DNA from: Alphaproteobacteria bacterium
Lineage (GTDB): Bacteria; Pseudomonadota; Alphaproteobacteria; UBA828
Assembly: GCA_965243315.1 (NCBI GenBank)
Contig: CBDEUP010000007.1
Span: 1,833,668-1,897,667 of the forward strand
Length of the DNA stretch: 64,000 nucleotides
Direction of reading: 5' to 3'
Shown: one piece after another, positions 1-64,000 of the stretch
How positions within the stretch are numbered: the stretch's first letter is position 1
Layout: each line of letters opens with the position of its first letter
Notes under the pieces: model-generated
Database searches by the model: none
Told to the model about the DNA's origin: nothing
Seen by the model: only the letters and a program-made list of their open reading frames with translations
Made by a program: the position numbers and the translations under genes

Positions 1-755
1 TCGATGAAGCCCATGAGCGTGGCGAGTGGCGTGCGAATTTCGTGGCTCGCGTTGGCGACGAAGTCGGCCCGCATCTGGTCGGTGCGGCGCACAGCCGTGA
101 AATCGACGAGCGCGAGCAGCACAGCGGCGCCGCCCTCCCGCGGCTCGGGCAGCGGCTCGACCCGCGCCGCGAAGGTGCGTTCGACCGGTGCCTGCAGGGT
201 GAACTCGATGTCACATCCGTCGCCACCGTCCAGGGTTTGCTCGACGGCCTCGATCAGCGCCGGATTGCGCAGGGAGGCTGCGATGTGGCGCCCGGCCACC
301 TCGCCATCGAGGAGCGCCGTTGCTGCCCGATTGGCGCGCACGATCTTGCGGTCGGCATCCAGCAGGAGGAGCGGTTCGGGTAAGGCATCCAGCGCGCGTT
401 CGAGCTCGGCCCTCTCGCTCGCAAGCTGCGCCCGGCCCTCGGCGCCGAGCCGGGCCAGGCGCTCGACCGATGCCGCGAGCTCGCGGGTAAGCAGCCCCGC
501 CGGCGCAGCGCCTTGCCGCGCTTCGCCCCCAGTCTCGGCGGAGGTCTCAACGTGGTGCGCGAGCGCGGCGACCTCCCTCAGCATCAGGCCGACCACAACT
601 GCCACGAGCAGGCTGAGGCCAGCCCAGGCGAGCACTGCCGCGATGGGCGGCGTGAGGCCGAGTGCGCCGAGCACCAGGAACGCGAGCCCGAGCGGCAGCG
701 ATGCCGCAAGGCTGAGGCGCGCCCACCGGCGCAGCGGAACGACACGCGCCGCCAT
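1..755 (-). CDS. sensor histidine kinase, N-terminal portion (TM helices, sensor region, HisKA H-box); C-terminal part lies beyond the left edge
   Basis: Minus-strand translation from ATG (complement of cat at ~753-755) gives MAARVVPLRRWARLSLAASLPLGLAFLVLGALGL... with two hydrophobic TM segments and reaches the window edge inside the H-box DFVANASHEIRTPLATLMGFI. The listed + ORF 4..819 is the Ser/Arg-rich antisense frame of this gene. Confidence 0.8.
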   Translation of the reverse strand, partial: MAARVVPLRRWARLSLAASLPLGLAFLVLGALGLTPPIAAVLAWAGLSLLVAVVVGLMLREVAALAHHVETSAETGGEARQGAAPAGLLTRELAASVERLARLGAEGRAQLASERAELERALDALPEPLLLLDADRKIVRANRAATALLDGEVAGRHIAASLRNPALIEAVEQTLDGGDGCDIEFTLQAPVERTFAARVEPLPEPREGGAAVLLALVDFTAVRRTDQMRADFVANASHEIRTPLATLMGFI

Positions 756-906
756 CGACCGGCTCTCCTCCGCAGCGGGGTTCCGGGCTTTCGAGTCTAG
801 CAGAGCCAATCGATCATGAGCGTGACGAATATAAGACAATCAGGGGTCTGCGGCGCCGGCATCAGGTACACGGAACCCCGGCAACCGCCTGTGCTAGTGT
901 CGCGCC

Positions 907-3639
907 ATGCCCGATGACGCCGAGGCGCAAGCGACCGCCGCGCCGGCCGCCGCCCGCAGCGCCCGCCGGGGCCGGCCACGCGCGCGGCGCGTCGAGCCGG
1001 CGACGCCGATGATGACGCAGTATCTCGAAATCAAGGGCGCCCACCCGGATCACCTCCTGTTCTACCGGATGGGGGACTTCTACGAGCTCTTCTTCGACGA
1101 CGCGCGCCAGGCCTCGGAGGCGCTCGATATCGCGCTCACCAAGCGAGGCCTGCACCAGGGGCAGGAGATCCCGATGTGCGGCGTGCCCGTGGTGAGCGCC
1201 GAGGGCTATCTCCAGCGGCTGATCCGCAAGGGCTACCGGGTCGCTGTGTGCGAGCAGGTCGAGAACCCGGCGGAGGCCCGCAAGCGGGGTGCGAAGGCGG
1301 TGGTGCGCCGCGAGGTCATCCGCCTGGTGACGCCGGGGACGCTGAGCGAGGACGCGCTGCTGGACGCGCGGGCAGCCAACTACCTCGCGGCGCTCGCCCA
1401 GGCCGAGGGCGCTCTGGCGTTGGCGTGGGCCGAGATGTCCACCGGCGAGTTCGCGGTGATGGGGGTCTCGGAGGCCTCGCTGCCCGCAGCGCTCGCGCGC
1501 CTCGAGCCCGGCGAAATGCTGGTGCCGGAGCCGCTGCTGGAGGAGCCGGCGCTCTTCGAGCTCTTCGCCGAGTGGAAAGAGGCCCTGACGCCCCAGCCGC
1601 GCTCGCTCTTTGATAGCGTCGCCGCCGGGCGGGCGCTCGCGGCGTTCTACGGCCTCGCCTCCCTTGACGGTCTCGGCTCTTTCGGCCGCGCGGAGCTTGC
1701 CGCCGCCGGCGCCGTGCTCGGCTATCTCAAGCTCACCCAAAAGAGCCAGATGCCCCGCCTCGCGCGGCTCCGCTTGACCGAGACGGGTGCTGCGATGGCG
1801 ATCGACGCCGCGACCCGGCGCAACCTGGAGCTCACGGCCACCCTGGACGGCGGCAGCGCAGGCAGCCTGCTCTCGGTGATCGACCGCACCGTCACCGGCG
1901 CCGGTGCCCGGCTGCTCAGGGCGCGGCTCACCGCGCCGCTCACCGAGCCCGCCGCCATCGTCGAGCGACTCGATGCCGTCGGCTTTCTGGTGGAGGCGGA
2001 AGGCGCGCGGAGTGGTCTCAGGGAGCGGCTCTGTCGGTGCCCGGACGTGGAACGCGCACTCTCGCGCCTCAGCCTGGGACGCGGGGGCCCACGCGACCTC
2101 GCCGCGGTGCGCGATGCGCTCGGCCAGATTCCAGCGATTCGGGATGCCCTCGGCACTGAGGACGCTGGCGGCCTGCGAACGCCGCCGCCAGGGCTCGCGG
2201 CCGATATCAAGGCGCTCGGCCATCACCAGAGCCTGGTGGACCGTCTAACCAGTGCCTTGGTAGAAAGCCCGCCGCCCAGCATCCGAGACGGCGGCGTCAT
2301 CGCGCGCGGCTACGACGAGGCGCTCGACGAGGTGGTGGAGCTGCGCGACCACAGCCGGCGCCTGATCGGTGAACTGGAGGCCCGCTACCGCACCGAGACC
2401 GGGGTCAACGCCCTCAAGGTGCGCCACAACAACGTGCTCGGCTACTACGTCGAGGTGCCGCCCCAGCGGGCCGAGGCGCTGACCGATGCCTTCATTCACC
2501 GCCAGACCCTCGCGAGCGCAATGCGCTACACCACCGTGGAGCTCGGCGAGCTGGAGGCGCGGATCAACGGCGCAGCCGACAAGGCGCTCGCGCTCGAGCA
2601 AGCGCACTTCGACGACCTCCGTAATGATGTCGTCCAACGGGCCGAGGACATTGCGCGGGCTGCCGCCGCGCTCGCCGCGCTCGACGTGGCTCAGGGGCTC
2701 TCGCTGCTCGCGGTCGAGCGACGCTATACCCGCCCAATCGTAGACGAGACCACAGCCTTCGAGATCAAGGGCGGCCGGCACCCGGTGGTGGAAGTCATGG
2801 GCGCGGGCGGGGAAACTCCCTTCGTCCCCAACGATTGCGACCTGGGCGATGCAGGGCGAATCTGGCTGGTCACCGGCCCCAACATGGCGGGCAAGAGCAC
2901 CTTCCTGCGCCAGAATGCGCAGATCGCGGTGCTGGCCCAGATGGGCTCGTTCGTGCCAGCCGACGAGGCCCGCATCGGCGTGGTGGACCGCCTCTTCTCC
3001 CGCGTGGGCGCCGCCGACGATCTCGCGCGCGGCCGCTCCACTTTCATGGTGGAGATGGTGGAGACCGCCGCCATCCTCAACCAGGCCGGCGAGCGGGCGC
3101 TGGTGATCCTCGACGAGATCGGGCGCGGCACCGCCACCTACGACGGGCTCTCCATCGCCTGGGCTGCGATCGAGCATCTGCACGACAGCAACCGTTGCCG
3201 CGCGCTCTTCGCAACCCACTATCACGAGCTCACGGCGCTCGCCCAGAAGCTCGAGCGGCTCGCCTGCCACACCATGCGGATCAAGGAGTGGAAGGGGAAG
3301 GTCGTGTTCCTGCACGAGGTAGCGCCGGGCGCGGCGGATCGCTCCTATGGCATTCACGTGGCGCGTCTTGCGGGCTTGCCGGAGGCGGTGCTGACCCGCG
3401 CCCAGACGGTGCTGGAGGTACTGGAGCAGGGCGAGAAGGCAACCGCCGCCACCCGGCTCGCCAACGACCTGCCGCTCTTTCAGGCTCGTCCGGTACCGGC
3501 GCCCGCGGAACCTGCGCCCGATCCGCTCCGCGACCGCCTCGCCGCCATCAATCCCGACGACCTGACGCCGCGCGATGCGCTGGAGCTTGTCTATGCGCTA
3601 CGCGCCGGACTCGACAGCGATGAGACCCCGGGTGGCTAA
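907..3639 (+). CDS. mutS: DNA mismatch repair protein MutS
   Basis: 910 aa; N-terminal mismatch-binding region [32 protein letters not shown], Walker [28 protein letters not shown] and DEIGRGT motifs; has the short N-terminal extension common in alphaproteobacteria (start could instead be the MMTQY Met near 1009). Confidence 0.95.
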
Positions 3640-3702
3640 CCGGCCACCACGCGCCGGTATAAGATCGGGGCACTTGGATCGACAGCCGGGTCGTGAGAGG
3701 AC

Positions 3703-4566
3703 ATGAAGCCGCCGCCGTTCGCCTACGAATGCCCCACCGAGGTGGCGGACGCCATCGCCCTGCTCGCGGCGCATGGCGCGGATGCGCGGCCGCTTGCCGG
3801 TGGGCAAAGCCTGGTGCCGCTACTCAATTTCCGCCTGGCACGGCCGACCGTTCTGGTCGATCTCAACCGCGTCGCGTCGCTCGGCCGCATCACGGTCGAG
3901 GATGGAACGCTTCGCATCGGCGCCATGGCCCGACAGGCGGCGGTCGAGGCCGATCCCGGCGTGGCGCGCGGCTGGCCGCTGCTGACCGAGGCCATCGGCC
4001 ACATTGCCCATCCCCAGATTCGCAATCGCGGCACTATCGGCGGCAGTCTCGCCCACAACGACCCGGCGGCGGAGCTGCCGGCGGTGATGCTGGCGCTCGA
4101 CGCCCAAATGACCACGCAAGGCCCGGAGGGGGCGCGTACCATCCAGGCCGACGACTTCTTCGCGGGCACGATGGAGACGGCGCTCGCGCCGGACGAGCTT
4201 CTGACCGAGATCAGGGGTCCCGCACTGCCTGATGGCACCGGCTGGGCCTTTCAGGAGGCTGCGCGCCGCCAGGGGGATTTCGCGCTCGTCGCGGTCGCGG
4301 TGCTGCTGCGGCCCTCCAGCGACGGTATCGACGCCAGCATCGTGGTCACCGGCACCGGCGACGGGCCCCAGCGCATACGCGGGGCGGAGGCGGTCCTTGC
4401 CGAGCGGGGAACGGACGGTGACGCGTGCGAGGCCGCAGGCAACGCCGCGGCCGAAGCCTCCGACCCGGCGGACGACCCCCACGCGCCGGCCTGGTATCGC
4501 CAGAAGCTCGTGGCTGCGCTCACCCGCCGTGCCTGCCGCGAGGCGGCCGCAAGGATGGGGCGCTGA
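3703..4566 (+). CDS. molybdenum hydroxylase FAD-binding (medium) subunit, CoxM/CutM/XdhB family
   Basis: 287 aa; FAD-binding fold (AGGQSLVPLLNFRLARP, RNRGTIGGSLAHNDPAAELP); its stop overlaps the start of the downstream 2Fe-2S subunit. Confidence 0.85.
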   Translation: MKPPPFAYECPTEVADAIALLAAHGADARPLAGGQSLVPLLNFRLARPTVLVDLNRVASLGRITVEDGTLRIGAMARQAAVEADPGVARGWPLLTEAIGHIAHPQIRNRGTIGGSLAHNDPAAELPAVMLALDAQMTTQGPEGARTIQADDFFAGTMETALAPDELLTEIRGPALPDGTGWAFQEAARRQGDFALVAVAVLLRPSSDGIDASIVVTGTGDGPQRIRGAEAVLAERGTDGDACEAAGNAAAEASDPADDPHAPAWYRQKLVAALTRRACREAAARMGR

Positions 4567-5055
4567 ATGGCGGACCATGGCCACAACGTCCGCGTCACCA
4601 TCAACGGCGAGGCCCACGAGCACCGCGTCGAGCCGAGGCTCCTGCTCTCGGACTTCATCCGGCACGAGGCCGGGCTCACCGGCACCCATGTCGGCTGCGA
4701 GCACGGCGTCTGCGGCGCCTGCACGGTGCTCTTGGACGGCGCGCCCGTGCGCTCCTGCCTCATGTTTGCGGTGCAGAGCGACGGCGCCTCGATCGAGACG
4801 GTCGAATCGCTAGCGGACGGCGAGACCCTGCACCCGCTACAGGAGGCCTTCCGCCGTGAGCACGGGCTGCAATGCGGCTATTGCACGCCTGGCATCTTGA
4901 TGACGCTCAAACCCTTTCTCGCCGCCAACCCGGCGCCGAGCGACGCCGAGATCCGCAAGGCGCTCTCGGGCAACCTCTGCCGTTGCACCGGCTACCAGCA
5001 GATCGTGGCGGCCGTGCGCCGGGCCGCGGCGGTGCTGAGGGGCGAGGAGCCATGA
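4567..5055 (+). CDS. molybdenum hydroxylase (2Fe-2S)-binding small subunit, CoxS/CutS family
   Basis: 162 aa; plant-type ferredoxin cysteines CEHGVCGACTV and second cluster CGYCTPG ... CRCTGY. Confidence 0.9.
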   Translation: MADHGHNVRVTINGEAHEHRVEPRLLLSDFIRHEAGLTGTHVGCEHGVCGACTVLLDGAPVRSCLMFAVQSDGASIETVESLADGETLHPLQEAFRREHGLQCGYCTPGILMTLKPFLAANPAPSDAEIRKALSGNLCRCTGYQQIVAAVRRAAAVLRGEEP

Positions 5056-7388
5056 CCGCGCGGCTGATCGGCGAGCCGGTCGAGCGGCGCGAGGATGCGC
5101 GCCTGCTCACCGGTCGCGCGCGCTTCATCGACGACATTCACCTGCCGGAGATGCTGCACGCCGCGGTGCTCCGCAGCCCTCACGCCAAGGCGCGCTTCAC
5201 GCGCATCGATGCCAGCGCGGCGCTCTCGCTTCCCGGCGTTCACGCGGTCATCACCCACGAGGACTTGGGCCCGGCCAACACACCCATGCCGCTCCTCAAC
5301 GAGGACCCCGGCTTCATCCATCCGCGCACCCATCGGGCGCTTGCGCCGGGGCAGGTTCGCTTCGTCGGTGAGCCGGTGGCGCTGGTGGTCGCAAAGAGCC
5401 GCTACCTGGCCGAAGACGCACTCGACCTGATCGAGGTCGACTATGCGCCCGAGGCGGCGGCGGTGGACCTCGTGGCGGCAGCAGAGTCAGGCGCGCCGCT
5501 GGTCCACGACGATACCGATTCCAACGTCGCCTGCCGCACCGCCGACAACACCGGCGATATCGAGAGCGCCTTCGCCGCCGCCGACTTCGTGCTGCGCGAG
5601 GAGCTCCGGCCCGAGCGGGGCGCCGCCCAGCCGATGGAGACCCGGGGCGTCGTCGCCCGCTACGACGCGAGCCTTGAGCAGCTCACGATCTGGGACACGA
5701 CCCAGGCGCCGATCAGTGCCCGCGGCGTCATCGCCGACAAGCTCGGCATGGCGGAAGCCGCCGTCACCGTGATCGCGCCTGACGTGGGCGGTGGCTTCGG
5801 CGTCAAGATCTATCTGGTTTACCCGGAGGAGGTGCTGGTCCCCTTCGCCGCCCGTCTGCTCGGCCGCCCCGTCAAATGGATCGAGGACCGCCGCGAGCAC
5901 TTCATCGGCTCCAACCACGAGCGGCTGATGGTGCACCACATCGAGGTGGCGGCGACCAAGGATGGGCGCATCCTCGGCATCAAGGACCACTTCCTCTACG
6001 ACAGCGGCGCCTACTGCCCCTACGGCCCCATCAACGCCCAGTGCGCCCAGGCCATCCTGCCGGGCCCCTACAAGATCCCGGCGGTGCACTCGACCTACGA
6101 GGCGGTCTACACCAACACGCCGACCGTGAGCCCCTACCGGGGTGCCGGCCAGCCACACGGCAACTTCGTCACCGAAGCGGCCATGAACCACGTGGCCCGC
6201 GCGCTCGGCCTGGATGCGGCCGAGACCAGGTGGCGCAATCTGGTGCGACCTGAGGACTGCCCCTGGGATTCTGGCCGCATCTTTCAGGGCAACACCCCGT
6301 TCATCCACCGCGATAGCGACTATCCCGCACAGCTCGCGAAGACACTCGACGCGCTCGACTATGCGGGCGTCAAGCGCGGCCAGCCGGCTGAGCGCGAGCA
6401 GGGAATCTTCCGCGGCGCCGGCATCGCCTTCTTCGTTGAAGGCACCGGCATCTCGCCCTACGAGGGGGTCGAGGTGCGGGTGGAGCCCACCGGCCACGTG
6501 CACGTGACGACGGGCTATCCCTCGCAAGGGCAGAGCCACCACACCACGCTTACGCAGATCGTGGCGGAGACCCTCGCCGTCCCGCCGGAGCAGGTGGTGG
6601 TGGAAAGCGGGCGGAGCGACCGCTTCGCCTGGGGCGTCGGCACCTTCGCCAGCCGTGCGGCCGTGGTGGGCGGCAACGCTGCGCTCGGTGCGGCCAAGGC
6701 GGTCCGGGCGCGGGCGCTCGACCTCGCTTCGGAGGAACTGGAGGCGGCGCTCGAAGACCTGGTACTGGCGGATGGGGCCGTGCATGTGAAAGGGGCGCCG
6801 CAAATGGCGGTGACGCTCGCCGCTCTTGCGTACGCGGCCAATCCCATCAACACGCTCGAATCGGGCGCAGAGCCGGGCCTCCGCGCCGCGGACTACTACC
6901 GCTCCCCCGATGGCGCGATAGCCAGCGGAGTCCACGGCGCGGTCGTGGTCGTGGATATCGCCACCGGCATGGTGGAGATCGAGACATACGTCGTGGTCCA
7001 CGACTGCGGGGTGATGATCAATCCCACCATCGTCGAGGGCCAGATACTGGGCGGCACGGCGCAGGGGATCGGCGGCGCCTTCTACGAGAAGCTCAGGTTC
7101 GACGAGGACGGCCAGCCGCTGGTGACCACCTTCATGGACTACCTGATCCCGACGGCCATGGAGATCCCGCCGATCGAGATCCACCACATGGAGAGCCGCT
7201 GCAGTCTCAACCCCCTGGGCGTCAAGGGGGTGGGGGAGGGCGGCGCGATCCCCGCTGCCGCGGCCTTCGCAGGGGCCGTGGAGGACGCGCTGGAGCCCTT
7301 CGGCGCGACCGTCCACGCCGTCCCCCTCGACCCGCCCGCCATCCTCGCGCTGATCGAGGGTCACGGCGGCAGCGGCGCGACTCCCTGA
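5052..7388 (+). CDS. molybdopterin-binding large subunit of xanthine dehydrogenase/CO dehydrogenase family (aldehyde oxidase/XDH a/b hammerhead + MoCo-binding)
   Basis: ATG at 5052 overlaps the small-subunit TGA (ATGA); starts MTARLIGEPVERREDARLLTGRARFIDD, typical of CoxL/XdhA N-termini; about 779 aa. The form-I CODH active-site signature (VAYRCSFR) is absent, so substrate unknown. The ORF-track start at 4872 is an upstream extension in the same frame. Confidence 0.9.
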   Translation: MTARLIGEPVERREDARLLTGRARFIDDIHLPEMLHAAVLRSPHAKARFTRIDASAALSLPGVHAVITHEDLGPANTPMPLLNEDPGFIHPRTHRALAPGQVRFVGEPVALVVAKSRYLAEDALDLIEVDYAPEAAAVDLVAAAESGAPLVHDDTDSNVACRTADNTGDIESAFAAADFVLREELRPERGAAQPMETRGVVARYDASLEQLTIWDTTQAPISARGVIADKLGMAEAAVTVIAPDVGGGFGVKIYLVYPEEVLVPFAARLLGRPVKWIEDRREHFIGSNHERLMVHHIEVAATKDGRILGIKDHFLYDSGAYCPYGPINAQCAQAILPGPYKIPAVHSTYEAVYTNTPTVSPYRGAGQPHGNFVTEAAMNHVARALGLDAAETRWRNLVRPEDCPWDSGRIFQGNTPFIHRDSDYPAQLAKTLDALDYAGVKRGQPAEREQGIFRGAGIAFFVEGTGISPYEGVEVRVEPTGHVHVTTGYPSQGQSHHTTLTQIVAETLAVPPEQVVVESGRSDRFAWGVGTFASRAAVVGGNAALGAAKAVRARALDLASEELEAALEDLVLADGAVHVKGAPQMAVTLAALAYAANPINTLESGAEPGLRAADYYRSPDGAIASGVHGAVVVVDIATGMVEIETYVVVHDCGVMINPTIVEGQILGGTAQGIGGAFYEKLRFDEDGQPLVTTFMDYLIPTAMEIPPIEIHHMESRCSLNPLGVKGVGEGGAIPAAAAFAGAVEDALEPFGATVHAVPLDPPAILALIEGHGGSGATP

Positions 7389-7486
7389 CCGCCCCTCCTT
7401 CGCTTGGCGCAGGCGTGGCGGGCGACTATCGTGCGCGGCTTGTCGCCGCAGCACGGGCAACACCGTGACACATAGCGTGAGACCAT

Positions 7487-7546
7487 ATGAGTAGCACCAC
7501 CGAGGGCGCCCGCTACGTGCTGGCCGTCGATGTCGGCGGCACTTAA
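7487..7546 (+). pseudogene. 19-codon remnant of a hydantoinase/oxoprolinase (HyuA-type) N-terminus, truncated at the island border
   Basis: ATG ... TAA encodes MSSTTEGARYVLAVDVGGT*, the canonical start of Hydantoinase_A proteins (compare the intact hyuA at 49857: ...RFRIGVDVGGTFTDL). Confidence 0.45.
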
Positions 7547-7578
7547 ATTGACCTTGATTTTCGGATATCTGGACATTT

Positions 7579-7621
7579 GGGTCCTTGAGACGCCATGAGA
7601 GCCCTGGAGGATGATTTTCGG
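7579..7621. repeat. copy A of a ~40 bp repeated element (GGGTCCTTGAGACGCC...TGGAGGATGATTTTCGG) immediately upstream of int
   Basis: Direct comparison with copy B (9155-9188) and copy C (15179-15216); A and B share GGGTCCTTGAG-CGCC ... TGGAG-ATGATTT-C-GG. Confidence 0.5.
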
Positions 7622-7706
7622 TCTATCCTACCGCAAATAAAAGACTTTTTCCTGCGCCGATACACCTTGCAACGTGGCCATGAGTGCGCTTGAATGACCT
7701 TGAGGC

Positions 7707-7734
7707 GACATCCGATCGCTTACGCATAGCTTAC
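7707..7734. repeat. left copy of imperfect direct repeat CGCTTACGCATAGCTTACGCTTACGGCG (candidate attL core)
   Basis: Matches CCGCTTACAGTACGCTTACACCGGCC at 49829-49854 next to hyuA; both lie at the transitions between core genes and island genes. Confidence 0.3.
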
Positions 7735-7802
7735 GCTTACGGCGTGCACGATTTCGCGAACGGCCGGATGCCGATGAGAACGATTCTCAACAAGGGGGCA
7801 AT

Positions 7803-8987
7803 ATGGCCAAGCTGAAGTTCCGCACCATTTCCAAGCGTACCGTCGATGCGCTTGTCGTCGAGGACCGCGACGAGGTCTTCTGGGACGACCGCATTCCCGG
7901 CTTCGGGGTCCGGGTCTATCCGTCCGGGTCGAAGGTGTATGTCGTCCAGACCCGGCACAGGGGGAAGTCGCGCCGCGTGACGCTCGGGCGCCACGGGGTC
8001 ATGACCGCCGACGAGGCGCGCAAGAAGGCGGCCACGACCCTCAACCGCATGAGGAGCGGCGAGAACCCGGTGGAGCGGGGCTCGGTGACGGTGGCGGAGC
8101 TTGCCGCGCGCTATCTGGCGGAGCATGTCGACATGCGCTGCAAGGAGAGCACGCGGAAGGCGTACCGCAGGGCGGTCGAGCGCTTCATCGTGCCGTCCTA
8201 CGGAGATGTGGCGGTCGAGGACGTCGAGCGCGAGCACATCGACAAGCTGCACCGCGACCTCCACCACATTCCTTACCAGGCGAACCGGGCGCTGGAGATC
8301 GGGACCAGCCTGTTCAACTTCGCCGAGGAGTGGAAGCTGCGCAGCGGGGGCAACCCGTGCAAATACGTGCGCAAGTACCAGGAGAAGAAGCGCGAGCGGT
8401 TCCTGACCGAGGCGGAGTTCCGCCACCTGGGCGCGGTGCTGAACGAGATGGAGGCCGAGGGAAGGTTGCCGGTCTATCCGGCGGCGGCGATCCGGCTGCT
8501 GATGCTGACCGGGTGCCGGCGCAACGAGATCGTCGCGCTCGAATGGAAGCATGTCGATCTTGAGGCGGGCGAGTTGAAGCTCGCGGACTCGAAGACCGGT
8601 GCGCGGCTGGTGCCGCTGTCGCCGGCGGCGGCTCGGGTGCTGGCGGAGCTGCCGCGCATCGCGGGCAACCCGTGGGTCATTCCGGGCACGAAGCCCGGCA
8701 AACACCTTGCCGATCTCAACCATTACTGGGACCGGGTGCGGACGGAGGCGGACCTCGACGACGTGCGGCTTCATGACCTCCGCCACAGCTTCGCGTCCAG
8801 GGCGCTGGCGCTCGGCGAGAGCCTGTCGATGATCGGCAAGCTGCTCGGTCACAACAAGATCGAAACGACCTCGCGCTATGCGCATCTGGCGCGCGATTCG
8901 ATCAAGGCGTCGTCGGCGAAGGTGGCGGAGAGCATCGGCGCAGACATTCTCAACTCGCCGGTAACGGCGGAGACTGCCTCGGCCTGA
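7803..8987 (+). CDS. int: tyrosine-type site-specific integrase (P4-like, DUF4102 N-terminal arm-binding domain)
   Basis: 394 aa; N-terminus RTISKRTVDALVVEDRDEVFWDDRIPGFGVRVYPSGSKVYVVQTR; catalytic C-terminus HDLRHSFASRALALGESLSMIGKLLGHNKIETTSRYAHL (R..H..R..Y). Confidence 0.92.
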   Translation: MAKLKFRTISKRTVDALVVEDRDEVFWDDRIPGFGVRVYPSGSKVYVVQTRHRGKSRRVTLGRHGVMTADEARKKAATTLNRMRSGENPVERGSVTVAELAARYLAEHVDMRCKESTRKAYRRAVERFIVPSYGDVAVEDVEREHIDKLHRDLHHIPYQANRALEIGTSLFNFAEEWKLRSGGNPCKYVRKYQEKKRERFLTEAEFRHLGAVLNEMEAEGRLPVYPAAAIRLLMLTGCRRNEIVALEWKHVDLEAGELKLADSKTGARLVPLSPAAARVLAELPRIAGNPWVIPGTKPGKHLADLNHYWDRVRTEADLDDVRLHDLRHSFASRALALGESLSMIGKLLGHNKIETTSRYAHLARDSIKASSAKVAESIGADILNSPVTAETASA

Positions 8988-9154
8988 CCGGGGGCCGTGT
9001 CGCCGGCCGGCCCGACGTGCCGGCCGGCTGCCGAGGGCGGTGCCAACGCGCCGGAATCGGCTGTCGATTCGGTTGGGCCGCCGATTCCGGGAGCGCCACG
9101 CAAATCGGGCGAGCATTTTTTTCGGACGACTTTCGGGGACATAAGGAGCCTTGA

Positions 9155-9188
9155 GGGTCCTTGAGGCGCCTGGAGCATGATTTGCAGG
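9155..9188. repeat. copy B of the ~40 bp repeated element (GGGTCCTTGAGGCGCCTGGAGCATGATTTGCAGG), downstream of int
   Basis: See copy A; preceded by an extra GAGCCTTGAG half-copy at 9147-9156. Confidence 0.5.
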
Positions 9189-9330
9189 AAATCCCATAGA
9201 TACAGCGGGTTGCAGGGCTCCGCGGCGGCCCTATCCTTGTCTCCATGGACGCGCTCGACACCTTCCATCGCGACGGCCCGAACGCCGATTCCGACCTGGC
9301 TGCCGGGCTCCGGCGCGCACGGCCGGACGC

Positions 9331-9969
9331 TTGCCGGCGGCTCCCGGAGCGGGTCCGATGATCGACCTCGACCGGCTGCGCCGGGCGCTGGTGCTGGGGG
9401 TGCTGGGGGCGGTCGCGATGGCGTTGCTGCTGCCCCCGCTGGCGCTGACGCGCCACACGGATGCCCACGACTGGTATGCCGCGCGCAAGGTAAGCGTGGC
9501 GCAGGCGCTGATCTTCGTCGGCTTCGACGAGCGCGCATTTACGGACTACCGCCTGGCGGACGGCACGCCCGTGAGGTGGACCCGCGACGGCGTGGCGACC
9601 TGGCCGGCGGCGCGGGAGTCTCGCGGTCTCATCCTCGCCGTCATCGGGGACAACATCCTGCTCGGCGCCATCGCGGGATTCGTGGTGGTGTTCACGCTGT
9701 CGGGGCTGCTGAACCTGGCGCGGCACGAAACGGCGGGGGTATGGGGGGCGGCTGCGCGGCGGCCTTCGGCAGCGGAGCGCCGGCCCGGCTTCATCGAAGG
9801 CGTGCCGCCGTATGCGGCGCACGAACCGAACCGTGTGCCGGCGAGAGCCGCCCCGGCGGGAGTTGGGCCGCTCCCGAACGCGGCAGTCCCCTCGCCCGAA
9901 CCGCCCGTCGAGGCGGAGCCCGAAGCGGCGTATGAGCCGCCCGCCCGTCCGCGCGGGCGCTGGTTCTGA
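9331..9969 (+). CDS. hypothetical membrane protein, translationally coupled to traA
   Basis: 212 aa (probable start at MIDLDRLRRALVLGVLGAVAMALLLPPLAL, ~9358); two or three hydrophobic helices, non-biased composition; stop overlaps the traA ATG (TGATGG). Confidence 0.45.
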   Translation: MPAAPGAGPMIDLDRLRRALVLGVLGAVAMALLLPPLALTRHTDAHDWYAARKVSVAQALIFVGFDERAFTDYRLADGTPVRWTRDGVATWPAARESRGLILAVIGDNILLGAIAGFVVVFTLSGLLNLARHETAGVWGAAARRPSAAERRPGFIEGVPPYAAHEPNRVPARAAPAGVGPLPNAAVPSPEPPVEAEPEAAYEPPARPRGRWF

Positions 9970-12900
9970 TGGTCGCCTCGATCGGCGCGGTCGCCTCGCC
10001 CGCCCAGGGGATCAGCTACTACGAGAAGGACTCCTACTACGCCAGGGATTCCGACGAGCACAAGGCAGCGAGCGCTTGGGCGGGCAAGGGGGCAGCGGAA
10101 CTCGGGCTCGAAGGCCCGGTGGACCCGGAGACCTTCCGCGCGGTGCTGGAGGGCGAGGTCCCGGACGGCTCGGGCAAGCGTATCGGCAAGCGCGGCAGGG
10201 AGGGCGAGATCCATCACCGCCCCGGCCGCGACCTGACCTTCAGCGCGCCCAAATCCGTGTCCCTGGCTGCGCTGGTCGGCGGCGACGAACGCATCGTCGG
10301 GGCGCACGACCGCGCGGTGGCGGGCGCGCTCGACTGGTTCGAGCGGAACGCCGCCGAGACCCGGATGCACGATCCCCAGGCTGGGCGCATGGTCCGTGCC
10401 GGCGGCCAGAAGACGGTGGTGGCCACCTTCCGGCATGACACGTCGCGGAACCTCGATCCCGCGCTGCACACCCATTCGGTGATCGCCAACATGCTGCTCG
10501 GCCCGGACGGAAAATGGCGCACCATGGCCAACGAGCGGCTCTACGGCTCGAAGATGGCGCTGGGGGCGCTCTACCGCAACGCGCTGGCGGGCGAGCTCGC
10601 GCGGCTCGGCTATTCCATAGAGAAGACCCACGCCGACGGCCGGTTCGAGATTGCCGGGGTCTCGCGCGAGATTGTGGAGGCGTTCTCGACGAGACGCGCC
10701 GAGATAGAGGCGGCGATGGAGGGCCGGGGCCTCGGCACGACGGGGGAGAACCCGCATCTCGCGCGGCGGGCGGCGCTGATGACGCGCGCGGCCAAGCGCG
10801 AGGTCGACCGCGACGCGCTGAGGGAGACCTGGGAGAAGCAGGCCGCCGCCCTCGGCTTCGATGCGAAAAGGCTGGTCGCCGAGGCGATGGAACGCCACGG
10901 GGCCGAGAAGGCGCGCGAGGCAGAACCAGGCAAGGACGGTCCCCCGGCACCGCCGCGCCAGCCGGACCTGTTCGAGCATGCCGCGAAAGCCGACCCCGCG
11001 CGCGCTGCGGTGGACTGGGCTCTGGCCCATCTCTCGGAGCGCGACGCGGTGTTCTCCACCACCGACCTGCTCGCGGCCGCGCTCGCCTTCGAGCCCGGCA
11101 CGGCCTCCATTGGCGATATCGAGCGCGCCGTGGACGGCCTCAAGCGCGAGGGCCGGCTGCACGATGCGCCTGCATTGGAGGGCGGCGGCGGATTGACCAC
11201 CGACAAGGCGCTGGCCGAGGAGCGCGAGACGGTCGCGCTGATGCGCGCCGGCGAGCGGCGCGGCAAGGCGCCGATGCGCGGCTGGATGGTGGAGCGGCAC
11301 CTGCGCAAGGGTCCGCTCACCGCCGGGCAGAAGCAGGCGGTGAAGCTGATCCTCTCCGAGAAAGACAGAACGGTGGGCGTCCAGGGCTACGCCGGCACGG
11401 GGAAGACGAAGATGCTCGCGCGCGCGAGAACGCTCGCGGAGAAGAAGGGCTGGCGCATGGTGGGCTTGGCGCCCTCGGCCTCGGCGGCGAACACGCTCAA
11501 CTCCGAATCCGGCATCGCCTCGGAGACGCTGCAACGCTTCCTCGCCCGCAACGCGGGCGTCGCCGAGGGCCGGCTGACGAAGAAAGGCGCGAAGGAAATG
11601 CGCAGCCGCTTCGCCAAGACGGTGCTGGTGGTCGACGAGGGCTCGCTCGCTTCCACCGTCCAGGCGCGCGACCTGCTGCGGATCGCCGGTGTGCTGCGTG
11701 TCCCGAAGCTGGTGCTGGTGGGCGATGCGAAGCAGCTCGACGCGGTGGACGCCGGCAAGCCCTTCGCCCAGCTCCAGGCTGCCGGCATGAAGACGGCGGT
11801 GATGGACGAGATCCTGCGCCAGCGCGACCCGGACCTGAAGGCGGCCGTCGGGGCGAGCCTCGCGGGCGAGATCGGCAAGGCGTTCGACAGGCTCGGCGAC
11901 AACGTGGCCGAAGTGAAGGCGGACAATATCGCCGGCGCGGTCGCCGCGCGCTGGCTCAAGCTCTCGCAGGATGAGCGCGAGCGCACCGGGGTGATGGCGC
12001 CGAGCCACGCGCTGCGCGAGGGGATCAACGGCCATATCCGCGAGCGCCTGGTGCGCGAGGGCCGCATCGCGGGTCCCGCCCTGGAGACCCAGCGGCTGGT
12101 CTCGAAGGGCTATACCAACGCGGAGAAGTCGCTCGCGGCCAACTACGCGGCTGGCGACGTGGTCGCCTTCCACCGCGCCTACAAGCGCATCGGCGTCGCC
12201 AAGGGCGAGGAACGCCGGGTCGCCGGCGTCGGCCGCCGGAAGAGGACCGTCCTGCTCGAAGCGCCGGGCGGCGGGACCGTCGCCTGGAAGCCGTCCGAGA
12301 TCGGCGGGCGGCAGGGGGGAACGGAGGTCTACCGCCGCGAGAGCATCGAGCTTCGCGCGGGCGACCGCATTCGCTGGACCCGCAACGACAAGGGTCTCGG
12401 GCTGGTCAACAGCGGCGCAGCCGAAGTCATGGGCATCCGCAACGGCCGCGTGACGTTCCTCCTGGAGGACGGGCGCCGGCTCACGCTCACCCCGGGCGAC
12501 CCGCAACTGCGCCATCTCGACCGCGCCTGGTGCTCGACCGTGCACGCGTTCCAGGGCCGCACCGTCGATAATGTCATTGCCGCGATGGAGGCGAATCATC
12601 CGGCGCTGACGACGCAGAAAGCCCTCTATGTCGAGATCAGCCGCGCCCGCGACCGGGCGGAGCTGGTGACCGACGACGCGCAGGCGCTCAAGGAACGGCT
12701 CGAAGCGGTCACCGGCGAGCGGATCTCGGCGCTCGAAGGCGTCGGCGAGGACGTGCGCGAGCGAGCCGAACGCGGCCGGGAAACCGCGCCGGAAGCGAAG
12801 GAACGCGAGCGCGACCGGGCCGAAGACCCTTCCACGAAGCGGATCGAAACCGCGCACGAGCGGGACGAAAAGGCCGCGCGGGAGAAGGCCGCGCCGGCCG

Positions 12901-13016
12901 GGGACAGGGCCGCGCCCTCGTCGCCGGAGCGGAACCTCGGCCGCGAGGCGCCGCAGCGCAAGGCGCCCGAGCCGCCGGCGAAGGCGAGGGTGCGCGAGTA
13001 CGATCTCGGCATGTAG
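9969..13016 (+). CDS. traA: MobF-family conjugative relaxase/helicase (TrwC/TraA-type)
   Basis: 1015 aa; N-terminal TrwC relaxase with tyrosine pair ISYYEKDSYYA and histidine triad ...DPALHTHSVIANM; central helicase with Walker A GYAGTGKT and C-terminal UvrD-like STVHAFQGRTVD. Confidence 0.92.
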   Translation: MVASIGAVASPAQGISYYEKDSYYARDSDEHKAASAWAGKGAAELGLEGPVDPETFRAVLEGEVPDGSGKRIGKRGREGEIHHRPGRDLTFSAPKSVSLAALVGGDERIVGAHDRAVAGALDWFERNAAETRMHDPQAGRMVRAGGQKTVVATFRHDTSRNLDPALHTHSVIANMLLGPDGKWRTMANERLYGSKMALGALYRNALAGELARLGYSIEKTHADGRFEIAGVSREIVEAFSTRRAEIEAAMEGRGLGTTGENPHLARRAALMTRAAKREVDRDALRETWEKQAAALGFDAKRLVAEAMERHGAEKAREAEPGKDGPPAPPRQPDLFEHAAKADPARAAVDWALAHLSERDAVFSTTDLLAAALAFEPGTASIGDIERAVDGLKREGRLHDAPALEGGGGLTTDKALAEERETVALMRAGERRGKAPMRGWMVERHLRKGPLTAGQKQAVKLILSEKDRTVGVQGYAGTGKTKMLARARTLAEKKGWRMVGLAPSASAANTLNSESGIASETLQRFLARNAGVAEGRLTKKGAKEMRSRFAKTVLVVDEGSLASTVQARDLLRIAGVLRVPKLVLVGDAKQLDAVDAGKPFAQLQAAGMKTAVMDEILRQRDPDLKAAVGASLAGEIGKAFDRLGDNVAEVKADNIAGAVAARWLKLSQDERERTGVMAPSHALREGINGHIRERLVREGRIAGPALETQRLVSKGYTNAEKSLAANYAAGDVVAFHRAYKRIGVAKGEERRVAGVGRRKRTVLLEAPGGGTVAWKPSEIGGRQGGTEVYRRESIELRAGDRIRWTRNDKGLGLVNSGAAEVMGIRNGRVTFLLEDGRRLTLTPGDPQLRHLDRAWCSTVHAFQGRTVDNVIAAMEANHPALTTQKALYVEISRARDRAELVTDDAQALKERLEAVTGERISALEGVGEDVRERAERGRETAPEAKERERDRAEDPSTKRIETAHERDEKAAREKAAPAGDRAAPSSPERNLGREAPQRKAPEPPAKARVREYDLGM

Positions 13017-13059
13017 ACCGAATCCCTAGTCGGCTCCTTGTAACCAACCGCGCTTTTGT

Positions 13060-13087
13060 TTGCGAATTGGCCCCGTTTCGATAATAT
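13060..13087 (+). promoter_or_regulatory. candidate sigma70-type promoter for fic (TTGCGA - 16 nt - TAATAT)
   Basis: AT-richer stretch 50-75 nt upstream of the fic ATG with near-consensus hexamers; flanked by GTTTCG direct repeats. Confidence 0.35.
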
Positions 13088-13135
13088 CGTCATGGCTTGT
13101 TTTCGTTTCGCAAATAGAGGACGCCACGCCGCACC

Positions 13136-14335
13136 ATGGCCGGGTCCGACAAGAATCGTAAGCCCCACGGTCGCACAATCCGCTGCGCCGGCGGCTACCG
13201 GGCGTTCCTTCCGGCCCCGCTTCCGCCGCCGATCGGGTGGAACGATACGCTGGCCATGGCTCTTTCAAGCGCGGACCTCGCAGTCGGACGCCTCGCCGGA
13301 GAGGGAAGCCGGTTTCCAAACCCGCATCTCTTTATCCGCTCCTTCGTGCGCCGGGAAGCGGTATTGTCGAGCCGGATCGAGGGGACGCGGACGACGCTTG
13401 CCGAATTGCTCGCCGCCGAAGCCGGTGCGAAGGACGCGGCGGACAGCGCCGACTTGCGCGAAGTGGCGAACTACGTTGCCGCGCTCGAATACGGGCTCGA
13501 CCGTCTCGACACCTTGTCGTTGTCGCTGAGGCTGATCCGCGAGATTCACGGGCGGCTCATGCGCGGGGTGCGGGGCGATTCGGCGACGCCGGGAGAGTTC
13601 CGCCGCAGTCAGAACTGGATCGGCCCGCCCGGCTGCACGCTGGACGACGCGAGCTACGTGCCGCCCCCGCCCGACGAGTTGATGGACTGCCTCGACGCCC
13701 TGGAGCGGTTTCTTCACGACGACAGCCTTCCGGTGCTGGTGCATGCGGCGCTCGCGCACGCGCAATTTGAGGCGATCCATCCGTTTCTCGACGGCAACGG
13801 CCGGGTCGGCCGGCTGTTGATCACGCTGCTGCTGGCCGAGCGCGGCATCCTGCCCTCGCCGCTGCTCTATCTGAGCGCGTATTTCGAGGAGACCCGCGAA
13901 GATTACTATGCGCATTTGCTCGCGATTACGGAGGCGGGCGCGTGGGAAGACTGGCTCGTCTACTTCCTGCGCGGTGTCCGGTTGCAGGCGGACGACGCCC
14001 TCGCGCGCATCGAACACCTCGACACTTTGCACGAGTCCTGGCGCGACGATCTCGGCGACGCGCTGTCGCCTCGGCTCAACGAGGTCCTGAGCCTGTTCGT
14101 GGAAAGCCCGTTCTGGACCGTCGGCGAGATCGGCAAGACGCTCGGTATTGCCTATACCACCGCGCGGCGCGCGGTCGACCGGCTGGAAGAGGCCGGTATC
14201 GTGTCGCCGTCCGGGCCGTCGAGACGCAACCGGGTCTACTGCGCGCGCGCCGCTCTGGAGGCGCTCAGCGATCCGCTGCAACTGGCAGAGCCCTCCGGTC
14301 CCGGTGCTCGCGCAGGATCGCCGGACGGTCCTTGA
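13136..14335 (+). CDS. Fic/Doc family protein (class II Fic, putative AMP-transferase) with C-terminal winged-helix domain
   Basis: 399 aa; Fic active-site motif HPFLDGNGRVGR; N-terminal inhibitory-helix motif SSRIEG ([S/T]xxxE[G/N]); conserved N-terminus YRAFLPAPLPPP. Confidence 0.9.
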   Translation: MAGSDKNRKPHGRTIRCAGGYRAFLPAPLPPPIGWNDTLAMALSSADLAVGRLAGEGSRFPNPHLFIRSFVRREAVLSSRIEGTRTTLAELLAAEAGAKDAADSADLREVANYVAALEYGLDRLDTLSLSLRLIREIHGRLMRGVRGDSATPGEFRRSQNWIGPPGCTLDDASYVPPPPDELMDCLDALERFLHDDSLPVLVHAALAHAQFEAIHPFLDGNGRVGRLLITLLLAERGILPSPLLYLSAYFEETREDYYAHLLAITEAGAWEDWLVYFLRGVRLQADDALARIEHLDTLHESWRDDLGDALSPRLNEVLSLFVESPFWTVGEIGKTLGIAYTTARRAVDRLEEAGIVSPSGPSRRNRVYCARAALEALSDPLQLAEPSGPGARAGSPDGP

Positions 14336-14487
14336 GGCCACGATCGTCGGGAACCCGGCCCGCAGCGTTCCCGGCATGGAGAAATTCGGGGCTGAAGATC
14401 AGGCAACAGCGGCGCTTCTCGAACCGGACGGTCACCGCCTCCCGTTCGGAACCGGAGCAAGAGTCGCGATGCGTCCGCCCAAATCTC

Positions 14488-14874
14488 TCACGCCGTTTCT
14501 TCGCCGAGGGCCTCCGCCATCGCCTTGCGCCCGTCTTCGAGGATGCTGTTGAGCTGCTTGTTGCGCTTTGCGCCGAGCAGTTCCTCCTGGCGGAGCGTGG
14601 TCAGCAGGTAGACGCCGCGGTAGATGTCTTCGATCAGCGCGATGTGACCGGGCGACATCGGCGCCGCATCGGGGCGCTGGACCCGCTCCTCGGCGGCGGC
14701 GAGCATCACGGCGCGAACGAATTGTCCGGCCGGTATCCCCTGGCGCAGGGCCGCGTCCTCGACCAGTTGCCACTCGGAATCGGAGAAACGGATCGAGCGC
14801 GCGCGGCGCGGATCGCCCGCGCGGGCGTCGAACTCGTTCGATGTCGAGCGAGACTTTCGAGGGTTTCGGGCCAC
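14488..14874 (-). CDS. ribbon-helix-helix (CopG/MobC/TrwA-like) DNA-binding protein, putative relaxosome accessory or regulator
   Basis: 128 aa (GTG start); segment RARSIRFSDSEWQLVEDAALRQGIPAGQFVRAVMLAAA is a typical RHH beta-strand plus two helices. Confidence 0.5.
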   Translation of the reverse strand: MARNPRKSRSTSNEFDARAGDPRRARSIRFSDSEWQLVEDAALRQGIPAGQFVRAVMLAAAEERVQRPDAAPMSPGHIALIEDIYRGVYLLTTLRQEELLGAKRNKQLNSILEDGRKAMAEALGEETA

Positions 14875-15145
14875 GTCGCTGCTCCTTCTCGGCCTCGCCG
14901 GCGTCGGTTGCGGGTCGAAAACGCTTCCGCAACCCGGCCCGCCCGGCCCGCTCCCGGCCCAAACTTGCTCGCCTCGGCAAGGTTGTCGCGGCGCTCCGCC
15001 ACCTACCGGCTAACGGTATCGGCGAACGCCTGAAGGTCGTCGCGAGCAAGGCCGCACGGCGCTCGCGGCGGGCCGGTACGACCGATTCCGGCGCACACAA
15101 TCCGTGTTTACAGCGTATTACATCGTCATACGCAAGGCAATTGGG

Positions 15146-15165
15146 CGATACGCGATCGTGTATCG
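15146..15165. promoter_or_regulatory. near-perfect 20 bp palindrome CGATACGCGATCGTGTATCG in a ~1 kb noncoding region upstream of the RHH gene (candidate operator or oriT inverted repeat)
   Basis: 18/20 self-complementary; preceded by a relatively AT-rich stretch (GTTTACAGCGTATTACATCGTCATACGC); no credible ORF between 14875 and 15890. Confidence 0.3.
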
Positions 15166-15178
15166 GTCGGGGACAGGA

Positions 15179-15216
15179 GGGGCCTTGAGATGCCCCGAGA
15201 CGACAAAATTGCGGAG
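15179..15216. repeat. copy C of the repeated element (GGGGCCTTGAGATGCCCCGAGACGACAAAATTGCGGAG)
   Basis: Shares the GG(G/T)CCTTGAG(A/G)(C/T)GCC core with copies A and B. Confidence 0.35.
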
Positions 15217-15891
15217 AACCGGCGTATGCTCCGGAGAAGCACGCTCGCTCCGCAATCCTGCTGTCGTCTCCTGTCCTCTCACGGCCTCTCAAGGGCACTG
15301 GAGGGCACGTCTGTCCCCCAATGGCGGGCCTTGCAGCGGGCTGCGTCCGGTGTGAGAACGACGCGCCGAAGGGCGTCCTGATCCTGCTTCCTTGACGCCC
15401 AAGCACTCGGGACATGGAAGCCGTTTTGTAACCGGCATTTAGCCCGAGCGGCGCTTGAGCGGCAGCGCCCGCCGCGCATGAGAGAGAACGGTCTACGAAC
15501 CGCCGCGCGGCATCCGACCGGTAGTGTAGGAAGCACGAGACGGCGAAGCAATTGCAAACCGACCCGCGCACTGGCCGGGTCATTCGTGCGGCCCGCGCTG
15601 TCGGCGACGGCGCGCACGATGCCCGGCGCGAAGTCGTGCCCGCTACGGCATCCGACCGTCGGTCCCTTCTCGCATTGTGCGGCGAACCGCGTGCGGCTAT
15701 CGGTGCGGCCATGCGATCATCGTCGCGCTTCAATGCTCAACGGTCGCCCGCGCCCAAGCCGCCGCAGTCGAGCTTGCGCGTCGCACGGGGCGACCGCATG
15801 GTGACGGGAACGGGAGGCGAGCGAGGAGACATGCGCCGATGAACAATGCCGCGTCATCAGAACGCGCGACCGGTCGGCACTGCCGATCGGT

Positions 15892-16922
15892 GTGCTCGTC
15901 GTCACGGTCGGCGCGATGACTCCGGGCGCGTTCATCGCCAAGTGGCGGGCGTCGGAGTTGAAGGAAAGCTCGGCGTCGCACGAACACTTCATCGACCTGT
16001 GCCGCCTGCTCGGCGAGCCGACGCCGGCGGAGGCCGACCCGGCGGGCGAGCGGTACTGCTTCGAGCGTGGCGCGCGGAAGGACACCGGCGGCGACGGCTG
16101 GGCCGACGTATGGAAGCGCGGCTTCTTCGCATGGGAGTACAAGGGCAAACGCGCGGACCTCGACGCGGCGTTCAATCAACTGCGGCAGTACGCGCTCGCG
16201 CTGGAGAATCCGCCGCTGCTGATCGTCTCGGACATGGCGCGGTTCCGCGTCCGCACCAACTGGACGAACAGCGTGAGCGTGACGCACGAGTTCACGCTCG
16301 ACGACCTCGCCGACGGCGCGACCCGCGACAAGCTCAAGTGGGCGATGTCGGACCCGGAGCGGCTGCGGCCCGGCGAGACGCGGCAGACGGTGACGGAGCG
16401 CGCGGCGGCAACCTTCGCGGAGCTTGCCCAAGGGTTGCGGGATCGGGGCCACGACCCGCAGACGGTGGCGCACTTCGTCAACCGTCTGGTGTTCTGCATG
16501 TTCGCCGAGGATGTCGGCCTGCTGCCCGGCGACATGTTCACCCGGATGCTGGAACAGGCATGCAGGCGGCCGGACGAGTTCGCTGAGCTTGCCCGCGACC
16601 TGTTCGGGGCAATGTCTGTCGGAGGCCGCGTCGGATTCGAGTCCGTGGCCTGGTTCAACGGCGGGCTGTTTGACGACGACACGGCGTTGCCGCTCGACCG
16701 GCAAGGAATCGAGACGGCGCTCAAGGCGGCGGCGCTCGACTGGTCGGAGATCGACCCGTCAATCCTCGGCACACTGTTCGAGCGCGGCCTCGACCCGGAC
16801 AAGCGTTCGCAGTTGGGCGCGCACTACACCGACCGCGACAAGATCATGCGGATCGTCGAGCCGGTGATCGTTCGGCCCCTGCTCGCGGAATGGGAGACGG
16901 CGAAGGCCGGGATCGCGGCTAC
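15892..16922 (+). CDS. MmeI-family type IIL restriction-modification enzyme, exon 1 (N-terminal PD-(D/E)XK endonuclease domain and linker)
   Basis: N-terminal FIAKWRASELKESSASHEHFIDLCRLLGEPTP...DVWKRGFFAWEYKGKRADLDAAFNQLRQYALALENPPLLIVSDMARFRV parallels the MmeI nuclease domain; LFERGLDPDKRSQLGAHYTDRDKIMRIVEPVI is the MmeI/PglX-family helical motif. The reading frame is interrupted after ...ETAKAGIAAT (codon AC|) by a group II intron starting GTGCG at 16923. Confidence 0.75.
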
Positions 16923-18839
16923 GTGCGCCAGGCTAACTGGTGACAGTGCAGCCGGTGAAAGTCCGGCAGGAGGGAGAAGATTAGCCATCACCTTCACCCC
17001 GAGTCATGGGCCGTCATCCGCGAGGATGGAGGTTAAGCGTTGACAGGGGCGCGTGCGGGCAGGGCTATTGAGCACCGAAAGAGATTTGGTCCGGGATGCC
17101 GAGGTCTTGTAGTCAACCGAAGGCAGCATCCGACCCACCGATTTGGCGAGGGGGGTCGGAATCCCGCGGTGTCGAAGAACCCACGCACGTACGTACGCAC
17201 TGCACCGGGACCTGGGAGGTCTCCATGCCATCCCGCTGTCGTGGCGGGATCGCAAAGGAAAGGAGGAATCCGCAACCGATGATGAACGGCATGGAGAAGT
17301 CAGACTCGGCCATAGTAGCCGCGAAGCCGGCGAACAATGGGGCGCCAGCCCCGGCGGAGCCGGTGGAGCCAAGGGCCGAGCCCAAGGGGAATCCGGGAAG
17401 CCAAAGCACGTGCCGGACGCAGGACCGGGAAAGCGTGACACAGGCGGCGGACCGGATACGGCAATTTGTACAACGGGAGCCACGGGTACGTCTCACGACG
17501 CTCCTTCACCACATCACGGTCGATGCGCTGCGCTGGGCGTTCTTCGAGTTGAAGAAGGACGCTGCGGCAGGCGCGGATGGCACAACGTGGCGGATGTACG
17601 AGGAAGGGCTGGAAGGCCGGCTGGCCGACCTGCACGACCGAGTACATTCGGGGGCGTACCGAGCGAGGCCATCACGGCGGGTGAACATACCGAAGCCGGA
17701 TGGCGGGACACGACCGCTCGGCGTCGCGGCCATAGAGGACAAGATAGTCCAGAAGGCGGTGGCGGAGATTATCCTGACGCCGATTTACGAGGCGGAGTTC
17801 CTGGGGTTCAGCTACGGGTTCCGGCCCGGGCGTGGAGCGCATGACGCGCTCGATGCGCTCGCGGTCGGCATTCAACGGCGCAAGATCAACTGGGTGGTGG
17901 ACGTTGACGTCCGCGCATTCTTCGACACGGTTTCGAGGGACTGGCTGGTCCGGTTCCTTGAGCACCGCATCGGGGACAAGCGGGTTATCAGGCTCATCAT
18001 CAAATGGTTGAACGCCGGCGTCATGGAAGCTGGAGAGTGGCGGGACAATCTGCGGGGAACGCCTCAAGGGTCGGTGGCTTCACCGATTCTGGCGAACGTC
18101 TACCTGCACTACGTCCTCGACCTGTGGTTCCAGAAGAAGTGGCGCAACCACGAAGTCGGAGGCGACACAATCATCGTGCGGTACGCGGATGATTTCGTGG
18201 TGGGTTTTCAGCACAAGCGGGATGCGGAGCGATTCCTGAATGCCATAAAGGAGCGGCTTGGAAACTTCGGCCTGGACATACACCCTGACAAGACCCGGCT
18301 CATTGAGTTCGGGCGGTTCGCCCATGGAAACCGTCGGCAACGAGGGCTGGGCAGACCGGAGACCTTCGACTTTCTGGGCTTCACGCACTACTGCACGGAG
18401 ACCAGACGGGGGTGCTTCATGTTGGGGCGCAAGCCGGTTGCCAAGCGGATGAGTCGCACCCTGAAACGGCTCAAGGAAGCGCTACGCAGGCGTATGCACA
18501 GCGACATGATTGGCACGGCAAGATGGCTAGGGAAGGTGGTCTCAGGCTGGCTGAACTACTTTGCGGTTCCGACCAGCCACCGCTATCTGCGCCGCTTCGT
18601 CGAACGCCTAAAGTGGCTGTGGTGCAGGAATGTGCGCCGCAGGTCGCAAAAGGACCGCTACAGTCTGGACCGTATCGCAGCGTTAGCACGGCAATACTGG
18701 CCCAAGCTGAAAATTCGACACCCATGGCCGGACCAGCGACTTGCCGTCAATTGAACCCAAGGGAGGAGCCGGATGCCCTAGCGGGCACGTCCGGATCTGC
18801 GCGGGGGGCGTGTGGGACAACCCGCGTTCCTACCGCAAT
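16923..18839 (+). mobile_element. group II intron (about 1.9 kb) inserted in the RM gene
   Basis: 5' end GTGCGCC; IEP ORF in domain IV; domain V GAGCCGGATGCCCTAGCGGGCACGTCCGGATCT (18766-18798) matches the GAGCCGTATG...CACGTACGGTTC consensus with compensatory changes; a ~40 nt domain VI then ends ...CGCAAT (AU). Removing 16923-18839 joins AC+C and restores the downstream MTase frame. Confidence 0.8.
17279..18754 (+). CDS. group II intron-encoded protein (reverse transcriptase/maturase; no HNH endonuclease domain seen)
   Basis: SD AGGAGGA 10 nt upstream of ATGATG; RT blocks TTLLHHITVDALRWAFFELKKDAAAGADGTTW, IPKPDGGTRPLGVAAIEDKIVQKAV, FLGFSYGFRPGRGAHDAL, IVRYADDFVVGF (YADD); C-terminal domain X WLNYFAVPTSHRYLRRF. 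The ORF track starts the frame earlier at 17096. Confidence 0.85.
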   Translation: MMNGMEKSDSAIVAAKPANNGAPAPAEPVEPRAEPKGNPGSQSTCRTQDRESVTQAADRIRQFVQREPRVRLTTLLHHITVDALRWAFFELKKDAAAGADGTTWRMYEEGLEGRLADLHDRVHSGAYRARPSRRVNIPKPDGGTRPLGVAAIEDKIVQKAVAEIILTPIYEAEFLGFSYGFRPGRGAHDALDALAVGIQRRKINWVVDVDVRAFFDTVSRDWLVRFLEHRIGDKRVIRLIIKWLNAGVMEAGEWRDNLRGTPQGSVASPILANVYLHYVLDLWFQKKWRNHEVGGDTIIVRYADDFVVGFQHKRDAERFLNAIKERLGNFGLDIHPDKTRLIEFGRFAHGNRRQRGLGRPETFDFLGFTHYCTETRRGCFMLGRKPVAKRMSRTLKRLKEALRRRMHSDMIGTARWLGKVVSGWLNYFAVPTSHRYLRRFVERLKWLWCRNVRRRSQKDRYSLDRIAALARQYWPKLKIRHPWPDQRLAVN

Positions 18840-20670
18840 CGTCGAACGCGCGGACGTGGCGGGTTCTCCGGCGGCGCAGACACGGCTACGGCGGCAGGCG
18901 GACCGGGCGCTGCGCACCTTCCTCGACCGGCTGCGGCAGTTCACCGTGCTCGACCCGGCCTGCGGGTCGGGGAACTTCCTGTATCTTGCGCTGCACGCGC
19001 TCAAGGACATCGAGCACCGGGTCCAGCTCGAAGCGGAGACGCTCGGCCTTGCGCGCGGGTTCCCGGCGGTCGGCCCGGCGAACGTGAAGGGAATCGAGAT
19101 CAACGCCTACGCCGCCGAGCTTGCCCGCGTGTCGGTGTGGATCGGCGAAATCCAGTGGATGCGGCGCAACGGGTTCAGCAATTCGACCAATCCGATTCTC
19201 GATCCGCTCGACACCATCGAATGCCGCGATGCGGTCCTTTCGCCCGACGGAGGACAACCGGACTGGCCCGACGCCGACGCCGTGATCGGCAACCCGCCGT
19301 TTCTGGGCGACCGGGTGATGCGGGACGGACTCGGCCACGACTATACAGAGCGCCTGCGCCGCGCCTATCGCGGTTCCGTCCCGGCGTCCGCAGATCTTGT
19401 TTGCTACTGGTTCCACAAGGCAGGCCAGCTAATCGCCGGAGAGAAGATCGCCCGCGTCGGTCTGGTCTCCACCAACTCGATCCGCGGCGGAAATAACCGG
19501 GCGGTACTCGACCGGATCGTCGAGGACAGCGCCATTTTTGACGCTTGGTCCGACGAACCCTGGGTTATCGACGGTGCGGCGGTGCGGGTCTCGCTGGTCT
19601 GCTTCGCGCCGAAGGGCGCCGACCTGCCCGTTACGCTGGACGGTGCCGCGGCGGCGCGCATCAACCCAGACCTGACAGGCGGGGGCCTCGACCTCACGCA
19701 AGCGGCGGGACTGCCCGCAAACCGTGCTGTTGCCTTCCTTGGCGTCAATAAGAATGGCGCTTTCGACATTCCGGGGGATGTTGCGCGGGAATGGCTGGGC
19801 CTGCCCGCCAACCCGAACGGGCGTCCGAACGCCGATGTCTTGAAGCCTCGGATCGTCGGAATGGATGTGGTGCGCCGGTCATCCGACCAATGGATTATCG
19901 ACTTCGGCGTTTCCATGACCGAAGCCGAGGCTGCACTCTACGAAGCCCCGTTCGCTCATGTTGCGGAGCATGTGAAGCCGGTACGGGCGACCAACCGAAT
20001 CAAGGCGCTTAGGGAAGAATGGTGGCGACACTCGCGGCCCCGTCCGGCGATGTGGCGGGCCGTAAGCGGCATGAAACGCTTCATCGCGACGCCGACCCTT
20101 GCAAAGCATCGGCTGTTCGTCTGGCTCGATGCGGGCGTCTGTCCCGACCATCAGTTGATCGTCATCGCCCGCGACGACGACGTGACCTTCGGCATCTTGC
20201 ACAGCCGGTTTCACGAGGCATGGTCGCTGCGGTTGGGGACCTGGCTCGGCAAAGGGAACGATCCGCGCTACACGCCGACCACCACCTTCGAGACCTTCCC
20301 CTTCCCGGACGGCCTCTCGCCGGATATTCCCGCCGCAGACTATGCGGAAGACTCCCGCGCCGTCGCCATCGCCGAGGCCGCAAGGCGATTGGTCGAGTTG
20401 CGCGACCGCTGGCTCAACCCGCCCGAATGGGTGGAATGGATCGACGAACCCGTTCCCGGCTATCCGAAACGTACTGTCCCCCGCGACGAGGCGGCGGCAA
20501 AGGAACTCAAGGCCCGCACGCTGACAAACCTGTACAATGCCCGCCCGCAATGGCTGACCGACGCGCACTCGGCACTTGATGCCGTTGTCGCTGCGGCCTA
20601 CGGATGGGACAAGAGGATCAACGACAATGTGGCAATGAACAAATTGCTCACGCTAAATCTGACAAGATAG
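18840..20670 (+). CDS. MmeI-family type IIL RM enzyme, exon 2 (gamma-class N6-adenine methyltransferase and target-recognition domain)
   Basis: After the junction reads VERADVAGSPAAQTRLRRQADRALRTFLDRLRQFTVLDPACGSGNFL (SAM motif I) ... DAVIGNPPFLGD (motif IV NPPF). The spliced product would be about 945-953 aa, similar to MmeI (919 aa). Confidence 0.75.
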
Positions 20671-20705
20671 AACGCCGCCGCCAACCGTAAGTGTAGGAGC
20701 CAGTT

Positions 20706-21659
20706 ATGGCGCAAAGTAAGTCCAAGAGTTTCTTAGGCCGAGAAACTCGCGAGTATGTTGATTTCATTATTGGTGTCGATGATTCCGGGAAAACAATTAC
20801 GTATACCTCAAATCCGAGTGCGTTGGCGAATTTTTTTGGTGCAAACCCAAACGCTCCGAATTTCCTAACCCAAGTTCATTTCCGAAGGGATGTGCTGGAC
20901 AAGTATTATCAGAAACCGAGCACATACTCGGTGAAAAGCGGGATTCTGCATGGCGGTCATGAGTGGGGGTTGCCAATGGACAACAACCACGAGGACAAGG
21001 TTTGTGCGTGGTTGGGTGATCTTGGTCGCATTCCCTACGACGAGCAACTCCACTGGCGGGCACACAACATTCCGCCCAGCGGTACGTTAAGCGAGACTTT
21101 CTACGCCAATCAAATCTTGGCAACGCCAACAGATTCAAACCGCCCAGACCATCTGTTTATGAGAAGTTACGACAAATTGCAGAAGGTGTGGGGAGAGAAT
21201 CTAAGTTGGTCCGTTCTGGTTCCCTTGAGCTCTGACGATAGCCATCATCTGCAAACCCTGAGGATTCCGTCTACTGAGGAACAACGTGAGTTCGATGAGT
21301 TAGTGCTGAGTCTCACAAAGGTACTGATTGATTCAATCAACGAAAAGAAGTTGAAAGAAGTGATTCCAGAATTATGCAATGATAGCAGCACCTCTGGACT
21401 CAATGTTCTAGAACGCGCATTGCAGAGCATCGGAATCGAAAATTTTTCCATCCACATTCATTACCTGAGAAAGCTCCAGGCGCTAAGGTCAGCGGGTGTA
21501 GCGCACAGGAAAGGGAAACGATATGAAAAACTGTCTAGTGAGCTTGGCATAGGAAGCAAGAGTTTTCGCGTGGTGTTCGCGGAACTTCTAGAAGGTGGAA
21601 CAGACTACTTGGATTTTCTCACTTCTGTGGCGAATGATTGCCGCATGCACTCATCCTGA
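20706..21659 (+). CDS. hypothetical protein, conspicuously low-GC, 36 nt downstream of the RM gene
   Basis: 317 aa; no motif I can recognise; Lys/Asn/Ser-rich and locally ~45% GC against ~68% surroundings; same strand as the RM gene and probably co-transcribed. Confidence 0.5.
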   Translation: MAQSKSKSFLGRETREYVDFIIGVDDSGKTITYTSNPSALANFFGANPNAPNFLTQVHFRRDVLDKYYQKPSTYSVKSGILHGGHEWGLPMDNNHEDKVCAWLGDLGRIPYDEQLHWRAHNIPPSGTLSETFYANQILATPTDSNRPDHLFMRSYDKLQKVWGENLSWSVLVPLSSDDSHHLQTLRIPSTEEQREFDELVLSLTKVLIDSINEKKLKEVIPELCNDSSTSGLNVLERALQSIGIENFSIHIHYLRKLQALRSAGVAHRKGKRYEKLSSELGIGSKSFRVVFAELLEGGTDYLDFLTSVANDCRMHSS

Positions 21660-21699
21660 ATGCTAGAAAACTCGTGCCCCGTTCTTGGACCCGCTGATT

Positions 21700-22926
21700 T
21701 CAGAACCAGCGCCCGCATATACGGCGAGCGCGGGGACTGGAAGGCGACGGCGTGTCGTGGAGTTTCATCGCTTCTGCGATGATGCTCCCGACGTTCTCCG
21801 CTGTTTCGACCAGATGGCCGTCGGCAAGGTGCGCATAACCCGCAGTAGTCTCGTGCCTGCGATGGCCGAGCAGCTTGCCCACGAGCGGCAGGTTTTCGCC
21901 CGACATGACGGCGTGGCTCGCCGCCGTGTGCCGCAAATCGTGCAGCCGGACCTTGCCGAGCTTCGCGTCGTCGCAGACCGCTCGCCAGCAGTTGACAATC
22001 CGGTGTGCGTGTCTGCCCCCGGCGAGGTTCGGAAACAGGAACGCATCGGGGTCGCGTGGGCCGGGCAGTGCCGCGATGACCGCCCGCGCGGCTTCGCCGA
22101 GCGGCACGCTGCGCGGTCCAGTCTTGCTATCGCGCAAGGCGATGGCGTTCTCTCCGATGTGGCGCCAGCGGAGATTAAGCACTTCGCCCCGGCGGCAGCC
22201 GGTGAGCGCCAGCAGGCGGATGGCGGCGACAGCCTCGGGTCGTTTGTCCTCGCGGGCGTCGAGCGCCCGCCCGAGCCGGGCGAGTTCGTCGGTGTCGAGG
22301 AACCGGGCGATGTTGCGCCTCGGGTTCTTCCTGATGCCGAGACAGGGATTGGTGCCCGGCTCGCGGAAGCCGTATTCCTCGGCCCGGAACATCATGGAGC
22401 GCAGTATCTCGAAGGCGCGGTTGGCCGCGCCGGGCCGGTCCCGGCTCGCTTCGTCGAACCACGCGGCCACATCCTCCGGGCCGACGCGCTCCACCGGCAT
22501 CTTGCCGAAGGCAGGCAGGATGCGGGCCTTGAGATAGATGCGGATGGTCTTGCGTCCCGACGGCTTCCAGTAGGGATCGCAGCGCCGGAGATACTCATCG
22601 GCCAGCATGGCCACGGTCGGGGCCGTCTTCTCCTTGCGGATGTCGTCGGCGGGATTGTCGCCCGCCTGGATGCGCGCGAGGATATCGCGGGCGCGGCGGC
22701 GGGCATGCGCCAGGTCCATCTCCCCGTAACGGGCGATGACGATGCGCCGGGACTTCCCCTCGATGCGGGTCTGCACGATCCACGCCTTCGCACCGGACCG
22801 GTGGACGCGCAACCCGAAGCCGGGCAGCGCCCGGTCGAACAGGAACACGTCCCGGTCGTCGGGTTCGGTCTTGCGGGCCAGCTTGGCGGTGAGGTCAACC
22901 GTCGGCATGATCGCACCCTCCCTCAT
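21700..22926 (-). CDS. tyrosine-type integrase (DUF4102 N-terminal domain)
   Basis: 408 aa; DLTAKLARKTEPDDRDVFLFDRALPGFGLRVHRSGAKAWIVQTR; C-terminus RLHDLRHTAASHAVMSGENLPLVGKLLGHRRHETTAGYAHL. Confidence 0.9.
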   Translation of the reverse strand: MREGAIMPTVDLTAKLARKTEPDDRDVFLFDRALPGFGLRVHRSGAKAWIVQTRIEGKSRRIVIARYGEMDLAHARRRARDILARIQAGDNPADDIRKEKTAPTVAMLADEYLRRCDPYWKPSGRKTIRIYLKARILPAFGKMPVERVGPEDVAAWFDEASRDRPGAANRAFEILRSMMFRAEEYGFREPGTNPCLGIRKNPRRNIARFLDTDELARLGRALDAREDKRPEAVAAIRLLALTGCRRGEVLNLRWRHIGENAIALRDSKTGPRSVPLGEAARAVIAALPGPRDPDAFLFPNLAGGRHAHRIVNCWRAVCDDAKLGKVRLHDLRHTAASHAVMSGENLPLVGKLLGHRRHETTAGYAHLADGHLVETAENVGSIIAEAMKLHDTPSPSSPRARRICGRWF

Positions 22927-24085
22927 TCACCGCACCGCTACCGGCCAGAGCCGCCCCGATGCGCCCGGACACCCGGTCGGCGGCCTCGGCAACCGAGCGG
23001 TCGGACAGGTGGACGTATCGCTCGGTCGTCTCGACCAGCGCGTGACCCAACAGCTTCGCGATGCTCACCATGTCCACGCCGTTCATGGCGGCGACCGAGG
23101 CCCACGAATGTCTGAGGTCATGAAGCCGCAGGCCGGGCAAGCCCGCCTCGGCGCGGATGCGGTCCCACTGGAAGGCGATGTTGTCGACGGGCCGCGTCGG
23201 CGGGCGGGCGGGAAACAGATACGGGCAATCCGCGCTGTAGCGCGGGATGGCGTCGATCACCGCCCGCGCGGCGCCGGACAACCAGACCGTGCGCGGCCCG
23301 GATTTCGAATCGGGCAGGAAGATGCGCCGGTCCCTGATCCAGTCCCATTCGAGCGCGGCGATCTCGCCGAAGCGGCAGCCGGTCAGCATCAGCAGGCGGA
23401 CGATGGCCACGACATCGGGGCAGCGGAACTCGTCGCGGGTCAGCACGACGTTGAGCCGGACCATTTCCTCCGCCGTCAGGAACCGCTCCTTGGCCTGGGT
23501 CTTGTAGCGCCGCGTATTTTTGCAGGGATTGGAGTTGTGCCGGCGGTATCCCCAAAGCTCGGCCATGCGCATCATGACGGACAGGGTGGGCATGGCGCGG
23601 TTGGCGTTGCCGGGCTTGTCGGCCATGGATGCGAACCAGTCCCGGACGTTCTCGACAGTGATGGCGTCCACCGTCATATGCCCGAAGGCGGGCAAGATGT
23701 GGTTGCGGACGACGTAGGTGCTGGCCGTCAGGGTCTTGGGCTTCCAGTGCCGCGCGTAGCGTTCGAGAAACTCCTCGGCGAACGCGGCCATGGGGTGTCC
23801 CGGCGTCTTCGGGCCGCTGCCCTTTACCTCCGGTTCGATGTAGCTCTCGATCAGCCTGCGGGCCTCGCGCCGCGCCTCGGGGATCGTCATGGCGTCGGCG
23901 CTGCCGATGGTGGCGTATCGCCTGCGCCCGCGCACCATGCGGGCGAGGAAGAAGGTCCGGACTCCGGTGGGCTGGATGGAAAGCGCCAGTCCACTCACCA
24001 CGTCGTCGCGGACTTCGTACTTGGCAGTTCTTGGCTTTGCGGCGCGGACGCGCCGGGCGAAGGTGGATTTGGTCTGGTCGCTCAT
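22895..24085 (-). CDS. tyrosine-type integrase, tandem to and overlapping the previous one by 32 nt
   Basis: 396 aa; YEVRDDVVSGLALSIQPTGVRTFFLARMVRGRRRYATIG; C-terminus LRLHDLRHSWASVAAMNGVDMVSIAKLLGHALVETTERYVHL. Confidence 0.9.
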   Translation of the reverse strand: MSDQTKSTFARRVRAAKPRTAKYEVRDDVVSGLALSIQPTGVRTFFLARMVRGRRRYATIGSADAMTIPEARREARRLIESYIEPEVKGSGPKTPGHPMAAFAEEFLERYARHWKPKTLTASTYVVRNHILPAFGHMTVDAITVENVRDWFASMADKPGNANRAMPTLSVMMRMAELWGYRRHNSNPCKNTRRYKTQAKERFLTAEEMVRLNVVLTRDEFRCPDVVAIVRLLMLTGCRFGEIAALEWDWIRDRRIFLPDSKSGPRTVWLSGAARAVIDAIPRYSADCPYLFPARPPTRPVDNIAFQWDRIRAEAGLPGLRLHDLRHSWASVAAMNGVDMVSIAKLLGHALVETTERYVHLSDRSVAEAADRVSGRIGAALAGSGAVNEGGCDHADG

Positions 24086-24864
24086 GGTCGCGGCTCCCTG
24101 TTCGGGCCGCGCGGCTGGCCGGTAATGCAGGAAGCAGCCGCGGCGGCGTTTCGTCGGGGATGCCGCGAGGCGGTGCGGGACCGATGGAACCGTAAGGCCC
24201 TGCTATTGCAGGGTTTTCCGGCTACTCATGCGGTGGCGGGCGGAGGCAGGATTGGCACCGTCGGTGCGTCCGGTGTGGTTCCAAAGCCCGCCCCGGCGGG
24301 TCAGAGGCCATGAATCTGCTGAATTTTCCAAGGGGGAATGGACGCCGGAGAACCCGGCAGGGTGAAGCCGCCGCGGCGCTGAGCGGCGGGGCGTGCCGTC
24401 ACGAACCGGGACGGTCGCGCCCGGCGAGGTGACGGAGGCGCCGATGGTGGAACCCGCCCGATGCCGGTCGCACCTGCATCGGGTTCTGTGGAGGCCGGCA
24501 ACGGCGACGCGCGCGATGATCGCGATGACGACCGCGACCACGGTCACCAGCGCCGTGCATCGTGTCGTGCACGATGATCGGCGCATTAGCCGACGCGCTA
24601 TGCGAAGCATGGTGCGGAGGCGACCGACAGGACGGGCGATCGCGAGTCCCGTCGCGGTGTCCGCCGTGGCGATCAAGTCGGCGATCATGATCGCCGACAG
24701 CGCCGAGGGTGGGAGCGAGTAGCGCGAGCGGATCGGTGTGAGCGGCAGCGAACGCACTGGTGATCGGCGAATCCCCCGGATCGTGGTCCGGGGGCAGGCA
24801 TCGCCCGGCGAGCGCGGCGCGAAGCGCGCGCGAGGAAGACGGCGCCGCCGCAACGCCGTCGGTC

Positions 24865-24918
24865 GGAAACGAAACGGGCCGCGCCGCCGTCCCGCTGCGG
24901 GGATGACGGCGCGGCCCG
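24865..24918 (-). terminator. rho-independent terminator after the DUF2493 gene (11 bp GC stem GGGCCGCGCCG/CGGCGCGGCCC followed on the minus strand by GTTTCGTTTCC)
   Basis: Perfect inverted repeat 24876-24886 / 24908-24918, starting ~14 nt past the gene stop, with a T-rich tail in the transcribed orientation. Confidence 0.5.
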
Positions 24919-24931
24919 CTAGGTACTGCGG

Positions 24932-25858
24932 TCAGGCGCGGCAGACCGGGATGCCCATCTGCCGGGCGCGGTCCACGAGGTTCTCGGTGATGCCGCTGCC
25001 GGGGAACGCGATCACGCCCTTCGGCAGAAGGTTCAGCAGCTCCTCGTTGCGGCGGAACGGGGCGGCGCGTCCGTGGCGGTCCCAATCGGGCTTGCAGACG
25101 ACCTGGTGGACGCCGTTGCGTTCGGCCCAGCGCGCGGCGATCTTCTCGACGCCGGGACCGCCGCCGTGGACGAGCACCATGTCGGCGTGCTTGGCGCGGG
25201 TCCTGTCGAGCATGGCGATCACGGCGGCCGGGTCGGCGACGTCCTTGCCGCCGGCGATGGCGACGAGCGTTCCCTGCGGCAGATGCGCGGCGGTCTTGCG
25301 GTCCTGCCTCGCGCGGGCGAAATCGCGGGCGTCGATGCTGGCCGAGGTCAGCGTGCCGGTCTGCGATACATGCGATCCGCGCCTCGGACGCCAGACGTTG
25401 CCGGTCTCCGCGCGATACCGTTCGGCGGCCTGGTCGCGCATGGTCTCGAAGGCGTCGCGTCGGTCGGTGAGGCACTGCGCGCGATGGGTGGTCATCTCCA
25501 GTTCGAGGGACTTGATCTCGGTGCCGTCCTGGGCGCGCTGGAGGTCGCGCAGTTCGGGCATCAGCTTGTCGGCGGCGCGGTCGAGGCGGTTGGTCTGGCT
25601 GTCGAGCATGTTCACGAACCCCCAGAGCAGGCTCTCGCGCTCGTCGGCAAGCTGGGTTCCGTCCGGCGCGACGCCCTCGGCCAGGATGCGGAACGCTTCG
25701 CTCACCGCATCGATGGCGTCGTCGGCGTCCCAGATCTCGCGGGTATCGAACTCGTCGCGCTCGGGCGCCGCGCCGAACAGGGCGGCGTTGTCGCAGACGG
25801 TCGCGGTGACGGACTGCGCGCCCGCTTCGATGGTGTCGATGTTCTCGATGATGTTCAT
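24932..25858 (-). CDS. DUF2493 (SLOG/YspA-like Rossmann) domain protein with ~180 aa N-terminal extension; conserved ICE/plasmid leading-region gene
   Basis: C-terminal VLVHGGGPGVEKIAARWAERNGVHQVVCKPDWDRHGRAAPFRRNEELLNL...VIAFPGSGITENLVDRARQMGIPV matches the DUF2493 pattern (GGxxGxD..A..WA ... DW..G.aAp.RN ... aFpG.G T). Confidence 0.6.
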   Translation of the reverse strand: MNIIENIDTIEAGAQSVTATVCDNAALFGAAPERDEFDTREIWDADDAIDAVSEAFRILAEGVAPDGTQLADERESLLWGFVNMLDSQTNRLDRAADKLMPELRDLQRAQDGTEIKSLELEMTTHRAQCLTDRRDAFETMRDQAAERYRAETGNVWRPRRGSHVSQTGTLTSASIDARDFARARQDRKTAAHLPQGTLVAIAGGKDVADPAAVIAMLDRTRAKHADMVLVHGGGPGVEKIAARWAERNGVHQVVCKPDWDRHGRAAPFRRNEELLNLLPKGVIAFPGSGITENLVDRARQMGIPVCRA

Positions 25859-26089
25859 GTCGGTCTCCTATGCGATCGGTTGTTGCACGCTGGGGCCGAT
25901 CCCCGACGTGATTGTTCTTTGGGACATGTGCGCGCCGGAGCGGAGCGGAGGACCGGCGAAGCCGGTTGTCGCAGAGAGCACACATGGCACAATGAACGAT
26001 CACGTCTGGAGGCGAATATCTCTCCACCTGCACGGACCTCATGGGCGGTTCGGCTTGGCACGGCGGTCGAGGGGATGCACGATGTCGCG

Positions 26090-26424
26090 TCAGCCATCGG
26101 TCCGCTCCGCCAGTTGCCCGGAGGCCCAGGCGGCTGCGCGGGCGAGCACATGGCCGTGGCACGGTTCGGGATCGCACCAGCACGCCAGCCAGCATCCGTC
26201 GAGCGCGGCGAGCTCCTCCAGCGCGACTTCGCCCGCGCGGATGCGGCGCCACAGATCGGCGCGGTAGCAGGCGATGACTTCCTCGCGGGTCCCGTCGCGG
26301 CCCACGCGCCACGGGTTGCCCACCGGGTGCGGCGGTCGACCAGCACGGTGTTGTTGACGACGTGCGCATATTCGAACTCCTCCCGCAGCCTCGGCTCGCG
26401 CTTCAGGTTGATGACGGCCTCCAT
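26090..26424 (-). CDS. DUF4326 family protein with an apparent 1-nt frameshift near 26320 (possible pseudogene or sequencing error)
   Basis: Frame A (26424 down): MEAVINLKREPRLREEFEYAHVVNNTVLVDRRTRW; frame B (26323-26090): GNPWRVGRDGTREEVIACYRADLWRRIRAGEVALEELAALDGCWLACWCDPEPCHGHVL. Together they reconstruct a full-length DUF4326 (V.N ... GNP ... CWC.P.PCHG.VL). Confidence 0.45.
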
Positions 26425-26569
26425 GACTCCCTCCTCGTCCAGAACGGCTTGCCCTCCTCGCTGCTTTTCTCCCCTCTTGGCGCGGCGGCGGACTCCGGAC
26501 CCGCGGCAGAAAAAATGGCGGCCGCCGAAACAGCAGCCGCCAGAGTTGGGAGGGAGGGGAGAGACGGAT

Positions 26570-27037
26570 CTAGAACGGGATTTCCTGGCCCAGCCCGTCA
26601 TCGTCGCCGGCCGGCATCGCCTCGCCGTTCGCCGACGGCTGGGCGGTCCCCGACGCGGCCCGGGTGCCGTTGCCGTTCGCGCCGGCGGGCTTGTCCAGGA
26701 ATTGAATTTTGTGGCCGGGCACGACCAGGATCTCGGTGGAGAAGCGCTCCGAGTCCTCGCCGTCCTTCTTCCACCGGCGGGTCTTGAGCTTGCCCTCGGC
26801 GTGGATCAGGCGGCCCTTCTTCGCATGGCGCACCAGCATGTCGATCAGGCCGGGCTGGAAGGTCACGACCCGGTGCCATTCCGTGCGGTCCTGGCGCTGC
26901 CCGGAATTCTTGTCCAGGAAGCTCTCGTCGGTCGCGATGCTCAGATTGGCGACACGGCCGCCGCTGGCGAGGTTGTTGACGATGACGTCGGCGCCCAGGC
27001 GGCCGATCAGTTCGACGCGGTTCATTCCGAAGCTCAT
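26570..27037 (-). CDS. ssb: single-stranded DNA-binding protein
   Basis: 155 aa; OB-fold N-terminus MNRVELIGRLGADV...RTEWHRVVTF; Gly/Asn/Ala-rich linker; acidic tail GDDDGLGQEIPF. Confidence 0.9.
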   Translation of the reverse strand: MSFGMNRVELIGRLGADVIVNNLASGGRVANLSIATDESFLDKNSGQRQDRTEWHRVVTFQPGLIDMLVRHAKKGRLIHAEGKLKTRRWKKDGEDSERFSTEILVVPGHKIQFLDKPAGANGNGTRAASGTAQPSANGEAMPAGDDDGLGQEIPF

Positions 27038-27153
27038 GACGATGCTCCTTCAGTTCTCGATGTTGACGATGGTTTGCGAACGACGGGAAGCCGGGACGAT
27101 CGCTCCCCCCGGCCCCCCGCCGCTCATCCACTCCAAGCGCTCCTCCACCTCCA

Positions 27154-27396
27154 TCACGCCGGAGGGAGCGACGACGCCGGGTCCCAGGGCTCGTCGGGCG
27201 CGGCCTCGCCGAAGCCCACCACCGGCGGTTCCGGGAAGAGGCCGGCGAAACCGTGCTCGGGATAGACCGCCGGGCGTTCGGGACACCGCATCTGGCGCTC
27301 GTCCTCGATCGTCTCGCGGACGGCGGCCGGGTCGATGCCCAGCGCGGCCAGCAAGGTGTTGGCGGGCAGGTCGGTGGAATGGTCGGACAGGAACAT
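27154..27396 (-). CDS. small hypothetical protein
   Basis: 80 aa MFLSDHSTDLPANTLLAALGIDPAAVRETIEDERQMRCPERPAVYPEHGF...; strong SD AAGGAGG 8 nt upstream of the ATG. Confidence 0.45.
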   Translation of the reverse strand: MFLSDHSTDLPANTLLAALGIDPAAVRETIEDERQMRCPERPAVYPEHGFAGLFPEPPVVGFGEAAPDEPWDPASSLPPA

Positions 27397-27581
27397 GGCG
27401 AAAACCTCCTTCGCGTTGCCGCGCCCGGCATTGAGGCGACCGGACTCCCTCCAGCCGCCCTGCCGGACACGCCCCCGCGAAAGCTCCTCTCGACCTCCCG
27501 GCCGAACCCCGCGCGGACGCCGACGCGGTTCCGCCCCCGTCCGCGACGGACAGGCAGCGCCGCGACGGCATCGGGCGCGGA

Positions 27582-27848
27582 TCAGTGCAGGGTGGCGCCG
27601 TTCATGGCGCCGGCGCCGGCGCGCAGGCAGCGTTCGGCGAGTGCGGTCCAGGCGGCGCGGTCGAGACCGAGGGCGCGGTTGAGCCTGTCGGCGACGCGGA
27701 GGCCGTCTTCGGCGGTGAGGCAGACCAGCGCGGTTGGGACGGTGAAGCCGAGGCCCTCCACCAGAAGACGGATCCGCGGGGGCTCGCCGTCCGTGTCGGT
27801 GACGGGAGCAAAGCAATAGATCGGTTCGTCGGGGATGCAGGCGGTCAT
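27582..27848 (-). CDS. small hypothetical protein
   Basis: 88 aa MTACIPDEPIYCFAPVTDTDGEPPRIRLLVEGLGFTVPTALVCLTAEDGLRVADRLNRALGLDRAAWTALAERC...; non-biased composition, typical small ICE ORF. Confidence 0.35.
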   Translation of the reverse strand: MTACIPDEPIYCFAPVTDTDGEPPRIRLLVEGLGFTVPTALVCLTAEDGLRVADRLNRALGLDRAAWTALAERCLRAGAGAMNGATLH

Positions 27849-27973
27849 TGGCGGTTGCTCCTTTCGTGGGGCCGGCCGGAGCGGCGGGCGTCCGGCCGGC
27901 GATACGTATGGGGGGCAGCGGACGGCGGGCCGGCAGCGCAGCGGGGAATGGCCCCCGCCGCGCGGCCGCCGGC

Positions 27974-28984
27974 TCACCAAGGCGGGGCCGTGTACGAACT
28001 CATCGGCGAGGCGTCGCACAGCACCTCGACCTCGTGGCGCGCGAGCTTCTCGAAGGCGAGGCAGAGCGCCACGTCGGCCTCGCTGTCATAGGGACCGTGC
28101 TCGCGGCCGGAGGCGATCTCGATCACCGTCCAGCTCGGGTCCCAGACCGGGATGCCGCGAAACGCCCCCGAGCCCTCGCGGTGCCTGCGCGAACAGGGCT
28201 CGCAGCGGGCGACCCCCGGCGACGGCGCCTCGCACTCGACGCAGCGGCCCCTGGCCTTCCGGTCGGCATAGCGGGCGCGGCGGGCGGCATATTCCGCCTC
28301 GCGGTTGCGCCGCCTTCGATTGGCGACGGCGCAGGGCGCGCAACAGGTAGCGCCGCCGAAAGTGGGCGTCTTGCACTTGACGCAGACCCCGGCGGCTTTC
28401 CGGGCACGGTAGCGGGCGCGGGCGGCGTCGCAGCAGGCCCGGCACTCGGCCGCCCCGTTGGCCGGCTTGCCGCAGGTCGTGCAATCGCCCCTGGCGCGCC
28501 TTTCGGAATATCGGCGGCGGTCGGCTTCCCGTGTCGCCTCGTGGTTCCGGCGCCCGGAGCGGGCCTTGGCGCAGGGGTCGCAATACGCCTTGCCGTCCGG
28601 CGCGGGCGTCGCGCATTTGACGCATAACCCGGCGGCGCGGCGCTCGTGATGGAGCGTGCGTTTCGCCTGCCGCCGGTCCTCGCGGCACGGCTCGCACATC
28701 GACCGGCCCTCCTCGGGCGGGGCGTTGCCGCAGCGGATACAGACGCCGGCGGCCTTGCGGGCTTCGCTGCGCCGGCGGCTGCGCTTCCGGCCGGCCCGGC
28801 GGCGGGCCTCGGGATTGCGGCCGCCGTAAGGTATCCCCTGGGCCTTCGCACGCTCATAGCGGTCGCGGTCCCTTGCACGATGCTTGACCGCGCAGGGCTC
28901 ACAGGTGGTGCGATCCGGGACCGTCTCGGCGCGGCCGCATTTGGTGCAGACGCCGGCGGCCACGCGTTGAGCTTTCAACTGCAC
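27974..28984 (-). CDS. protein of six tandem zinc-ribbon-like repeats (AAGxCxxCxxPxxxGxxxCxxC + Arg-rich linker) with a ~70 aa non-repeat C-terminal domain
   Basis: 336 aa; repeats AAGVCTKCG...CEPCAVKHRARDR, AAGVCIRCG...CEPCREDRRQAKR, AAGLCVKCA...CDPCAKARSGRRN, RGDCTTCG...CRACCDAARARYR, AAGVCVKCK...CCAPCAVANRRRRN, RGRCVECE...CEPCSRRHRE; C-terminus ...IPVWDPSWTVIEIASGREHGPYDSEADVALCLAFEKLARHEVEVLCD. Confidence 0.55.
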   Translation of the reverse strand: MQLKAQRVAAGVCTKCGRAETVPDRTTCEPCAVKHRARDRDRYERAKAQGIPYGGRNPEARRRAGRKRSRRRSEARKAAGVCIRCGNAPPEEGRSMCEPCREDRRQAKRTLHHERRAAGLCVKCATPAPDGKAYCDPCAKARSGRRNHEATREADRRRYSERRARGDCTTCGKPANGAAECRACCDAARARYRARKAAGVCVKCKTPTFGGATCCAPCAVANRRRRNREAEYAARRARYADRKARGRCVECEAPSPGVARCEPCSRRHREGSGAFRGIPVWDPSWTVIEIASGREHGPYDSEADVALCLAFEKLARHEVEVLCDASPMSSYTAPPW

Positions 28985-29016
28985 CTCCTCTGTGCATTGA
29001 GAATCACCGGTTTCGG

Positions 29017-29322
29017 GTGACGCATCCGTTTCATCCTCTTCATGGACGTGAGTTCGAGCTGGTCGAGATCGCGTCGGTGATGGGGGTGGGGCTGGTTCAC
29101 TACACGGCTGACGACGGGACGCTGCGCACGGTTCGTCAGGCTTTTACGAGCGTCGCGGCGGTGGACCCGTTTACGAGGGTAGCGGCGGGCCGGTCGGCGT
29201 TCCGCGTCTCCGATCTGCTTGCGCTGGCGGCATTGCTGGACAGCCTGGACGGGGACGGCCGCGCCGGGAGGGAGACCGGCGGCGGGGCGGAGACTGTCAA
29301 GGAGATTTTGCCGCATGTGTAA
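29017..29322 (+). CDS. small hypothetical protein upstream of the recombinase cassette
   Basis: 101 aa MTHPFHPLHGREFELVEIASVMGVGLVHYTADDGTLRTVRQAFTSV...; small proteins of this look recur next to serine-recombinase units in rhizobial mobile elements (family assignment from memory, unverified). Confidence 0.35.
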   Translation: MTHPFHPLHGREFELVEIASVMGVGLVHYTADDGTLRTVRQAFTSVAAVDPFTRVAAGRSAFRVSDLLALAALLDSLDGDGRAGRETGGGAETVKEILPHV

Positions 29323-29504
29323 GGACGTTTTTGCGCATGAATGGGGAGCGCAGAACATCGTAGTGGCTGGAAGGATGGCACATATTGGGCGTAATGCTTG
29401 GATTTTCTGCCTGTTTTTCCTGGTACAAGGGAAGGTGAGGCTTGATGCGGTAGCGGGATTGTGCATAAATATATTTACATTCCTTTCCTCATGGAGCCCG
29501 CGCG

Positions 29505-29963
29505 ATGGCCAGACGCCCCGCCGACGCAAAGACCCGTTCGCTCAAGGAGCACGGGTGTCTCAACCCGCATGCCGAGGCGGTGCTCGACGAGTTGTTCCTG
29601 TCGAACGCGTTCTTCGATCCGCGCGACCTGCTTCAGGTCCGCTACGAGATGCTGCGCTGCGTGCGCGAGGACGGCGTTCCGGTGAGCCACGCCGCTGCGA
29701 GCTTCGGCGTGTCGCGGCCCACCTGGTATCAGGCGCAGCGCGCCTACGAAGCGGGCGGGCTGCCGGGCCTGCTGCCGGACCGGCCGGGACCGCGCCGGCC
29801 CCACAAGCTCAGCGACGAGGTGGTCGAGGCGCTGCAGGCCGCGAAGAGCGAACGGCCGGAGCTGACCGCGGCCGAGCTGGTCGAGCTCGTGCGCACCCGC
29901 TTCGGCATCTCGGTCCACCGCCGCAGCATCGACCGCGCCCTGGCGCGGGGAAAAAAACGATGA
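29505..29963 (+). CDS. helix-turn-helix domain protein (transposase/recombinase-associated HTH)
   Basis: 152 aa; HTH EDGVPVSHAAASFGVSRPTWYQAQRAYEAGGLPGL and a second one AAELVELVRTRFGISVHRRSIDRALAR; stop overlaps the next start (ATGA). Confidence 0.6.
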   Translation: MARRPADAKTRSLKEHGCLNPHAEAVLDELFLSNAFFDPRDLLQVRYEMLRCVREDGVPVSHAAASFGVSRPTWYQAQRAYEAGGLPGLLPDRPGPRRPHKLSDEVVEALQAAKSERPELTAAELVELVRTRFGISVHRRSIDRALARGKKR

Positions 29964-30265
29964 CGATGCACAGCCCGCCACGCGCCGCGCTCACCGCGGC
30001 GGAGCATTCCGCCTACGGACAGGGTTACGAGCGGATGCGCCGTAATGCCGTCGAGCCCGGCGCCGGCCACGACCGCCATGGGCTTGCCGTGGTGGCGCTT
30101 CGCGGCGTCGCGGCCTGGCTGCACGCATTCGCCGAGCTACCCGCCCCGCCGGCCGCTGAGTACGCGGGGGCCTCGCCCGAGCCGCTGCCCGCCGGCGTTG
30201 AAAGGCCGGTGATCGATGTTCTGCTCGCGATGCTCAAGGGCCATATGGAAGGGGAGCCGGCATGA
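29960..30265 (+). CDS. hypothetical protein, translationally coupled between the HTH protein and the serine recombinase
   Basis: 101 aa MTMHSPPRAALTAAEHSAYGQGYERMRRNAVEPGAGHDRHGLAVVALRGVAAWLHAF...; ATGA overlaps at both ends. Confidence 0.45.
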   Translation: MTMHSPPRAALTAAEHSAYGQGYERMRRNAVEPGAGHDRHGLAVVALRGVAAWLHAFAELPAPPAAEYAGASPEPLPAGVERPVIDVLLAMLKGHMEGEPA

Positions 30266-32340
30266 GCGCCGTCCACCAGAAGGTGACTGCGAGCCACCTG
30301 AGCCGCGACGCCTACCTCTATGTGCGTCAGTCCACCGTGCGCCAGGTGTTCGAGCACGGCGAGAGCACGAGACGCCAGTATGCGCTGCGGGAGCGGGCCG
30401 TGGCGCTGGGCTGGCCGACCGAGGGCGTCGTCGTGATCGACAGCGATCTCGGCCTCTCCGGCGCCGACGGCGACCGCGAGGGCTTTCAGCGGCTGGTCGC
30501 GGACGTCGGCATGGGACGGGCGGGGATCGTGCTCGGACTCGAGGTCAGTCGTCTCGCACGCAACTCCACCGACTGGCATCGGCTGCTCGAGATCTGCGCG
30601 CTGAGCGAGACGCTGATCCTCGACGAGGACGGCCTCTACGATCCCGTCGACTTCAACGATAGGCTCCTGCTGGGACTTAAAGGCACGATGAGCGAGGCCG
30701 AGCTGCACATGATGCGCGCCCGGATGCGCGGTGGGACGCTGAACGCGGCAAGACGCGGGGAGTTGAAGATTCCTCTGCCGGTGGGGCTGGTCTACGACCC
30801 GCTCGGCGATGTCGTTCTCGACCCCGACGTCCAGGTGCAGCACAGCCTGCGGCTGCTGTTCGACACCTTCACCCGGACCGGCTCGGCCGCCGCCACGGTG
30901 AAGCACTTCAACCGGGAGAAGCTGCTGTTCCCGCACCGTCCTCAAGGCGGGCCGCACAAGGGCGAGCTGCACTGGAAGCCGCTGAGGTTCGCACGGGCAC
31001 TCCGAACACTGCACAACCCGCGATACGCGGGCGCGTTCGCGTACGGGCGCAGCCGCAGCCGGCGGCGTCCCGGCGGCGGTGTCGAGACCAGAAGCGTGCC
31101 GCGCGAGGAGTGGACGGTGCTGCTGCGCGATGCCCATCCGGGCTACATCACCTGGGAGCGGTTCGAACAGAATGAGCGCCAGCTTCGCGACAACGATAAT
31201 GCCCATGCGGCCGCCGCCGCGCGCCGCCCTCCCCCGCGCGAGGGGCCGGCGCTGCTCCAGGGCCTGGCTATCTGCGGCGTGTGCGGCCGGAGCATGGCGG
31301 TGCGCTACTACAAGCAAAAGGGGGGTCTGCATCCCTACTACCTGTGCAGCCATGAAGGGAACAAGACGGCGAGCCCCTGGTGTCAGAGCATCCCCGGCGC
31401 CGCCATCGACCGGAGGGTCGGCGAGCTGCTGGTGGGGCTGATGACACCGCTCACGCTGGACGTGGCGTTGCAGGTGCAGGACGAACTCGCCGCGCGCGCC
31501 GAAGAGGCCGATCTGTGGCGCGCCCAGCGGGTGCAGCGCGCCCGCGAGGAAGCCGACCTGGCGCGCCAGCGGTTCATGCAGACCCATCCCGACAACCGCA
31601 TGGTGGCCGACGTGCTGGAGGCGGAGTGGAACGCGAAGCTCCGGGCGCTCGACGAGGCGCAGCACGAGCTTGAGCGCAGCCGGGCCGAACCGGGCCAGGG
31701 ATTGGACGACGGGCAACGCGAGCGGATCCTCGCGCTGGCCAGCGACTTCCCCCGCCTGTGGAACGATCCGGCGACGCCGCACCGCGAGCGCAAGCGGATG
31801 GCGCGGCTGCTCATCGAGGACGTGACGCTGACCAAGGCAACACGGAGCCTGGGGGTGCGGCTGCGCGGCGGCGCGACCCGGCAGATCACCTGGACGCCGG
31901 ATCCACTCGGGCGCGAGATGCACAAGACCAGCGAAGAAGTCGTCGCCGAGGTCGACAGGCTGTTGAACGACCACACCGATGGCGAGGTCGCCAAAATCCT
32001 CAACGAGCGCGGATACCGAAGCGGTTACGGCCTCGCCTTCACCCCGAAGCTGGTCAGCGTGGTGAGAGAGCGTTACGCCCTGAAGTCCCGCTATCAGCGG
32101 CTGCGCGATCGCGGACTGTTGCGCAGCGACGAGATCGCCAGGCAACTCGGGGTGGCCGGAAGCACCGTCCACAAATGGCGCAAGGCCGGGCTCTTGCGCG
32201 GTCACGTCTATTGCGACGCCGGCTACTGCCTGTTCGAAATCCCCGATCCTCCGCCGACGAAACAACCGGGGCAACGGCTCTCGCGGCGACAGCCGACAGA
32301 ACAACCTCGCCATGATTGGAACAGCGGAGGTGTAGTATGA
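30262..32340 (+). CDS. large serine recombinase (resolvase/invertase catalytic domain + recombinase domain + zinc-ribbon/coiled-coil)
   Basis: 692 aa; catalytic N-terminus AYLYVRQSTVRQ...STRRQ (Ser nucleophile region), GIVLGLEVSRLARNSTDWHRLLEICALSETLILDEDGLYD; downstream CGVCGRSMAVRYY...YYLCSHEGNKTASPWC zinc ribbon. Confidence 0.9.
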   Translation: MSAVHQKVTASHLSRDAYLYVRQSTVRQVFEHGESTRRQYALRERAVALGWPTEGVVVIDSDLGLSGADGDREGFQRLVADVGMGRAGIVLGLEVSRLARNSTDWHRLLEICALSETLILDEDGLYDPVDFNDRLLLGLKGTMSEAELHMMRARMRGGTLNAARRGELKIPLPVGLVYDPLGDVVLDPDVQVQHSLRLLFDTFTRTGSAAATVKHFNREKLLFPHRPQGGPHKGELHWKPLRFARALRTLHNPRYAGAFAYGRSRSRRRPGGGVETRSVPREEWTVLLRDAHPGYITWERFEQNERQLRDNDNAHAAAAARRPPPREGPALLQGLAICGVCGRSMAVRYYKQKGGLHPYYLCSHEGNKTASPWCQSIPGAAIDRRVGELLVGLMTPLTLDVALQVQDELAARAEEADLWRAQRVQRAREEADLARQRFMQTHPDNRMVADVLEAEWNAKLRALDEAQHELERSRAEPGQGLDDGQRERILALASDFPRLWNDPATPHRERKRMARLLIEDVTLTKATRSLGVRLRGGATRQITWTPDPLGREMHKTSEEVVAEVDRLLNDHTDGEVAKILNERGYRSGYGLAFTPKLVSVVRERYALKSRYQRLRDRGLLRSDEIARQLGVAGSTVHKWRKAGLLRGHVYCDAGYCLFEIPDPPPTKQPGQRLSRRQPTEQPRHDWNSGGVV

Positions 32341-32625
32341 AGCGTAGTCTACGCGCTCGGCGTACAAAGCGCGGCTGCGCTCGCGCTCGTACAGCTTTGC
32401 CTTGGCCGGATCCCGCCTGGGTCGGCCCTCGGCGCGGAGCCTGGCGTCCCTCGCCCGGCCCGCACGGTTCTGCTTCTCGTTGCAGGACGCGCAGAGCGTG
32501 CGCTCGGGCACGGGCTCGCTTTTGCCGCACCGCAAACAAAGCCCGGCCTCGCGACGAGCCCGGGTCCGCCGGTGGTAGCGCGCAAGGTCATTCCTGCGGC
32601 GCGCGTGGATGTCACGATATGCCAC
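32337..32625 (-). CDS. possible small zinc-ribbon protein (single copy of the repeat seen in 27974..28984); C-terminal end undefined
   Basis: Minus frame opens MAYRDIHARRRNDLARYHRRTRARREAGLCLRCGKSEPVPERTLCASCNEKQNRAGRARDAR. The frame then stays open antisense through the recombinase gene (GC-rich artefact), so the true stop cannot be set. Confidence 0.3.
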
Positions 32626-32731
32626 GATGGCCTCCTTCCTGCCGATCCGGAAATGAACGGAAGGACGCCCCGCCGCCTGCCTTGCCTCGAACAGAGGGCG
32701 GCAGGCCGGCAGGACGTCGCGGAAGGGGCCG

Positions 32732-33058
32732 TCAGCCCTTCTGCTTGCGGTCGCAGAGAATTCCGGCCGCGAGCGACCCCCACAATTGCAAGCCGCCGCG
32801 GGTCTTGAGGCCGGTGCAGATGATGATCTCGGTGGTGGCGGGCCGCAGCTCCTTCACCGCCTTCAGCGTGACCGTGGTGCGCTTGACCTTGCGTCGGCCC
32901 TTCGCCGCGAGAGCTTCGGCCGGGGCGGGAACGATGTCGCCGTCGGAACGGGCCTTGAACCGCTCGACCACATAGCGGTCGTCGGCCAGGCCGGTGCCGA
33001 AGAAATGAACCAGAAACGTCGCCGCCGTGTTGCCGGGCATCGCCATGGCTGCCGTCAT
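32732..33058 (-). CDS. small hypothetical protein
   Basis: 108 aa MTAAMAMPGNTAATFLVHFFGTGLADDRYVVERFKARSDGDIVPAPAEALAAKGRRKVKRTTVTLKAVKELRPATTEIIICTGLK...; SD GGAGA upstream. Confidence 0.35.
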   Translation of the reverse strand: MTAAMAMPGNTAATFLVHFFGTGLADDRYVVERFKARSDGDIVPAPAEALAAKGRRKVKRTTVTLKAVKELRPATTEIIICTGLKTRGGLQLWGSLAAGILCDRKQKG

Positions 33059-33625
33059 GATGCCGTCTCCTTCGTGCCGATGAGGGAAAACGGCGGCCGG
33101 ACATCCTCCCCCGGACATCCCGACCGCCGCCCCGATAACGGCCAACACTCCCCTCCTGCCGAAGAGAAGCGCGGGGTTGGAGACGGCGGCGGGACGGCGG
33201 CGCGGCAGCCGGGGGCCGTCAGCGCCGGCGGATGGCAACGCGATGTTATGCGCTGGCGGCTATATCAGCACGTCGCGGATGCAGCGGGTCATGGCGGCAT
33301 GATCGCCCGTATTGGACCGGCGCGAGGCGTCGAGCCAGGCGGCGCGCAAGTTCGGCGCGGAGACGGCGGAGCGGCTCGCCGCACTGCTCGGCGGCGGGGG
33401 CGTCGCGAGGACCGCCGGAGGGCCATACGCATACCGGCTGGCCCGAGCGGCGGACACGGACGCGTGCGTCGCGAAAAAAGCGTGCGCGAAAAAAGCGTCG
33501 CCATTGCCGCGCGAATGTGGTAGATGTATTGGAAAGTCCATGTGCGAAGGTAGCGGCGCTGCGCGCGCCTTGGGTTCGTCGGCGCTTTTGCCTTGCCCGT
33601 GTCGGGAGGTGCGGCGATGGACGGC

Positions 33626-33651
33626 GCTGAGCGTGCGCACGCTATTTGAGG
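33626..33651. repeat. transposon left terminal inverted repeat
   Basis: GCTGAGCGTGCGCACGCTATTTGAGG; 25/26 complementary to 38032-38056. Confidence 0.65.
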
Positions 33652-33774
33652 GGAATCCGCCGGATTCCGCTCAGATTATTTGATGTTTGGGGCTGGGCGC
33701 CCCCCAGCCAACTTGCAAGAAGCGGGCCAGGGGGCTTGTCTCGGTGACGGTGAATCAACCTGAGACCGGTCCGA

Positions 33775-34389
33775 ATGTCGCACACGCTCTTCGCCGATTC
33801 CAGCTTTTGCAACGCCCGGGTCTGGGCTTTCCTCGAACGCGTTGACGAGACCGAGGCTGCGGCCTGCCGCGCGGCGGGATGTTCGCTCTGCGGCGGCGGG
33901 CTTCACAGCGCGACCTACCCGCGCAAGCCGCACGGTCTGGCGCCCGAGCTGAGAGAGGACGCGCGGCGTTACAGCTTCTGCTGCGCTGATTGCAGGCGTC
34001 GCAAGACGCCGCCGTCGTGCCGCTTCTTCGGCCGCCGCTTCCGCGTGGCGCCGCTGTTCCTGCTGGTGAGCGTGCTGGTTCTGGCCGGCGGCGTGCGCCT
34101 GGAGACGGTCGGCCGGGAGTGGGGAATCCCGGTGCAGACGCTGCGGCGCTGGCGGCGGTGGTGGCAGGAGACATTCCCGCGAACGCGGCCGTGGCGCTGG
34201 AAGCGGGGCGAGCTGGCGGTGCCGCCCGACGAGGCGCCCCTGGTGGTTCTGCTGGCCTCGGTTCGCGGCCGTAGCGCGCGCTCGCGGCTGCTGCGGGGCC
34301 TGATCTGGCTGATGCCGTGGACGGGCTTTTGCACGCTCGGCGATGGTCCGGCGCCGTCCGCAGAAACTGTTTCTTCTCACGCCATGTGA
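33775..34389 (+). CDS. Cys-rich hypothetical protein (first gene inside the transposon)
   Basis: 204 aa; CNARVWAFLERVDETEAAACRAAGCSLCGGGLHS ... FCCADCRRRKTPPSC cysteine clusters then a hydrophobic segment. Confidence 0.4.
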   Translation: MSHTLFADSSFCNARVWAFLERVDETEAAACRAAGCSLCGGGLHSATYPRKPHGLAPELREDARRYSFCCADCRRRKTPPSCRFFGRRFRVAPLFLLVSVLVLAGGVRLETVGREWGIPVQTLRRWRRWWQETFPRTRPWRWKRGELAVPPDEAPLVVLLASVRGRSARSRLLRGLIWLMPWTGFCTLGDGPAPSAETVSSHAM

Positions 34390-34439
34390 GGCGTTCTACA
34401 TGGCGTCTCCCCGGACACCGGCCAGGGAGAGACGCCGTC

Positions 34440-35921
34440 ATGAGCAGCAGCAACGGCAAGGGCGACCGCGACGGGTGGGCGCGCTTGCGCTTCGCGGTGG
34501 TCGGGCCTCTTCTGGCCTCGCCGCCGCCCAAGGGGCGGCTGCGGGCGGAGTTGCAGCGGCTGGCGGAGCGTAGCTGGGAGCATCCCGCGGGCGGCGGCCA
34601 GGTGCGGTTCTCGGTATCCACGCTGGAACGCTGGTACTACCAGGCCCGGGCGGCGCATCGGGACCCGGTGAAGGCCCTGCGGCCACGGCCGCGCGGCGAC
34701 GTGGGACGCGTGCGGTCGATGTCGCCGGTGCTGATCGAGGCGCTGCTCGATCAGTACAAGGCCCATCCCTCGTGGTCGGGCCAGCTCCACTACGACAATC
34801 TGCAGGCCCGCGTCGAGGCCGAGCCCGCGCTCGGGCCGATGCCCTCCTACGCCACCCTGACCCGGGTGATGCGCGCCCGCGGGCTGGTGCGCCGGCGCCG
34901 GCGCAAGTGGTTCGAGAGAGAGGACAAGGCGCCGGCCGAGGCGCGCGAGGTGCTGAGCTACGAGGTCGAGCGCAGCCACGCTCTCTGGCACGCCGACATG
35001 CATCACGGCAAGCGCCGGGTGCTCACGGCCACCGGCGAATGGAAGACGCCGATCCTGCTCGGCTTCCTCGACGACCACTCGCGTCTGGGCTGCCACCTCC
35101 AGTGGTATCTTGCCGAGACCGCCGAGGTCTTCGTCCACGGAATCTGCCAGGCCTTCATGAAGCGGGGCCTGCCGAGGTCCCTGCTCACCGACAACGGTGC
35201 GCCGATGACGGCGGGCGAGGTCGAGGAGGGGCTGCACCGGCTCGGCATCCTTCATTCCAGGACCATGGCCGGGGCTCCCCACATGAACGGCAAGTGCGAG
35301 GTCTGGTGGGCCGCCGTCGAGGGCCGCCTGATGGCCATGCTCGACGGCGTCGAGGCGCTCACCCTTGAGAAGCTCAACGACGCCACCCTCGCCTGGCTCG
35401 AGCGCGACTACCACCGCCGGGTGCATCGCGAGCTCGGCACGACGCCGCTGAAGCGCTTCCTCGACAGCGACGACGCCTCCAGGCCCTGCCCGGAAACGGA
35501 CGTCCTCAGGGCGGCCTTCCGCATCACCGTGAAGCGCACGCTCAGGCGCTCGGACGGAACCGTCTCGGTCGAGGGCGTGCGCTACCAGGTGCCGGCGCCG
35601 TGGCGGCACCTGGCAACGCTGTTCATCCGCGTCGCGCGCTGGGACCTCTCCAGCGTCGACCTGGTCGACGGCCGCACCGGCGAGCGCCTGTGCACGCTCT
35701 ACCCGCTCGACAAGCGCGGCAATGCCGGCGGGGTGCGCCTTCCCAGCGGACCCGCCGACGGCGATCGCGGCGGGGGCGCCGCCGCCACGGAACTGGGACC
35801 GGCGCCGCTGCTCAACCGGATCCTCGACGACCAGGCCGCCTCCGGACTGCCGCCGCTCTGGCTGCCCCATGCCGAACCGCGCGACCGCGACAAGGACGAC
35901 GAACAGGGAGACCCGTCATGA
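34440..35921 (+). CDS. DDE transposase of the TniA/TnsB (retroviral-integrase rve) family
   Basis: ~493 aa from ATG 34440 (SD GGGAGAG); catalytic LWHADMHHG (D), LLTDNGAPM (D), HMNGKCEVWW (E) with integrase-like spacing; N-terminal HTH region. Confidence 0.8.
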   Translation: MSSSNGKGDRDGWARLRFAVVGPLLASPPPKGRLRAELQRLAERSWEHPAGGGQVRFSVSTLERWYYQARAAHRDPVKALRPRPRGDVGRVRSMSPVLIEALLDQYKAHPSWSGQLHYDNLQARVEAEPALGPMPSYATLTRVMRARGLVRRRRRKWFEREDKAPAEAREVLSYEVERSHALWHADMHHGKRRVLTATGEWKTPILLGFLDDHSRLGCHLQWYLAETAEVFVHGICQAFMKRGLPRSLLTDNGAPMTAGEVEEGLHRLGILHSRTMAGAPHMNGKCEVWWAAVEGRLMAMLDGVEALTLEKLNDATLAWLERDYHRRVHRELGTTPLKRFLDSDDASRPCPETDVLRAAFRITVKRTLRRSDGTVSVEGVRYQVPAPWRHLATLFIRVARWDLSSVDLVDGRTGERLCTLYPLDKRGNAGGVRLPSGPADGDRGGGAAATELGPAPLLNRILDDQAASGLPPLWLPHAEPRDRDKDDEQGDPS

Positions 35922-36754
35922 ACCGCCAGCACCTCACCCTCTACGGCCTCAAGTGGAATCCCTTCGCGACCGACCTGCCGGTCGAGGGTCTCATGACCAC
36001 TCCGGCCGTCGACAGCTTCTGCCTCAGGGTCGAACGCCACCTCGTGCGCGAGGGCGGCTTCGCCATGATCTCCGGCGATCCCGGCACCGGAAAGAGCGTC
36101 GCCCTGCGCCTGCTCGCCAAGCGCCTCGAACGCAACGACGCCGTGCACATCGCGGTCCTCACCCATCCGTCGTCCACCATCGGCGACTTCTACCGCGAGA
36201 TGGGCGACCTCTTCGGCATCGAGCTGATCCACAACAACCGCTGGATCGGCTTCAAGGGCCTGCGCGAGCGCTGGCGCGCCCACGTCGAGGACACCCGGCT
36301 GCGCCCGGTCCTGCTGATCGACGAGGCGCAGGAGGTGCTGCACGCCGTCCTGACCGAGCTGCGCCTGCTCGCCTCCACCGAGTTCGACTCCCGCGCCATC
36401 CTCTCGATCGTCCTGGCCGGCGACAACCGGCTCCTCGCCAAGCTGCGCAGCGAGGAGCTGCAGCCGATCGCCTCGCGCATCCGCCAGCGCCTCGTCATGT
36501 CGGCCGCCGAGCCCCGCGAGCTCGAGACGCTGCTCGACCATCTGCTCGAACAGGCCGGCAATCCGGCGCTGATGACGGCGGGCCTCAAGGACGCGCTCTG
36601 CGCCCACGCCGCGGGCAACCCCAGGTCGCTCTGCATCATGGCCGACAGCCTGCTCGTCGCCGCCGCCGAGCAGGACCGCGAGATCCTCGACGAAAAGCTC
36701 TTCATGGAGATCTGGGGCGAGCCCGTGCCGCGCGCCCAGGGGGCGCGGCGGTGA
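35918..36754 (+). CDS. TniB/TnsC-like AAA+ ATPase (ExeA-type)
   Basis: 278 aa; ATGA overlap with the transposase; Walker A ISGDPGTGKSVAL, Walker B VLLIDEAQEV, SIVLAGDNRLL. Confidence 0.75.
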   Translation: MNRQHLTLYGLKWNPFATDLPVEGLMTTPAVDSFCLRVERHLVREGGFAMISGDPGTGKSVALRLLAKRLERNDAVHIAVLTHPSSTIGDFYREMGDLFGIELIHNNRWIGFKGLRERWRAHVEDTRLRPVLLIDEAQEVLHAVLTELRLLASTEFDSRAILSIVLAGDNRLLAKLRSEELQPIASRIRQRLVMSAAEPRELETLLDHLLEQAGNPALMTAGLKDALCAHAAGNPRSLCIMADSLLVAAAEQDREILDEKLFMEIWGEPVPRAQGARR

Positions 36755-37740
36755 GCGGCTTCCCCACCCGCCACCCGGCGGCCCTGGAGGACCGGCCGCG
36801 GCAGCAGCACTGGCTGGTCGACGAGCTCTGGGCCAAGCAGGCGGTCGGCATCATCGGCGGCGAGCCCAAATGCGGCAAATCCTTCCTCGCTCTCGATGTG
36901 GCCGTCGCGGTCGCCGCCGGCGTCCCCTGCCTGCGCCACTTCGCGGCCGCCCAGACCGGCCGGGTCCTGATGTACGCCGCCGAGGACGCCGGCCACATCG
37001 TGCGCAGCCGTCTGGAGGGCATCGCCGGGGCCGCCGACACGCCCTTCGACAAGCTCGACATCGCCGTGATCGACGTCCCCACGCTGCGCCTCGACCATCG
37101 TGCCGACCGCCAGCGTCTCCAGGAGACCGTGCAACAGCTCAAGCCGCGCCTGGTGGTCCTCGACCCCCTGGTCCGCCTCCACGGCGTCGACGAGAACACC
37201 GTCGCCGAGATCGCTCCCATCCTCGGCTTCCTGCGCGACCTCCAGCGCCGGTTCGAGACCGCCGTGCTGCTCGTCCACCACGCTCGCAAGAGCGGCGCTA
37301 CGCGGCCGGGCCAGGCCCTGCGCGGGAGCAGTGAGCTGCACGCCTGGGGAGACTCCAACCTCTACCTGCGCCGCCGCGACAAGCAGATCGTCATGACCGT
37401 CGAGCACCGCGCCGCTCCCGGCCTCAACGACATCGAGATCGAGCTCGCCGATGACGGTCCGGGACCCGCCCTGCGCCTCCGGCGGGCGGTGCCGAACCAG
37501 GCCCCGCCAAAGCCGGAAACCCCCGAACAGCGCATCGTGCAGGCCCTCGCGGACGCCGATGAGCCGCTCTCCCAGTCCCAGATCCGGGAACGGGCCGCAG
37601 CCCGCAACTCAACCGTCACCGCGGCGCTGCACGAGCTCGTGCGCGAAGGACGTATCGAGCGCGGTCCGGGAGGTCGCTACCGCTACCTTGGCGGCGTGTC
37701 GAATGACGCCGCCATGCAGACCGCCAGCGCCAACGGCTAG
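36753..37740 (+). CDS. AAA_25/RepA-like (DnaB-fold) ATPase with C-terminal winged helix
   Basis: ~329 aa (GTG start overlapping tniB stop); WLVDELWAKQAVGIIGGEPKCGKSFLALDVAVAVAAG (Walker A), LVVLDPLVRLHG, LLVHHARKSG; C-terminal IVQALADADEPLSQSQIRERAAARNSTVTAALHELVREGRI wHTH. Confidence 0.6.
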
Positions 37741-38031
37741 GCGAAGCACGACGCGTTCCCGGTCCCGTTCCGGCCAACCCTTAAGGGTTCGAGGGAACGG
37801 GAACGGGAACGGCGGCGCCTATCCCCCATCGCAACCCTGCGTCAAGCAGTCGGCCCATGGCCGAAAGCTTGCCTTACGGCCATGGCAGCACTTCGTCGCG
37901 TGGACGGCAGCGGGTCACCCGAAGGGCCGTAGCGAAGCGAAGGAGCCGCGCAGCGGCTTGACGCGCTGACGGCCTCGCGACACCCCACCGGCGCGAGCTT
38001 CAGAGTCCATCAAATAGCGTGATCGGAGCGT

Positions 38032-38056
38032 CCTCAAATAGCGTGCGCACGCTCAG
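38032..38056. repeat. transposon right terminal inverted repeat
   Basis: CCTCAAATAGCGTGCGCACGCTCAG. Confidence 0.65.
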
Positions 38057-38121
38057 GCGCGAACATCGCGGGCCGTGGGGCCGGGCCTGACAGGCGCGGC
38101 GAAATAATCCGTGCAAGGGGG

Positions 38122-38153
38122 TTGACAAACCCCGAAGCGGCTCTCGTTACAAT
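38122..38153 (+). promoter_or_regulatory. sigma70-like promoter (TTGACA - 20 nt - TACAAT) immediately upstream of the pentanucleotide tract and the giant gene
   Basis: Consensus -35 hexamer at 38122-38127 and TACAAT at 38148-38153; spacer is longer than optimal. Lies 65 nt beyond the transposon right IR. Confidence 0.35.
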
Positions 38154-38156
38154 CTT

Positions 38157-38260
38157 GCCGAGCCGAGCCGAGCCGAGCCGAGCCGAGCCGAGCCGAGCCG
38201 AGCCGAGCCGAGCCGAGCCGAGCCGAGCCGAGCCGAGCCGAGCCGAGCCGAGCCGAGCCG
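38157..38260. repeat. perfect pentanucleotide simple-sequence repeat (AGCCG)x~21
   Basis: 104 nt of uninterrupted GCCGAGCCGAG...; produces the artefactual PSRAE/LGSAR peptide repeats in the ORF track on both strands. Confidence 0.95.
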
Positions 38261-38286
38261 CTTCGCCTTGCGTCCGCGCACCGGCC

Positions 38287-41200
38287 ATGAGCGCGCCGTC
38301 GGGGCGGCGGCTGTTGCCCTGGCGTCCCCTACGCCGCGGGGCGTCCCCGCCTGAGTCTTCCGCCGCCGGGCACGCCGCGTCCCGCCCGGCCCGCACCTCC
38401 TCCGAACGCTCCGCCTCTTCCTCCTCCCCCGCCCGGCGTGGCCCGCGCCGTGTGTGGCGCGGCCTGCTTGCGGCGCTGCTCGCCCTGCCGCTCGCCGCCG
38501 GCCTTGCCGCCGGGGCGCAGGCGCAGTCGACGGTGAGCTTCGCGCAGTCGAGCTACGTTGTAGACGAGGGCGAGGACGCAACGCTGACGCTGCAGCTCTC
38601 GCCCGCCCGCACGGTGGCGACGGAGGTCCGGGTGACGTTTGTGGACCTGACCACATCGCCCAAAGACTACGACGAAAGTGCGCAGACGGTGACCATCCCG
38701 GCGAACGCGACGAGCGCGACGGTGACGGTCGGGACCGAGGACGACCAGTTCATAGAAATCAAAGAGTCAGCCCGGGCCCATATCGATTCGGGCTCCCTGC
38801 CCTCCGGGGTGACGGTGGGCACGCAGGGGACTACAGACATCGTCATCACCGACAACGCGGTGCCCGCCCTGGTGTTCACGCCGAAGGCGCTGACGGTGGC
38901 CGAGGGCGGCTCGGCGAGCTACGAGGTGGCGCTGTCGCACCGGCCCCATCACGCAAGCGCCTCAATCACGGTGGCCATCTCCGGGCAGGCGGACACGGAC
39001 CTGACGCTGGACAAGACGAGCCTGACCTTCGGGCACTCGAACTGGAACCAGGCGCAGACCGTGACGGTGAGCGCGGCCGCGGACACCGACCGGACCGACG
39101 ATGCCGCGACGCTCGACCACGCCGCGTCGAGCGGAGTCTCCAAATTCAACGGAGTCACCGGCAGCCTCGCGGTAACGGTGCAGGAGAACCTGCCGGTCAT
39201 CGGCGTCTCCGCGGCGACGAGCGATTTCACCGAGGGCGACGCCTCGAAGGTGGCCTTCTCCGTCACCGCCTCGGGCGGGGAGACCGGCGACTACCCGGTG
39301 TCGGTGACGTTTGGGACGAGCGGCGCGGCGACCCAGGGTACCGACTACACCCTCCCGGCCTCGGTGACCTTGTCGGCCGACGGCGCCTCGGTGGCGGTCC
39401 CGATACTCGTCGCCGACGACGACACCGTGGAGGGCGAGGAGACCGCGGCCATCACGATACCGGCGGGCTCGGGCTACCGCCCGGACAAGGATGCCGCCAC
39501 CCACACCATGACCATCGCGGACAACGACCACTCGATTAGCTATCGGGTCCGGGGCACGCCTGTGGAGGGCAGCACGAGTACCGTGATTGGCCGGGGCAAT
39601 GGAATCATCAATTTCCAGCAACCCACCCCGCAGTTGGCGTCGGGCGAGACGATGACGATACCGCTGTCGTTCGCAGACGGCACCCTGGGCACGGACTTCA
39701 CGCTGGCGGTGGGGGATCACGACTTTGCCTCGGCGTCGGTGGACGCCACGACGGGGGTGGTGAGTGTCACGGGTCCGACGAGCAGTGCCGCCACCTTCGT
39801 TGTGCTGCTCCTTGCCAGCGAGGACACGGACACGACCGACGACACGGTGACGGTGAGCGTGGGCAGCGGCGCGACGGCGGGCGGCGGCGCCCTGGTCGCC
39901 ACCCGCCGGGGCAATGGACAGTTGACGATGCTGGACAACGACGTGTCCCAGAGCCTGACCGTGGAGTTCACCCAGTCCGGGTTCAGCGTGAACGAGGACC
40001 GGACGGTGCAGCCGGTGGCGCGCCTGTCCGAGACGGCGCGCACCGACATCGACATCCCGGTGACGGTGACCTCCGGCACGGCGACGCGCGGGGTGGACTT
40101 CGAGAGCGCCGCCGCGCGCACGCTGACCGTGTTCGCGGGCGGAACGACCGGCACCGTCTCCATCCCCATGATTGACGACGACCTGACGGAGGGCGACGAG
40201 ACCTTCACGATTGCCATCGACACCGCCTCGCTGCCGACCGGGGTGACGGCGAAGCCGGGGGGCCACCTCCAGGCGACGGTGACCATCCTCGACAACGACG
40301 AGACGCCGACGCTGTCCATCGCCGCCCCTGCGGACGCCGACGAGGGCGATGGGCTCGCGTCCACGCGGCTGTTCACCGTGGGGCTCACCCGGGCGGTGGC
40401 GGGCGCGGTGCGCTACGAGGTGTGCTTCTCGGGCACGGCGAAGTCCGCCGCTGACGCGCACCGCTCGCAGGAGCTGGTCGACTACCGGGTGCAGCGCGAC
40501 GGCGCGGGGGTGGCGGCCGAGTGCCTCGAGGACCTCACGCTCGCTGCGGGCGCGACCGCCTCGGGGCAGGCCGTCGGCATCAAGGTCCTGGGCGACACCT
40601 TCGCCGAGCCCGACGAGACGGTGGTGGCGACGCTCGAGATGAAGGCCGCGCCCGACGGCGTGCTGCTCGGCACCTCGGTCGCGACCCACGTCATCGGCAA
40701 CGACGACGGGACGGAGGCGACGCTCACGCTTGCGCCCGCGCCGGGCGCGGTGACGGCGCTCGTCGAGGGCGACGCGCCGGCGCACTTCGTCATCGACGGC
40801 ACGGGTGCCACGCCGGGCGCGGAGTACTACGTCCAGCTCGCGCTCGGCGGCGAGGCGAAGAACGGGACGGACTACCGGCTCGAGATACGCATCGACGGGC
40901 AGTGGCACCAGTTGAGCCGCAATCTGCGGCGCAGCATCTTCTCCGTGTTCGAGCTGCCGACGCGGCTTCGCCTCTTCGCGCTTGCCGACACGGCGCCCGA
41001 GGGCGACGAGCGCGCGGTGCTCACCCTTGCCGACGCGCAGGGCTACGCGCCCGGCACGCCGTCGGAGGTGACCTTCGTCATCGGCAACGGGCCGCCGGCG
41101 GTGACCGTCGAGGCGGTCGAGGCGGCGGTGACCGAGGGGGCGCCGGCGCGCTTCACGGTGCGCTTGAGCGAGGCGCAGGTCGCGGACTTCGACGTGGCGG

Positions 41201-44200
41201 TGCGCATCGCCGAGGACGGGGACGGCGACTTCGTGGCCGGGGACGACGAGGGGGTGCAGAGCTTCACCGTCCCCGCGGGCGAGACCGAGGCGGTGCTCGA
41301 GGTCGCGACCGACGACGACACGACGCACGAGCCCGGCACGGCGGTCACGGCGACGGTGGAGCCGGGCGCGGGCTACACGGTGGGCACCCCCGCCTCGGCC
41401 GCGGTCGCGGTGGCCGACGACGGGGACCTCGAGCTGTCGCACGGCATATTCCCGGCAACGGCGGGCGAGGGCAGCACGCTCGGGGCCGCACGGTTCTACC
41501 TGCGCCCGCAACGGGCGCTCGCCGCGGGCGAGACGGTGACGGTCCCGCTCGCGTTCACCGGCGGGACCCTCGGCACGGACTTCACGCTCGCGCTCGATGC
41601 CGCCTCCGCCCAAGCGTTCGGGTCGGCGTCGCTCGCCGCGGGCACGGTGACGCTCACCGGTCCGGCGGATAGGGGCAGATTGCTGAACGTGAACCTCTTC
41701 GCCGCCGAGGACGACGACGCCGACGACGAGGTGGTGACGCTCGGCTTCGGGGCGATGTCGACGAGCGCCGGGGGCGACGTCGGGCTCATGCGGTTCACCA
41801 GCGACCGGATAAAGCTGCTCGACAACGACGTCCCGCAGTCGCTCACCGTCGAGTTCACCCGCGATGCGCTCACCATCTTCGAGGACATCGGTCTCCTCGA
41901 GCCGATACTGCGGCTCTCGGAGGTGGCGCGCCGGGACGTCGCGGTCAAGGTGACGCTCACCGACGGCACGGCGGTGCGCGGGGCGGACTACGAGAGCGCG
42001 GCCACGCGCACCGTGACCTTCCCGGCGGGCAAGGAGGTCTCGGGCCTCCAGGTGAAAATCCTCATAGACAACGAGGTGGAGGGCGACGAGACCTTCATGG
42101 TGGCCATCGACACGGACTCGCTGCCGGCGGGGGTGACCGCGAAGCCGGGCGGCAATGCCGAGGCGACGGTTACCATCCTCAACGACGACACGACGGCGTC
42201 GTTCGCCGCGGCCGCCTCGAGCGCGAGCGAGGGCGCGGGCGCCCACACCGTGACGGTGAACTTCACGCCGCCGGCGGCGTCATTTACCTCCCTCCGCTAC
42301 ACCGTGGGTGGCACGGCGAGGGCGGGCGAGGACTTCACCATCGCGGGCTCGGGCAGCCTCTCGGTGCCCATCGACGCGACGAGCGTCGACATCGAGGTCG
42401 CGGTGGTCGACGACGCCGTGCCCGAGTACGCGGAGACGGTCGTGCTCACCCTGACCGACGGCGGCAGACGCATCGCCCTCGGCGCCACCACCGTCCACAT
42501 CCTCACCATCGCCGACGACGACGCGGGCACGCCGCCGAACCCGGTGCGCCTCTCGGTCTCGGACGCCGGCGCGGTGGCCGAGGGCGGGACGGTCACGGTG
42601 ACCGCGACCCTCGACCACGCCAACGCCACGGGCGGCGCGCTCGCGATACCGCTTGCGGTGCGCGCCGCCGGCACCACCGCGGCGCCCGGCGACTACACGG
42701 TGGCGTCGAGCATCGCCATCGCCGACGGCGCCACCGCCGGCACGACGGACCTCGCCGCGACCGACGACGACGCGGTCGAGGCGCCGGAGACGGTGGTGCT
42801 CGCGCTCGGCGCGGCGCTCCCCGAAGGGGTCGCCGCGGGCACGCCCGGCCACGTGACGGTCACCATCGCCGACGACGACCTGGGGCTCACCTACGGCGTT
42901 CGCGATTGGAGCGCCACGGAGGGCGAGCCGACGAGCCACGCGCGGCTCTTCGTGCGGCCGCAGTGGGCGCTCGGCGCGGGCGAGACGCTGACCGTCCCGC
43001 TCACCTTCACCGGCGGAACCTTGGGCACGGACTTCACGCTCGCCCTCGAGGCGGCCTCCGCGGCAAGGTTCGCCGCGGCGACGCTTGCCGCGGGCACGGT
43101 GACGCTCACCGGCCCGGCGCGGGCGGACGCCGCCGTGTACGTCCGCCTCTTCGCCGCCGAGGACGACGACGCCGGCGACGAGACGGTGACGCTCGGCGTC
43201 GGGACGGTGGCGTCGAGCACCGGCGCCGCGGTCGCCGCGAGCCGGCAGGGCGACGGGCGGATGACGCTGCTCGACAACGACGGCGACCTCGAGCTGCGCT
43301 ATGGCGTTTTGCCTGCCACCGCCGCGGAGGGCAGCACCACCGCCCTCCGGCAGCTCTGGCTGACGCCGCGACGGGCGCTCGCCGCGGGCGAGGCGGTGAC
43401 GGTGCCGCTCGTGTTCGAGGGCGGGACGCTCGGTACGGACTTCACGCTCGCGCCCGGTGTCCACGGGTTCGGCTCGATGGTGCTCGCCGCGGGCACGCTG
43501 ACGCTCACCGGTCCGGCGAATCGGGGCGCCACCGGGTTCGTGAACCTCTTCGCCCTCGAGGACGACGACGCCGACGACGAGGTGGTGACGCTCGGCTTCG
43601 GAGCGGCCTCGTCGAGCACCGGCGCCGCGGTCACGCACACCCGGTTCGGCGACGGGCGCATCACGCTGCTCGACAACGACGCCCCGCAGTCGCTCACCGT
43701 CGAGTTCGCCAGCGATGCGTTCGGCGTCTACGAGCACAACGGTCCCGCCGAGCCGGTGCTGCGGCTCTCGGAGGTGCCGCGCCGCGACGTCGCGGTGCGG
43801 GTGACGGTGACCTCCGGCACGGCGGTGCGCGGGGAGGATTTCCTGAGCGCGGCCACGCGCACCGCGACCTTCCCGGCGGGGGGCGCCACGACCACGAACG
43901 TCCCGATGACCCTCCCCAACGACGCCCTGGTGGAGGGCGACGAGACCTTCACGGTGGCCATCGACACGGCCTCGCTGCCGGCGAACGTGACGGCGAAGCC
44001 GGGCGGCAACGTCCGGGCGACGGTCACCCTCTTCGACGACGACACCGCGACGGTGGGGTTCGCGCGCGGCGCGCTCGCGGTGCGCGAGGGCGATGCGGCG
44101 CGCCCGGTGCTGGTGCTCTCCAAGGCGTTCGCCGCCGATGTCACGGTCGGCGTCGAGGACGCCGCGGGCACCGCCACCGCGCCCGGCGACTACGCGGCCG

Positions 44201-47200
44201 GTCCGTACTCGGTGACCTTCCCCGCGGGCGCCAAACGCGCGGCGTTCGACGTGGCGACGGTCGCGGATTCCACCGCCGAGGGCGCGGAGACGTTCTCGCT
44301 GCGGATACCGGCCGCGGGCCTCCCGGCGGGGATGGGCCTTGCCGCGGCGGGCGCCGCCACCCCGCCCGAGGCGACCGTCACCGTCTCCGAGAGCGCGCCG
44401 CCGAGCGTGCCCGAGGCGGCGTTCGCCGCGGGCGAATCGGACGCGGGCGAGGCCGCGGGCACCCGCACCGTGACGGTGCACCTCGTACCGCCGCCGACCT
44501 CGCCGCTCGCGCTCGCCTACACCGTGGGCGGCACCGCGACGGCGGGCGCGGACTTCACCATCGCGGGCTCTGGCATCGTCGCGGTGCCCGCGCACGCGAC
44601 CGGCGTCGACATCGAGGTGGCGGTGCTCGACGACACCGCGCAGGAGTCCGACGAGACGCTCGTCCTGACGCTCGCCGCCGGCGCGGGCTACACGGTGGGC
44701 GCCCCGGGCGTGCACACGCTCACCCTTGCCGACGACGACGCGCCGCCGCCCGCGCCCGTGGTCTCGGTCGCGGGCACGCCGGGCGCCGAGGGCGGCGCGC
44801 CGGCGCGCTTCCTCCTCACCGCGCGCCCGCGGCCCGCGGGCAGCGTCGCGGTGACGGTCGCGGTGACGCAGAGCGGCGGCTATGCCGGCCCGGGCGAGAC
44901 CGGCACGCGCACCGTGACGATGGACGCGTCGGGCTCGGCGCTGCTCGACGTCGCGATTGCCGACGACGCCATCGACGAGCCGGACGGCAGCTTCACCGCG
45001 ACGGTGCGCCCCGGCACGGGCTACGCGGTGCACGCAAGCGCTGCCGCCGCCACCGTGGCGGTGGCCGACGACGACCCGACCCGGGTGACGCTTGCGGGCT
45101 CCGCGGACGCAATCCCCGAGACCGGGGGGACGAAGACGCTGACGGTGCGCCTCGCCCGGGCGCTGGTCGCACCGGAGACGCTCGCGGTGCCGCTCGTGTT
45201 CGCAGGCGAGGCGGTGCGGGGCCTCGACTACACGCTGAGCTGCGGCAACGACACCGGCGCGGCCTGCCGCGACCTTGCGGGCGAGGCGCCGCGCATCGAG
45301 TTCAGCGCCGGCGGGCGCACCGCGACGGTGACGCTCGCCGCCGCCGGCGACGCCATCAACGAGGGCGCGGGCGAGACGGTGACGGTGGCGCTCGGTGCGC
45401 TCGACGCGAGCTCGGGCACCGGCCTCGGCGGGGGTGCGGCGGGCGCAGGCAGCGTCGCGTTCACCATTACCGACGACGACGCGGGCCCGGAGCCGGGTAT
45501 TGTGCTGCCCGATACGGACGTGGCCGTGGTCGAGGGCGCGACGGCGAGCTACGAGCTCAAGCTCGCCTCCGACCCCGGCGACGGCGCCACGGTGCGGGTG
45601 AGCGTCACCTCCGCGGACACCGGCGCGGTGACGGTGAGCGACACCCAGTCGGGTGTGAACGGCACGCAGGACTGGCTCGACTTCACCGGCGGCGCCGCCG
45701 GCACCTGGAGCACCGCCCAGACGGTGACCGTCGCCGGCGTGCACGACGCCGACTCCGCCCACGAGGCGGACGTGGCGCTCGCCCACGCCGCGAGCGTGCA
45801 GGCGGGCACGAGCGCGCCCTATGCGGGGCTTGCGAGCCGGACGCTCCACGTCGACGTGACCGAGGACGACGCGGCCGAGGTCGGCTTCAAGCAGGACGCC
45901 CACGCGGTGGACGAGGGCGACGACGCGACGCTCACGCTCACGTTCACGCGCGCGCTAGGGAGCGACGTGACCGTGCGGGTCCTGCTGACCGGTCTCGGGG
46001 CGACCGGCTCGGGCGTCGACTTCGACTCGACCCCGCGCTCGATTGCCGTCCCGGCGGGGACGGTGGAGCAGGCGTTCACCGTCTCGACCGTCGAGGACGA
46101 GAAGTTCGAGGGCTACGAGACCTTCCAGGCGACGATTCTCGCCCTCGGCCTCCCCGACGACCTGGCGCTCGCCGCCGCGCACCGCTCGACCGTCACCATC
46201 GTCGACGACGAGGCCTCGGTCTCGCCCGCGCTCGACGCCGGCATCCACGAGGGCGAGACGCTGACCTACACCGTCTCGGGAATCGACCCCGCGCATGCGA
46301 GCGTGACGCTCCTGGCCGCCACCTCGAGCACCGCGACCCGCGACGTCGACGGGACGTGGGACGCGGGCGAGGACTACCGCCTGCTTCGCCCCGGCGACCC
46401 CGAGGACACGGTGCTCGGCGCGACCGACACCCTCACCCCCTCGGGCGGGGCGGTGACGTTCCGCATCAAGACGCGCGCCGACACCGACGACACCGAGGGC
46501 GACGAGACGGTGGTGTTCGAGATGGAGCTTCCGGGTGTCTTGGGGGAGGCGGCGCTCGGGACGCTGGCGCTGAAGAACGGCCCGCGCCTCGAGGCTGGGG
46601 TCGCGCTCTCCGCGCAAACCCTCGCCCTCGACGAGGGGACGACCGGCACCTACACCGTGGCGCTCACCCTCGCGCCCGCCCCGGGCGAGACGGTGACCGT
46701 CACCGCGGCGAGCCCCGATGCGGGCGCGGTGCGGGTGCACGCCGCCGGCGGCTCCCCGGGGGCGCGCGCGACGCTGACCTTCACCGACGCGACCTGGAGC
46801 GCCGCGCAGACGGTGACGGTGACCGCGCTCTCCGACTTCGATGCGAGCGACGAGCGCGTCGACATCGCGCACGCGGTCGAGGGCACGGGCGCGTACGCGG
46901 ACGTGACCGCGCCGGCGGTGGCGGTCACGGTGGACGACGACGAGGTGCCCGTCGTGGTCTCGGTCGCCGCGGGCGCGGCGGTGGATGAGGGCGGGGCCGC
47001 GACCTTCACGGTGACGGCGACGCCTGCGCCGCCCCGCACGCTTCGCATCGCGCTCGCGCTCGGCGAGACCGGCGCGTTCCTCGCCCCGGGCGCCACGCTG
47101 CCTGCGGTGCACCTCAGCCCCACCCGGGCGTCGCAGAGCGTCTCGCTCGCGACCGAGGACGACACGGTCAACGAGGCGCACGGCGCGGTGACGCTCACCG

Positions 47201-49554
47201 TGGAGGCGGGGACCGGCTACGTCGTGGCGGCCGCGCCGGACCACACCGCGAGCGTCGAGGTCCGCGACGACGACGGGGCGGGCATGCCGGTGGTGAGCAT
47301 CGCGAGCGCGCAAAGCCCCGGCGCGACCGCGTTCGAGGGCGACGCGCTCGTCTTCACGGTGCGCGCCGACCCCGCGCCCGCGGCCGAGCTCGCCGTCACC
47401 GTCGGCGTCGCCGAGAGCGCGGGCAGCGCCTTCGTCGTCCCCGGCGGAACGGGGAACAAGACGGTGACGATTGCGGCGAACGCGCGCACGGCGACGCTGA
47501 GTGTCGCGACCGTCCAGGACACCGACGAGGAGGACCCGGCGTTCGCGACGGTGACGGCGACGGTGGCGCACGCGCCGGGCTACACCGTCGCCGATGCGCC
47601 GCGCGACAGCGCGCAGGCGACGGTCTCCGACGACGACGGGCTGCCCGGGGTCACCATCCACGACGCGCAAGCCGAAGAGGGCGACCCGATGTTCTTCCGG
47701 GTGACGCTCTCGAAGGCGGCGGCCCACACCGTCGAGGTGAAGTGGGCGACGAGGTTCGAGTACGACGCCAACAAGTGGGAGACCGGCAGCGCCCGCTACA
47801 CCCTCGACTACACGAGCGCCAACGGCATCCTGCGCTTCGCCCCGCGCGAGACCGTGCGCGAGATCCTGATCTACACCGTCGACGACGCCCACGACGAGGG
47901 CGACGAGACGTTCGAGGTGGAGCTCTCCGACCCTGTGGGGGCGGTGATAGCCGACGGCCTCGCGACGGGGACGATCACGAACGACGACCCGCTGCCCGCG
48001 GCCTGGCTCGCGCGCTTCGGGCGCACGGTGGCGGAGCAGGCGCTCGAGGGCGTCGCGGACCGCATCGCCGCCCCGCGCAAGCCGGGGATGCAGGGCACGC
48101 TCGCCGGGCAGGCGCTGAGCCCCTCGACAGGCTCGGGACAGGCGCTCGACCCGGCGGCTTCCGGCCAGGCGGCGGGCGGAACGCCCGGCACGGCGGCGCT
48201 CGCGCTCGCCGACGTGGCGCGCCGCTTCGGCGACGGCCCGTTCGATCCGTTCGGTCATGGCGCCGCGCCGGGCCCCGGCGCGGCGCAGGCGCAATCGCGC
48301 ACGATGACCGCGAGCGAGGCGCTGCTCGGGTCGAGCTTCACGCTGACCGGCGAGACGGACGGCGCGGGCGGCACCATGGCCTTCTGGGGCCGGGCGGCGC
48401 AGTCGAGCTTCGACGGCGTCGAGCGGGGCGCCGGCACCGACATCGCCCTCGACGGCACGGTGACCACCGGCATGCTGGGCGCGGACTATGCGCGCGGGCC
48501 CTGGCTGGTGGGGCTTGCGCTGACCCTGAGTTCGTCCGAGGGCAGCTATGCCGCCACCGGCGATCGGGATCCCTGTCCCGGTACGGACGCGGACCGGTGC
48601 GACGGCGCGGTGCGCGCCGGCGACGGCACGCTGGAGGCGTCGCTGACGGCGGCGGTGCCCTATGCGTCGTGGCGGGCCTCGGAGCGCCTCAAGCTCTGGG
48701 GCGCGCTCGGCTACGGCGCCGGCGAGGTGACGCTGAAGACGGGCATGGGCGAGCGCCTCGGCGCGGACATCGACTGGACCATGGCGGCGGCCGGCCTGCG
48801 GGGCGACGTGATCGCGCTGCCCATGGAAGGCTCCGGCCTTGCCCTCGCGGTGACCTCGGACGCCATGTGGGCGCGCACGGCCTCGGAGAAGACACGGGAC
48901 CTTGCGGCGTCGGAGTCCGACGTGACCCGGCTCAGGCTCGGGCTGGAGGGAAGCTACCGCGTCGCCCTCGAAGAGGGCGGCAGCCTGACGCCGAAGCTGG
49001 AGGTGGGCGCGCGCCATGACGGGGGCGACGCCGAGACCGGGTTCGGGGTCGAGCTCGGCGGCGGCATCGCCTGGGTCGACCCGGCGCTCGGGCTCTCGCT
49101 CGATCTCTCGGGCCGCACGCTGATCGCGCACGGCAACGACGACCTGGAGGACCATGGCTTCGCGGCTTCGCTCGCCTGGGACCCGGCCCCGGCGACGAAG
49201 CGGGGTCCGTCGCTGACGCTCACCCAGGACTGGGGCGGGCGGGCCGAGGGCGGCCTCGACGCGCTGTTCGCGCCGGACCCGCTGGAGGACCGGACGGGCA
49301 ATGGCGAGCCGACCTCCCGCTGGGCCATGGAGGCCGCATACGGCCTGCCGGCCTTCGGCGGGCGCTGGACCGGCAGCCCGCATGCCGGGCTGGGGCTCGC
49401 GACCGGCACGCGCGACTACACGATCGGCTGGCGGCTAGCGCCGGAAGCGGCCAACGCGCCCGACCTGTCGCTCGGTCTCAAGGCCACCCGCCGGGAGAGC
49501 GACACGGCCGAGCCCGAGCATAGCGTCGGGGTCGAAGTCCGTGCCAGATGGTGA
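38287..49554 (+). CDS. giant secreted surface protein (~3.7k aa): N-terminal signal peptide, >25 Calx-beta domains interleaved with a ~150 aa repeated module, C-terminal autotransporter-like outer-membrane beta-barrel
   Basis: Open frame 38122-49554. Plausible starts are ATG 38287 or GTG 38452 (MWRGLLAALLALPLAAGLAAGAQA|QSTV signal peptide). Calx-beta signatures recur, e.g. VTVTSGTAVRGEDF...LVEGDETFTVAIDTASLP...ATVTLFDDD. C-terminal 280 aa have alternating-hydrophobic beta-strands and end ...SVGVEVRARW (terminal aromatic typical of OMP barrels). Confidence 0.8.
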   Translation: MSAPSGRRLLPWRPLRRGASPPESSAAGHAASRPARTSSERSASSSSPARRGPRRVWRGLLAALLALPLAAGLAAGAQAQSTVSFAQSSYVVDEGEDATLTLQLSPARTVATEVRVTFVDLTTSPKDYDESAQTVTIPANATSATVTVGTEDDQFIEIKESARAHIDSGSLPSGVTVGTQGTTDIVITDNAVPALVFTPKALTVAEGGSASYEVALSHRPHHASASITVAISGQADTDLTLDKTSLTFGHSNWNQAQTVTVSAAADTDRTDDAATLDHAASSGVSKFNGVTGSLAVTVQENLPVIGVSAATSDFTEGDASKVAFSVTASGGETGDYPVSVTFGTSGAATQGTDYTLPASVTLSADGASVAVPILVADDDTVEGEETAAITIPAGSGYRPDKDAATHTMTIADNDHSISYRVRGTPVEGSTSTVIGRGNGIINFQQPTPQLASGETMTIPLSFADGTLGTDFTLAVGDHDFASASVDATTGVVSVTGPTSSAATFVVLLLASEDTDTTDDTVTVSVGSGATAGGGALVATRRGNGQLTMLDNDVSQSLTVEFTQSGFSVNEDRTVQPVARLSETARTDIDIPVTVTSGTATRGVDFESAAARTLTVFAGGTTGTVSIPMIDDDLTEGDETFTIAIDTASLPTGVTAKPGGHLQATVTILDNDETPTLSIAAPADADEGDGLASTRLFTVGLTRAVAGAVRYEVCFSGTAKSAADAHRSQELVDYRVQRDGAGVAAECLEDLTLAAGATASGQAVGIKVLGDTFAEPDETVVATLEMKAAPDGVLLGTSVATHVIGNDDGTEATLTLAPAPGAVTALVEGDAPAHFVIDGTGATPGAEYYVQLALGGEAKNGTDYRLEIRIDGQWHQLSRNLRRSIFSVFELPTRLRLFALADTAPEGDERAVLTLADAQGYAPGTPSEVTFVIGNGPPAVTVEAVEAAVTEGAPARFTVRLSEAQVADFDVAVRIAEDGDGDFVAGDDEGVQSFTVPAGETEAVLEVATDDDTTHEPGTAVTATVEPGAGYTVGTPASAAVAVADDGDLELSHGIFPATAGEGSTLGAARFYLRPQRALAAGETVTVPLAFTGGTLGTDFTLALDAASAQAFGSASLAAGTVTLTGPADRGRLLNVNLFAAEDDDADDEVVTLGFGAMSTSAGGDVGLMRFTSDRIKLLDNDVPQSLTVEFTRDALTIFEDIGLLEPILRLSEVARRDVAVKVTLTDGTAVRGADYESAATRTVTFPAGKEVSGLQVKILIDNEVEGDETFMVAIDTDSLPAGVTAKPGGNAEATVTILNDDTTASFAAAASSASEGAGAHTVTVNFTPPAASFTSLRYTVGGTARAGEDFTIAGSGSLSVPIDATSVDIEVAVVDDAVPEYAETVVLTLTDGGRRIALGATTVHILTIADDDAGTPPNPVRLSVSDAGAVAEGGTVTVTATLDHANATGGALAIPLAVRAAGTTAAPGDYTVASSIAIADGATAGTTDLAATDDDAVEAPETVVLALGAALPEGVAAGTPGHVTVTIADDDLGLTYGVRDWSATEGEPTSHARLFVRPQWALGAGETLTVPLTFTGGTLGTDFTLALEAASAARFAAATLAAGTVTLTGPARADAAVYVRLFAAEDDDAGDETVTLGVGTVASSTGAAVAASRQGDGRMTLLDNDGDLELRYGVLPATAAEGSTTALRQLWLTPRRALAAGEAVTVPLVFEGGTLGTDFTLAPGVHGFGSMVLAAGTLTLTGPANRGATGFVNLFALEDDDADDEVVTLGFGAASSSTGAAVTHTRFGDGRITLLDNDAPQSLTVEFASDAFGVYEHNGPAEPVLRLSEVPRRDVAVRVTVTSGTAVRGEDFLSAATRTATFPAGGATTTNVPMTLPNDALVEGDETFTVAIDTASLPANVTAKPGGNVRATVTLFDDDTATVGFARGALAVREGDAARPVLVLSKAFAADVTVGVEDAAGTATAPGDYAAGPYSVTFPAGAKRAAFDVATVADSTAEGAETFSLRIPAAGLPAGMGLAAAGAATPPEATVTVSESAPPSVPEAAFAAGESDAGEAAGTRTVTVHLVPPPTSPLALAYTVGGTATAGADFTIAGSGIVAVPAHATGVDIEVAVLDDTAQESDETLVLTLAAGAGYTVGAPGVHTLTLADDDAPPPAPVVSVAGTPGAEGGAPARFLLTARPRPAGSVAVTVAVTQSGGYAGPGETGTRTVTMDASGSALLDVAIADDAIDEPDGSFTATVRPGTGYAVHASAAAATVAVADDDPTRVTLAGSADAIPETGGTKTLTVRLARALVAPETLAVPLVFAGEAVRGLDYTLSCGNDTGAACRDLAGEAPRIEFSAGGRTATVTLAAAGDAINEGAGETVTVALGALDASSGTGLGGGAAGAGSVAFTITDDDAGPEPGIVLPDTDVAVVEGATASYELKLASDPGDGATVRVSVTSADTGAVTVSDTQSGVNGTQDWLDFTGGAAGTWSTAQTVTVAGVHDADSAHEADVALAHAASVQAGTSAPYAGLASRTLHVDVTEDDAAEVGFKQDAHAVDEGDDATLTLTFTRALGSDVTVRVLLTGLGATGSGVDFDSTPRSIAVPAGTVEQAFTVSTVEDEKFEGYETFQATILALGLPDDLALAAAHRSTVTIVDDEASVSPALDAGIHEGETLTYTVSGIDPAHASVTLLAATSSTATRDVDGTWDAGEDYRLLRPGDPEDTVLGATDTLTPSGGAVTFRIKTRADTDDTEGDETVVFEMELPGVLGEAALGTLALKNGPRLEAGVALSAQTLALDEGTTGTYTVALTLAPAPGETVTVTAASPDAGAVRVHAAGGSPGARATLTFTDATWSAAQTVTVTALSDFDASDERVDIAHAVEGTGAYADVTAPAVAVTVDDDEVPVVVSVAAGAAVDEGGAATFTVTATPAPPRTLRIALALGETGAFLAPGATLPAVHLSPTRASQSVSLATEDDTVNEAHGAVTLTVEAGTGYVVAAAPDHTASVEVRDDDGAGMPVVSIASAQSPGATAFEGDALVFTVRADPAPAAELAVTVGVAESAGSAFVVPGGTGNKTVTIAANARTATLSVATVQDTDEEDPAFATVTATVAHAPGYTVADAPRDSAQATVSDDDGLPGVTIHDAQAEEGDPMFFRVTLSKAAAHTVEVKWATRFEYDANKWETGSARYTLDYTSANGILRFAPRETVREILIYTVDDAHDEGDETFEVELSDPVGAVIADGLATGTITNDDPLPAAWLARFGRTVAEQALEGVADRIAAPRKPGMQGTLAGQALSPSTGSGQALDPAASGQAAGGTPGTAALALADVARRFGDGPFDPFGHGAAPGPGAAQAQSRTMTASEALLGSSFTLTGETDGAGGTMAFWGRAAQSSFDGVERGAGTDIALDGTVTTGMLGADYARGPWLVGLALTLSSSEGSYAATGDRDPCPGTDADRCDGAVRAGDGTLEASLTAAVPYASWRASERLKLWGALGYGAGEVTLKTGMGERLGADIDWTMAAAGLRGDVIALPMEGSGLALAVTSDAMWARTASEKTRDLAASESDVTRLRLGLEGSYRVALEEGGSLTPKLEVGARHDGGDAETGFGVELGGGIAWVDPALGLSLDLSGRTLIAHGNDDLEDHGFAASLAWDPAPATKRGPSLTLTQDWGGRAEGGLDALFAPDPLEDRTGNGEPTSRWAMEAAYGLPAFGGRWTGSPHAGLGLATGTRDYTIGWRLAPEAANAPDLSLGLKATRRESDTAEPEHSVGVEVRARW

Positions 49555-49567
49555 ACGACGCGAGTCC

Positions 49568-49712
49568 GATGCGCGATGCCGTGGAGACGGGCGACGGGAG
49601 CCGGGCATGGCTCTTCCTGCGCCGCGTCCCGGAATACGAGGCGGCATGGCGGGCGCGGCCACCGACGGCAGCGCCGGGCGTCATGCCCGGTGACGGTTGG
49701 CAAACCGGCTGA
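49568..49712 (+). pseudogene. N-terminal fragment of a DUF2285/DUF6499-type protein (a family usually found at the ends of alphaproteobacterial ICEs)
   Basis: MRDAVETGDGSRAWLFLRRVPEYEAAWRAR... resembles the conserved W.(F/W)LRRNP.Y...W N-terminal motif of that family, then terminates after ~47 codons. Family assignment is from memory. Confidence 0.3.
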
Positions 49713-49828
49713 TAGAGTGCGCCGGGAATCGCGGTCGGCGGCGGGGACTTCCGGGGCCGGGCCGGAGGGGCCGTCGCCCGCCGCCCTCTTGCACCCCTGG
49801 ACCCCGATGGACTGAAGTTGGAGTGAAT

Positions 49829-49854
49829 CCGCTTACAGTACGCTTACACCGGCC
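49829..49854. repeat. right copy of imperfect direct repeat CCGCTTACAGTACGCTTACACCGGCC (candidate attR core)
   Basis: See 7707-7734. Confidence 0.3.
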
Positions 49855-49856
49855 CG

Positions 49857-52013
49857 ATGGGACCGTCTTTGGATCGGGTCGGGATCGTGCCGCAAGATAT
49901 TGATAAAAAGACAAAAAACGCCGTAGCGCAAGGCCGATTCCGCATCGGGGTGGACGTGGGCGGCACCTTCACCGACCTCATCATTACCGACGGCGAGACG
50001 CGCGAGAGCGCGATCCACAAGGTGCCCACCACGCCGGACGACCCGTCGGAGGGGGCCGCCGCGGGCATCGCGGCACTCTGCGAGCGGAGCGGCACGGCGC
50101 CCGACGCCATCGCCCACGTCTTCCACGGCACCACGATCTCGACCAACGCGGTGCTCCAATACGACGGCGCCGAGACCGGCATGATCACCTCCGCCGGCTA
50201 CCGCGACATCATCCATATCGGCCGTCACCAGCGGCCCCAGAACTACTCGATCATGCAGGACATCCCGTGGCAGGCGCGCCCGCTGGTGCGCCGCCGGCAC
50301 CGCCTCACGGTGAAGGAGCGGCGGGTGCCGCCGCAGGGCGACGTGCTGGAGCCGCTCGACGAAGAGGGCGTGCGCCAGGCCGCGCGGACGCTGCGCGACA
50401 AGGGCGTAGAGGCCGTCGCCATCTGCTTCCTCTTCGCCTACATCGACCCCACGCATGAGGAGCGCGCGCGGGCCATCGTGTTGGAGGAATGGCCTGAGGC
50501 CTTCGTCACCACCTCGGCCCGGGTCGCGCCCCAGTTCCGCGAGTTCGAGCGCTTCACCACGGCGGCGATGAACGCCTTCATCGGCCCCAAGGTGCGCAAC
50601 TACGTGCGCCGCTTCGAGGACCGGCTGAAGCAGGGCGGCATCGCGGGCGACCTCCACATCATGGGGTCCAACGGCGGCGTCGCGACCGCGGCGATGGTGG
50701 CGGACGTGCCGGTCATCACCCTGATGTCGGGGCCGGCGGCCGGCGTGCTGGGCGGTGCCTGGGCGGCAGAGCATTCCGGCCGGCGCCGCCTCATCACCTT
50801 CGACGTGGGCGGCACCAGCGCCGACATCGGCATCGTGATCGACGGCCGCTACAACGAGGCCACCGCGCGCGACACCTGGATCGGCGGCTATCCGGTGCTC
50901 GTGCCGATGATCGACATCACCACCATCGGCGCAGGCGGCGGCAGCATCGCCCGCACCGATGCCGGCGGCGCCTTCAAGGTGGGGCCGGAGAGCGCGGGCT
51001 CCGAGCCCGGCCCCGCCTGCTATGGCAGGGGCGGGGACGCGCCCACGGTCACCGACGCCAACCTCGTGCTCGGCCGGCTGGATGCGGACAACTTCCTCGG
51101 CGGCGAGATGACGCTCGCGCCCGAGCGCGCCGATCAGGCGCTCACAGAGCTTGCCGAGACCCTCGGCGTTGACAAGCACGAGGCGGCCGAGGGCGTGCTC
51201 ACCATCGTCAACAGCAACATGGCGAACGCCATCCGCTCCAAGACGGTGCAAAAGGGCCTCGACCCGCGCGACTTCTCGCTGGTCGCCTTCGGCGGCGCGG
51301 GGCCGCTCCACGGCGCCGAGGTCGCGGCGATGCTCGACGTGCCCGAGGTCGTGGTGCCGCCCCATCCCGGCATCACGTCCGCGGCGGGGCTGCTCACCAC
51401 CGATCTCAAGTACGACCAGATCATGACCGCCTTTCAGGTCAAGGGCGCGGTCGATATCGGGCGGATCAACGGCGACTTCGCGTGTCTGAGCCGCGACCTC
51501 CTGGCCCAGTACGAGGCCGCCGGCCTCGGTGCCGACCGGGTGGAGGAGCGCCGTGCCGGCGACCTGCGCTACGTCGGCCAGGGCTACGAGCTGCGCGTGG
51601 CCTTCCCGGCGGATGAGCTGGACGAGGCCGGGCTGGAGGAGGTCTGGCAGGCCTTCCATGCCCTGCACGAGCAGGAATACGGCCACTGCTTCACCGAAAG
51701 CCCCATCGAGATCGTGAACATCCGCATCACCGGCGTCGGCCGCATGCCCAAGATCGCGGCACCGCCTGCGCCCGCCGGCGGATCGCTGGAAGAGGCGCGG
51801 GTCAAGACCGCGCGTTCGGTCTTCCGCGTGGACGGCGCGCTCGAGGGCTACGACACCGCGTTCTACAGGCGCGAGGCGCTGCCGGTCGACGAGCCGTTCG
51901 CCGGCCCCGCGGTCATCCTGCAAACGGATGCCACAACCGTGGTGCCGCCCGACTGGTCGGTGCGAGTCGACACGAGCGCCAACCTCATCTTGCGCCTGGG
52001 CGAGGAGGACTAG
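49857..52013 (+). CDS. hyuA: hydantoinase/oxoprolinase A subunit (Hydantoinase_A family, N-methylhydantoinase A/acetone carboxylase-like)
   Basis: 718 aa; FRIGVDVGGTFTDLIITDGE N-terminal ATPase motif; DVGGTSADIGIV second actin-fold phosphate motif. The true start may lie downstream of the AT-rich 49860-49920 leader. Confidence 0.9.
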   Translation: MGPSLDRVGIVPQDIDKKTKNAVAQGRFRIGVDVGGTFTDLIITDGETRESAIHKVPTTPDDPSEGAAAGIAALCERSGTAPDAIAHVFHGTTISTNAVLQYDGAETGMITSAGYRDIIHIGRHQRPQNYSIMQDIPWQARPLVRRRHRLTVKERRVPPQGDVLEPLDEEGVRQAARTLRDKGVEAVAICFLFAYIDPTHEERARAIVLEEWPEAFVTTSARVAPQFREFERFTTAAMNAFIGPKVRNYVRRFEDRLKQGGIAGDLHIMGSNGGVATAAMVADVPVITLMSGPAAGVLGGAWAAEHSGRRRLITFDVGGTSADIGIVIDGRYNEATARDTWIGGYPVLVPMIDITTIGAGGGSIARTDAGGAFKVGPESAGSEPGPACYGRGGDAPTVTDANLVLGRLDADNFLGGEMTLAPERADQALTELAETLGVDKHEAAEGVLTIVNSNMANAIRSKTVQKGLDPRDFSLVAFGGAGPLHGAEVAAMLDVPEVVVPPHPGITSAAGLLTTDLKYDQIMTAFQVKGAVDIGRINGDFACLSRDLLAQYEAAGLGADRVEERRAGDLRYVGQGYELRVAFPADELDEAGLEEVWQAFHALHEQEYGHCFTESPIEIVNIRITGVGRMPKIAAPPAPAGGSLEEARVKTARSVFRVDGALEGYDTAFYRREALPVDEPFAGPAVILQTDATTVVPPDWSVRVDTSANLILRLGEED

Positions 52014-52015
52014 AC

Positions 52016-53791
52016 ATGACTGATACGCCCAACATCCGCCCCATCGATGCCGTCACCGCCAGCGTGATCCAGGGCGCGTTGGAGAACATCGCGGTCGAGA
52101 TGGGCTGGAAGCTCATGCGCATGTCCTACTCCTCGATCATCCGCGAGTCCGAGGATTTCGGCGCTGCGATCATCGACCGCCACGGCCGCCAGCTCTGCGA
52201 ATCGAAGCACTCGACGCCGCTCCAGTCCGGTCCCATTCCCGGCTACGTGAAGGGCATGAACCAGATACTTGAGGAGCGCGGCCAGACGCTGCACGAGGGC
52301 GACGTCATCATCCACAACTCCGCCTATCACGGCGCGAGCCACGGGCCGGACGTGGCCTTCATCGTGCCGGTCTTCCATGACGGCGCGCTGGTGGGATACG
52401 CGGTCACCACCGCGCACCACCTCGATATCGGCGCGCTCAGCCCCGGCAGTTGCGGCATCGTCGATGCGATGGACGCCTACGCCGAGGGGCTCCAGTTCAA
52501 GGCTCTCAAGGCCTACGACCGGGGCGTAGTCAACGAGGCGCTCTGGCACATGATGCGCGACAACATCCGCGCGCCCGACATGGTGGTGGGCGACATGGAG
52601 GCGCAGGTCGCCGCCAGCCGGATCGGCGCCGAGCGCTATCTCGCGCTGATCGAGCGCCACAGTCTGGCGACGGTGGAGGCGGCGGCCGACGCGCTCATGG
52701 ACTATTCCGAGCGGCTCATGCGCCAGGCCATCGAGGCGCTGCCCGACGGCACCTACCAAGCCGAGGGCTACGTGGACGGCTTCCTCGACGACCCCGACCG
52801 GCGCCACTTCAAGGTCGCCGTTGCGGTCACCGTCAAAGGCAGCGACTTGGTGGTGGATCTCGCCGGCACGTCTGCGCAGTGCGACGACCGGCCCATCAAC
52901 ATGCCGCTCGAAGGCACGGTGGACTGCGCGATCTGGCTCACCGTCCGCTCGATCCTGCTGGACAGCGAGAGCTTCGGCGAGATTCCGCAGAACTCGGGCC
53001 TGATCCGCCCCATCACCATCGAGGCGCCGGAGGGCACGATCGCCAACCCCACCTTCCCAGCGCCCACCATCGCGCGCTTCGTCTCCGGCAACATCGTCGC
53101 CGATACGCTGATGAAGGCGCTCGCCCAGGCGGTGCCCGACAAGGTCTCCGCCGGGGTCGGCAACCTCAAGGTGATCGCGTTCTCCGGCCTCAAGGACGGC
53201 GGCCACTGGGTACACATGGACATCCACGAGGGCAGCTACGGGGGGCGCGCCGGCAAGGATGCGATGGACGCGGTCGATACCCTCTACGCCAACACCCGCA
53301 ACAACCCGATCGAGGACATCGAGTCCCACCTGCCGCTCCGCATCGCCCGCTACGAGCTGCGCGACGATGCGTCCGCCGCCGGGCGTTGGCGGGGCGGCAT
53401 CGGGTCCGTCCGCGAGGTCTCTTTCTTGGCCGACAGCTTCATCTCGGTCGAGGGCGACGGCCACGCCTTCCGCCCCTGGGGCTTCGAGGGAGGTGCCGAG
53501 GGAAAAGAGGCGGCGCTGATCTACCACCGCGCCGACGGCGAGGATGTTCATTTTCCCTCGATGATGCCGAACCGCGCGGTCAAGGCCGGCGAGAGCCTAA
53601 CGCTCACCGGCACCTGCGGCGGCGGCTACGGCTCAGCCGCCGAGCGTCCTGCGGACGCCGTGGCGGAGGATGTGCGCGACGGCTACATCTCGCGCGAGAC
53701 CGCCGAGAGCGACTATGGCGTCGTCGTCAGCGAAGACGGCGCACTCGACACCGCAGCCACCGAAGGCCGGCGCGGCAGTCCTGCCCCGTAA
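52016..53791 (+). CDS. hyuB: hydantoinase/oxoprolinase B subunit (Hydantoinase_B family)
   Basis: 591 aa; immediately follows hyuA (3 nt gap); conserved IRPIDAVTASVIQGALENIAVEMG ... HNSAYHGASHGPDV blocks. Confidence 0.9.
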   Translation: MTDTPNIRPIDAVTASVIQGALENIAVEMGWKLMRMSYSSIIRESEDFGAAIIDRHGRQLCESKHSTPLQSGPIPGYVKGMNQILEERGQTLHEGDVIIHNSAYHGASHGPDVAFIVPVFHDGALVGYAVTTAHHLDIGALSPGSCGIVDAMDAYAEGLQFKALKAYDRGVVNEALWHMMRDNIRAPDMVVGDMEAQVAASRIGAERYLALIERHSLATVEAAADALMDYSERLMRQAIEALPDGTYQAEGYVDGFLDDPDRRHFKVAVAVTVKGSDLVVDLAGTSAQCDDRPINMPLEGTVDCAIWLTVRSILLDSESFGEIPQNSGLIRPITIEAPEGTIANPTFPAPTIARFVSGNIVADTLMKALAQAVPDKVSAGVGNLKVIAFSGLKDGGHWVHMDIHEGSYGGRAGKDAMDAVDTLYANTRNNPIEDIESHLPLRIARYELRDDASAAGRWRGGIGSVREVSFLADSFISVEGDGHAFRPWGFEGGAEGKEAALIYHRADGEDVHFPSMMPNRAVKAGESLTLTGTCGGGYGSAAERPADAVAEDVRDGYISRETAESDYGVVVSEDGALDTAATEGRRGSPAP

Positions 53792-53908
53792 TCCGAACGG
53801 CGCCAGGCAAGCCATCCCCTGACAACAATATCTGGCTAAGCCCGCCGACTGATCGCCACGCGCCTCTACGGGCGGAAAGACCATCGCGGCGGCACGCAAG
53901 GGGAATTA

Positions 53909-55144
53909 ATGAGCCAGACGGAGCGCGGCCACGCCCTTCGCACCGCCGAGTTCGTGCCCCTCGTCGGCCTGCTCATGTCGCTGGTCGCGCTGGCGATCGA
54001 CGCGATGCTGCCGGCGCTGCCCGCGATCGGCAGCGATTTTGGCGTCTCGCGTCCGAACGATGTTCAGTTAGTCATCATGTCCCTGTTTCTGGGGCTTGGG
54101 ATTGGCCAGCTGCTGTTCGGCCCTCTCTCCGACAGCATTGGGCGCAAACCCGCCGTCCATGCCGGCCTCGTCCTGTTCATGATCGGATGCCTCGTGAGCA
54201 TTTTCGCGCCCACGTTCGAGGTGATGATCGCGGGCCGCGTCCTGCAGGGCATCGGCGTGGCGGGGCCCCGCATCGTGACCATGGCCCTCGTGCGCGATCA
54301 GTACGAGGGACGGATGATGGCCCGGCTCATGTCGTTCGCGATGGCCGTGTTCATCATGGTCCCCACGATCGCCCCGGCGCTTGGGCAGGGCCTCCTGATC
54401 CTGGGAGGCTGGCGCGCGATCTTCGTCACGTTCCTCGTCATCTCCGCGATCGTCTTCGCATGGTTTGCGCTGCGCCAGCCGGAAACCCTGCCCACCGACC
54501 GGCGGCGGCCCTTCTCGCCGCGCGCCATCGGCCAGGCGGTAGGCGAAATACTGAGAATTCGACCCGCCATCGGATACACGATCGCCACGGGGTTCGTGTT
54601 CGCGCCGTTCGTCGCCTATCTCGGCTCGGCCCAGCAGGTCTTTCAGGACTCCTACGGGACCGGCGCTCTCTTTCCTCTCTATTTCGGCGTGCTCGCGCTC
54701 TCGTTCGGGGCCGGCTCGATCGTGAACGGTCGCCTCGTGATGAAGTACGGCATGCGGCGACTCTCCAAGCTCGCCGCGGCCGCCATCGCGTTGATATCGC
54801 TTGTCGCGTGCCCGGTCGCCTTCGCCTTTGATGGGCTTCCGCCGTTCTGGCTCCTCATGTGCTATCTCCTCAGCGTCTTCGTGAGCGTCAGCCTGCTGTT
54901 CGGGAACCTGAACGCGCTGGCCATGGAGCCTCTTGGCCACATCGCGGGTATAGGAGCGGCTGTCATCGCTTCGCTTGCCACATTCATCTCGGTGCCGCTG
55001 GGGGGCCTGGTCGGCCAGGGCTTCGACGGAACCATGTACACCTTGATCGGCGCCTTCGCCGTCTCGGGGCTGGCCACTCTTGCTGCGATGCGGTGGGCGG
55101 AGGGCGGCGCAAAGTCCGCGCGGCCGATGTCCGATCGCGGCTGA
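53909..55144 (+). CDS. MFS transporter, Bcr/CflA drug-resistance family
   Basis: 411 aa; 12 predicted TM helices; signature LSDSIGRKPAV and GIGVAGPRIVTMALVRDQYEG. Confidence 0.85.
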   Translation: MSQTERGHALRTAEFVPLVGLLMSLVALAIDAMLPALPAIGSDFGVSRPNDVQLVIMSLFLGLGIGQLLFGPLSDSIGRKPAVHAGLVLFMIGCLVSIFAPTFEVMIAGRVLQGIGVAGPRIVTMALVRDQYEGRMMARLMSFAMAVFIMVPTIAPALGQGLLILGGWRAIFVTFLVISAIVFAWFALRQPETLPTDRRRPFSPRAIGQAVGEILRIRPAIGYTIATGFVFAPFVAYLGSAQQVFQDSYGTGALFPLYFGVLALSFGAGSIVNGRLVMKYGMRRLSKLAAAAIALISLVACPVAFAFDGLPPFWLLMCYLLSVFVSVSLLFGNLNALAMEPLGHIAGIGAAVIASLATFISVPLGGLVGQGFDGTMYTLIGAFAVSGLATLAAMRWAEGGAKSARPMSDRG

Positions 55145-55269
55145 TCGCGGCGGGGATATGAGGTTGAGCGCGGAAAGGTTAAGGCTAATGATGAGGCGCA
55201 GGTGAGGGCCGCCGCGCTGCGTTGATACCGACGGCATGCGCACGAGGGACATGAAGGGGAGAACCACCG

Positions 55270-56028
55270 ATGAAGATCAAGGTGATCAATCCCAACACCA
55301 CGCTGGAGATGACCGAGGGGATCGGCGAGGCGGCGCGCTCGGTGGCCGCTGCTGGCACGGAGATCGTGGCGGTGAGCCCCGAGTTCGGGCCGGAGTCGAT
55401 CGAGAGCTATTACGACGAGCAGGTCGCGGCCTGCGGAGTCCTCGACGAGGTGCGCAAGGGCGAGGGAGAAGGGATCGACGCCTATGTCATCGCCTGCTAC
55501 GGCGATCCCGGCCTTCACGCCGCGCGCGAGGCGACCGAGAAGCCGGTGATCGGCATCGCCGAGGCGTCGTTCTACACCGCCTCGATGGTTGCGGCGCGGT
55601 TTTCCATCGTCTCGGTCATTCCCCGCGTGCGCACCCTGCTCGAAGAGATGGTGCAGGGCTACGGCATGGCGGAGCGCATCGTCGCCATCCGCACGCTGCC
55701 GCTCTACGTGCTGGACATCGAGCGCGACCCGGAAGGGTCGATGGGGAAGCTCCGGGACGAGGTGCGCCGCTCGGTGGCCGAGGATGACGCCGAGGCGGTC
55801 TGCTTGGGCTGCGCCGGCTTCGCGCGCTTCGCCGCCGAGCTTGAGGCCGAACTCGGCGTGCCGGTGCTCGACGGCGTGGTCTGCGCCACCAAGCAAGCGG
55901 AGCTGCTGGTGAGCCTCGGGCTCAAGACCAGCAAGCGCAAGACCTACCGCCCGCCGGAGCGAAAGCGTTTCACCGGCATGTTCAAGCACTTCGGCACGGC
56001 CGACGACATCGCCGAAGCCGCGGAGTAG
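55270..56028 (+). CDS. Asp/Glu/hydantoin racemase family protein (HyuE-like)
   Basis: 252 aa; MKIKVINPNTT...YVIACYGDPGL...VCLGCAGFA pattern of the Asp/Glu/hydantoin racemase fold; sits in the hyuAB cluster. Confidence 0.8.
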   Translation: MKIKVINPNTTLEMTEGIGEAARSVAAAGTEIVAVSPEFGPESIESYYDEQVAACGVLDEVRKGEGEGIDAYVIACYGDPGLHAAREATEKPVIGIAEASFYTASMVAARFSIVSVIPRVRTLLEEMVQGYGMAERIVAIRTLPLYVLDIERDPEGSMGKLRDEVRRSVAEDDAEAVCLGCAGFARFAAELEAELGVPVLDGVVCATKQAELLVSLGLKTSKRKTYRPPERKRFTGMFKHFGTADDIAEAAE

Positions 56029-56212
56029 GGCAGGGGGCCCCTGCCCGCTGCAGCGCCCGAGTTTAGACGACACCCCTCGTCACCCGCGCCCCAAGAGCGG
56101 CGCCATTCGTTGCCCGTCCGCTGGGCACGGCGCATTTCCGGCTTGACTGCGCCGCCAGGTAAGATATTTTCATGATATTATCTAGTAAATATCTATATGT
56201 TGGAGATGGAGG

Positions 56213-56875
56213 ATGAATGGGATGCAAATTGGGGACCTGCAATTCGATATCGAGCAAAGCCTCGCCAACCTGAAGACGTCAGCCCTTCCGCCGGCATTGG
56301 AGGGGCTGAGGCATCTGCCGCTCGGCGGCCATGAGCCTCGCGTGAGCATTCGCGGCCGGGACGGAGGCAGGAAGGTTCGCAGGGACGCTGACGCCAGCTA
56401 TTTCGACCCGGAAATTTGCGAGGTGGTGATCCAGTTCGTTCCTTCCGATCACCCGTACGACGAGTTCGACCCACACCGACAAGACGCCTCCGAGGCCAAG
56501 GGCGACAGTGCTAGCGAGTTCGACCGTGAGACGGCCATGGACCAGCTCCTCGATGCGCTTTCGGAGGCCGAGCGCCCGCGGGAGTTCGTGGGCTTGAAAT
56601 GGTTTCGCGATCAGTACCTTTCCTCGCGGGGCTACGATTGGGCGCGCGATCCGAGAACCAGTGGCACTCTTCTGCATCGTGCGACTGAGCAGCGTCTGAT
56701 CCTGACCAGCCAGGTTCCCAACCCGAACAACCCGCTGCACCCGGTCACCGCGATACGGGTCAATCGGCGCCATCCGCGGTTCAACATGGAGTCACCGCCT
56801 CGCCATGCAGGATTCCAACGGGTGCGCATACGGGGAGGCGCGATCGCAGACACCGTCATCAGTGACAGACGCTGA
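56213..56875 (+). CDS. hypothetical protein immediately upstream of vapC (atypical candidate antitoxin/partner)
   Basis: 220 aa; AT-rich promoter-like DNA upstream (56140-56215); ends 9 nt before the vapC ATG; no recognisable AbrB/RHH/Phd antitoxin fold. Confidence 0.4.
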   Translation: MNGMQIGDLQFDIEQSLANLKTSALPPALEGLRHLPLGGHEPRVSIRGRDGGRKVRRDADASYFDPEICEVVIQFVPSDHPYDEFDPHRQDASEAKGDSASEFDRETAMDQLLDALSEAERPREFVGLKWFRDQYLSSRGYDWARDPRTSGTLLHRATEQRLILTSQVPNPNNPLHPVTAIRVNRRHPRFNMESPPRHAGFQRVRIRGGAIADTVISDRR

Positions 56876-56884
56876 AGCAGTCGA

Positions 56885-57334
56885 ATGGCGAGCGTCTACT
56901 TGGACACGAGCGCGGTGCTCAAGCTCTACATCGAGGAAGACGGGGCGGATCGGGTCACGCACATCGTGGAGGACGCCGAACATGGCCAAGTGTTCATTCT
57001 GGACCTCACCAAGGTCGAAGCCCGCTCGGCGATCCGCCGGCGCGAGCGCGGGGGCGACATCACTGGTCCGGATGCAGAGCGGATTTTGAGGCAAATCGAG
57101 GACGACACCTCGGCACTCTTTCTGGTGCAGCCCTCGACTTCGGCAGTGTTGGAGGAGGCTGCACGCTTGATCGACCGGCATCCGCTCCGCGCCTACGACG
57201 CGCTTCAACTTGCGGGCTGCATCGTCGTGCGAGAGGGCATGCCGGAGCCGGTGACATTTGTCTGTGCAGACGCGCGTCTCTGCGAATCCGCGGCCAACGA
57301 GGGGCTGACGACGTTGAACCCGGTTGCGCCATAG
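56885..57334 (+). CDS. vapC: PIN-domain ribonuclease toxin
   Basis: 149 aa; MASVYLDTSAVLKLYIEE (first acidic D), ...AYDALQLAGC... (conserved PIN Asp positions). Confidence 0.8.
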   Translation: MASVYLDTSAVLKLYIEEDGADRVTHIVEDAEHGQVFILDLTKVEARSAIRRRERGGDITGPDAERILRQIEDDTSALFLVQPSTSAVLEEAARLIDRHPLRAYDALQLAGCIVVREGMPEPVTFVCADARLCESAANEGLTTLNPVAP

Positions 57335-57495
57335 CTTCGGCGTGCCCTCCGGCGCTGCCCTCAGGCGCTCATTAGCCTCCTTTCGCGCTCCGGCACCGCT
57401 GCGGCAACTCGGAAAAACATTCTCCGACCCTTGACATAATCTGGAATAGTTCTTATTTGCATCACCAGACCAATTCCGGATCAGGAGCCAATGAA

Positions 57496-58032
57496 ATGCG
57501 TGTACCAGAGGTGACATTCAAGACCCGCGTCCGCGACGAGAGCGTCGAGGGGCCGAACCCGTTCCGTTGGCAGGACCGGACCAGCGCCGAGATCTTCGGC
57601 GGCCGGCGCGTGGTGCTGTTCGCGCTGCCGGGCGCGTTTACGCCAACCTGCAGCAGCACCCACTTGCCAGGCTACGAGGCGTTGCACGATCGCTTCAAGG
57701 CGGCCGGTATCGACGAGGTGATTTGTCTCGCAGTCAACGACGCCTTCGTCATGTACCAGTGGGGCAAGCACCAGGGGGTCGAAGACGTGACCCTGCTGCC
57801 GGACGGCTCCTGCACCTTCACGCGCCTCATGGGCATGCTGGTGGACAAGGACAACCTCGGCTTCGGCCTGCGCAGCTGGCGCTATTCCATGCTGGTCGAG
57901 GACGGCGAGATTACGAAGATGTTCGCGGAACCAGGGTTCTGCGACAACGCGTCAGACGATCCCTTCGAGGTCTCCGACGCGGAGACCATGCTCGCCCACA
58001 TCGAATCGCTCAAGCTGGCGCAGGCCGCCTGA
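57496..58032 (+). CDS. peroxiredoxin, Prx5-like (AhpC/TSA family)
   Basis: 178 aa from ATG 57496 (SD AGGAG 8 nt upstream); peroxidatic Cys motif [16 protein letters not shown]; [12 protein letters not shown]. Confidence 0.85.
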
Positions 58033-58044
58033 GCGTTGGTTGCG

Positions 58045-58075
58045 GCCCCTGCCTGCGCCCGGCCGGGGCAGGGGC
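58045..58075. terminator. GC-rich hairpin (9 bp stem GCCCCTGCC/GGCAGGGGC, 13 nt loop) between convergent prx and xerC
   Basis: Perfect inverted repeat 58045-58053 / 58067-58075; weak T-run (GTTAT) only, so possibly a bidirectional or rho-assisted terminator. Confidence 0.35.
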
Positions 58076-58076
58076 G

Positions 58077-59024
58077 TTATCCGGCCCGAGGGTGGGCTGC
58101 CGTGTAAGCGGCGAGGAGCCCGGCTTCGTCCACTTCGGTGTAGCGCTGTGTGGTGGAGAGGCTCGCGTGGCCGAGCAGCTCCTGAATCGTGCGCAGGTCG
58201 CCGCCGCCCGCGAGCAGATGGGTGGCGAAGCTGTGGCGGAGCGCGTGGGGCGTCGCAGACGCCGGCAGGCCGAGTGCGCCGCGCAGCCGCGCCATGGTCT
58301 GCTGCACCAGACGAGGCTGAAGCCGCTTGCCGCGCACGCCGACAAAGAGCGGATCGCCCGGCCCGAGCGTGTGCGGGCAGGCCGCGAGGTAGTCCGCGAT
58401 CGCCTCGGCGACGACGGGCAGAACCGGCACCACCCGCTGCTTGCCGCCCTTGCCCGTGATCATCAGGCTGCGGAGCGCGCCACCCTCGGCCGGTGTGTCG
58501 GCACGGTCGAGCCCCAGCGCTTCGCCGATGCGAAGCCCGCAGCCGTAGAGCAGCAGCAGCACCGCAACATCCCGCCGGGCGGTCCAGTCGAGCGGCGCGC
58601 CGTTTCCCCCGTTCAGATCGACGACGGCCCTTGCCTGGCCCTCGGTGAGTGGCCGCGGCACGGCACGCGGCGTCTTCGGCGCGCGCACCAGAGAGAGCGC
58701 AGATGAGACGGGAACGCCCTCCCGCTCCAGGAAGCGGAAGAAGACCCGCACCGCCGAGAGCGCCCTTGCCGTAGAAGTCTTCGCGCGGCCTTCCGCCGCC
58801 CGGCGCGCGAGCCAAGCGCGCACGTCGCGCACGCTGAGCGTGCCCAGTGCCGCGAGGTCCGGCGCCGCCCCCCAATGCTCCGCCAGAAAGCCCAGGAAAT
58901 CGTCGAGGTCGCGCCGGTAGGCGGCGATGGTGTTGTCGGAGCGTCGCCGCTCGTCGGCGAGGCGGCTGAGCCAGGTCTCCACCGCCGTCGCCAGGTCGGC
59001 TGCGGCCGGTAGAGGGCTGCTCAT
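58077..59024 (-). CDS. xerC: tyrosine recombinase XerC/XerD family
   Basis: 315 aa; [17 protein letters not shown]-terminal domain; catalytic ...[39 protein letters not shown]. The ORF-track frame extends upstream to 59546 but [11 protein letters not shown] at 59024 is the likely start. Confidence 0.85.
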
Positions 59025-59683
59025 GACAGGATCGATTGCCCCGTCTTCTGCCAGTCGGCGAGGAAGGCGTCGAGGCCCTTGTCGGTGAGCGGGTGACTCG
59101 CGAGCTTGCGCAGCACTGCCGGCGGCACCGTCGCCACATCGGCGCCGAGCTTCGCGGCCTCGACGACGTGGAGCGGGTGGCGGATCGAGGCGACCAGGAT
59201 CTCGGTGTTGATGGTATCGGGATAGGCGCGGTAGATCGTCGCGATCTCGCGGATCAGGCCCATGCCGTCCTGGCTGATGTCGTCGAGGCGGCCCACGAAG
59301 GGCGAGATGAAGGCGGCGCCGGCCTTCGCAGCCAGCAATGCCTGAGAAGGCGAGAAACAGAGCGTGACGTTGACCTTGGTACCGCCCTGGCTGAGCGCCC
59401 GGCAGGCCTTGAGGCCGTCCCAAGTAAGCGGCACCTTGACCGCGACGTTGGGCGCGATGGCGGCGAGCGTGCGGCCTTCGGAGAGCATGGTCTCGGCGTC
59501 GGTGGCGGTGACCTCGGCGCTGACCGGCCCTGGCACGATGCCGCAAATGTTCCGGATCACCTCGAAGAAGTCGCCGCCGGACTTGGCGATGAGCGAGGGA
59601 TTGGTGGTCACGCCGTCGAGCAGGCCGGTCGCGGCGAGGTCCTCGATCTCGGCGATGTCTGCCGTATCCACGAAAAACTTCAT
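59021..59683 (-). CDS. tal: transaldolase / fructose-6-phosphate aldolase (short Tal/FSA family)
   Basis: 220 aa [36 protein letters not shown] ... [12 protein letters not shown]...[10 protein letters not shown]; overlaps the xerC start by 4 nt. Confidence 0.85.
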
Positions 59684-59838
59684 GCCGCCGCTCCGTGCGA
59701 GGGTCGCCAGCCGGCGCCGGCCTCTCGAGTCATCGGACTGGACGCCGTCGCACGAGTGATGCAGGACGAGTGCATGAGCGCAGCATCCGCGACTCGAATC
59801 GGCTTCGGGCCGGTGGCGAATTGGGCCGGCCTCATAGC

Positions 59839-62103
59839 ATGTCCGATGCGCCGTTGCCATCGCGCCGCAGCCGGCAGGGCGAAGTGAGCGGATCGGCCGA
59901 CGGCGGAGGAGGGGGCCAGGAAGGCGCACCCCAGCCTGTCGCCGTCCTCATGCCGCTGCCGTTGGAGCGCGCCTACGACTACGTCGTGCCCAGCGATTTC
60001 GAGGCCGCCATCGCGCCTGGCGCCTTCGTGCGGGTGCCGCTTGGCAGGGTGGAGCGTGTCGGTGTGGTCTGGGGCAGCGGCGAGGGCGATGTCGAGCCGG
60101 CCCGCCTCAAGCCGGTGACGGCGGTGCTGGAGACGCCGCCGATGATCGAACCGCTCCGTCAACTGGTCGACTGGACCGCCGAATACACGCTGACCAACCG
60201 GGGGTCCGTTCTGCGCATGGCGATGAGCGTTCCCGGTGCGTTTGAGCCGCCGGCGGTCCGCACCGCTTACCGGCCGGGGCAAGGCGAGGCGCCGCGCATG
60301 ACCGCGGCGCGGGAGCGCGTAATCGCGCTGCTGCAGAAAGGACCGCCGCGCACCGCCACCGAGATCGCACGCGACGCTGGTGTGAGTGCCGGCGTGGTGC
60401 GCGGCCTGGCCACACTCGGTGCGATCGAGGCGGTCACTATGCGGGAGGTCGCGACCTTCGGCCGCCCCGACACGTCCCGGGTGGGTCCCGTCCTGTCCCA
60501 CGCGCAGAGAGAGGCCGCCGAGGCGTTGCAACAGACGCTTGCGGCCCAGGCGTTCTCGGTCACCGTCCTCGACGGCGTGACCGGCTCCGGCAAGACCGAG
60601 GTCTATTTCGAGGCCATCGCTGCCGCGCTGGACCGAGGCCATCAGGTGCTGGTGATGTTGCCCGAGATCGCGCTGAGCGCCCAATGGCTCGCGCGCTTTC
60701 GTGCGCGCTTCGGTGTGGACCCTGCGGTCTGGCATTCCGAGCTCGGCACGCGGCAGCGGCGCGAGACCTGGCGCGCCGTTGCCGAGGGCCGGGCGCAGGT
60801 GGTGGTCGGCGCGCGCTCGGCGCTCTGGCTGCCCTTCCCCTCGCTCGGGCTCATCGTGGTCGACGAGGAGCACGACGCTGCGTTCAAGCAGGAGGACGGT
60901 GTCGTCTATCACGCCCGCGACATGGCAGTGGTGCGCGCGCGCTTCGAGGACTGCCCGATCGTCCTGGTTTCGGCCACGCCGTCACTGGAGACGATTGTCA
61001 ACGTCGAGAACGGCCGCTACGGGCGCGAGCGGCTGCCGGACCGCCACGGCGGCGCGCGGCTGCCGGCGATCGAGACCGTCGACCTGCGTGAGACACCTCC
61101 GGAGCGCGGCACCTGGCTCGCACCGGCCCTGCGCGCGGCCCTCGCGGAAACCCTGGAAGCCGGCGAGCAGGCGCTGCTATTCCTCAACCGGCGGGGCTAC
61201 GCGCCGCTCACGCTCTGCCGCGCTTGCGGCCACCGATTCCACTGCCCGAATTGCAGCGCTTGGCTGGTGGAGCATCGCTTCGCCGGCACCCTCGACTGCC
61301 ACCATTGCGGCTTCCGGCAGACGCAGCCCGAGGCCTGCCCCGCTTGTGAGGCGGAGGGGAGCTTCACGGCCTGTGGGCCGGGCGTGGAGCGCCTCGCCGA
61401 GGAGGTCGACGAGGCCTTCCCCGGCGCCCGCTGGGCCGTGCTGACCAGCGATACGGTGCGCGGCCCCAGTCAGGTGCGAGACCTGGTCGATGCCATCGTG
61501 AAACACGAGATTGACGTGCTGATCGGCACGCAGATGGTGGCCAAGGGGCACCACTTCCCGCAGCTGACCCTGGTGGGCGTGGTCGACGCCGACCTGGGAC
61601 TCGCGGGCGGCGATATGCGCGCTGCCGAGCGCACCTACCAGCTGCTCCATCAGGTGGGCGGGCGCGCCGGGCGCGGCGGGCGTCCCGGCCGGGTGGTGCT
61701 CCAGACCTACGCCGCCGAGCACCCGGTCATCGAGGCGCTCGCCGCCGGCGATCGCGACTCCTTCATGGAGAACGAGGCGGCGGCCCGACAGGCACACGAC
61801 CTGCCGCCCTTCGGCCGTCTCGTGGCGGTGATCGCCACCGGCCCCAGCGAGTCCGGCACGCTACGCGCCGCGTCGGACCTCGCACGCACCGCCCGCGCCG
61901 AAGAGAAGGCGCTCGGCATCCAAGTGCTGGGTCCGGCGCCAGCACCGCTCAGGCTCCTGCGCGGCCGCTATCGCTTTCGCCTGCTCTTCAAGGCCCCGCG
62001 CGGCGTGCTGCTCCAGCCTCACATGAGGCGCTGGCTGGCGGCGCTTGACCGGCGCGCCCGTGCGCGCCTCCAGGTGGACATCGACCCCCACAGCTTCATG
62101 TGA
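59839..62103 (+). CDS. priA: primosomal protein N' (replication restart helicase PriA)
   Basis: ~754 aa from [10 protein letters not shown]; Walker [14 protein letters not shown]; DEEHD; Cys-rich zinc-binding region [21 protein letters not shown]...CHHCG...CPAC. The ORF-track frame begins earlier at 59695. Confidence 0.9.
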
Positions 62104-62126
62104 CGCCCCTCAGGGTGTGCTTACCG

Positions 62127-62435
62127 TCATGCAGCCTCCAGGGGCGTGATGTCCGTCACATCGACGGTTTCCCTGGCGCGGGCGAGGTCATGGGCCCGCT
62201 GCAGGTTCATCCAGAACTCCGGCGTGTTGCCGAAGAACCGGGCGAGCCGCATCCCGGTGTCCACCGTGAGCGAGGTTTCGCCCTTGACCAGCCGCTCGAT
62301 CCGCGTGCGCGGCACGTTCAGGCGTTTCGCAAGCGCGATCGCGCTCATGCCGAGGGGCTTGAGATACAGCTCCGCGAGCACCTCGCCAGGGTGGGAGGGA
62401 TTTTTCATCGGCGTCGTCATCAGTCGTCCACCCAC
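62127..62435 (-). CDS. higA: HigA-family antitoxin (XRE-type HTH addiction-module antidote)
   Basis: PGEVLAELYLKPLGMSAIALAKRLNVPRTRIERLVKGETSLTVDTGMRLARFFGNTPEFWMNLQRAHDL is the canonical HigA HTH; likely start MTTPMKNP near 62420. Confidence 0.8.
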   Translation of the reverse strand: MGGRLMTTPMKNPSHPGEVLAELYLKPLGMSAIALAKRLNVPRTRIERLVKGETSLTVDTGMRLARFFGNTPEFWMNLQRAHDLARARETVDVTDITPLEAA

Positions 62436-62595
62436 TCCTTGCGCCCTTGATAGCGGTGGCGATCAATCATTCCATGATACATGACACCGGGGTGCGCGCG
62501 CTGAGAGCCGCCTATCGTGACACCCGCCGGGGCGTTTGCTAGGTTCTTGCAGGCTCGACCGCCGTTGCGATCGATGGGAACGCAGGGGGGACGCC

Positions 62596-63426
62596 ATGAT
62601 CATCCAGACCCAGGCAGAAGAGCGGCCTGACGGTGCTCGCTTCGCCATCACCCTCGACGAGCATCTCCAGCTCGTGAGCCAGTTCGCCGAGAATTACGGG
62701 AACGACAGCTTCGCTCAGCCCGAGCCGCGCGACTACTTCCTCTATGCCTGCCGCTGGCACGACAAGGGCTGGAAGGACCTCGACGACAACCCGCCACTCG
62801 ATCCCGAGACCGGGCTGCCCTACAACCTAGTGGAGACTCCGATCCCCATCATCACGCTGACCGGCTGCCGCTCGCCCGAGTACAACGAGGCGCACCACGC
62901 TTATTGCGGGCTGCTGGACAGCATGCACATCTGGGGCCTCTACAACGGTCGCTACGGCATGTCAGACAAGGTGCTGATTGATATCGTGCCGGAGCAGCAC
63001 AAGCTCGCCGCCCAGACCATGCTGGACACCGAGCGCCAGCGCCAGGAGCGGCTCACTGCTGTGCTGCAGGACGATCCCGAGACCGCGCCCTGGGTCGAGC
63101 ACGAGCGTCTCTTCGCCAACTACAAGGCGCTACAGTTCTTCGACACCTTCGCGCTCTACTTCAACTGCGTGCATCCGGAGGGGCGCGGCGAGAGCACCTT
63201 CGCCAATGTGCCGCGCGGTGTCGGCGACGATGTTGATGTCGAGGTCCGGGCGCTCGGCGACGGGGTCTACAGCCTCGATCCCTATCCCTTCCTCGACGAC
63301 AGTCTGGAAGTCTCGTTCACCGGCCGCCATCTCACGCCGTTCGGCTCCGAAGATGCGCCCGACATGGCGGCGGTGATGCGGGAGACCCCGCGCGAGCGCC
63401 AGAGCGCCCGGTTGATCGCGGCCTGA
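62596..63426 (+). CDS. conserved hypothetical protein
   Basis: 276 aa MIIQTQAEERPDGARFAITLDEHLQLVSQFAENYGNDSF...; non-biased composition, plausible SD; no family assigned. Confidence 0.5.
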   Translation: MIIQTQAEERPDGARFAITLDEHLQLVSQFAENYGNDSFAQPEPRDYFLYACRWHDKGWKDLDDNPPLDPETGLPYNLVETPIPIITLTGCRSPEYNEAHHAYCGLLDSMHIWGLYNGRYGMSDKVLIDIVPEQHKLAAQTMLDTERQRQERLTAVLQDDPETAPWVEHERLFANYKALQFFDTFALYFNCVHPEGRGESTFANVPRGVGDDVDVEVRALGDGVYSLDPYPFLDDSLEVSFTGRHLTPFGSEDAPDMAAVMRETPRERQSARLIAA

Positions 63427-63458
63427 GCGCCGCGTCGTCAGTACCGAGACCTCCAATC

Positions 63459-63968
63459 GTGCCTACCGCCGCGCGCCCGAGCCCTGTCGAAGTGCTTGGA
63501 CTGGACCATGTCGTGCTCCGAGTGGCGGATATCGAGGCCTCGCTGGAGTGGTACCGACGGGTGCTCGGCTGCTCTGTTGAACGGCGGATCGAGAGCTTCG
63601 GGCTCTACCAGTTGCGGGCGGGCACGAATCTGATCGATCTGGTTTCCGTCGCGAGCAAGGCCGGCAAGCCCGGCGGCGGCGCGCCGGGCAAGACGCGGCG
63701 CAACATGGAGCATTTCGCCCTCAGGCTCGCCGCCTTCGACGAGAATAAGCTCCGCCGCTATCTCAAGCGGCGCGGTGTGGAGGCGGGCGAGACGGCGCGG
63801 CGCTACGGCGCCGACGGCCACGGACCCTCGCTCTACCTCACCGACCCGGACGGCAACACCGTGGAGCTAAAGGGTCCGCCCGATGCGGACCAGAGCGAGA
63901 GGGTAGCCGACGCCGAGTATCCGGGGGCGGGGCGGCGGCCCTCGGCAAAGCGGAGCGCGCAAGCATGA
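63459..63968 (+). CDS. VOC-family (glyoxalase/bleomycin-resistance/dioxygenase fold) protein
   Basis: 169 aa; LGLDHVVLRVADIEASLEWYRRVLGCSV ... EHFALRL ... GPSLYLTDPDGNTVEL beta-alpha-beta-beta-beta modules. Confidence 0.75.
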   Translation: MPTAARPSPVEVLGLDHVVLRVADIEASLEWYRRVLGCSVERRIESFGLYQLRAGTNLIDLVSVASKAGKPGGGAPGKTRRNMEHFALRLAAFDENKLRRYLKRRGVEAGETARRYGADGHGPSLYLTDPDGNTVELKGPPDADQSERVADAEYPGAGRRPSAKRSAQA

Positions 63969-64000
63969 AGGCGGTCGTTATCCACCGTCACGGCGGGCCG

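Follow-up and report, generated by a model that had tools for sequence, protein, structure and literature searches.

The giant gene that closes a mobile element in the window, the 64-kb stretch of DNA analyzed here, probably encodes a self-exported, outer-membrane-anchored surface filament, with a repeat that would act as a contingency-type switch of its expression and a role in adhesion or mimicry; we put the probability of this reading at roughly two in three. The long Sec-type signal peptide would take the protein to the periplasm, and its C-terminal autotransporter-related beta-domain, whose last strand ends in Trp, would be inserted into the outer membrane via BAM. The ~3,100-aa passenger of ~27 Calx-beta beta-sandwich domains would then be displayed outside the cell as a rigid, acidic rod in Ca2+-rich sea water. 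Such export would need no dedicated secretion genes, which fits the carriage of the gene on a 42.4-kb element as well as the occurrence of one and the same translocator across at least six phyla. Slipped-strand mispairing would change the length of a (GCCGA)n repeat between promoter-like hexamers and the start codon, and these changes may switch or tune expression stochastically. Ca2+-dependent adhesion to the host matrix, or mimicry of it, in sponge-associated bacteria is the least certain part of this reading.

A giant Calx-beta gene at the end of an integrative element

The open reading frame starts at TTG 38122 or ATG 38287 and has a GC3 of 0.94; we use the ATG start throughout the table. 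The first-pass annotation, made from the letters and open reading frames, had described a Calx-beta-repeat protein of about 3.7k aa, and this frame is real: Pfam Calx-beta (PF03160) matches its product with an E-value of 2.1e-102 (337.9 bits, cutoff 27) in nine above-threshold stretches. An HMM iterated on the window protein itself detects 25 Calx-like domains at residues 110-3234, and the spacing gives an estimate of ~27 beta-sandwich domains in the passenger, so that the annotated array is present, with two dozen a more accurate count than "dozens". The DDD and EGDE acidic motifs align to the Ca2+-binding domains (CBD) of NCX1; by this alignment the Calx-beta domains are putative Ca2+ binders.

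Table 1. Coordinates of features in the 64-kb window.
Feature	Position	Strand	Remarks
Displaced native 5' end of hydantoinase A gene (MSSTTEGARYVLAVDVGGT)	7487..7542	+	
attL core GTCGATGTCGGCGGCAC	7526..7542		Closes the displaced hydantoinase A 5' end
Integrative (mobilizable) element, 42,424 bp	7543..49966		Inserted in hyuA
Tyrosine integrase	7803..8987	+	Adjoins attL; Pfam Phage_integrase, Arm-DNA-bind_3
TrwC-type relaxase/helicase	9969..13016	+	Pfam TrwC E 5e-84, AAA_30
Large serine recombinase of the island	30262..32340	+	Pfam Resolvase, Recombinase, Zn_ribbon_recom
DDE transposon, 4,428 bp	33628..38055	+	HTH, rve transposase, AAA_22 ATPase, AAA_25+wHTH protein
Promoter-like hexamers TTGACA-N20-TACAAT	38122..38153	+	3 nt between hexamer end and repeat
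Perfect simple sequence repeat (GCCGA)20.8	38157..38260	+	TRF, 100% matches
Giant surface-protein gene (putative)	38287..49554	+	3,755 aa plus stop
Predicted signal peptide, 79 aa	38287..38523	+	58-aa extension, then h-region and AQA/QS
Passenger, ~27 tandem beta-sandwich domains	38614..47988	+	25 detectable as Calx-beta-like; DDD/EGDE acidic motifs
Module copy 1	39538..39990	+	Divergent Calx-like subtype
Module copy 2	41422..41880	+	Divergent Calx-like subtype
Module copy 3	42874..43278	+	Divergent Calx-like subtype
Module copy 4	43276..43740	+	Divergent Calx-like subtype
Amphipathic helix AAWLARFGRTVAEQALEGVADRIA	47998..48069	+	Highly conserved; family consensus conserved; AF2 helix pLDDT 81-93
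Gly/Ala/Pro/Gln-rich linker	48070..48333	+	Variable length, poorly conserved, predicted disordered
Autotransporter-related outer-membrane beta-domain (predicted), ~400 aa	48334..49551	+	18 predicted strands; C-terminal beta-signal VEVRARW
C-terminal extension of beta-domain, ~120 aa	49195..49551	+	Predicted strands 13-18, past the portion alignable to the 12-strand autotransporter profile
Hydantoinase A gene	49857..52013	+	First ~37 codons island-derived
attR core GTGGACGTGGGCGGCAC	49950..49966		

Four copies of a ~150-aa module interrupt the array, as had been annotated. They share 62-84% nucleotide identity and 46-66% protein identity, and three of the four are followed by a canonical Calx-beta domain, giving a two-domain super-repeat of ~265 aa. 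To call the internal repeats near-identical overstates their likeness, the longest exact one being 45 nt (at 41706 and 43557); a 42-mer quoted as an example does occur twice, at 41818 and 43669 rather than 41821 and 43680, the second copy with two mismatches. The gene was nevertheless rightly judged recombination-prone, although the evidence for this lies not in near-identical internal repeats but in mosaic divergence between its copies. When the first 420 aa were used to search for homologues, no full-length protein of near-identical sequence came up, and an exact look-up of the hydantoinase B protein of the window found no record.

The giant gene comes last among the cargo of a 42.4-kb element with imperfect 17-bp direct repeats at both ends. 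In-silico excision, joining 7487-7542 to 49967-52013, yields an intact 700-aa hydantoinase A ORF. With an integrase at one end, att repeats and a target that is restored by excision, this is an integrative mobilizable element; we saw no T4SS genes among the ORFs scanned in the window. Three further copies of the giant-gene locus (L001, L002 and L081) are found in one MAG. The element backbone is 99.4-99.9% identical to L081 (MAG GCA_965243325.1), where a serine recombinase likewise lies upstream of the giant-gene copy, and the homology stops at 49966.

Within the element, the gene had been placed beside a transposon end, and both the right inverted repeat, ending at 38055, and the element boundaries bear out this mobile setting. 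The neighbor is a DDE transposon. Its terminal inverted repeats (TGAGCGTGCGCACGCTATTTGAGG) are 24 bp long and perfect, 5 bp of target (GGCGC) are duplicated at 33623-33627 and 38056-38060, and L001, L002 and L081 have the empty site. Its transposase matches fall below curated cutoffs, and we therefore give no family name. The transposon ends 66 bp upstream of the promoter-like hexamers.

The predicted export route

Like type Va autotransporters, the protein begins with a predicted N-terminal Sec signal peptide, present as annotated, though long at 79 aa. We judged it by inspection from its positively charged n-region, the h-region GLLAALLALPLAAGLAAG and the AQA/QS cleavage site; a 58-aa Arg/Ser/Pro-rich extension precedes the h-region. 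Signal peptide and extension are kept in relatives, and the motif ..SPPESS.. within the extension is conserved in the family. Single-nucleotide differences within the extension are 49% synonymous, and both signal-peptide indels relative to L001 and L002 are 6 nt long; a candidate GTG start at 38452 shows no conservation. An RRGL motif raised the question of Tat export, which we rejected on the reasoning that an unfolded autotransporter substrate of 3,700 aa would be a Sec client.

At the other end of the protein, the last ~280 aa had been described as beta-strands ending in VEVRARW. The ending and the beta nature stand, and the domain is longer, at ~400 aa; the barrel prediction that had been proposed as a check gave 18 strands over this length, not 12, in each of two AF2 models. 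The alignment for a beta-domain model held 95 sequences, and in the second model the last five strands have pLDDT values of 72-88. Strand 12 ends in ...FAASLAW. The C-terminus reads ...VGVEVRARW, and its Trp (W521 of the 521-aa segment modelled) is invariant in alignments of 41, 75 and 95 sequences, in keeping with the terminal-aromatic beta-signal of type Va autotransporters. A conserved 24-residue helix stands ~100 residues before strand 1, unlike the helical linker of classical autotransporters, which passes through the pore and adjoins that strand. Most of the linker that follows (residues 45-106 of the segment) has a pLDDT below 50, and directly before the barrel the model of this segment places a short helix only (residues 108-113).

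Domain searches, also suggested by the first-pass annotation, found TIGR01414 above its cutoff in the window protein (22.7 bits, cutoff 16) in addition to Calx-beta, but neither PF03797 nor any other Pfam autotransporter domain in this protein itself. PF03797 does match five of 41 close homologues that are 70-76% identical to the window beta-domain, with a best E-value of 5.3e-9; in one homologue (P0061), positions 1-207 of its 255 cover strands 1 to ~10. By these two profiles the domain appears homologous to the beta-domains of type Va autotransporters. When the family profile was compared with the sequences of solved structures, NCX Calx-beta domains were the sole matches and no autotransporter was among them. 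The structural matches of the modelled domain are generic for mid-size barrels: the model without the helix has CymA as its top match, and the Foldseek TM against BrkA is 0.58.

Mean-field DCA on 316 barrel sequences (Neff 147), aimed at whether strand 1 pairs with strand 12 or with strand 18, was dominated by gap artefacts, with adjacent strands scoring no higher than background. Aligning the 120-aa C-terminal extension to strands 1-12 with hhalign gave an E-value of 0.048, no firm evidence of a hairpin duplication. Taken from profiles and models, the C-terminal domain is probably autotransporter-related, but without the canonical type Va barrel, because AlphaFold twice predicts 18 strands rather than 12.

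Proteins with this barrel form 6,832 representative clusters; they are 1,000-7,300 aa long and come from MAGs of at least six phyla. There are at least 954 relatives, many with PF03160; the combination of a Calx-beta passenger with a C-terminal barrel, which had been called unusual, is not rare. The Mb-scale contigs that carry family loci come from Alpha- and Gammaproteobacteria, Binatia, Spirochaetia and Nitrospirales. Several of the named sources are marine sponges, and judging from these relatives the genome of the window probably has a sponge origin too. Our search of the literature found no published description of the barrel family.

Could the C-terminal domain be simply a large outer-membrane anchor or porin-like barrel, with a passenger that stays in the periplasm or leaves by another route? 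We consider this improbable. Sequence homology links strands 1 to ~10 to the beta-domains of autotransporters, and the structural matches with the highest sequence identity are solved autotransporters (BrkA at 20%, EstA at 18%). Thousands of relatives carry very different large passengers N-terminal to the shared barrel, the pattern of a display module, and we know of no periplasmic precedent for a Ca2+-binding rod of 3,100 aa. Type I secretion was the alternative that, according to the first-pass annotation, could overturn its proposal. A giant RTX-type adhesin secreted in this way, on the model of LapA or SiiE, would be similar in size, acidity and tandem Ca2+-binding Ig-like repeats. This possibility is refuted by the signal peptide, by zero GGxGxD motifs in the window protein, by a C-terminus that is an amphipathic beta-domain ending in Trp, and by the lack of ABC, MFP or TolC genes in the set of ORFs that we scanned over the 64 kb of the window. 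Display from the protein's own barrel is the export route that we favor.

A hypervariable repeat between promoter-like hexamers and start codon

The first-pass annotation began the feature at the ATG and left out the hypervariable (GCCGA)n repeat immediately upstream, which ends 26 nt before ATG 38287. The window has 20.8 copies of the unit, L081 has 22, L001 has 23 and L002 has 25; the 100 nt that precede the repeat are identical in the window, L001 and L002. Three pairs of paralogues (L004/L005, L021/L058 and L031/L032) likewise have identical flanks and different copy numbers. The hexamers TTGACA and TA(T/C)AAT adjoin the repeat in most family loci, with spacers mostly of 20 or 23 nt; a strict sigma-70 scan found no site at the hexamers of the window because the spacer there is 20 nt and not 17.

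Related loci totalling 1.41 Mb contain 40 long perfect simple sequence repeats, and 39 of these lie at the 5' ends of family genes, by our own arithmetic a density ~1,900-fold that of the surrounding DNA. A 5' repeat is present in 32-35 of the 59 complete family genes, across phyla, and ~40% of family genes have no long repeat. The units are of 13 types, 4, 5, 7 or 8 nt long and never a multiple of three, and contain short GC palindromes; copy numbers range from 1-2 to 40 with no obvious optimum. Repeats appear in short-read and long-read assemblies alike, and some short-read contigs end in one. Folding of the repeat leaders as RNA gave no greater stability than shuffled sequences, Rfam has no family in the leader region, and a metagenome scan with a promoter-plus-repeat 45-mer of the giant gene returned no match. 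As in contingency loci built on simple sequence repeats, a perfect tandem repeat lies 5' of a putative surface-protein gene and has a copy number that varies between near-identical copies; expression that depends on copy number and mixed lengths within a population, which also mark such loci, would be expected here if our reading is right.

How the repeat might act is less certain. A somewhat unlikely alternative, yet the strongest, is that the repeat is translated from an upstream start (TTG 38155 here; in many relatives the ATG within TATAATG). Each 5-nt unit gained or lost would then shift the frame, as an ON/OFF switch much like the CTCTT repeats in the signal-peptide region of Neisseria opa; the window gene would be ON, since TTG 38155 is in frame through the repeat. 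That no unit type is divisible by three suits this idea, as do the conserved early stops that both alternative frames meet: one lies in an ATGA that overlaps the start codon, the other in an invariant GCCTGA, where a CCT codon is unexpected given the GC3. ATG 38287 moreover has no Shine-Dalgarno sequence before it, and in about one-third of the relatives with a repeat, no in-frame ATG follows it. Against translation, TA(T/C)AAT adjoins the repeat and, as a -10, would put the transcription start inside it; in 13 of 34 loci the 15 nt upstream contain no canonical start; and the downstream ATG is conserved together with the peptide that follows. Upstream starts are in frame in 8 of ~21 cases, which as a chance level may be counted against translation, although the test itself points neither way.

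We think it unlikely, and more so than translation, that the repeat has no regulatory role and, as a neutral microsatellite that expands by itself or in part as an artefact of assembly, hitch-hikes with a promoter-leader cassette that spreads horizontally. The absence of an optimal copy number, the palindromes, which favor slippage anyway, and the many family genes without a long repeat would all agree with neutrality. It accounts poorly for a position that stays the same across at least six phyla although the unit sequences differ, for the density at that position and for the absence of units of 3, 6 or 9 nt, and the recovery of repeats from both kinds of assembly argues against an artefact. 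Stochastic switching or tuning from a repeat that lies between promoter-like hexamers and start codon remains our preferred reading.

Significance and comparison with known systems

Eukaryote-like and adhesion domains, Calx-beta among them, are enriched in sponge symbionts and laterally transferred among them (PMC9531527, PMC11706023, PMC8163846). Few of these lineages encode classical secretion systems, and how such proteins reach the surface is a question (PMC8163846). If our reading is true, a type V-like translocator that is sufficient on its own and calls for no more than Sec and BAM would account both for export and for easy transfer across phyla, and the 18-strand barrel, should a structure confirm it, would add a new structural form to the autotransporter beta-domains. 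Host-adapted pathogens are seen as the typical bearers of contingency loci. Thousands of mutualist surface-protein genes behind a conserved repeat switch would extend this strategy to environmental symbioses, and repeat length in reads would offer a handle on surface variation of symbiont populations inside a bacteria-eating host.

A wider and quite tentative proposal, which we rate as doubtful in its entirety, is that sponge-associated bacteria of many phyla share a portable surface-display cassette by horizontal transfer on integrative elements. The cassette might comprise the promoter, a switch of 4-8-nt repeats, the long leader and signal peptide, and an enlarged 18-strand translocator derived from autotransporters. 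Each lineage could then stochastically display giant host-like filaments that dock onto, or hide from, the host's system of adhesion and self-recognition, the ~27 Calx-beta domains being likened, with the same reserve, to a sponge protein. This is MAFp4, the arm of the sponge aggregation factor, an extracellular filament of ~29 tandem Calx-beta domains in cell adhesion and allorecognition (PMC11670116, PMC5400394). The likeness rests on domain type, with ~29 domains in MAFp4 and ~25-27 here; unlike the giant protein, MAFp4 comes from an animal, is glycosylated and is attached to a ring of wreath domains, and an interaction between the giant protein and the aggregation factor is hypothetical.

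Type Va autotransporters (AIDA-I, NalP, EspP, BrkA, EstA) have beta-domains of ~270 aa with 12 strands, in contrast to ~400 aa and 18 predicted strands here, with a further conserved helix and a linker of ~100 aa, predicted to be disordered, ahead of the beta-domain. Their passenger is a beta-helix rather than a string of Calx-beta sandwiches, and the 58-aa extension of the signal peptide also differs from theirs. Inverse autotransporters (type Ve: intimin, invasin) hold long arrays of Ig-like beta-sandwiches on a barrel anchor within a single polypeptide, and these fold domain by domain outside the cell. The giant protein would resemble them in displaying a beta-sandwich array from its own barrel, but theirs is N-terminal, with 12 strands and Big domains, and here the barrel is C-terminal and the domains are Calx-beta. 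Very large Ca2+-dependent repeat adhesins include LapA, SiiE and MpIBP, which use type I secretion, and BapP of Pseudoalteromonas tunicata, which also has a Sec signal (PMC12153261, PMC7616799). Large size, acidity and tandem Ca2+-binding beta-sandwich repeats, including Calx-beta, are common to these proteins and probably to ours; the role in adhesion and biofilms is theirs. The giant protein differs in lacking RTX repeats and, among the ORFs scanned in the window, T1SS genes, with its own C-terminal barrel as the likely anchor.

As for the repeat, H. influenzae hmw1/2 have 7-bp repeats between promoter and ATG, M. catarrhalis uspA2 has (AGAT)n in the 5' UTR, and (TAAA)n and (CTCTT)n repeats mark N. 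meningitidis nadA and Neisseria opa. Bartonella badE is a trimeric autotransporter with simple sequence repeats early in its ORF (PMC11466379). What the giant gene appears to have in common with such loci is a hypermutable repeat 5' of a type V adhesin gene, with a copy number that differs between otherwise identical copies. It departs from them in that its paralogues, and genes from several phyla of environmental, symbiotic bacteria, have the feature too, with GC-rich units of 4-8 nt in up to 40 copies and a putative effect on expression.

The giant gene and its integrative element

The best-supported reading of the giant gene (plus strand) is that its product is a surface filament of the type V kind, self-exported and stiffened by Ca2+, and that the gene rides on an integrative element under a hypermutable repeat. 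This repeat is the feature of greatest interest, and it falls just beyond the coordinates that the first-pass annotation had assigned to the gene. The giant Calx-beta ORF described there is present: a single open frame runs from TTG 38122 or ATG 38287 to the stop at 49554 with a GC3 of 0.94, and the product is an acidic protein of 3,755 aa (D+E 13.4%, K+R 5.5%). We favor ATG 38287 as the probable start because it is conserved in three near-identical copies elsewhere, because the stretch from it to the hydrophobic core has two indels, each of 6 nt, and because the alternative GTG 38452 reads GCG in these copies.

The gene had been placed on a mobile island, and this holds. In silico deletion of 7543-49966 fuses both parts of the hydantoinase A gene (hyuA) into an intact 700-aa frame, which identifies the island as an integrative element of 42,424 bp. 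It furnishes its target gene with a substitute 5' end and carries the giant gene as its last cargo. Between 7.5 and 50 kb we find genes for a tyrosine integrase, a TrwC relaxase, a Fic protein, two more integrases, an SSB and a large serine recombinase. An MmeI-family restriction-modification gene is apparently split around a reverse-transcriptase ORF, which is probably a group II intron insertion. GC content falls to 0.555 at 20000-22000, beside two tandem minus-strand tyrosine-integrase genes (21700-24085); this suggests that the 42-kb island is a composite in its own right, with elements nested inside it.

Features of the window around the giant gene
Feature	Positions	Details
Hydantoinase A, 5' part	7487-7542	short ORF MSSTTEGARYVLAVDVGGT, ending in GTCGATGTCGGCGGCAC
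MmeI-family gene, first half	15892-17043	N-terminal and helicase-spacer domains
Reverse-transcriptase ORF	17096-18754	between the MmeI halves; RVT_1, E 2e-37
MmeI-family gene, second half	18412-20670	methyltransferase and TRD
Transposon	33628-38055	perfect 24-bp inverted repeats (TGAGCG...TTTGAGG), 5-bp GGCGC duplication
Perfect (GCCGA)20.8 repeat	38157-38260	3 nt after TTGACA-N20-TACAAT, 26 nt before ATG
GTGGACGTGGGCGGCAC	49950-49966	inside hydantoinase A gene, downstream of giant gene

The transposon end noted earlier beside the giant gene is also real; its right end lies 66 nt upstream of the TTGACA. The element has four genes (HTH, rve, AAA_22 and AAA_25), and its target site is unoccupied in each of the three other copies (L001, L002 and L081), which are found in the related MAG GCA_965243325.1. 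Directly past its last gene lies a near-perfect 58-nt palindrome (37754-37811; CGTTCCCGGTCCCGTTCCGG...CTTAAGGG...GGGAACGGGAACG).

The upstream island backbone of L081 is 99.4-99.9% identical to the window, and the homology stops at 49966. Just past the giant gene L081 has an IS66-family element (21214-23932; TnpA/TnpB/DDE_Tnp_IS66) at a site matching window 49652-49659, where the 8 overlapping nt are consistent with a target duplication. The giant gene is only 96.9% identical, below the backbone; taken in 250-codon windows, its synonymous divergence swings between 0 and about 0.12. The overall dN/dS, 0.56-0.86, falls to 0.22 in codons 3501-3750, which hold most of the barrel. The mosaic divergence indicates recombination between diverged copies and so backs the earlier description of the gene as recombination-prone, although the internal repeats cited for it give weaker support: the longest exact repeat is 45 nt, and the quoted 42-mer (41818 and 43669) has two mismatches in its second copy. 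In L001 (149-1600), the post-repeat ATG is out of frame and main-frame similarity does not return until residue 435; the copy is either disrupted or misassembled.

Passenger and beta-domain of the giant protein

Pfam finds Calx-beta in nine stretches of the giant protein (E 2e-102), and an HMM built iteratively from the same protein detects 25 Calx-like domains at residues 110-3234; the spacing implies about 27 beta-sandwich domains. The four ~150-aa modules reported earlier are real (62-84% nucleotide and 46-66% protein identity between copies) and represent a divergent Calx-like subtype; three of the four are each paired with a canonical Calx-beta domain in a two-domain super-repeat. The acidic DDD...EGDE motifs can be aligned to the Na/Ca exchanger at its Ca2+-binding domains.

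Pfam gives no match in the last 521 aa; the NCBIfam autotransporter barrel TIGR01414 scores 22.7 bits (cutoff 16) against the giant protein. PF03797 matches 5 of 41 close homologues (best E 5.3e-9) that are 70-76% identical to the barrel, and in homologue P0061 the match spans profile positions 1-207 of 255, corresponding to strands 1 to about 10. An AlphaFold model from the 41-sequence alignment (pLDDT 71.9) has a conserved helix, a disordered linker of ~80 aa and then 18 strands; a second model of the barrel only (95 sequences, pLDDT 75.5) again has 18, the last five at pLDDT 72-88. Predicted strand 12 terminates in ...FAASLAW, like a canonical autotransporter C-terminus, and six further amphipathic strands lead to VEVRARW. 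Structure searches were mixed overall, with a Foldseek TM of 0.58 between the barrel model and BrkA. We take the domain to be an enlarged homologue of autotransporter beta-domains. The barrel had been called type Va-like; it is autotransporter-related, but with 18 predicted strands it would not be canonical. Type I secretion had been named as the alternative, and the protein is not a T1SS substrate: the ORFs scanned across the window encode no ABC exporter, membrane-fusion protein or TolC, and a motif search of the full protein finds zero GGxGxD.

A widespread family with several sponge-associated sources

At least 954 proteins are related to the 521-aa C-terminus (53-77% identity), many of them with PF03160. 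An exhaustive search of 1.84 billion representatives gave 6,832 barrel clusters at E<=1e-3 and 2,635 at E<=1e-30, the best 150 matches being 53-80% identical and lying within proteins of 1,000-7,300 aa. The architecture, thought unusual in the first-pass annotation, is thus not rare; that interpretation stands as to an autotransporter-related, mobile, non-T1SS protein, but not as to rarity or a canonical barrel. Among one-genome-per-species contigs, 429 stretches encode a relative, in MAGs of Alpha- and Gammaproteobacteria (including Candidatus Poriferihabitaceae), Binatia, Spirochaetia, Nitrospirales, Acidobacteria, Gemmatimonadota and Thermodesulfobacteriota. Mis-binning cannot account for this spread, because several relatives lie on Mb-scale long-read contigs.

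The named sources of the relatives, rather than the window's own genome, point to sponges. SB06xx-series bins are among sponge-associated Poribacteria genomes (PMC7883664), the CAR, COS and RHO bin prefixes match, by our own reading, three sponge species of PMC8163846, and homologue matches include 'Gammaproteobacteria bacterium AqS3' and 'Synechococcus sp. SB0669'. Enrichment of Calx-beta in sponge microbiomes has been reported (PMC9531527, PMC11706023); our literature search found no paper connecting it with autotransporters or with repeats. MAFp4, which forms the arm of the sponge aggregation factor, likewise consists of about 29 Calx-beta domains in a row (PMC11670116). From this make-up and the family's apparent habitat, we infer that the giant protein may have a role in host contact.

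A variable repeat at the 5' end of family genes

The repeat has 22 units in L081, 23 in L001 and 25 in L002, and the window, L001 and L002 share identical sequence over the 100 nt 5' of it. We counted 40 perfect simple sequence repeats (SSRs) of >=30 nt across 80 related loci (1.41 Mb), 39 of them at a family-gene 5' end, including two at contig ends. By a looser threshold, 32 of 59 complete family genes bear an SSR; three more SSRs are cut off from the ORF by frameshifts and nine lie elsewhere in the loci. Units are of 8 nt (the GCCGGATC/GCCGGGTC group and others), 7, 5 or 4 nt, in 4 to 40 copies, and copy number varies between paralogues whose flanks are identical (L004 7 vs L005 17; L021 10 vs L058 4; L031 13 vs L032 29). 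Some 'repeat-less' family genes retain the promoter-like element with one or two units. L017 and L018 each hold two family genes <10 kb apart, convergent and tandem, respectively, each gene with its own promoter-like element and with repeat lengths far apart (2 vs 32 units in L017). Short-read MAG contigs of L035 and L044 (both 1-48) stop exactly in the 8-nt repeat at the family-gene 5' end; such repeats thus interrupt assembly, and full-length members may be undercounted in short-read MAGs.

The repeat could act within the 5' leader or promoter as a 'volume control', since a -10-like hexamer adjoins it, the downstream ATG is conserved and the share of upstream starts that are in frame is what chance would give. 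Alternatively, the repeat may itself be translated, as an ON/OFF switch. No unit length is a multiple of 3, and no Shine-Dalgarno sequence is seen, both in favor of a switch, as are conserved early stops in both other frames. The family start codon is almost always ATGA, which places a TGA in the third frame; an invariant GCCTGA (at window 38340-38354 and at the matching site of about 30 loci) reads CCT (Pro) and GA. in the main frame, odd for a gene with GC3 0.94, and gives a TGA stop in another frame. Both non-gene frames are therefore closed shortly past the repeat. Translation of the repeat is also favored by about a third of the repeat-bearing family genes (L011, L015, L027, L031-L034, L051, L054 and L056), which lack an in-frame ATG, GTG or TTG between repeat and signal peptide. 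In L027 and L031-L033, the only ATG opens a 12-codon ORF (MVVPPKALRLPA) that terminates at the conserved TGA, where a +1 shift would lead into the main frame. The leader past the repeat is conserved in this frame (M.A.AW.RR...SPPESS...RRPASSSDSF...RRLRRGL), with 49% of single-nucleotide differences synonymous.

The TTGACA and TA(T/C)AAT hexamers of the family loci are mostly 20 or 23 nt apart, with dyad symmetry in a subset. The over-long 23-nt spacers of L015, L027, L031, L033 and L054 contain dyad-symmetric sequences such as TGAGGGG-GC-TCCCCTCA. These sequences recall the operator sites of MerR-type promoters, whose spacers are 19-20 bp.
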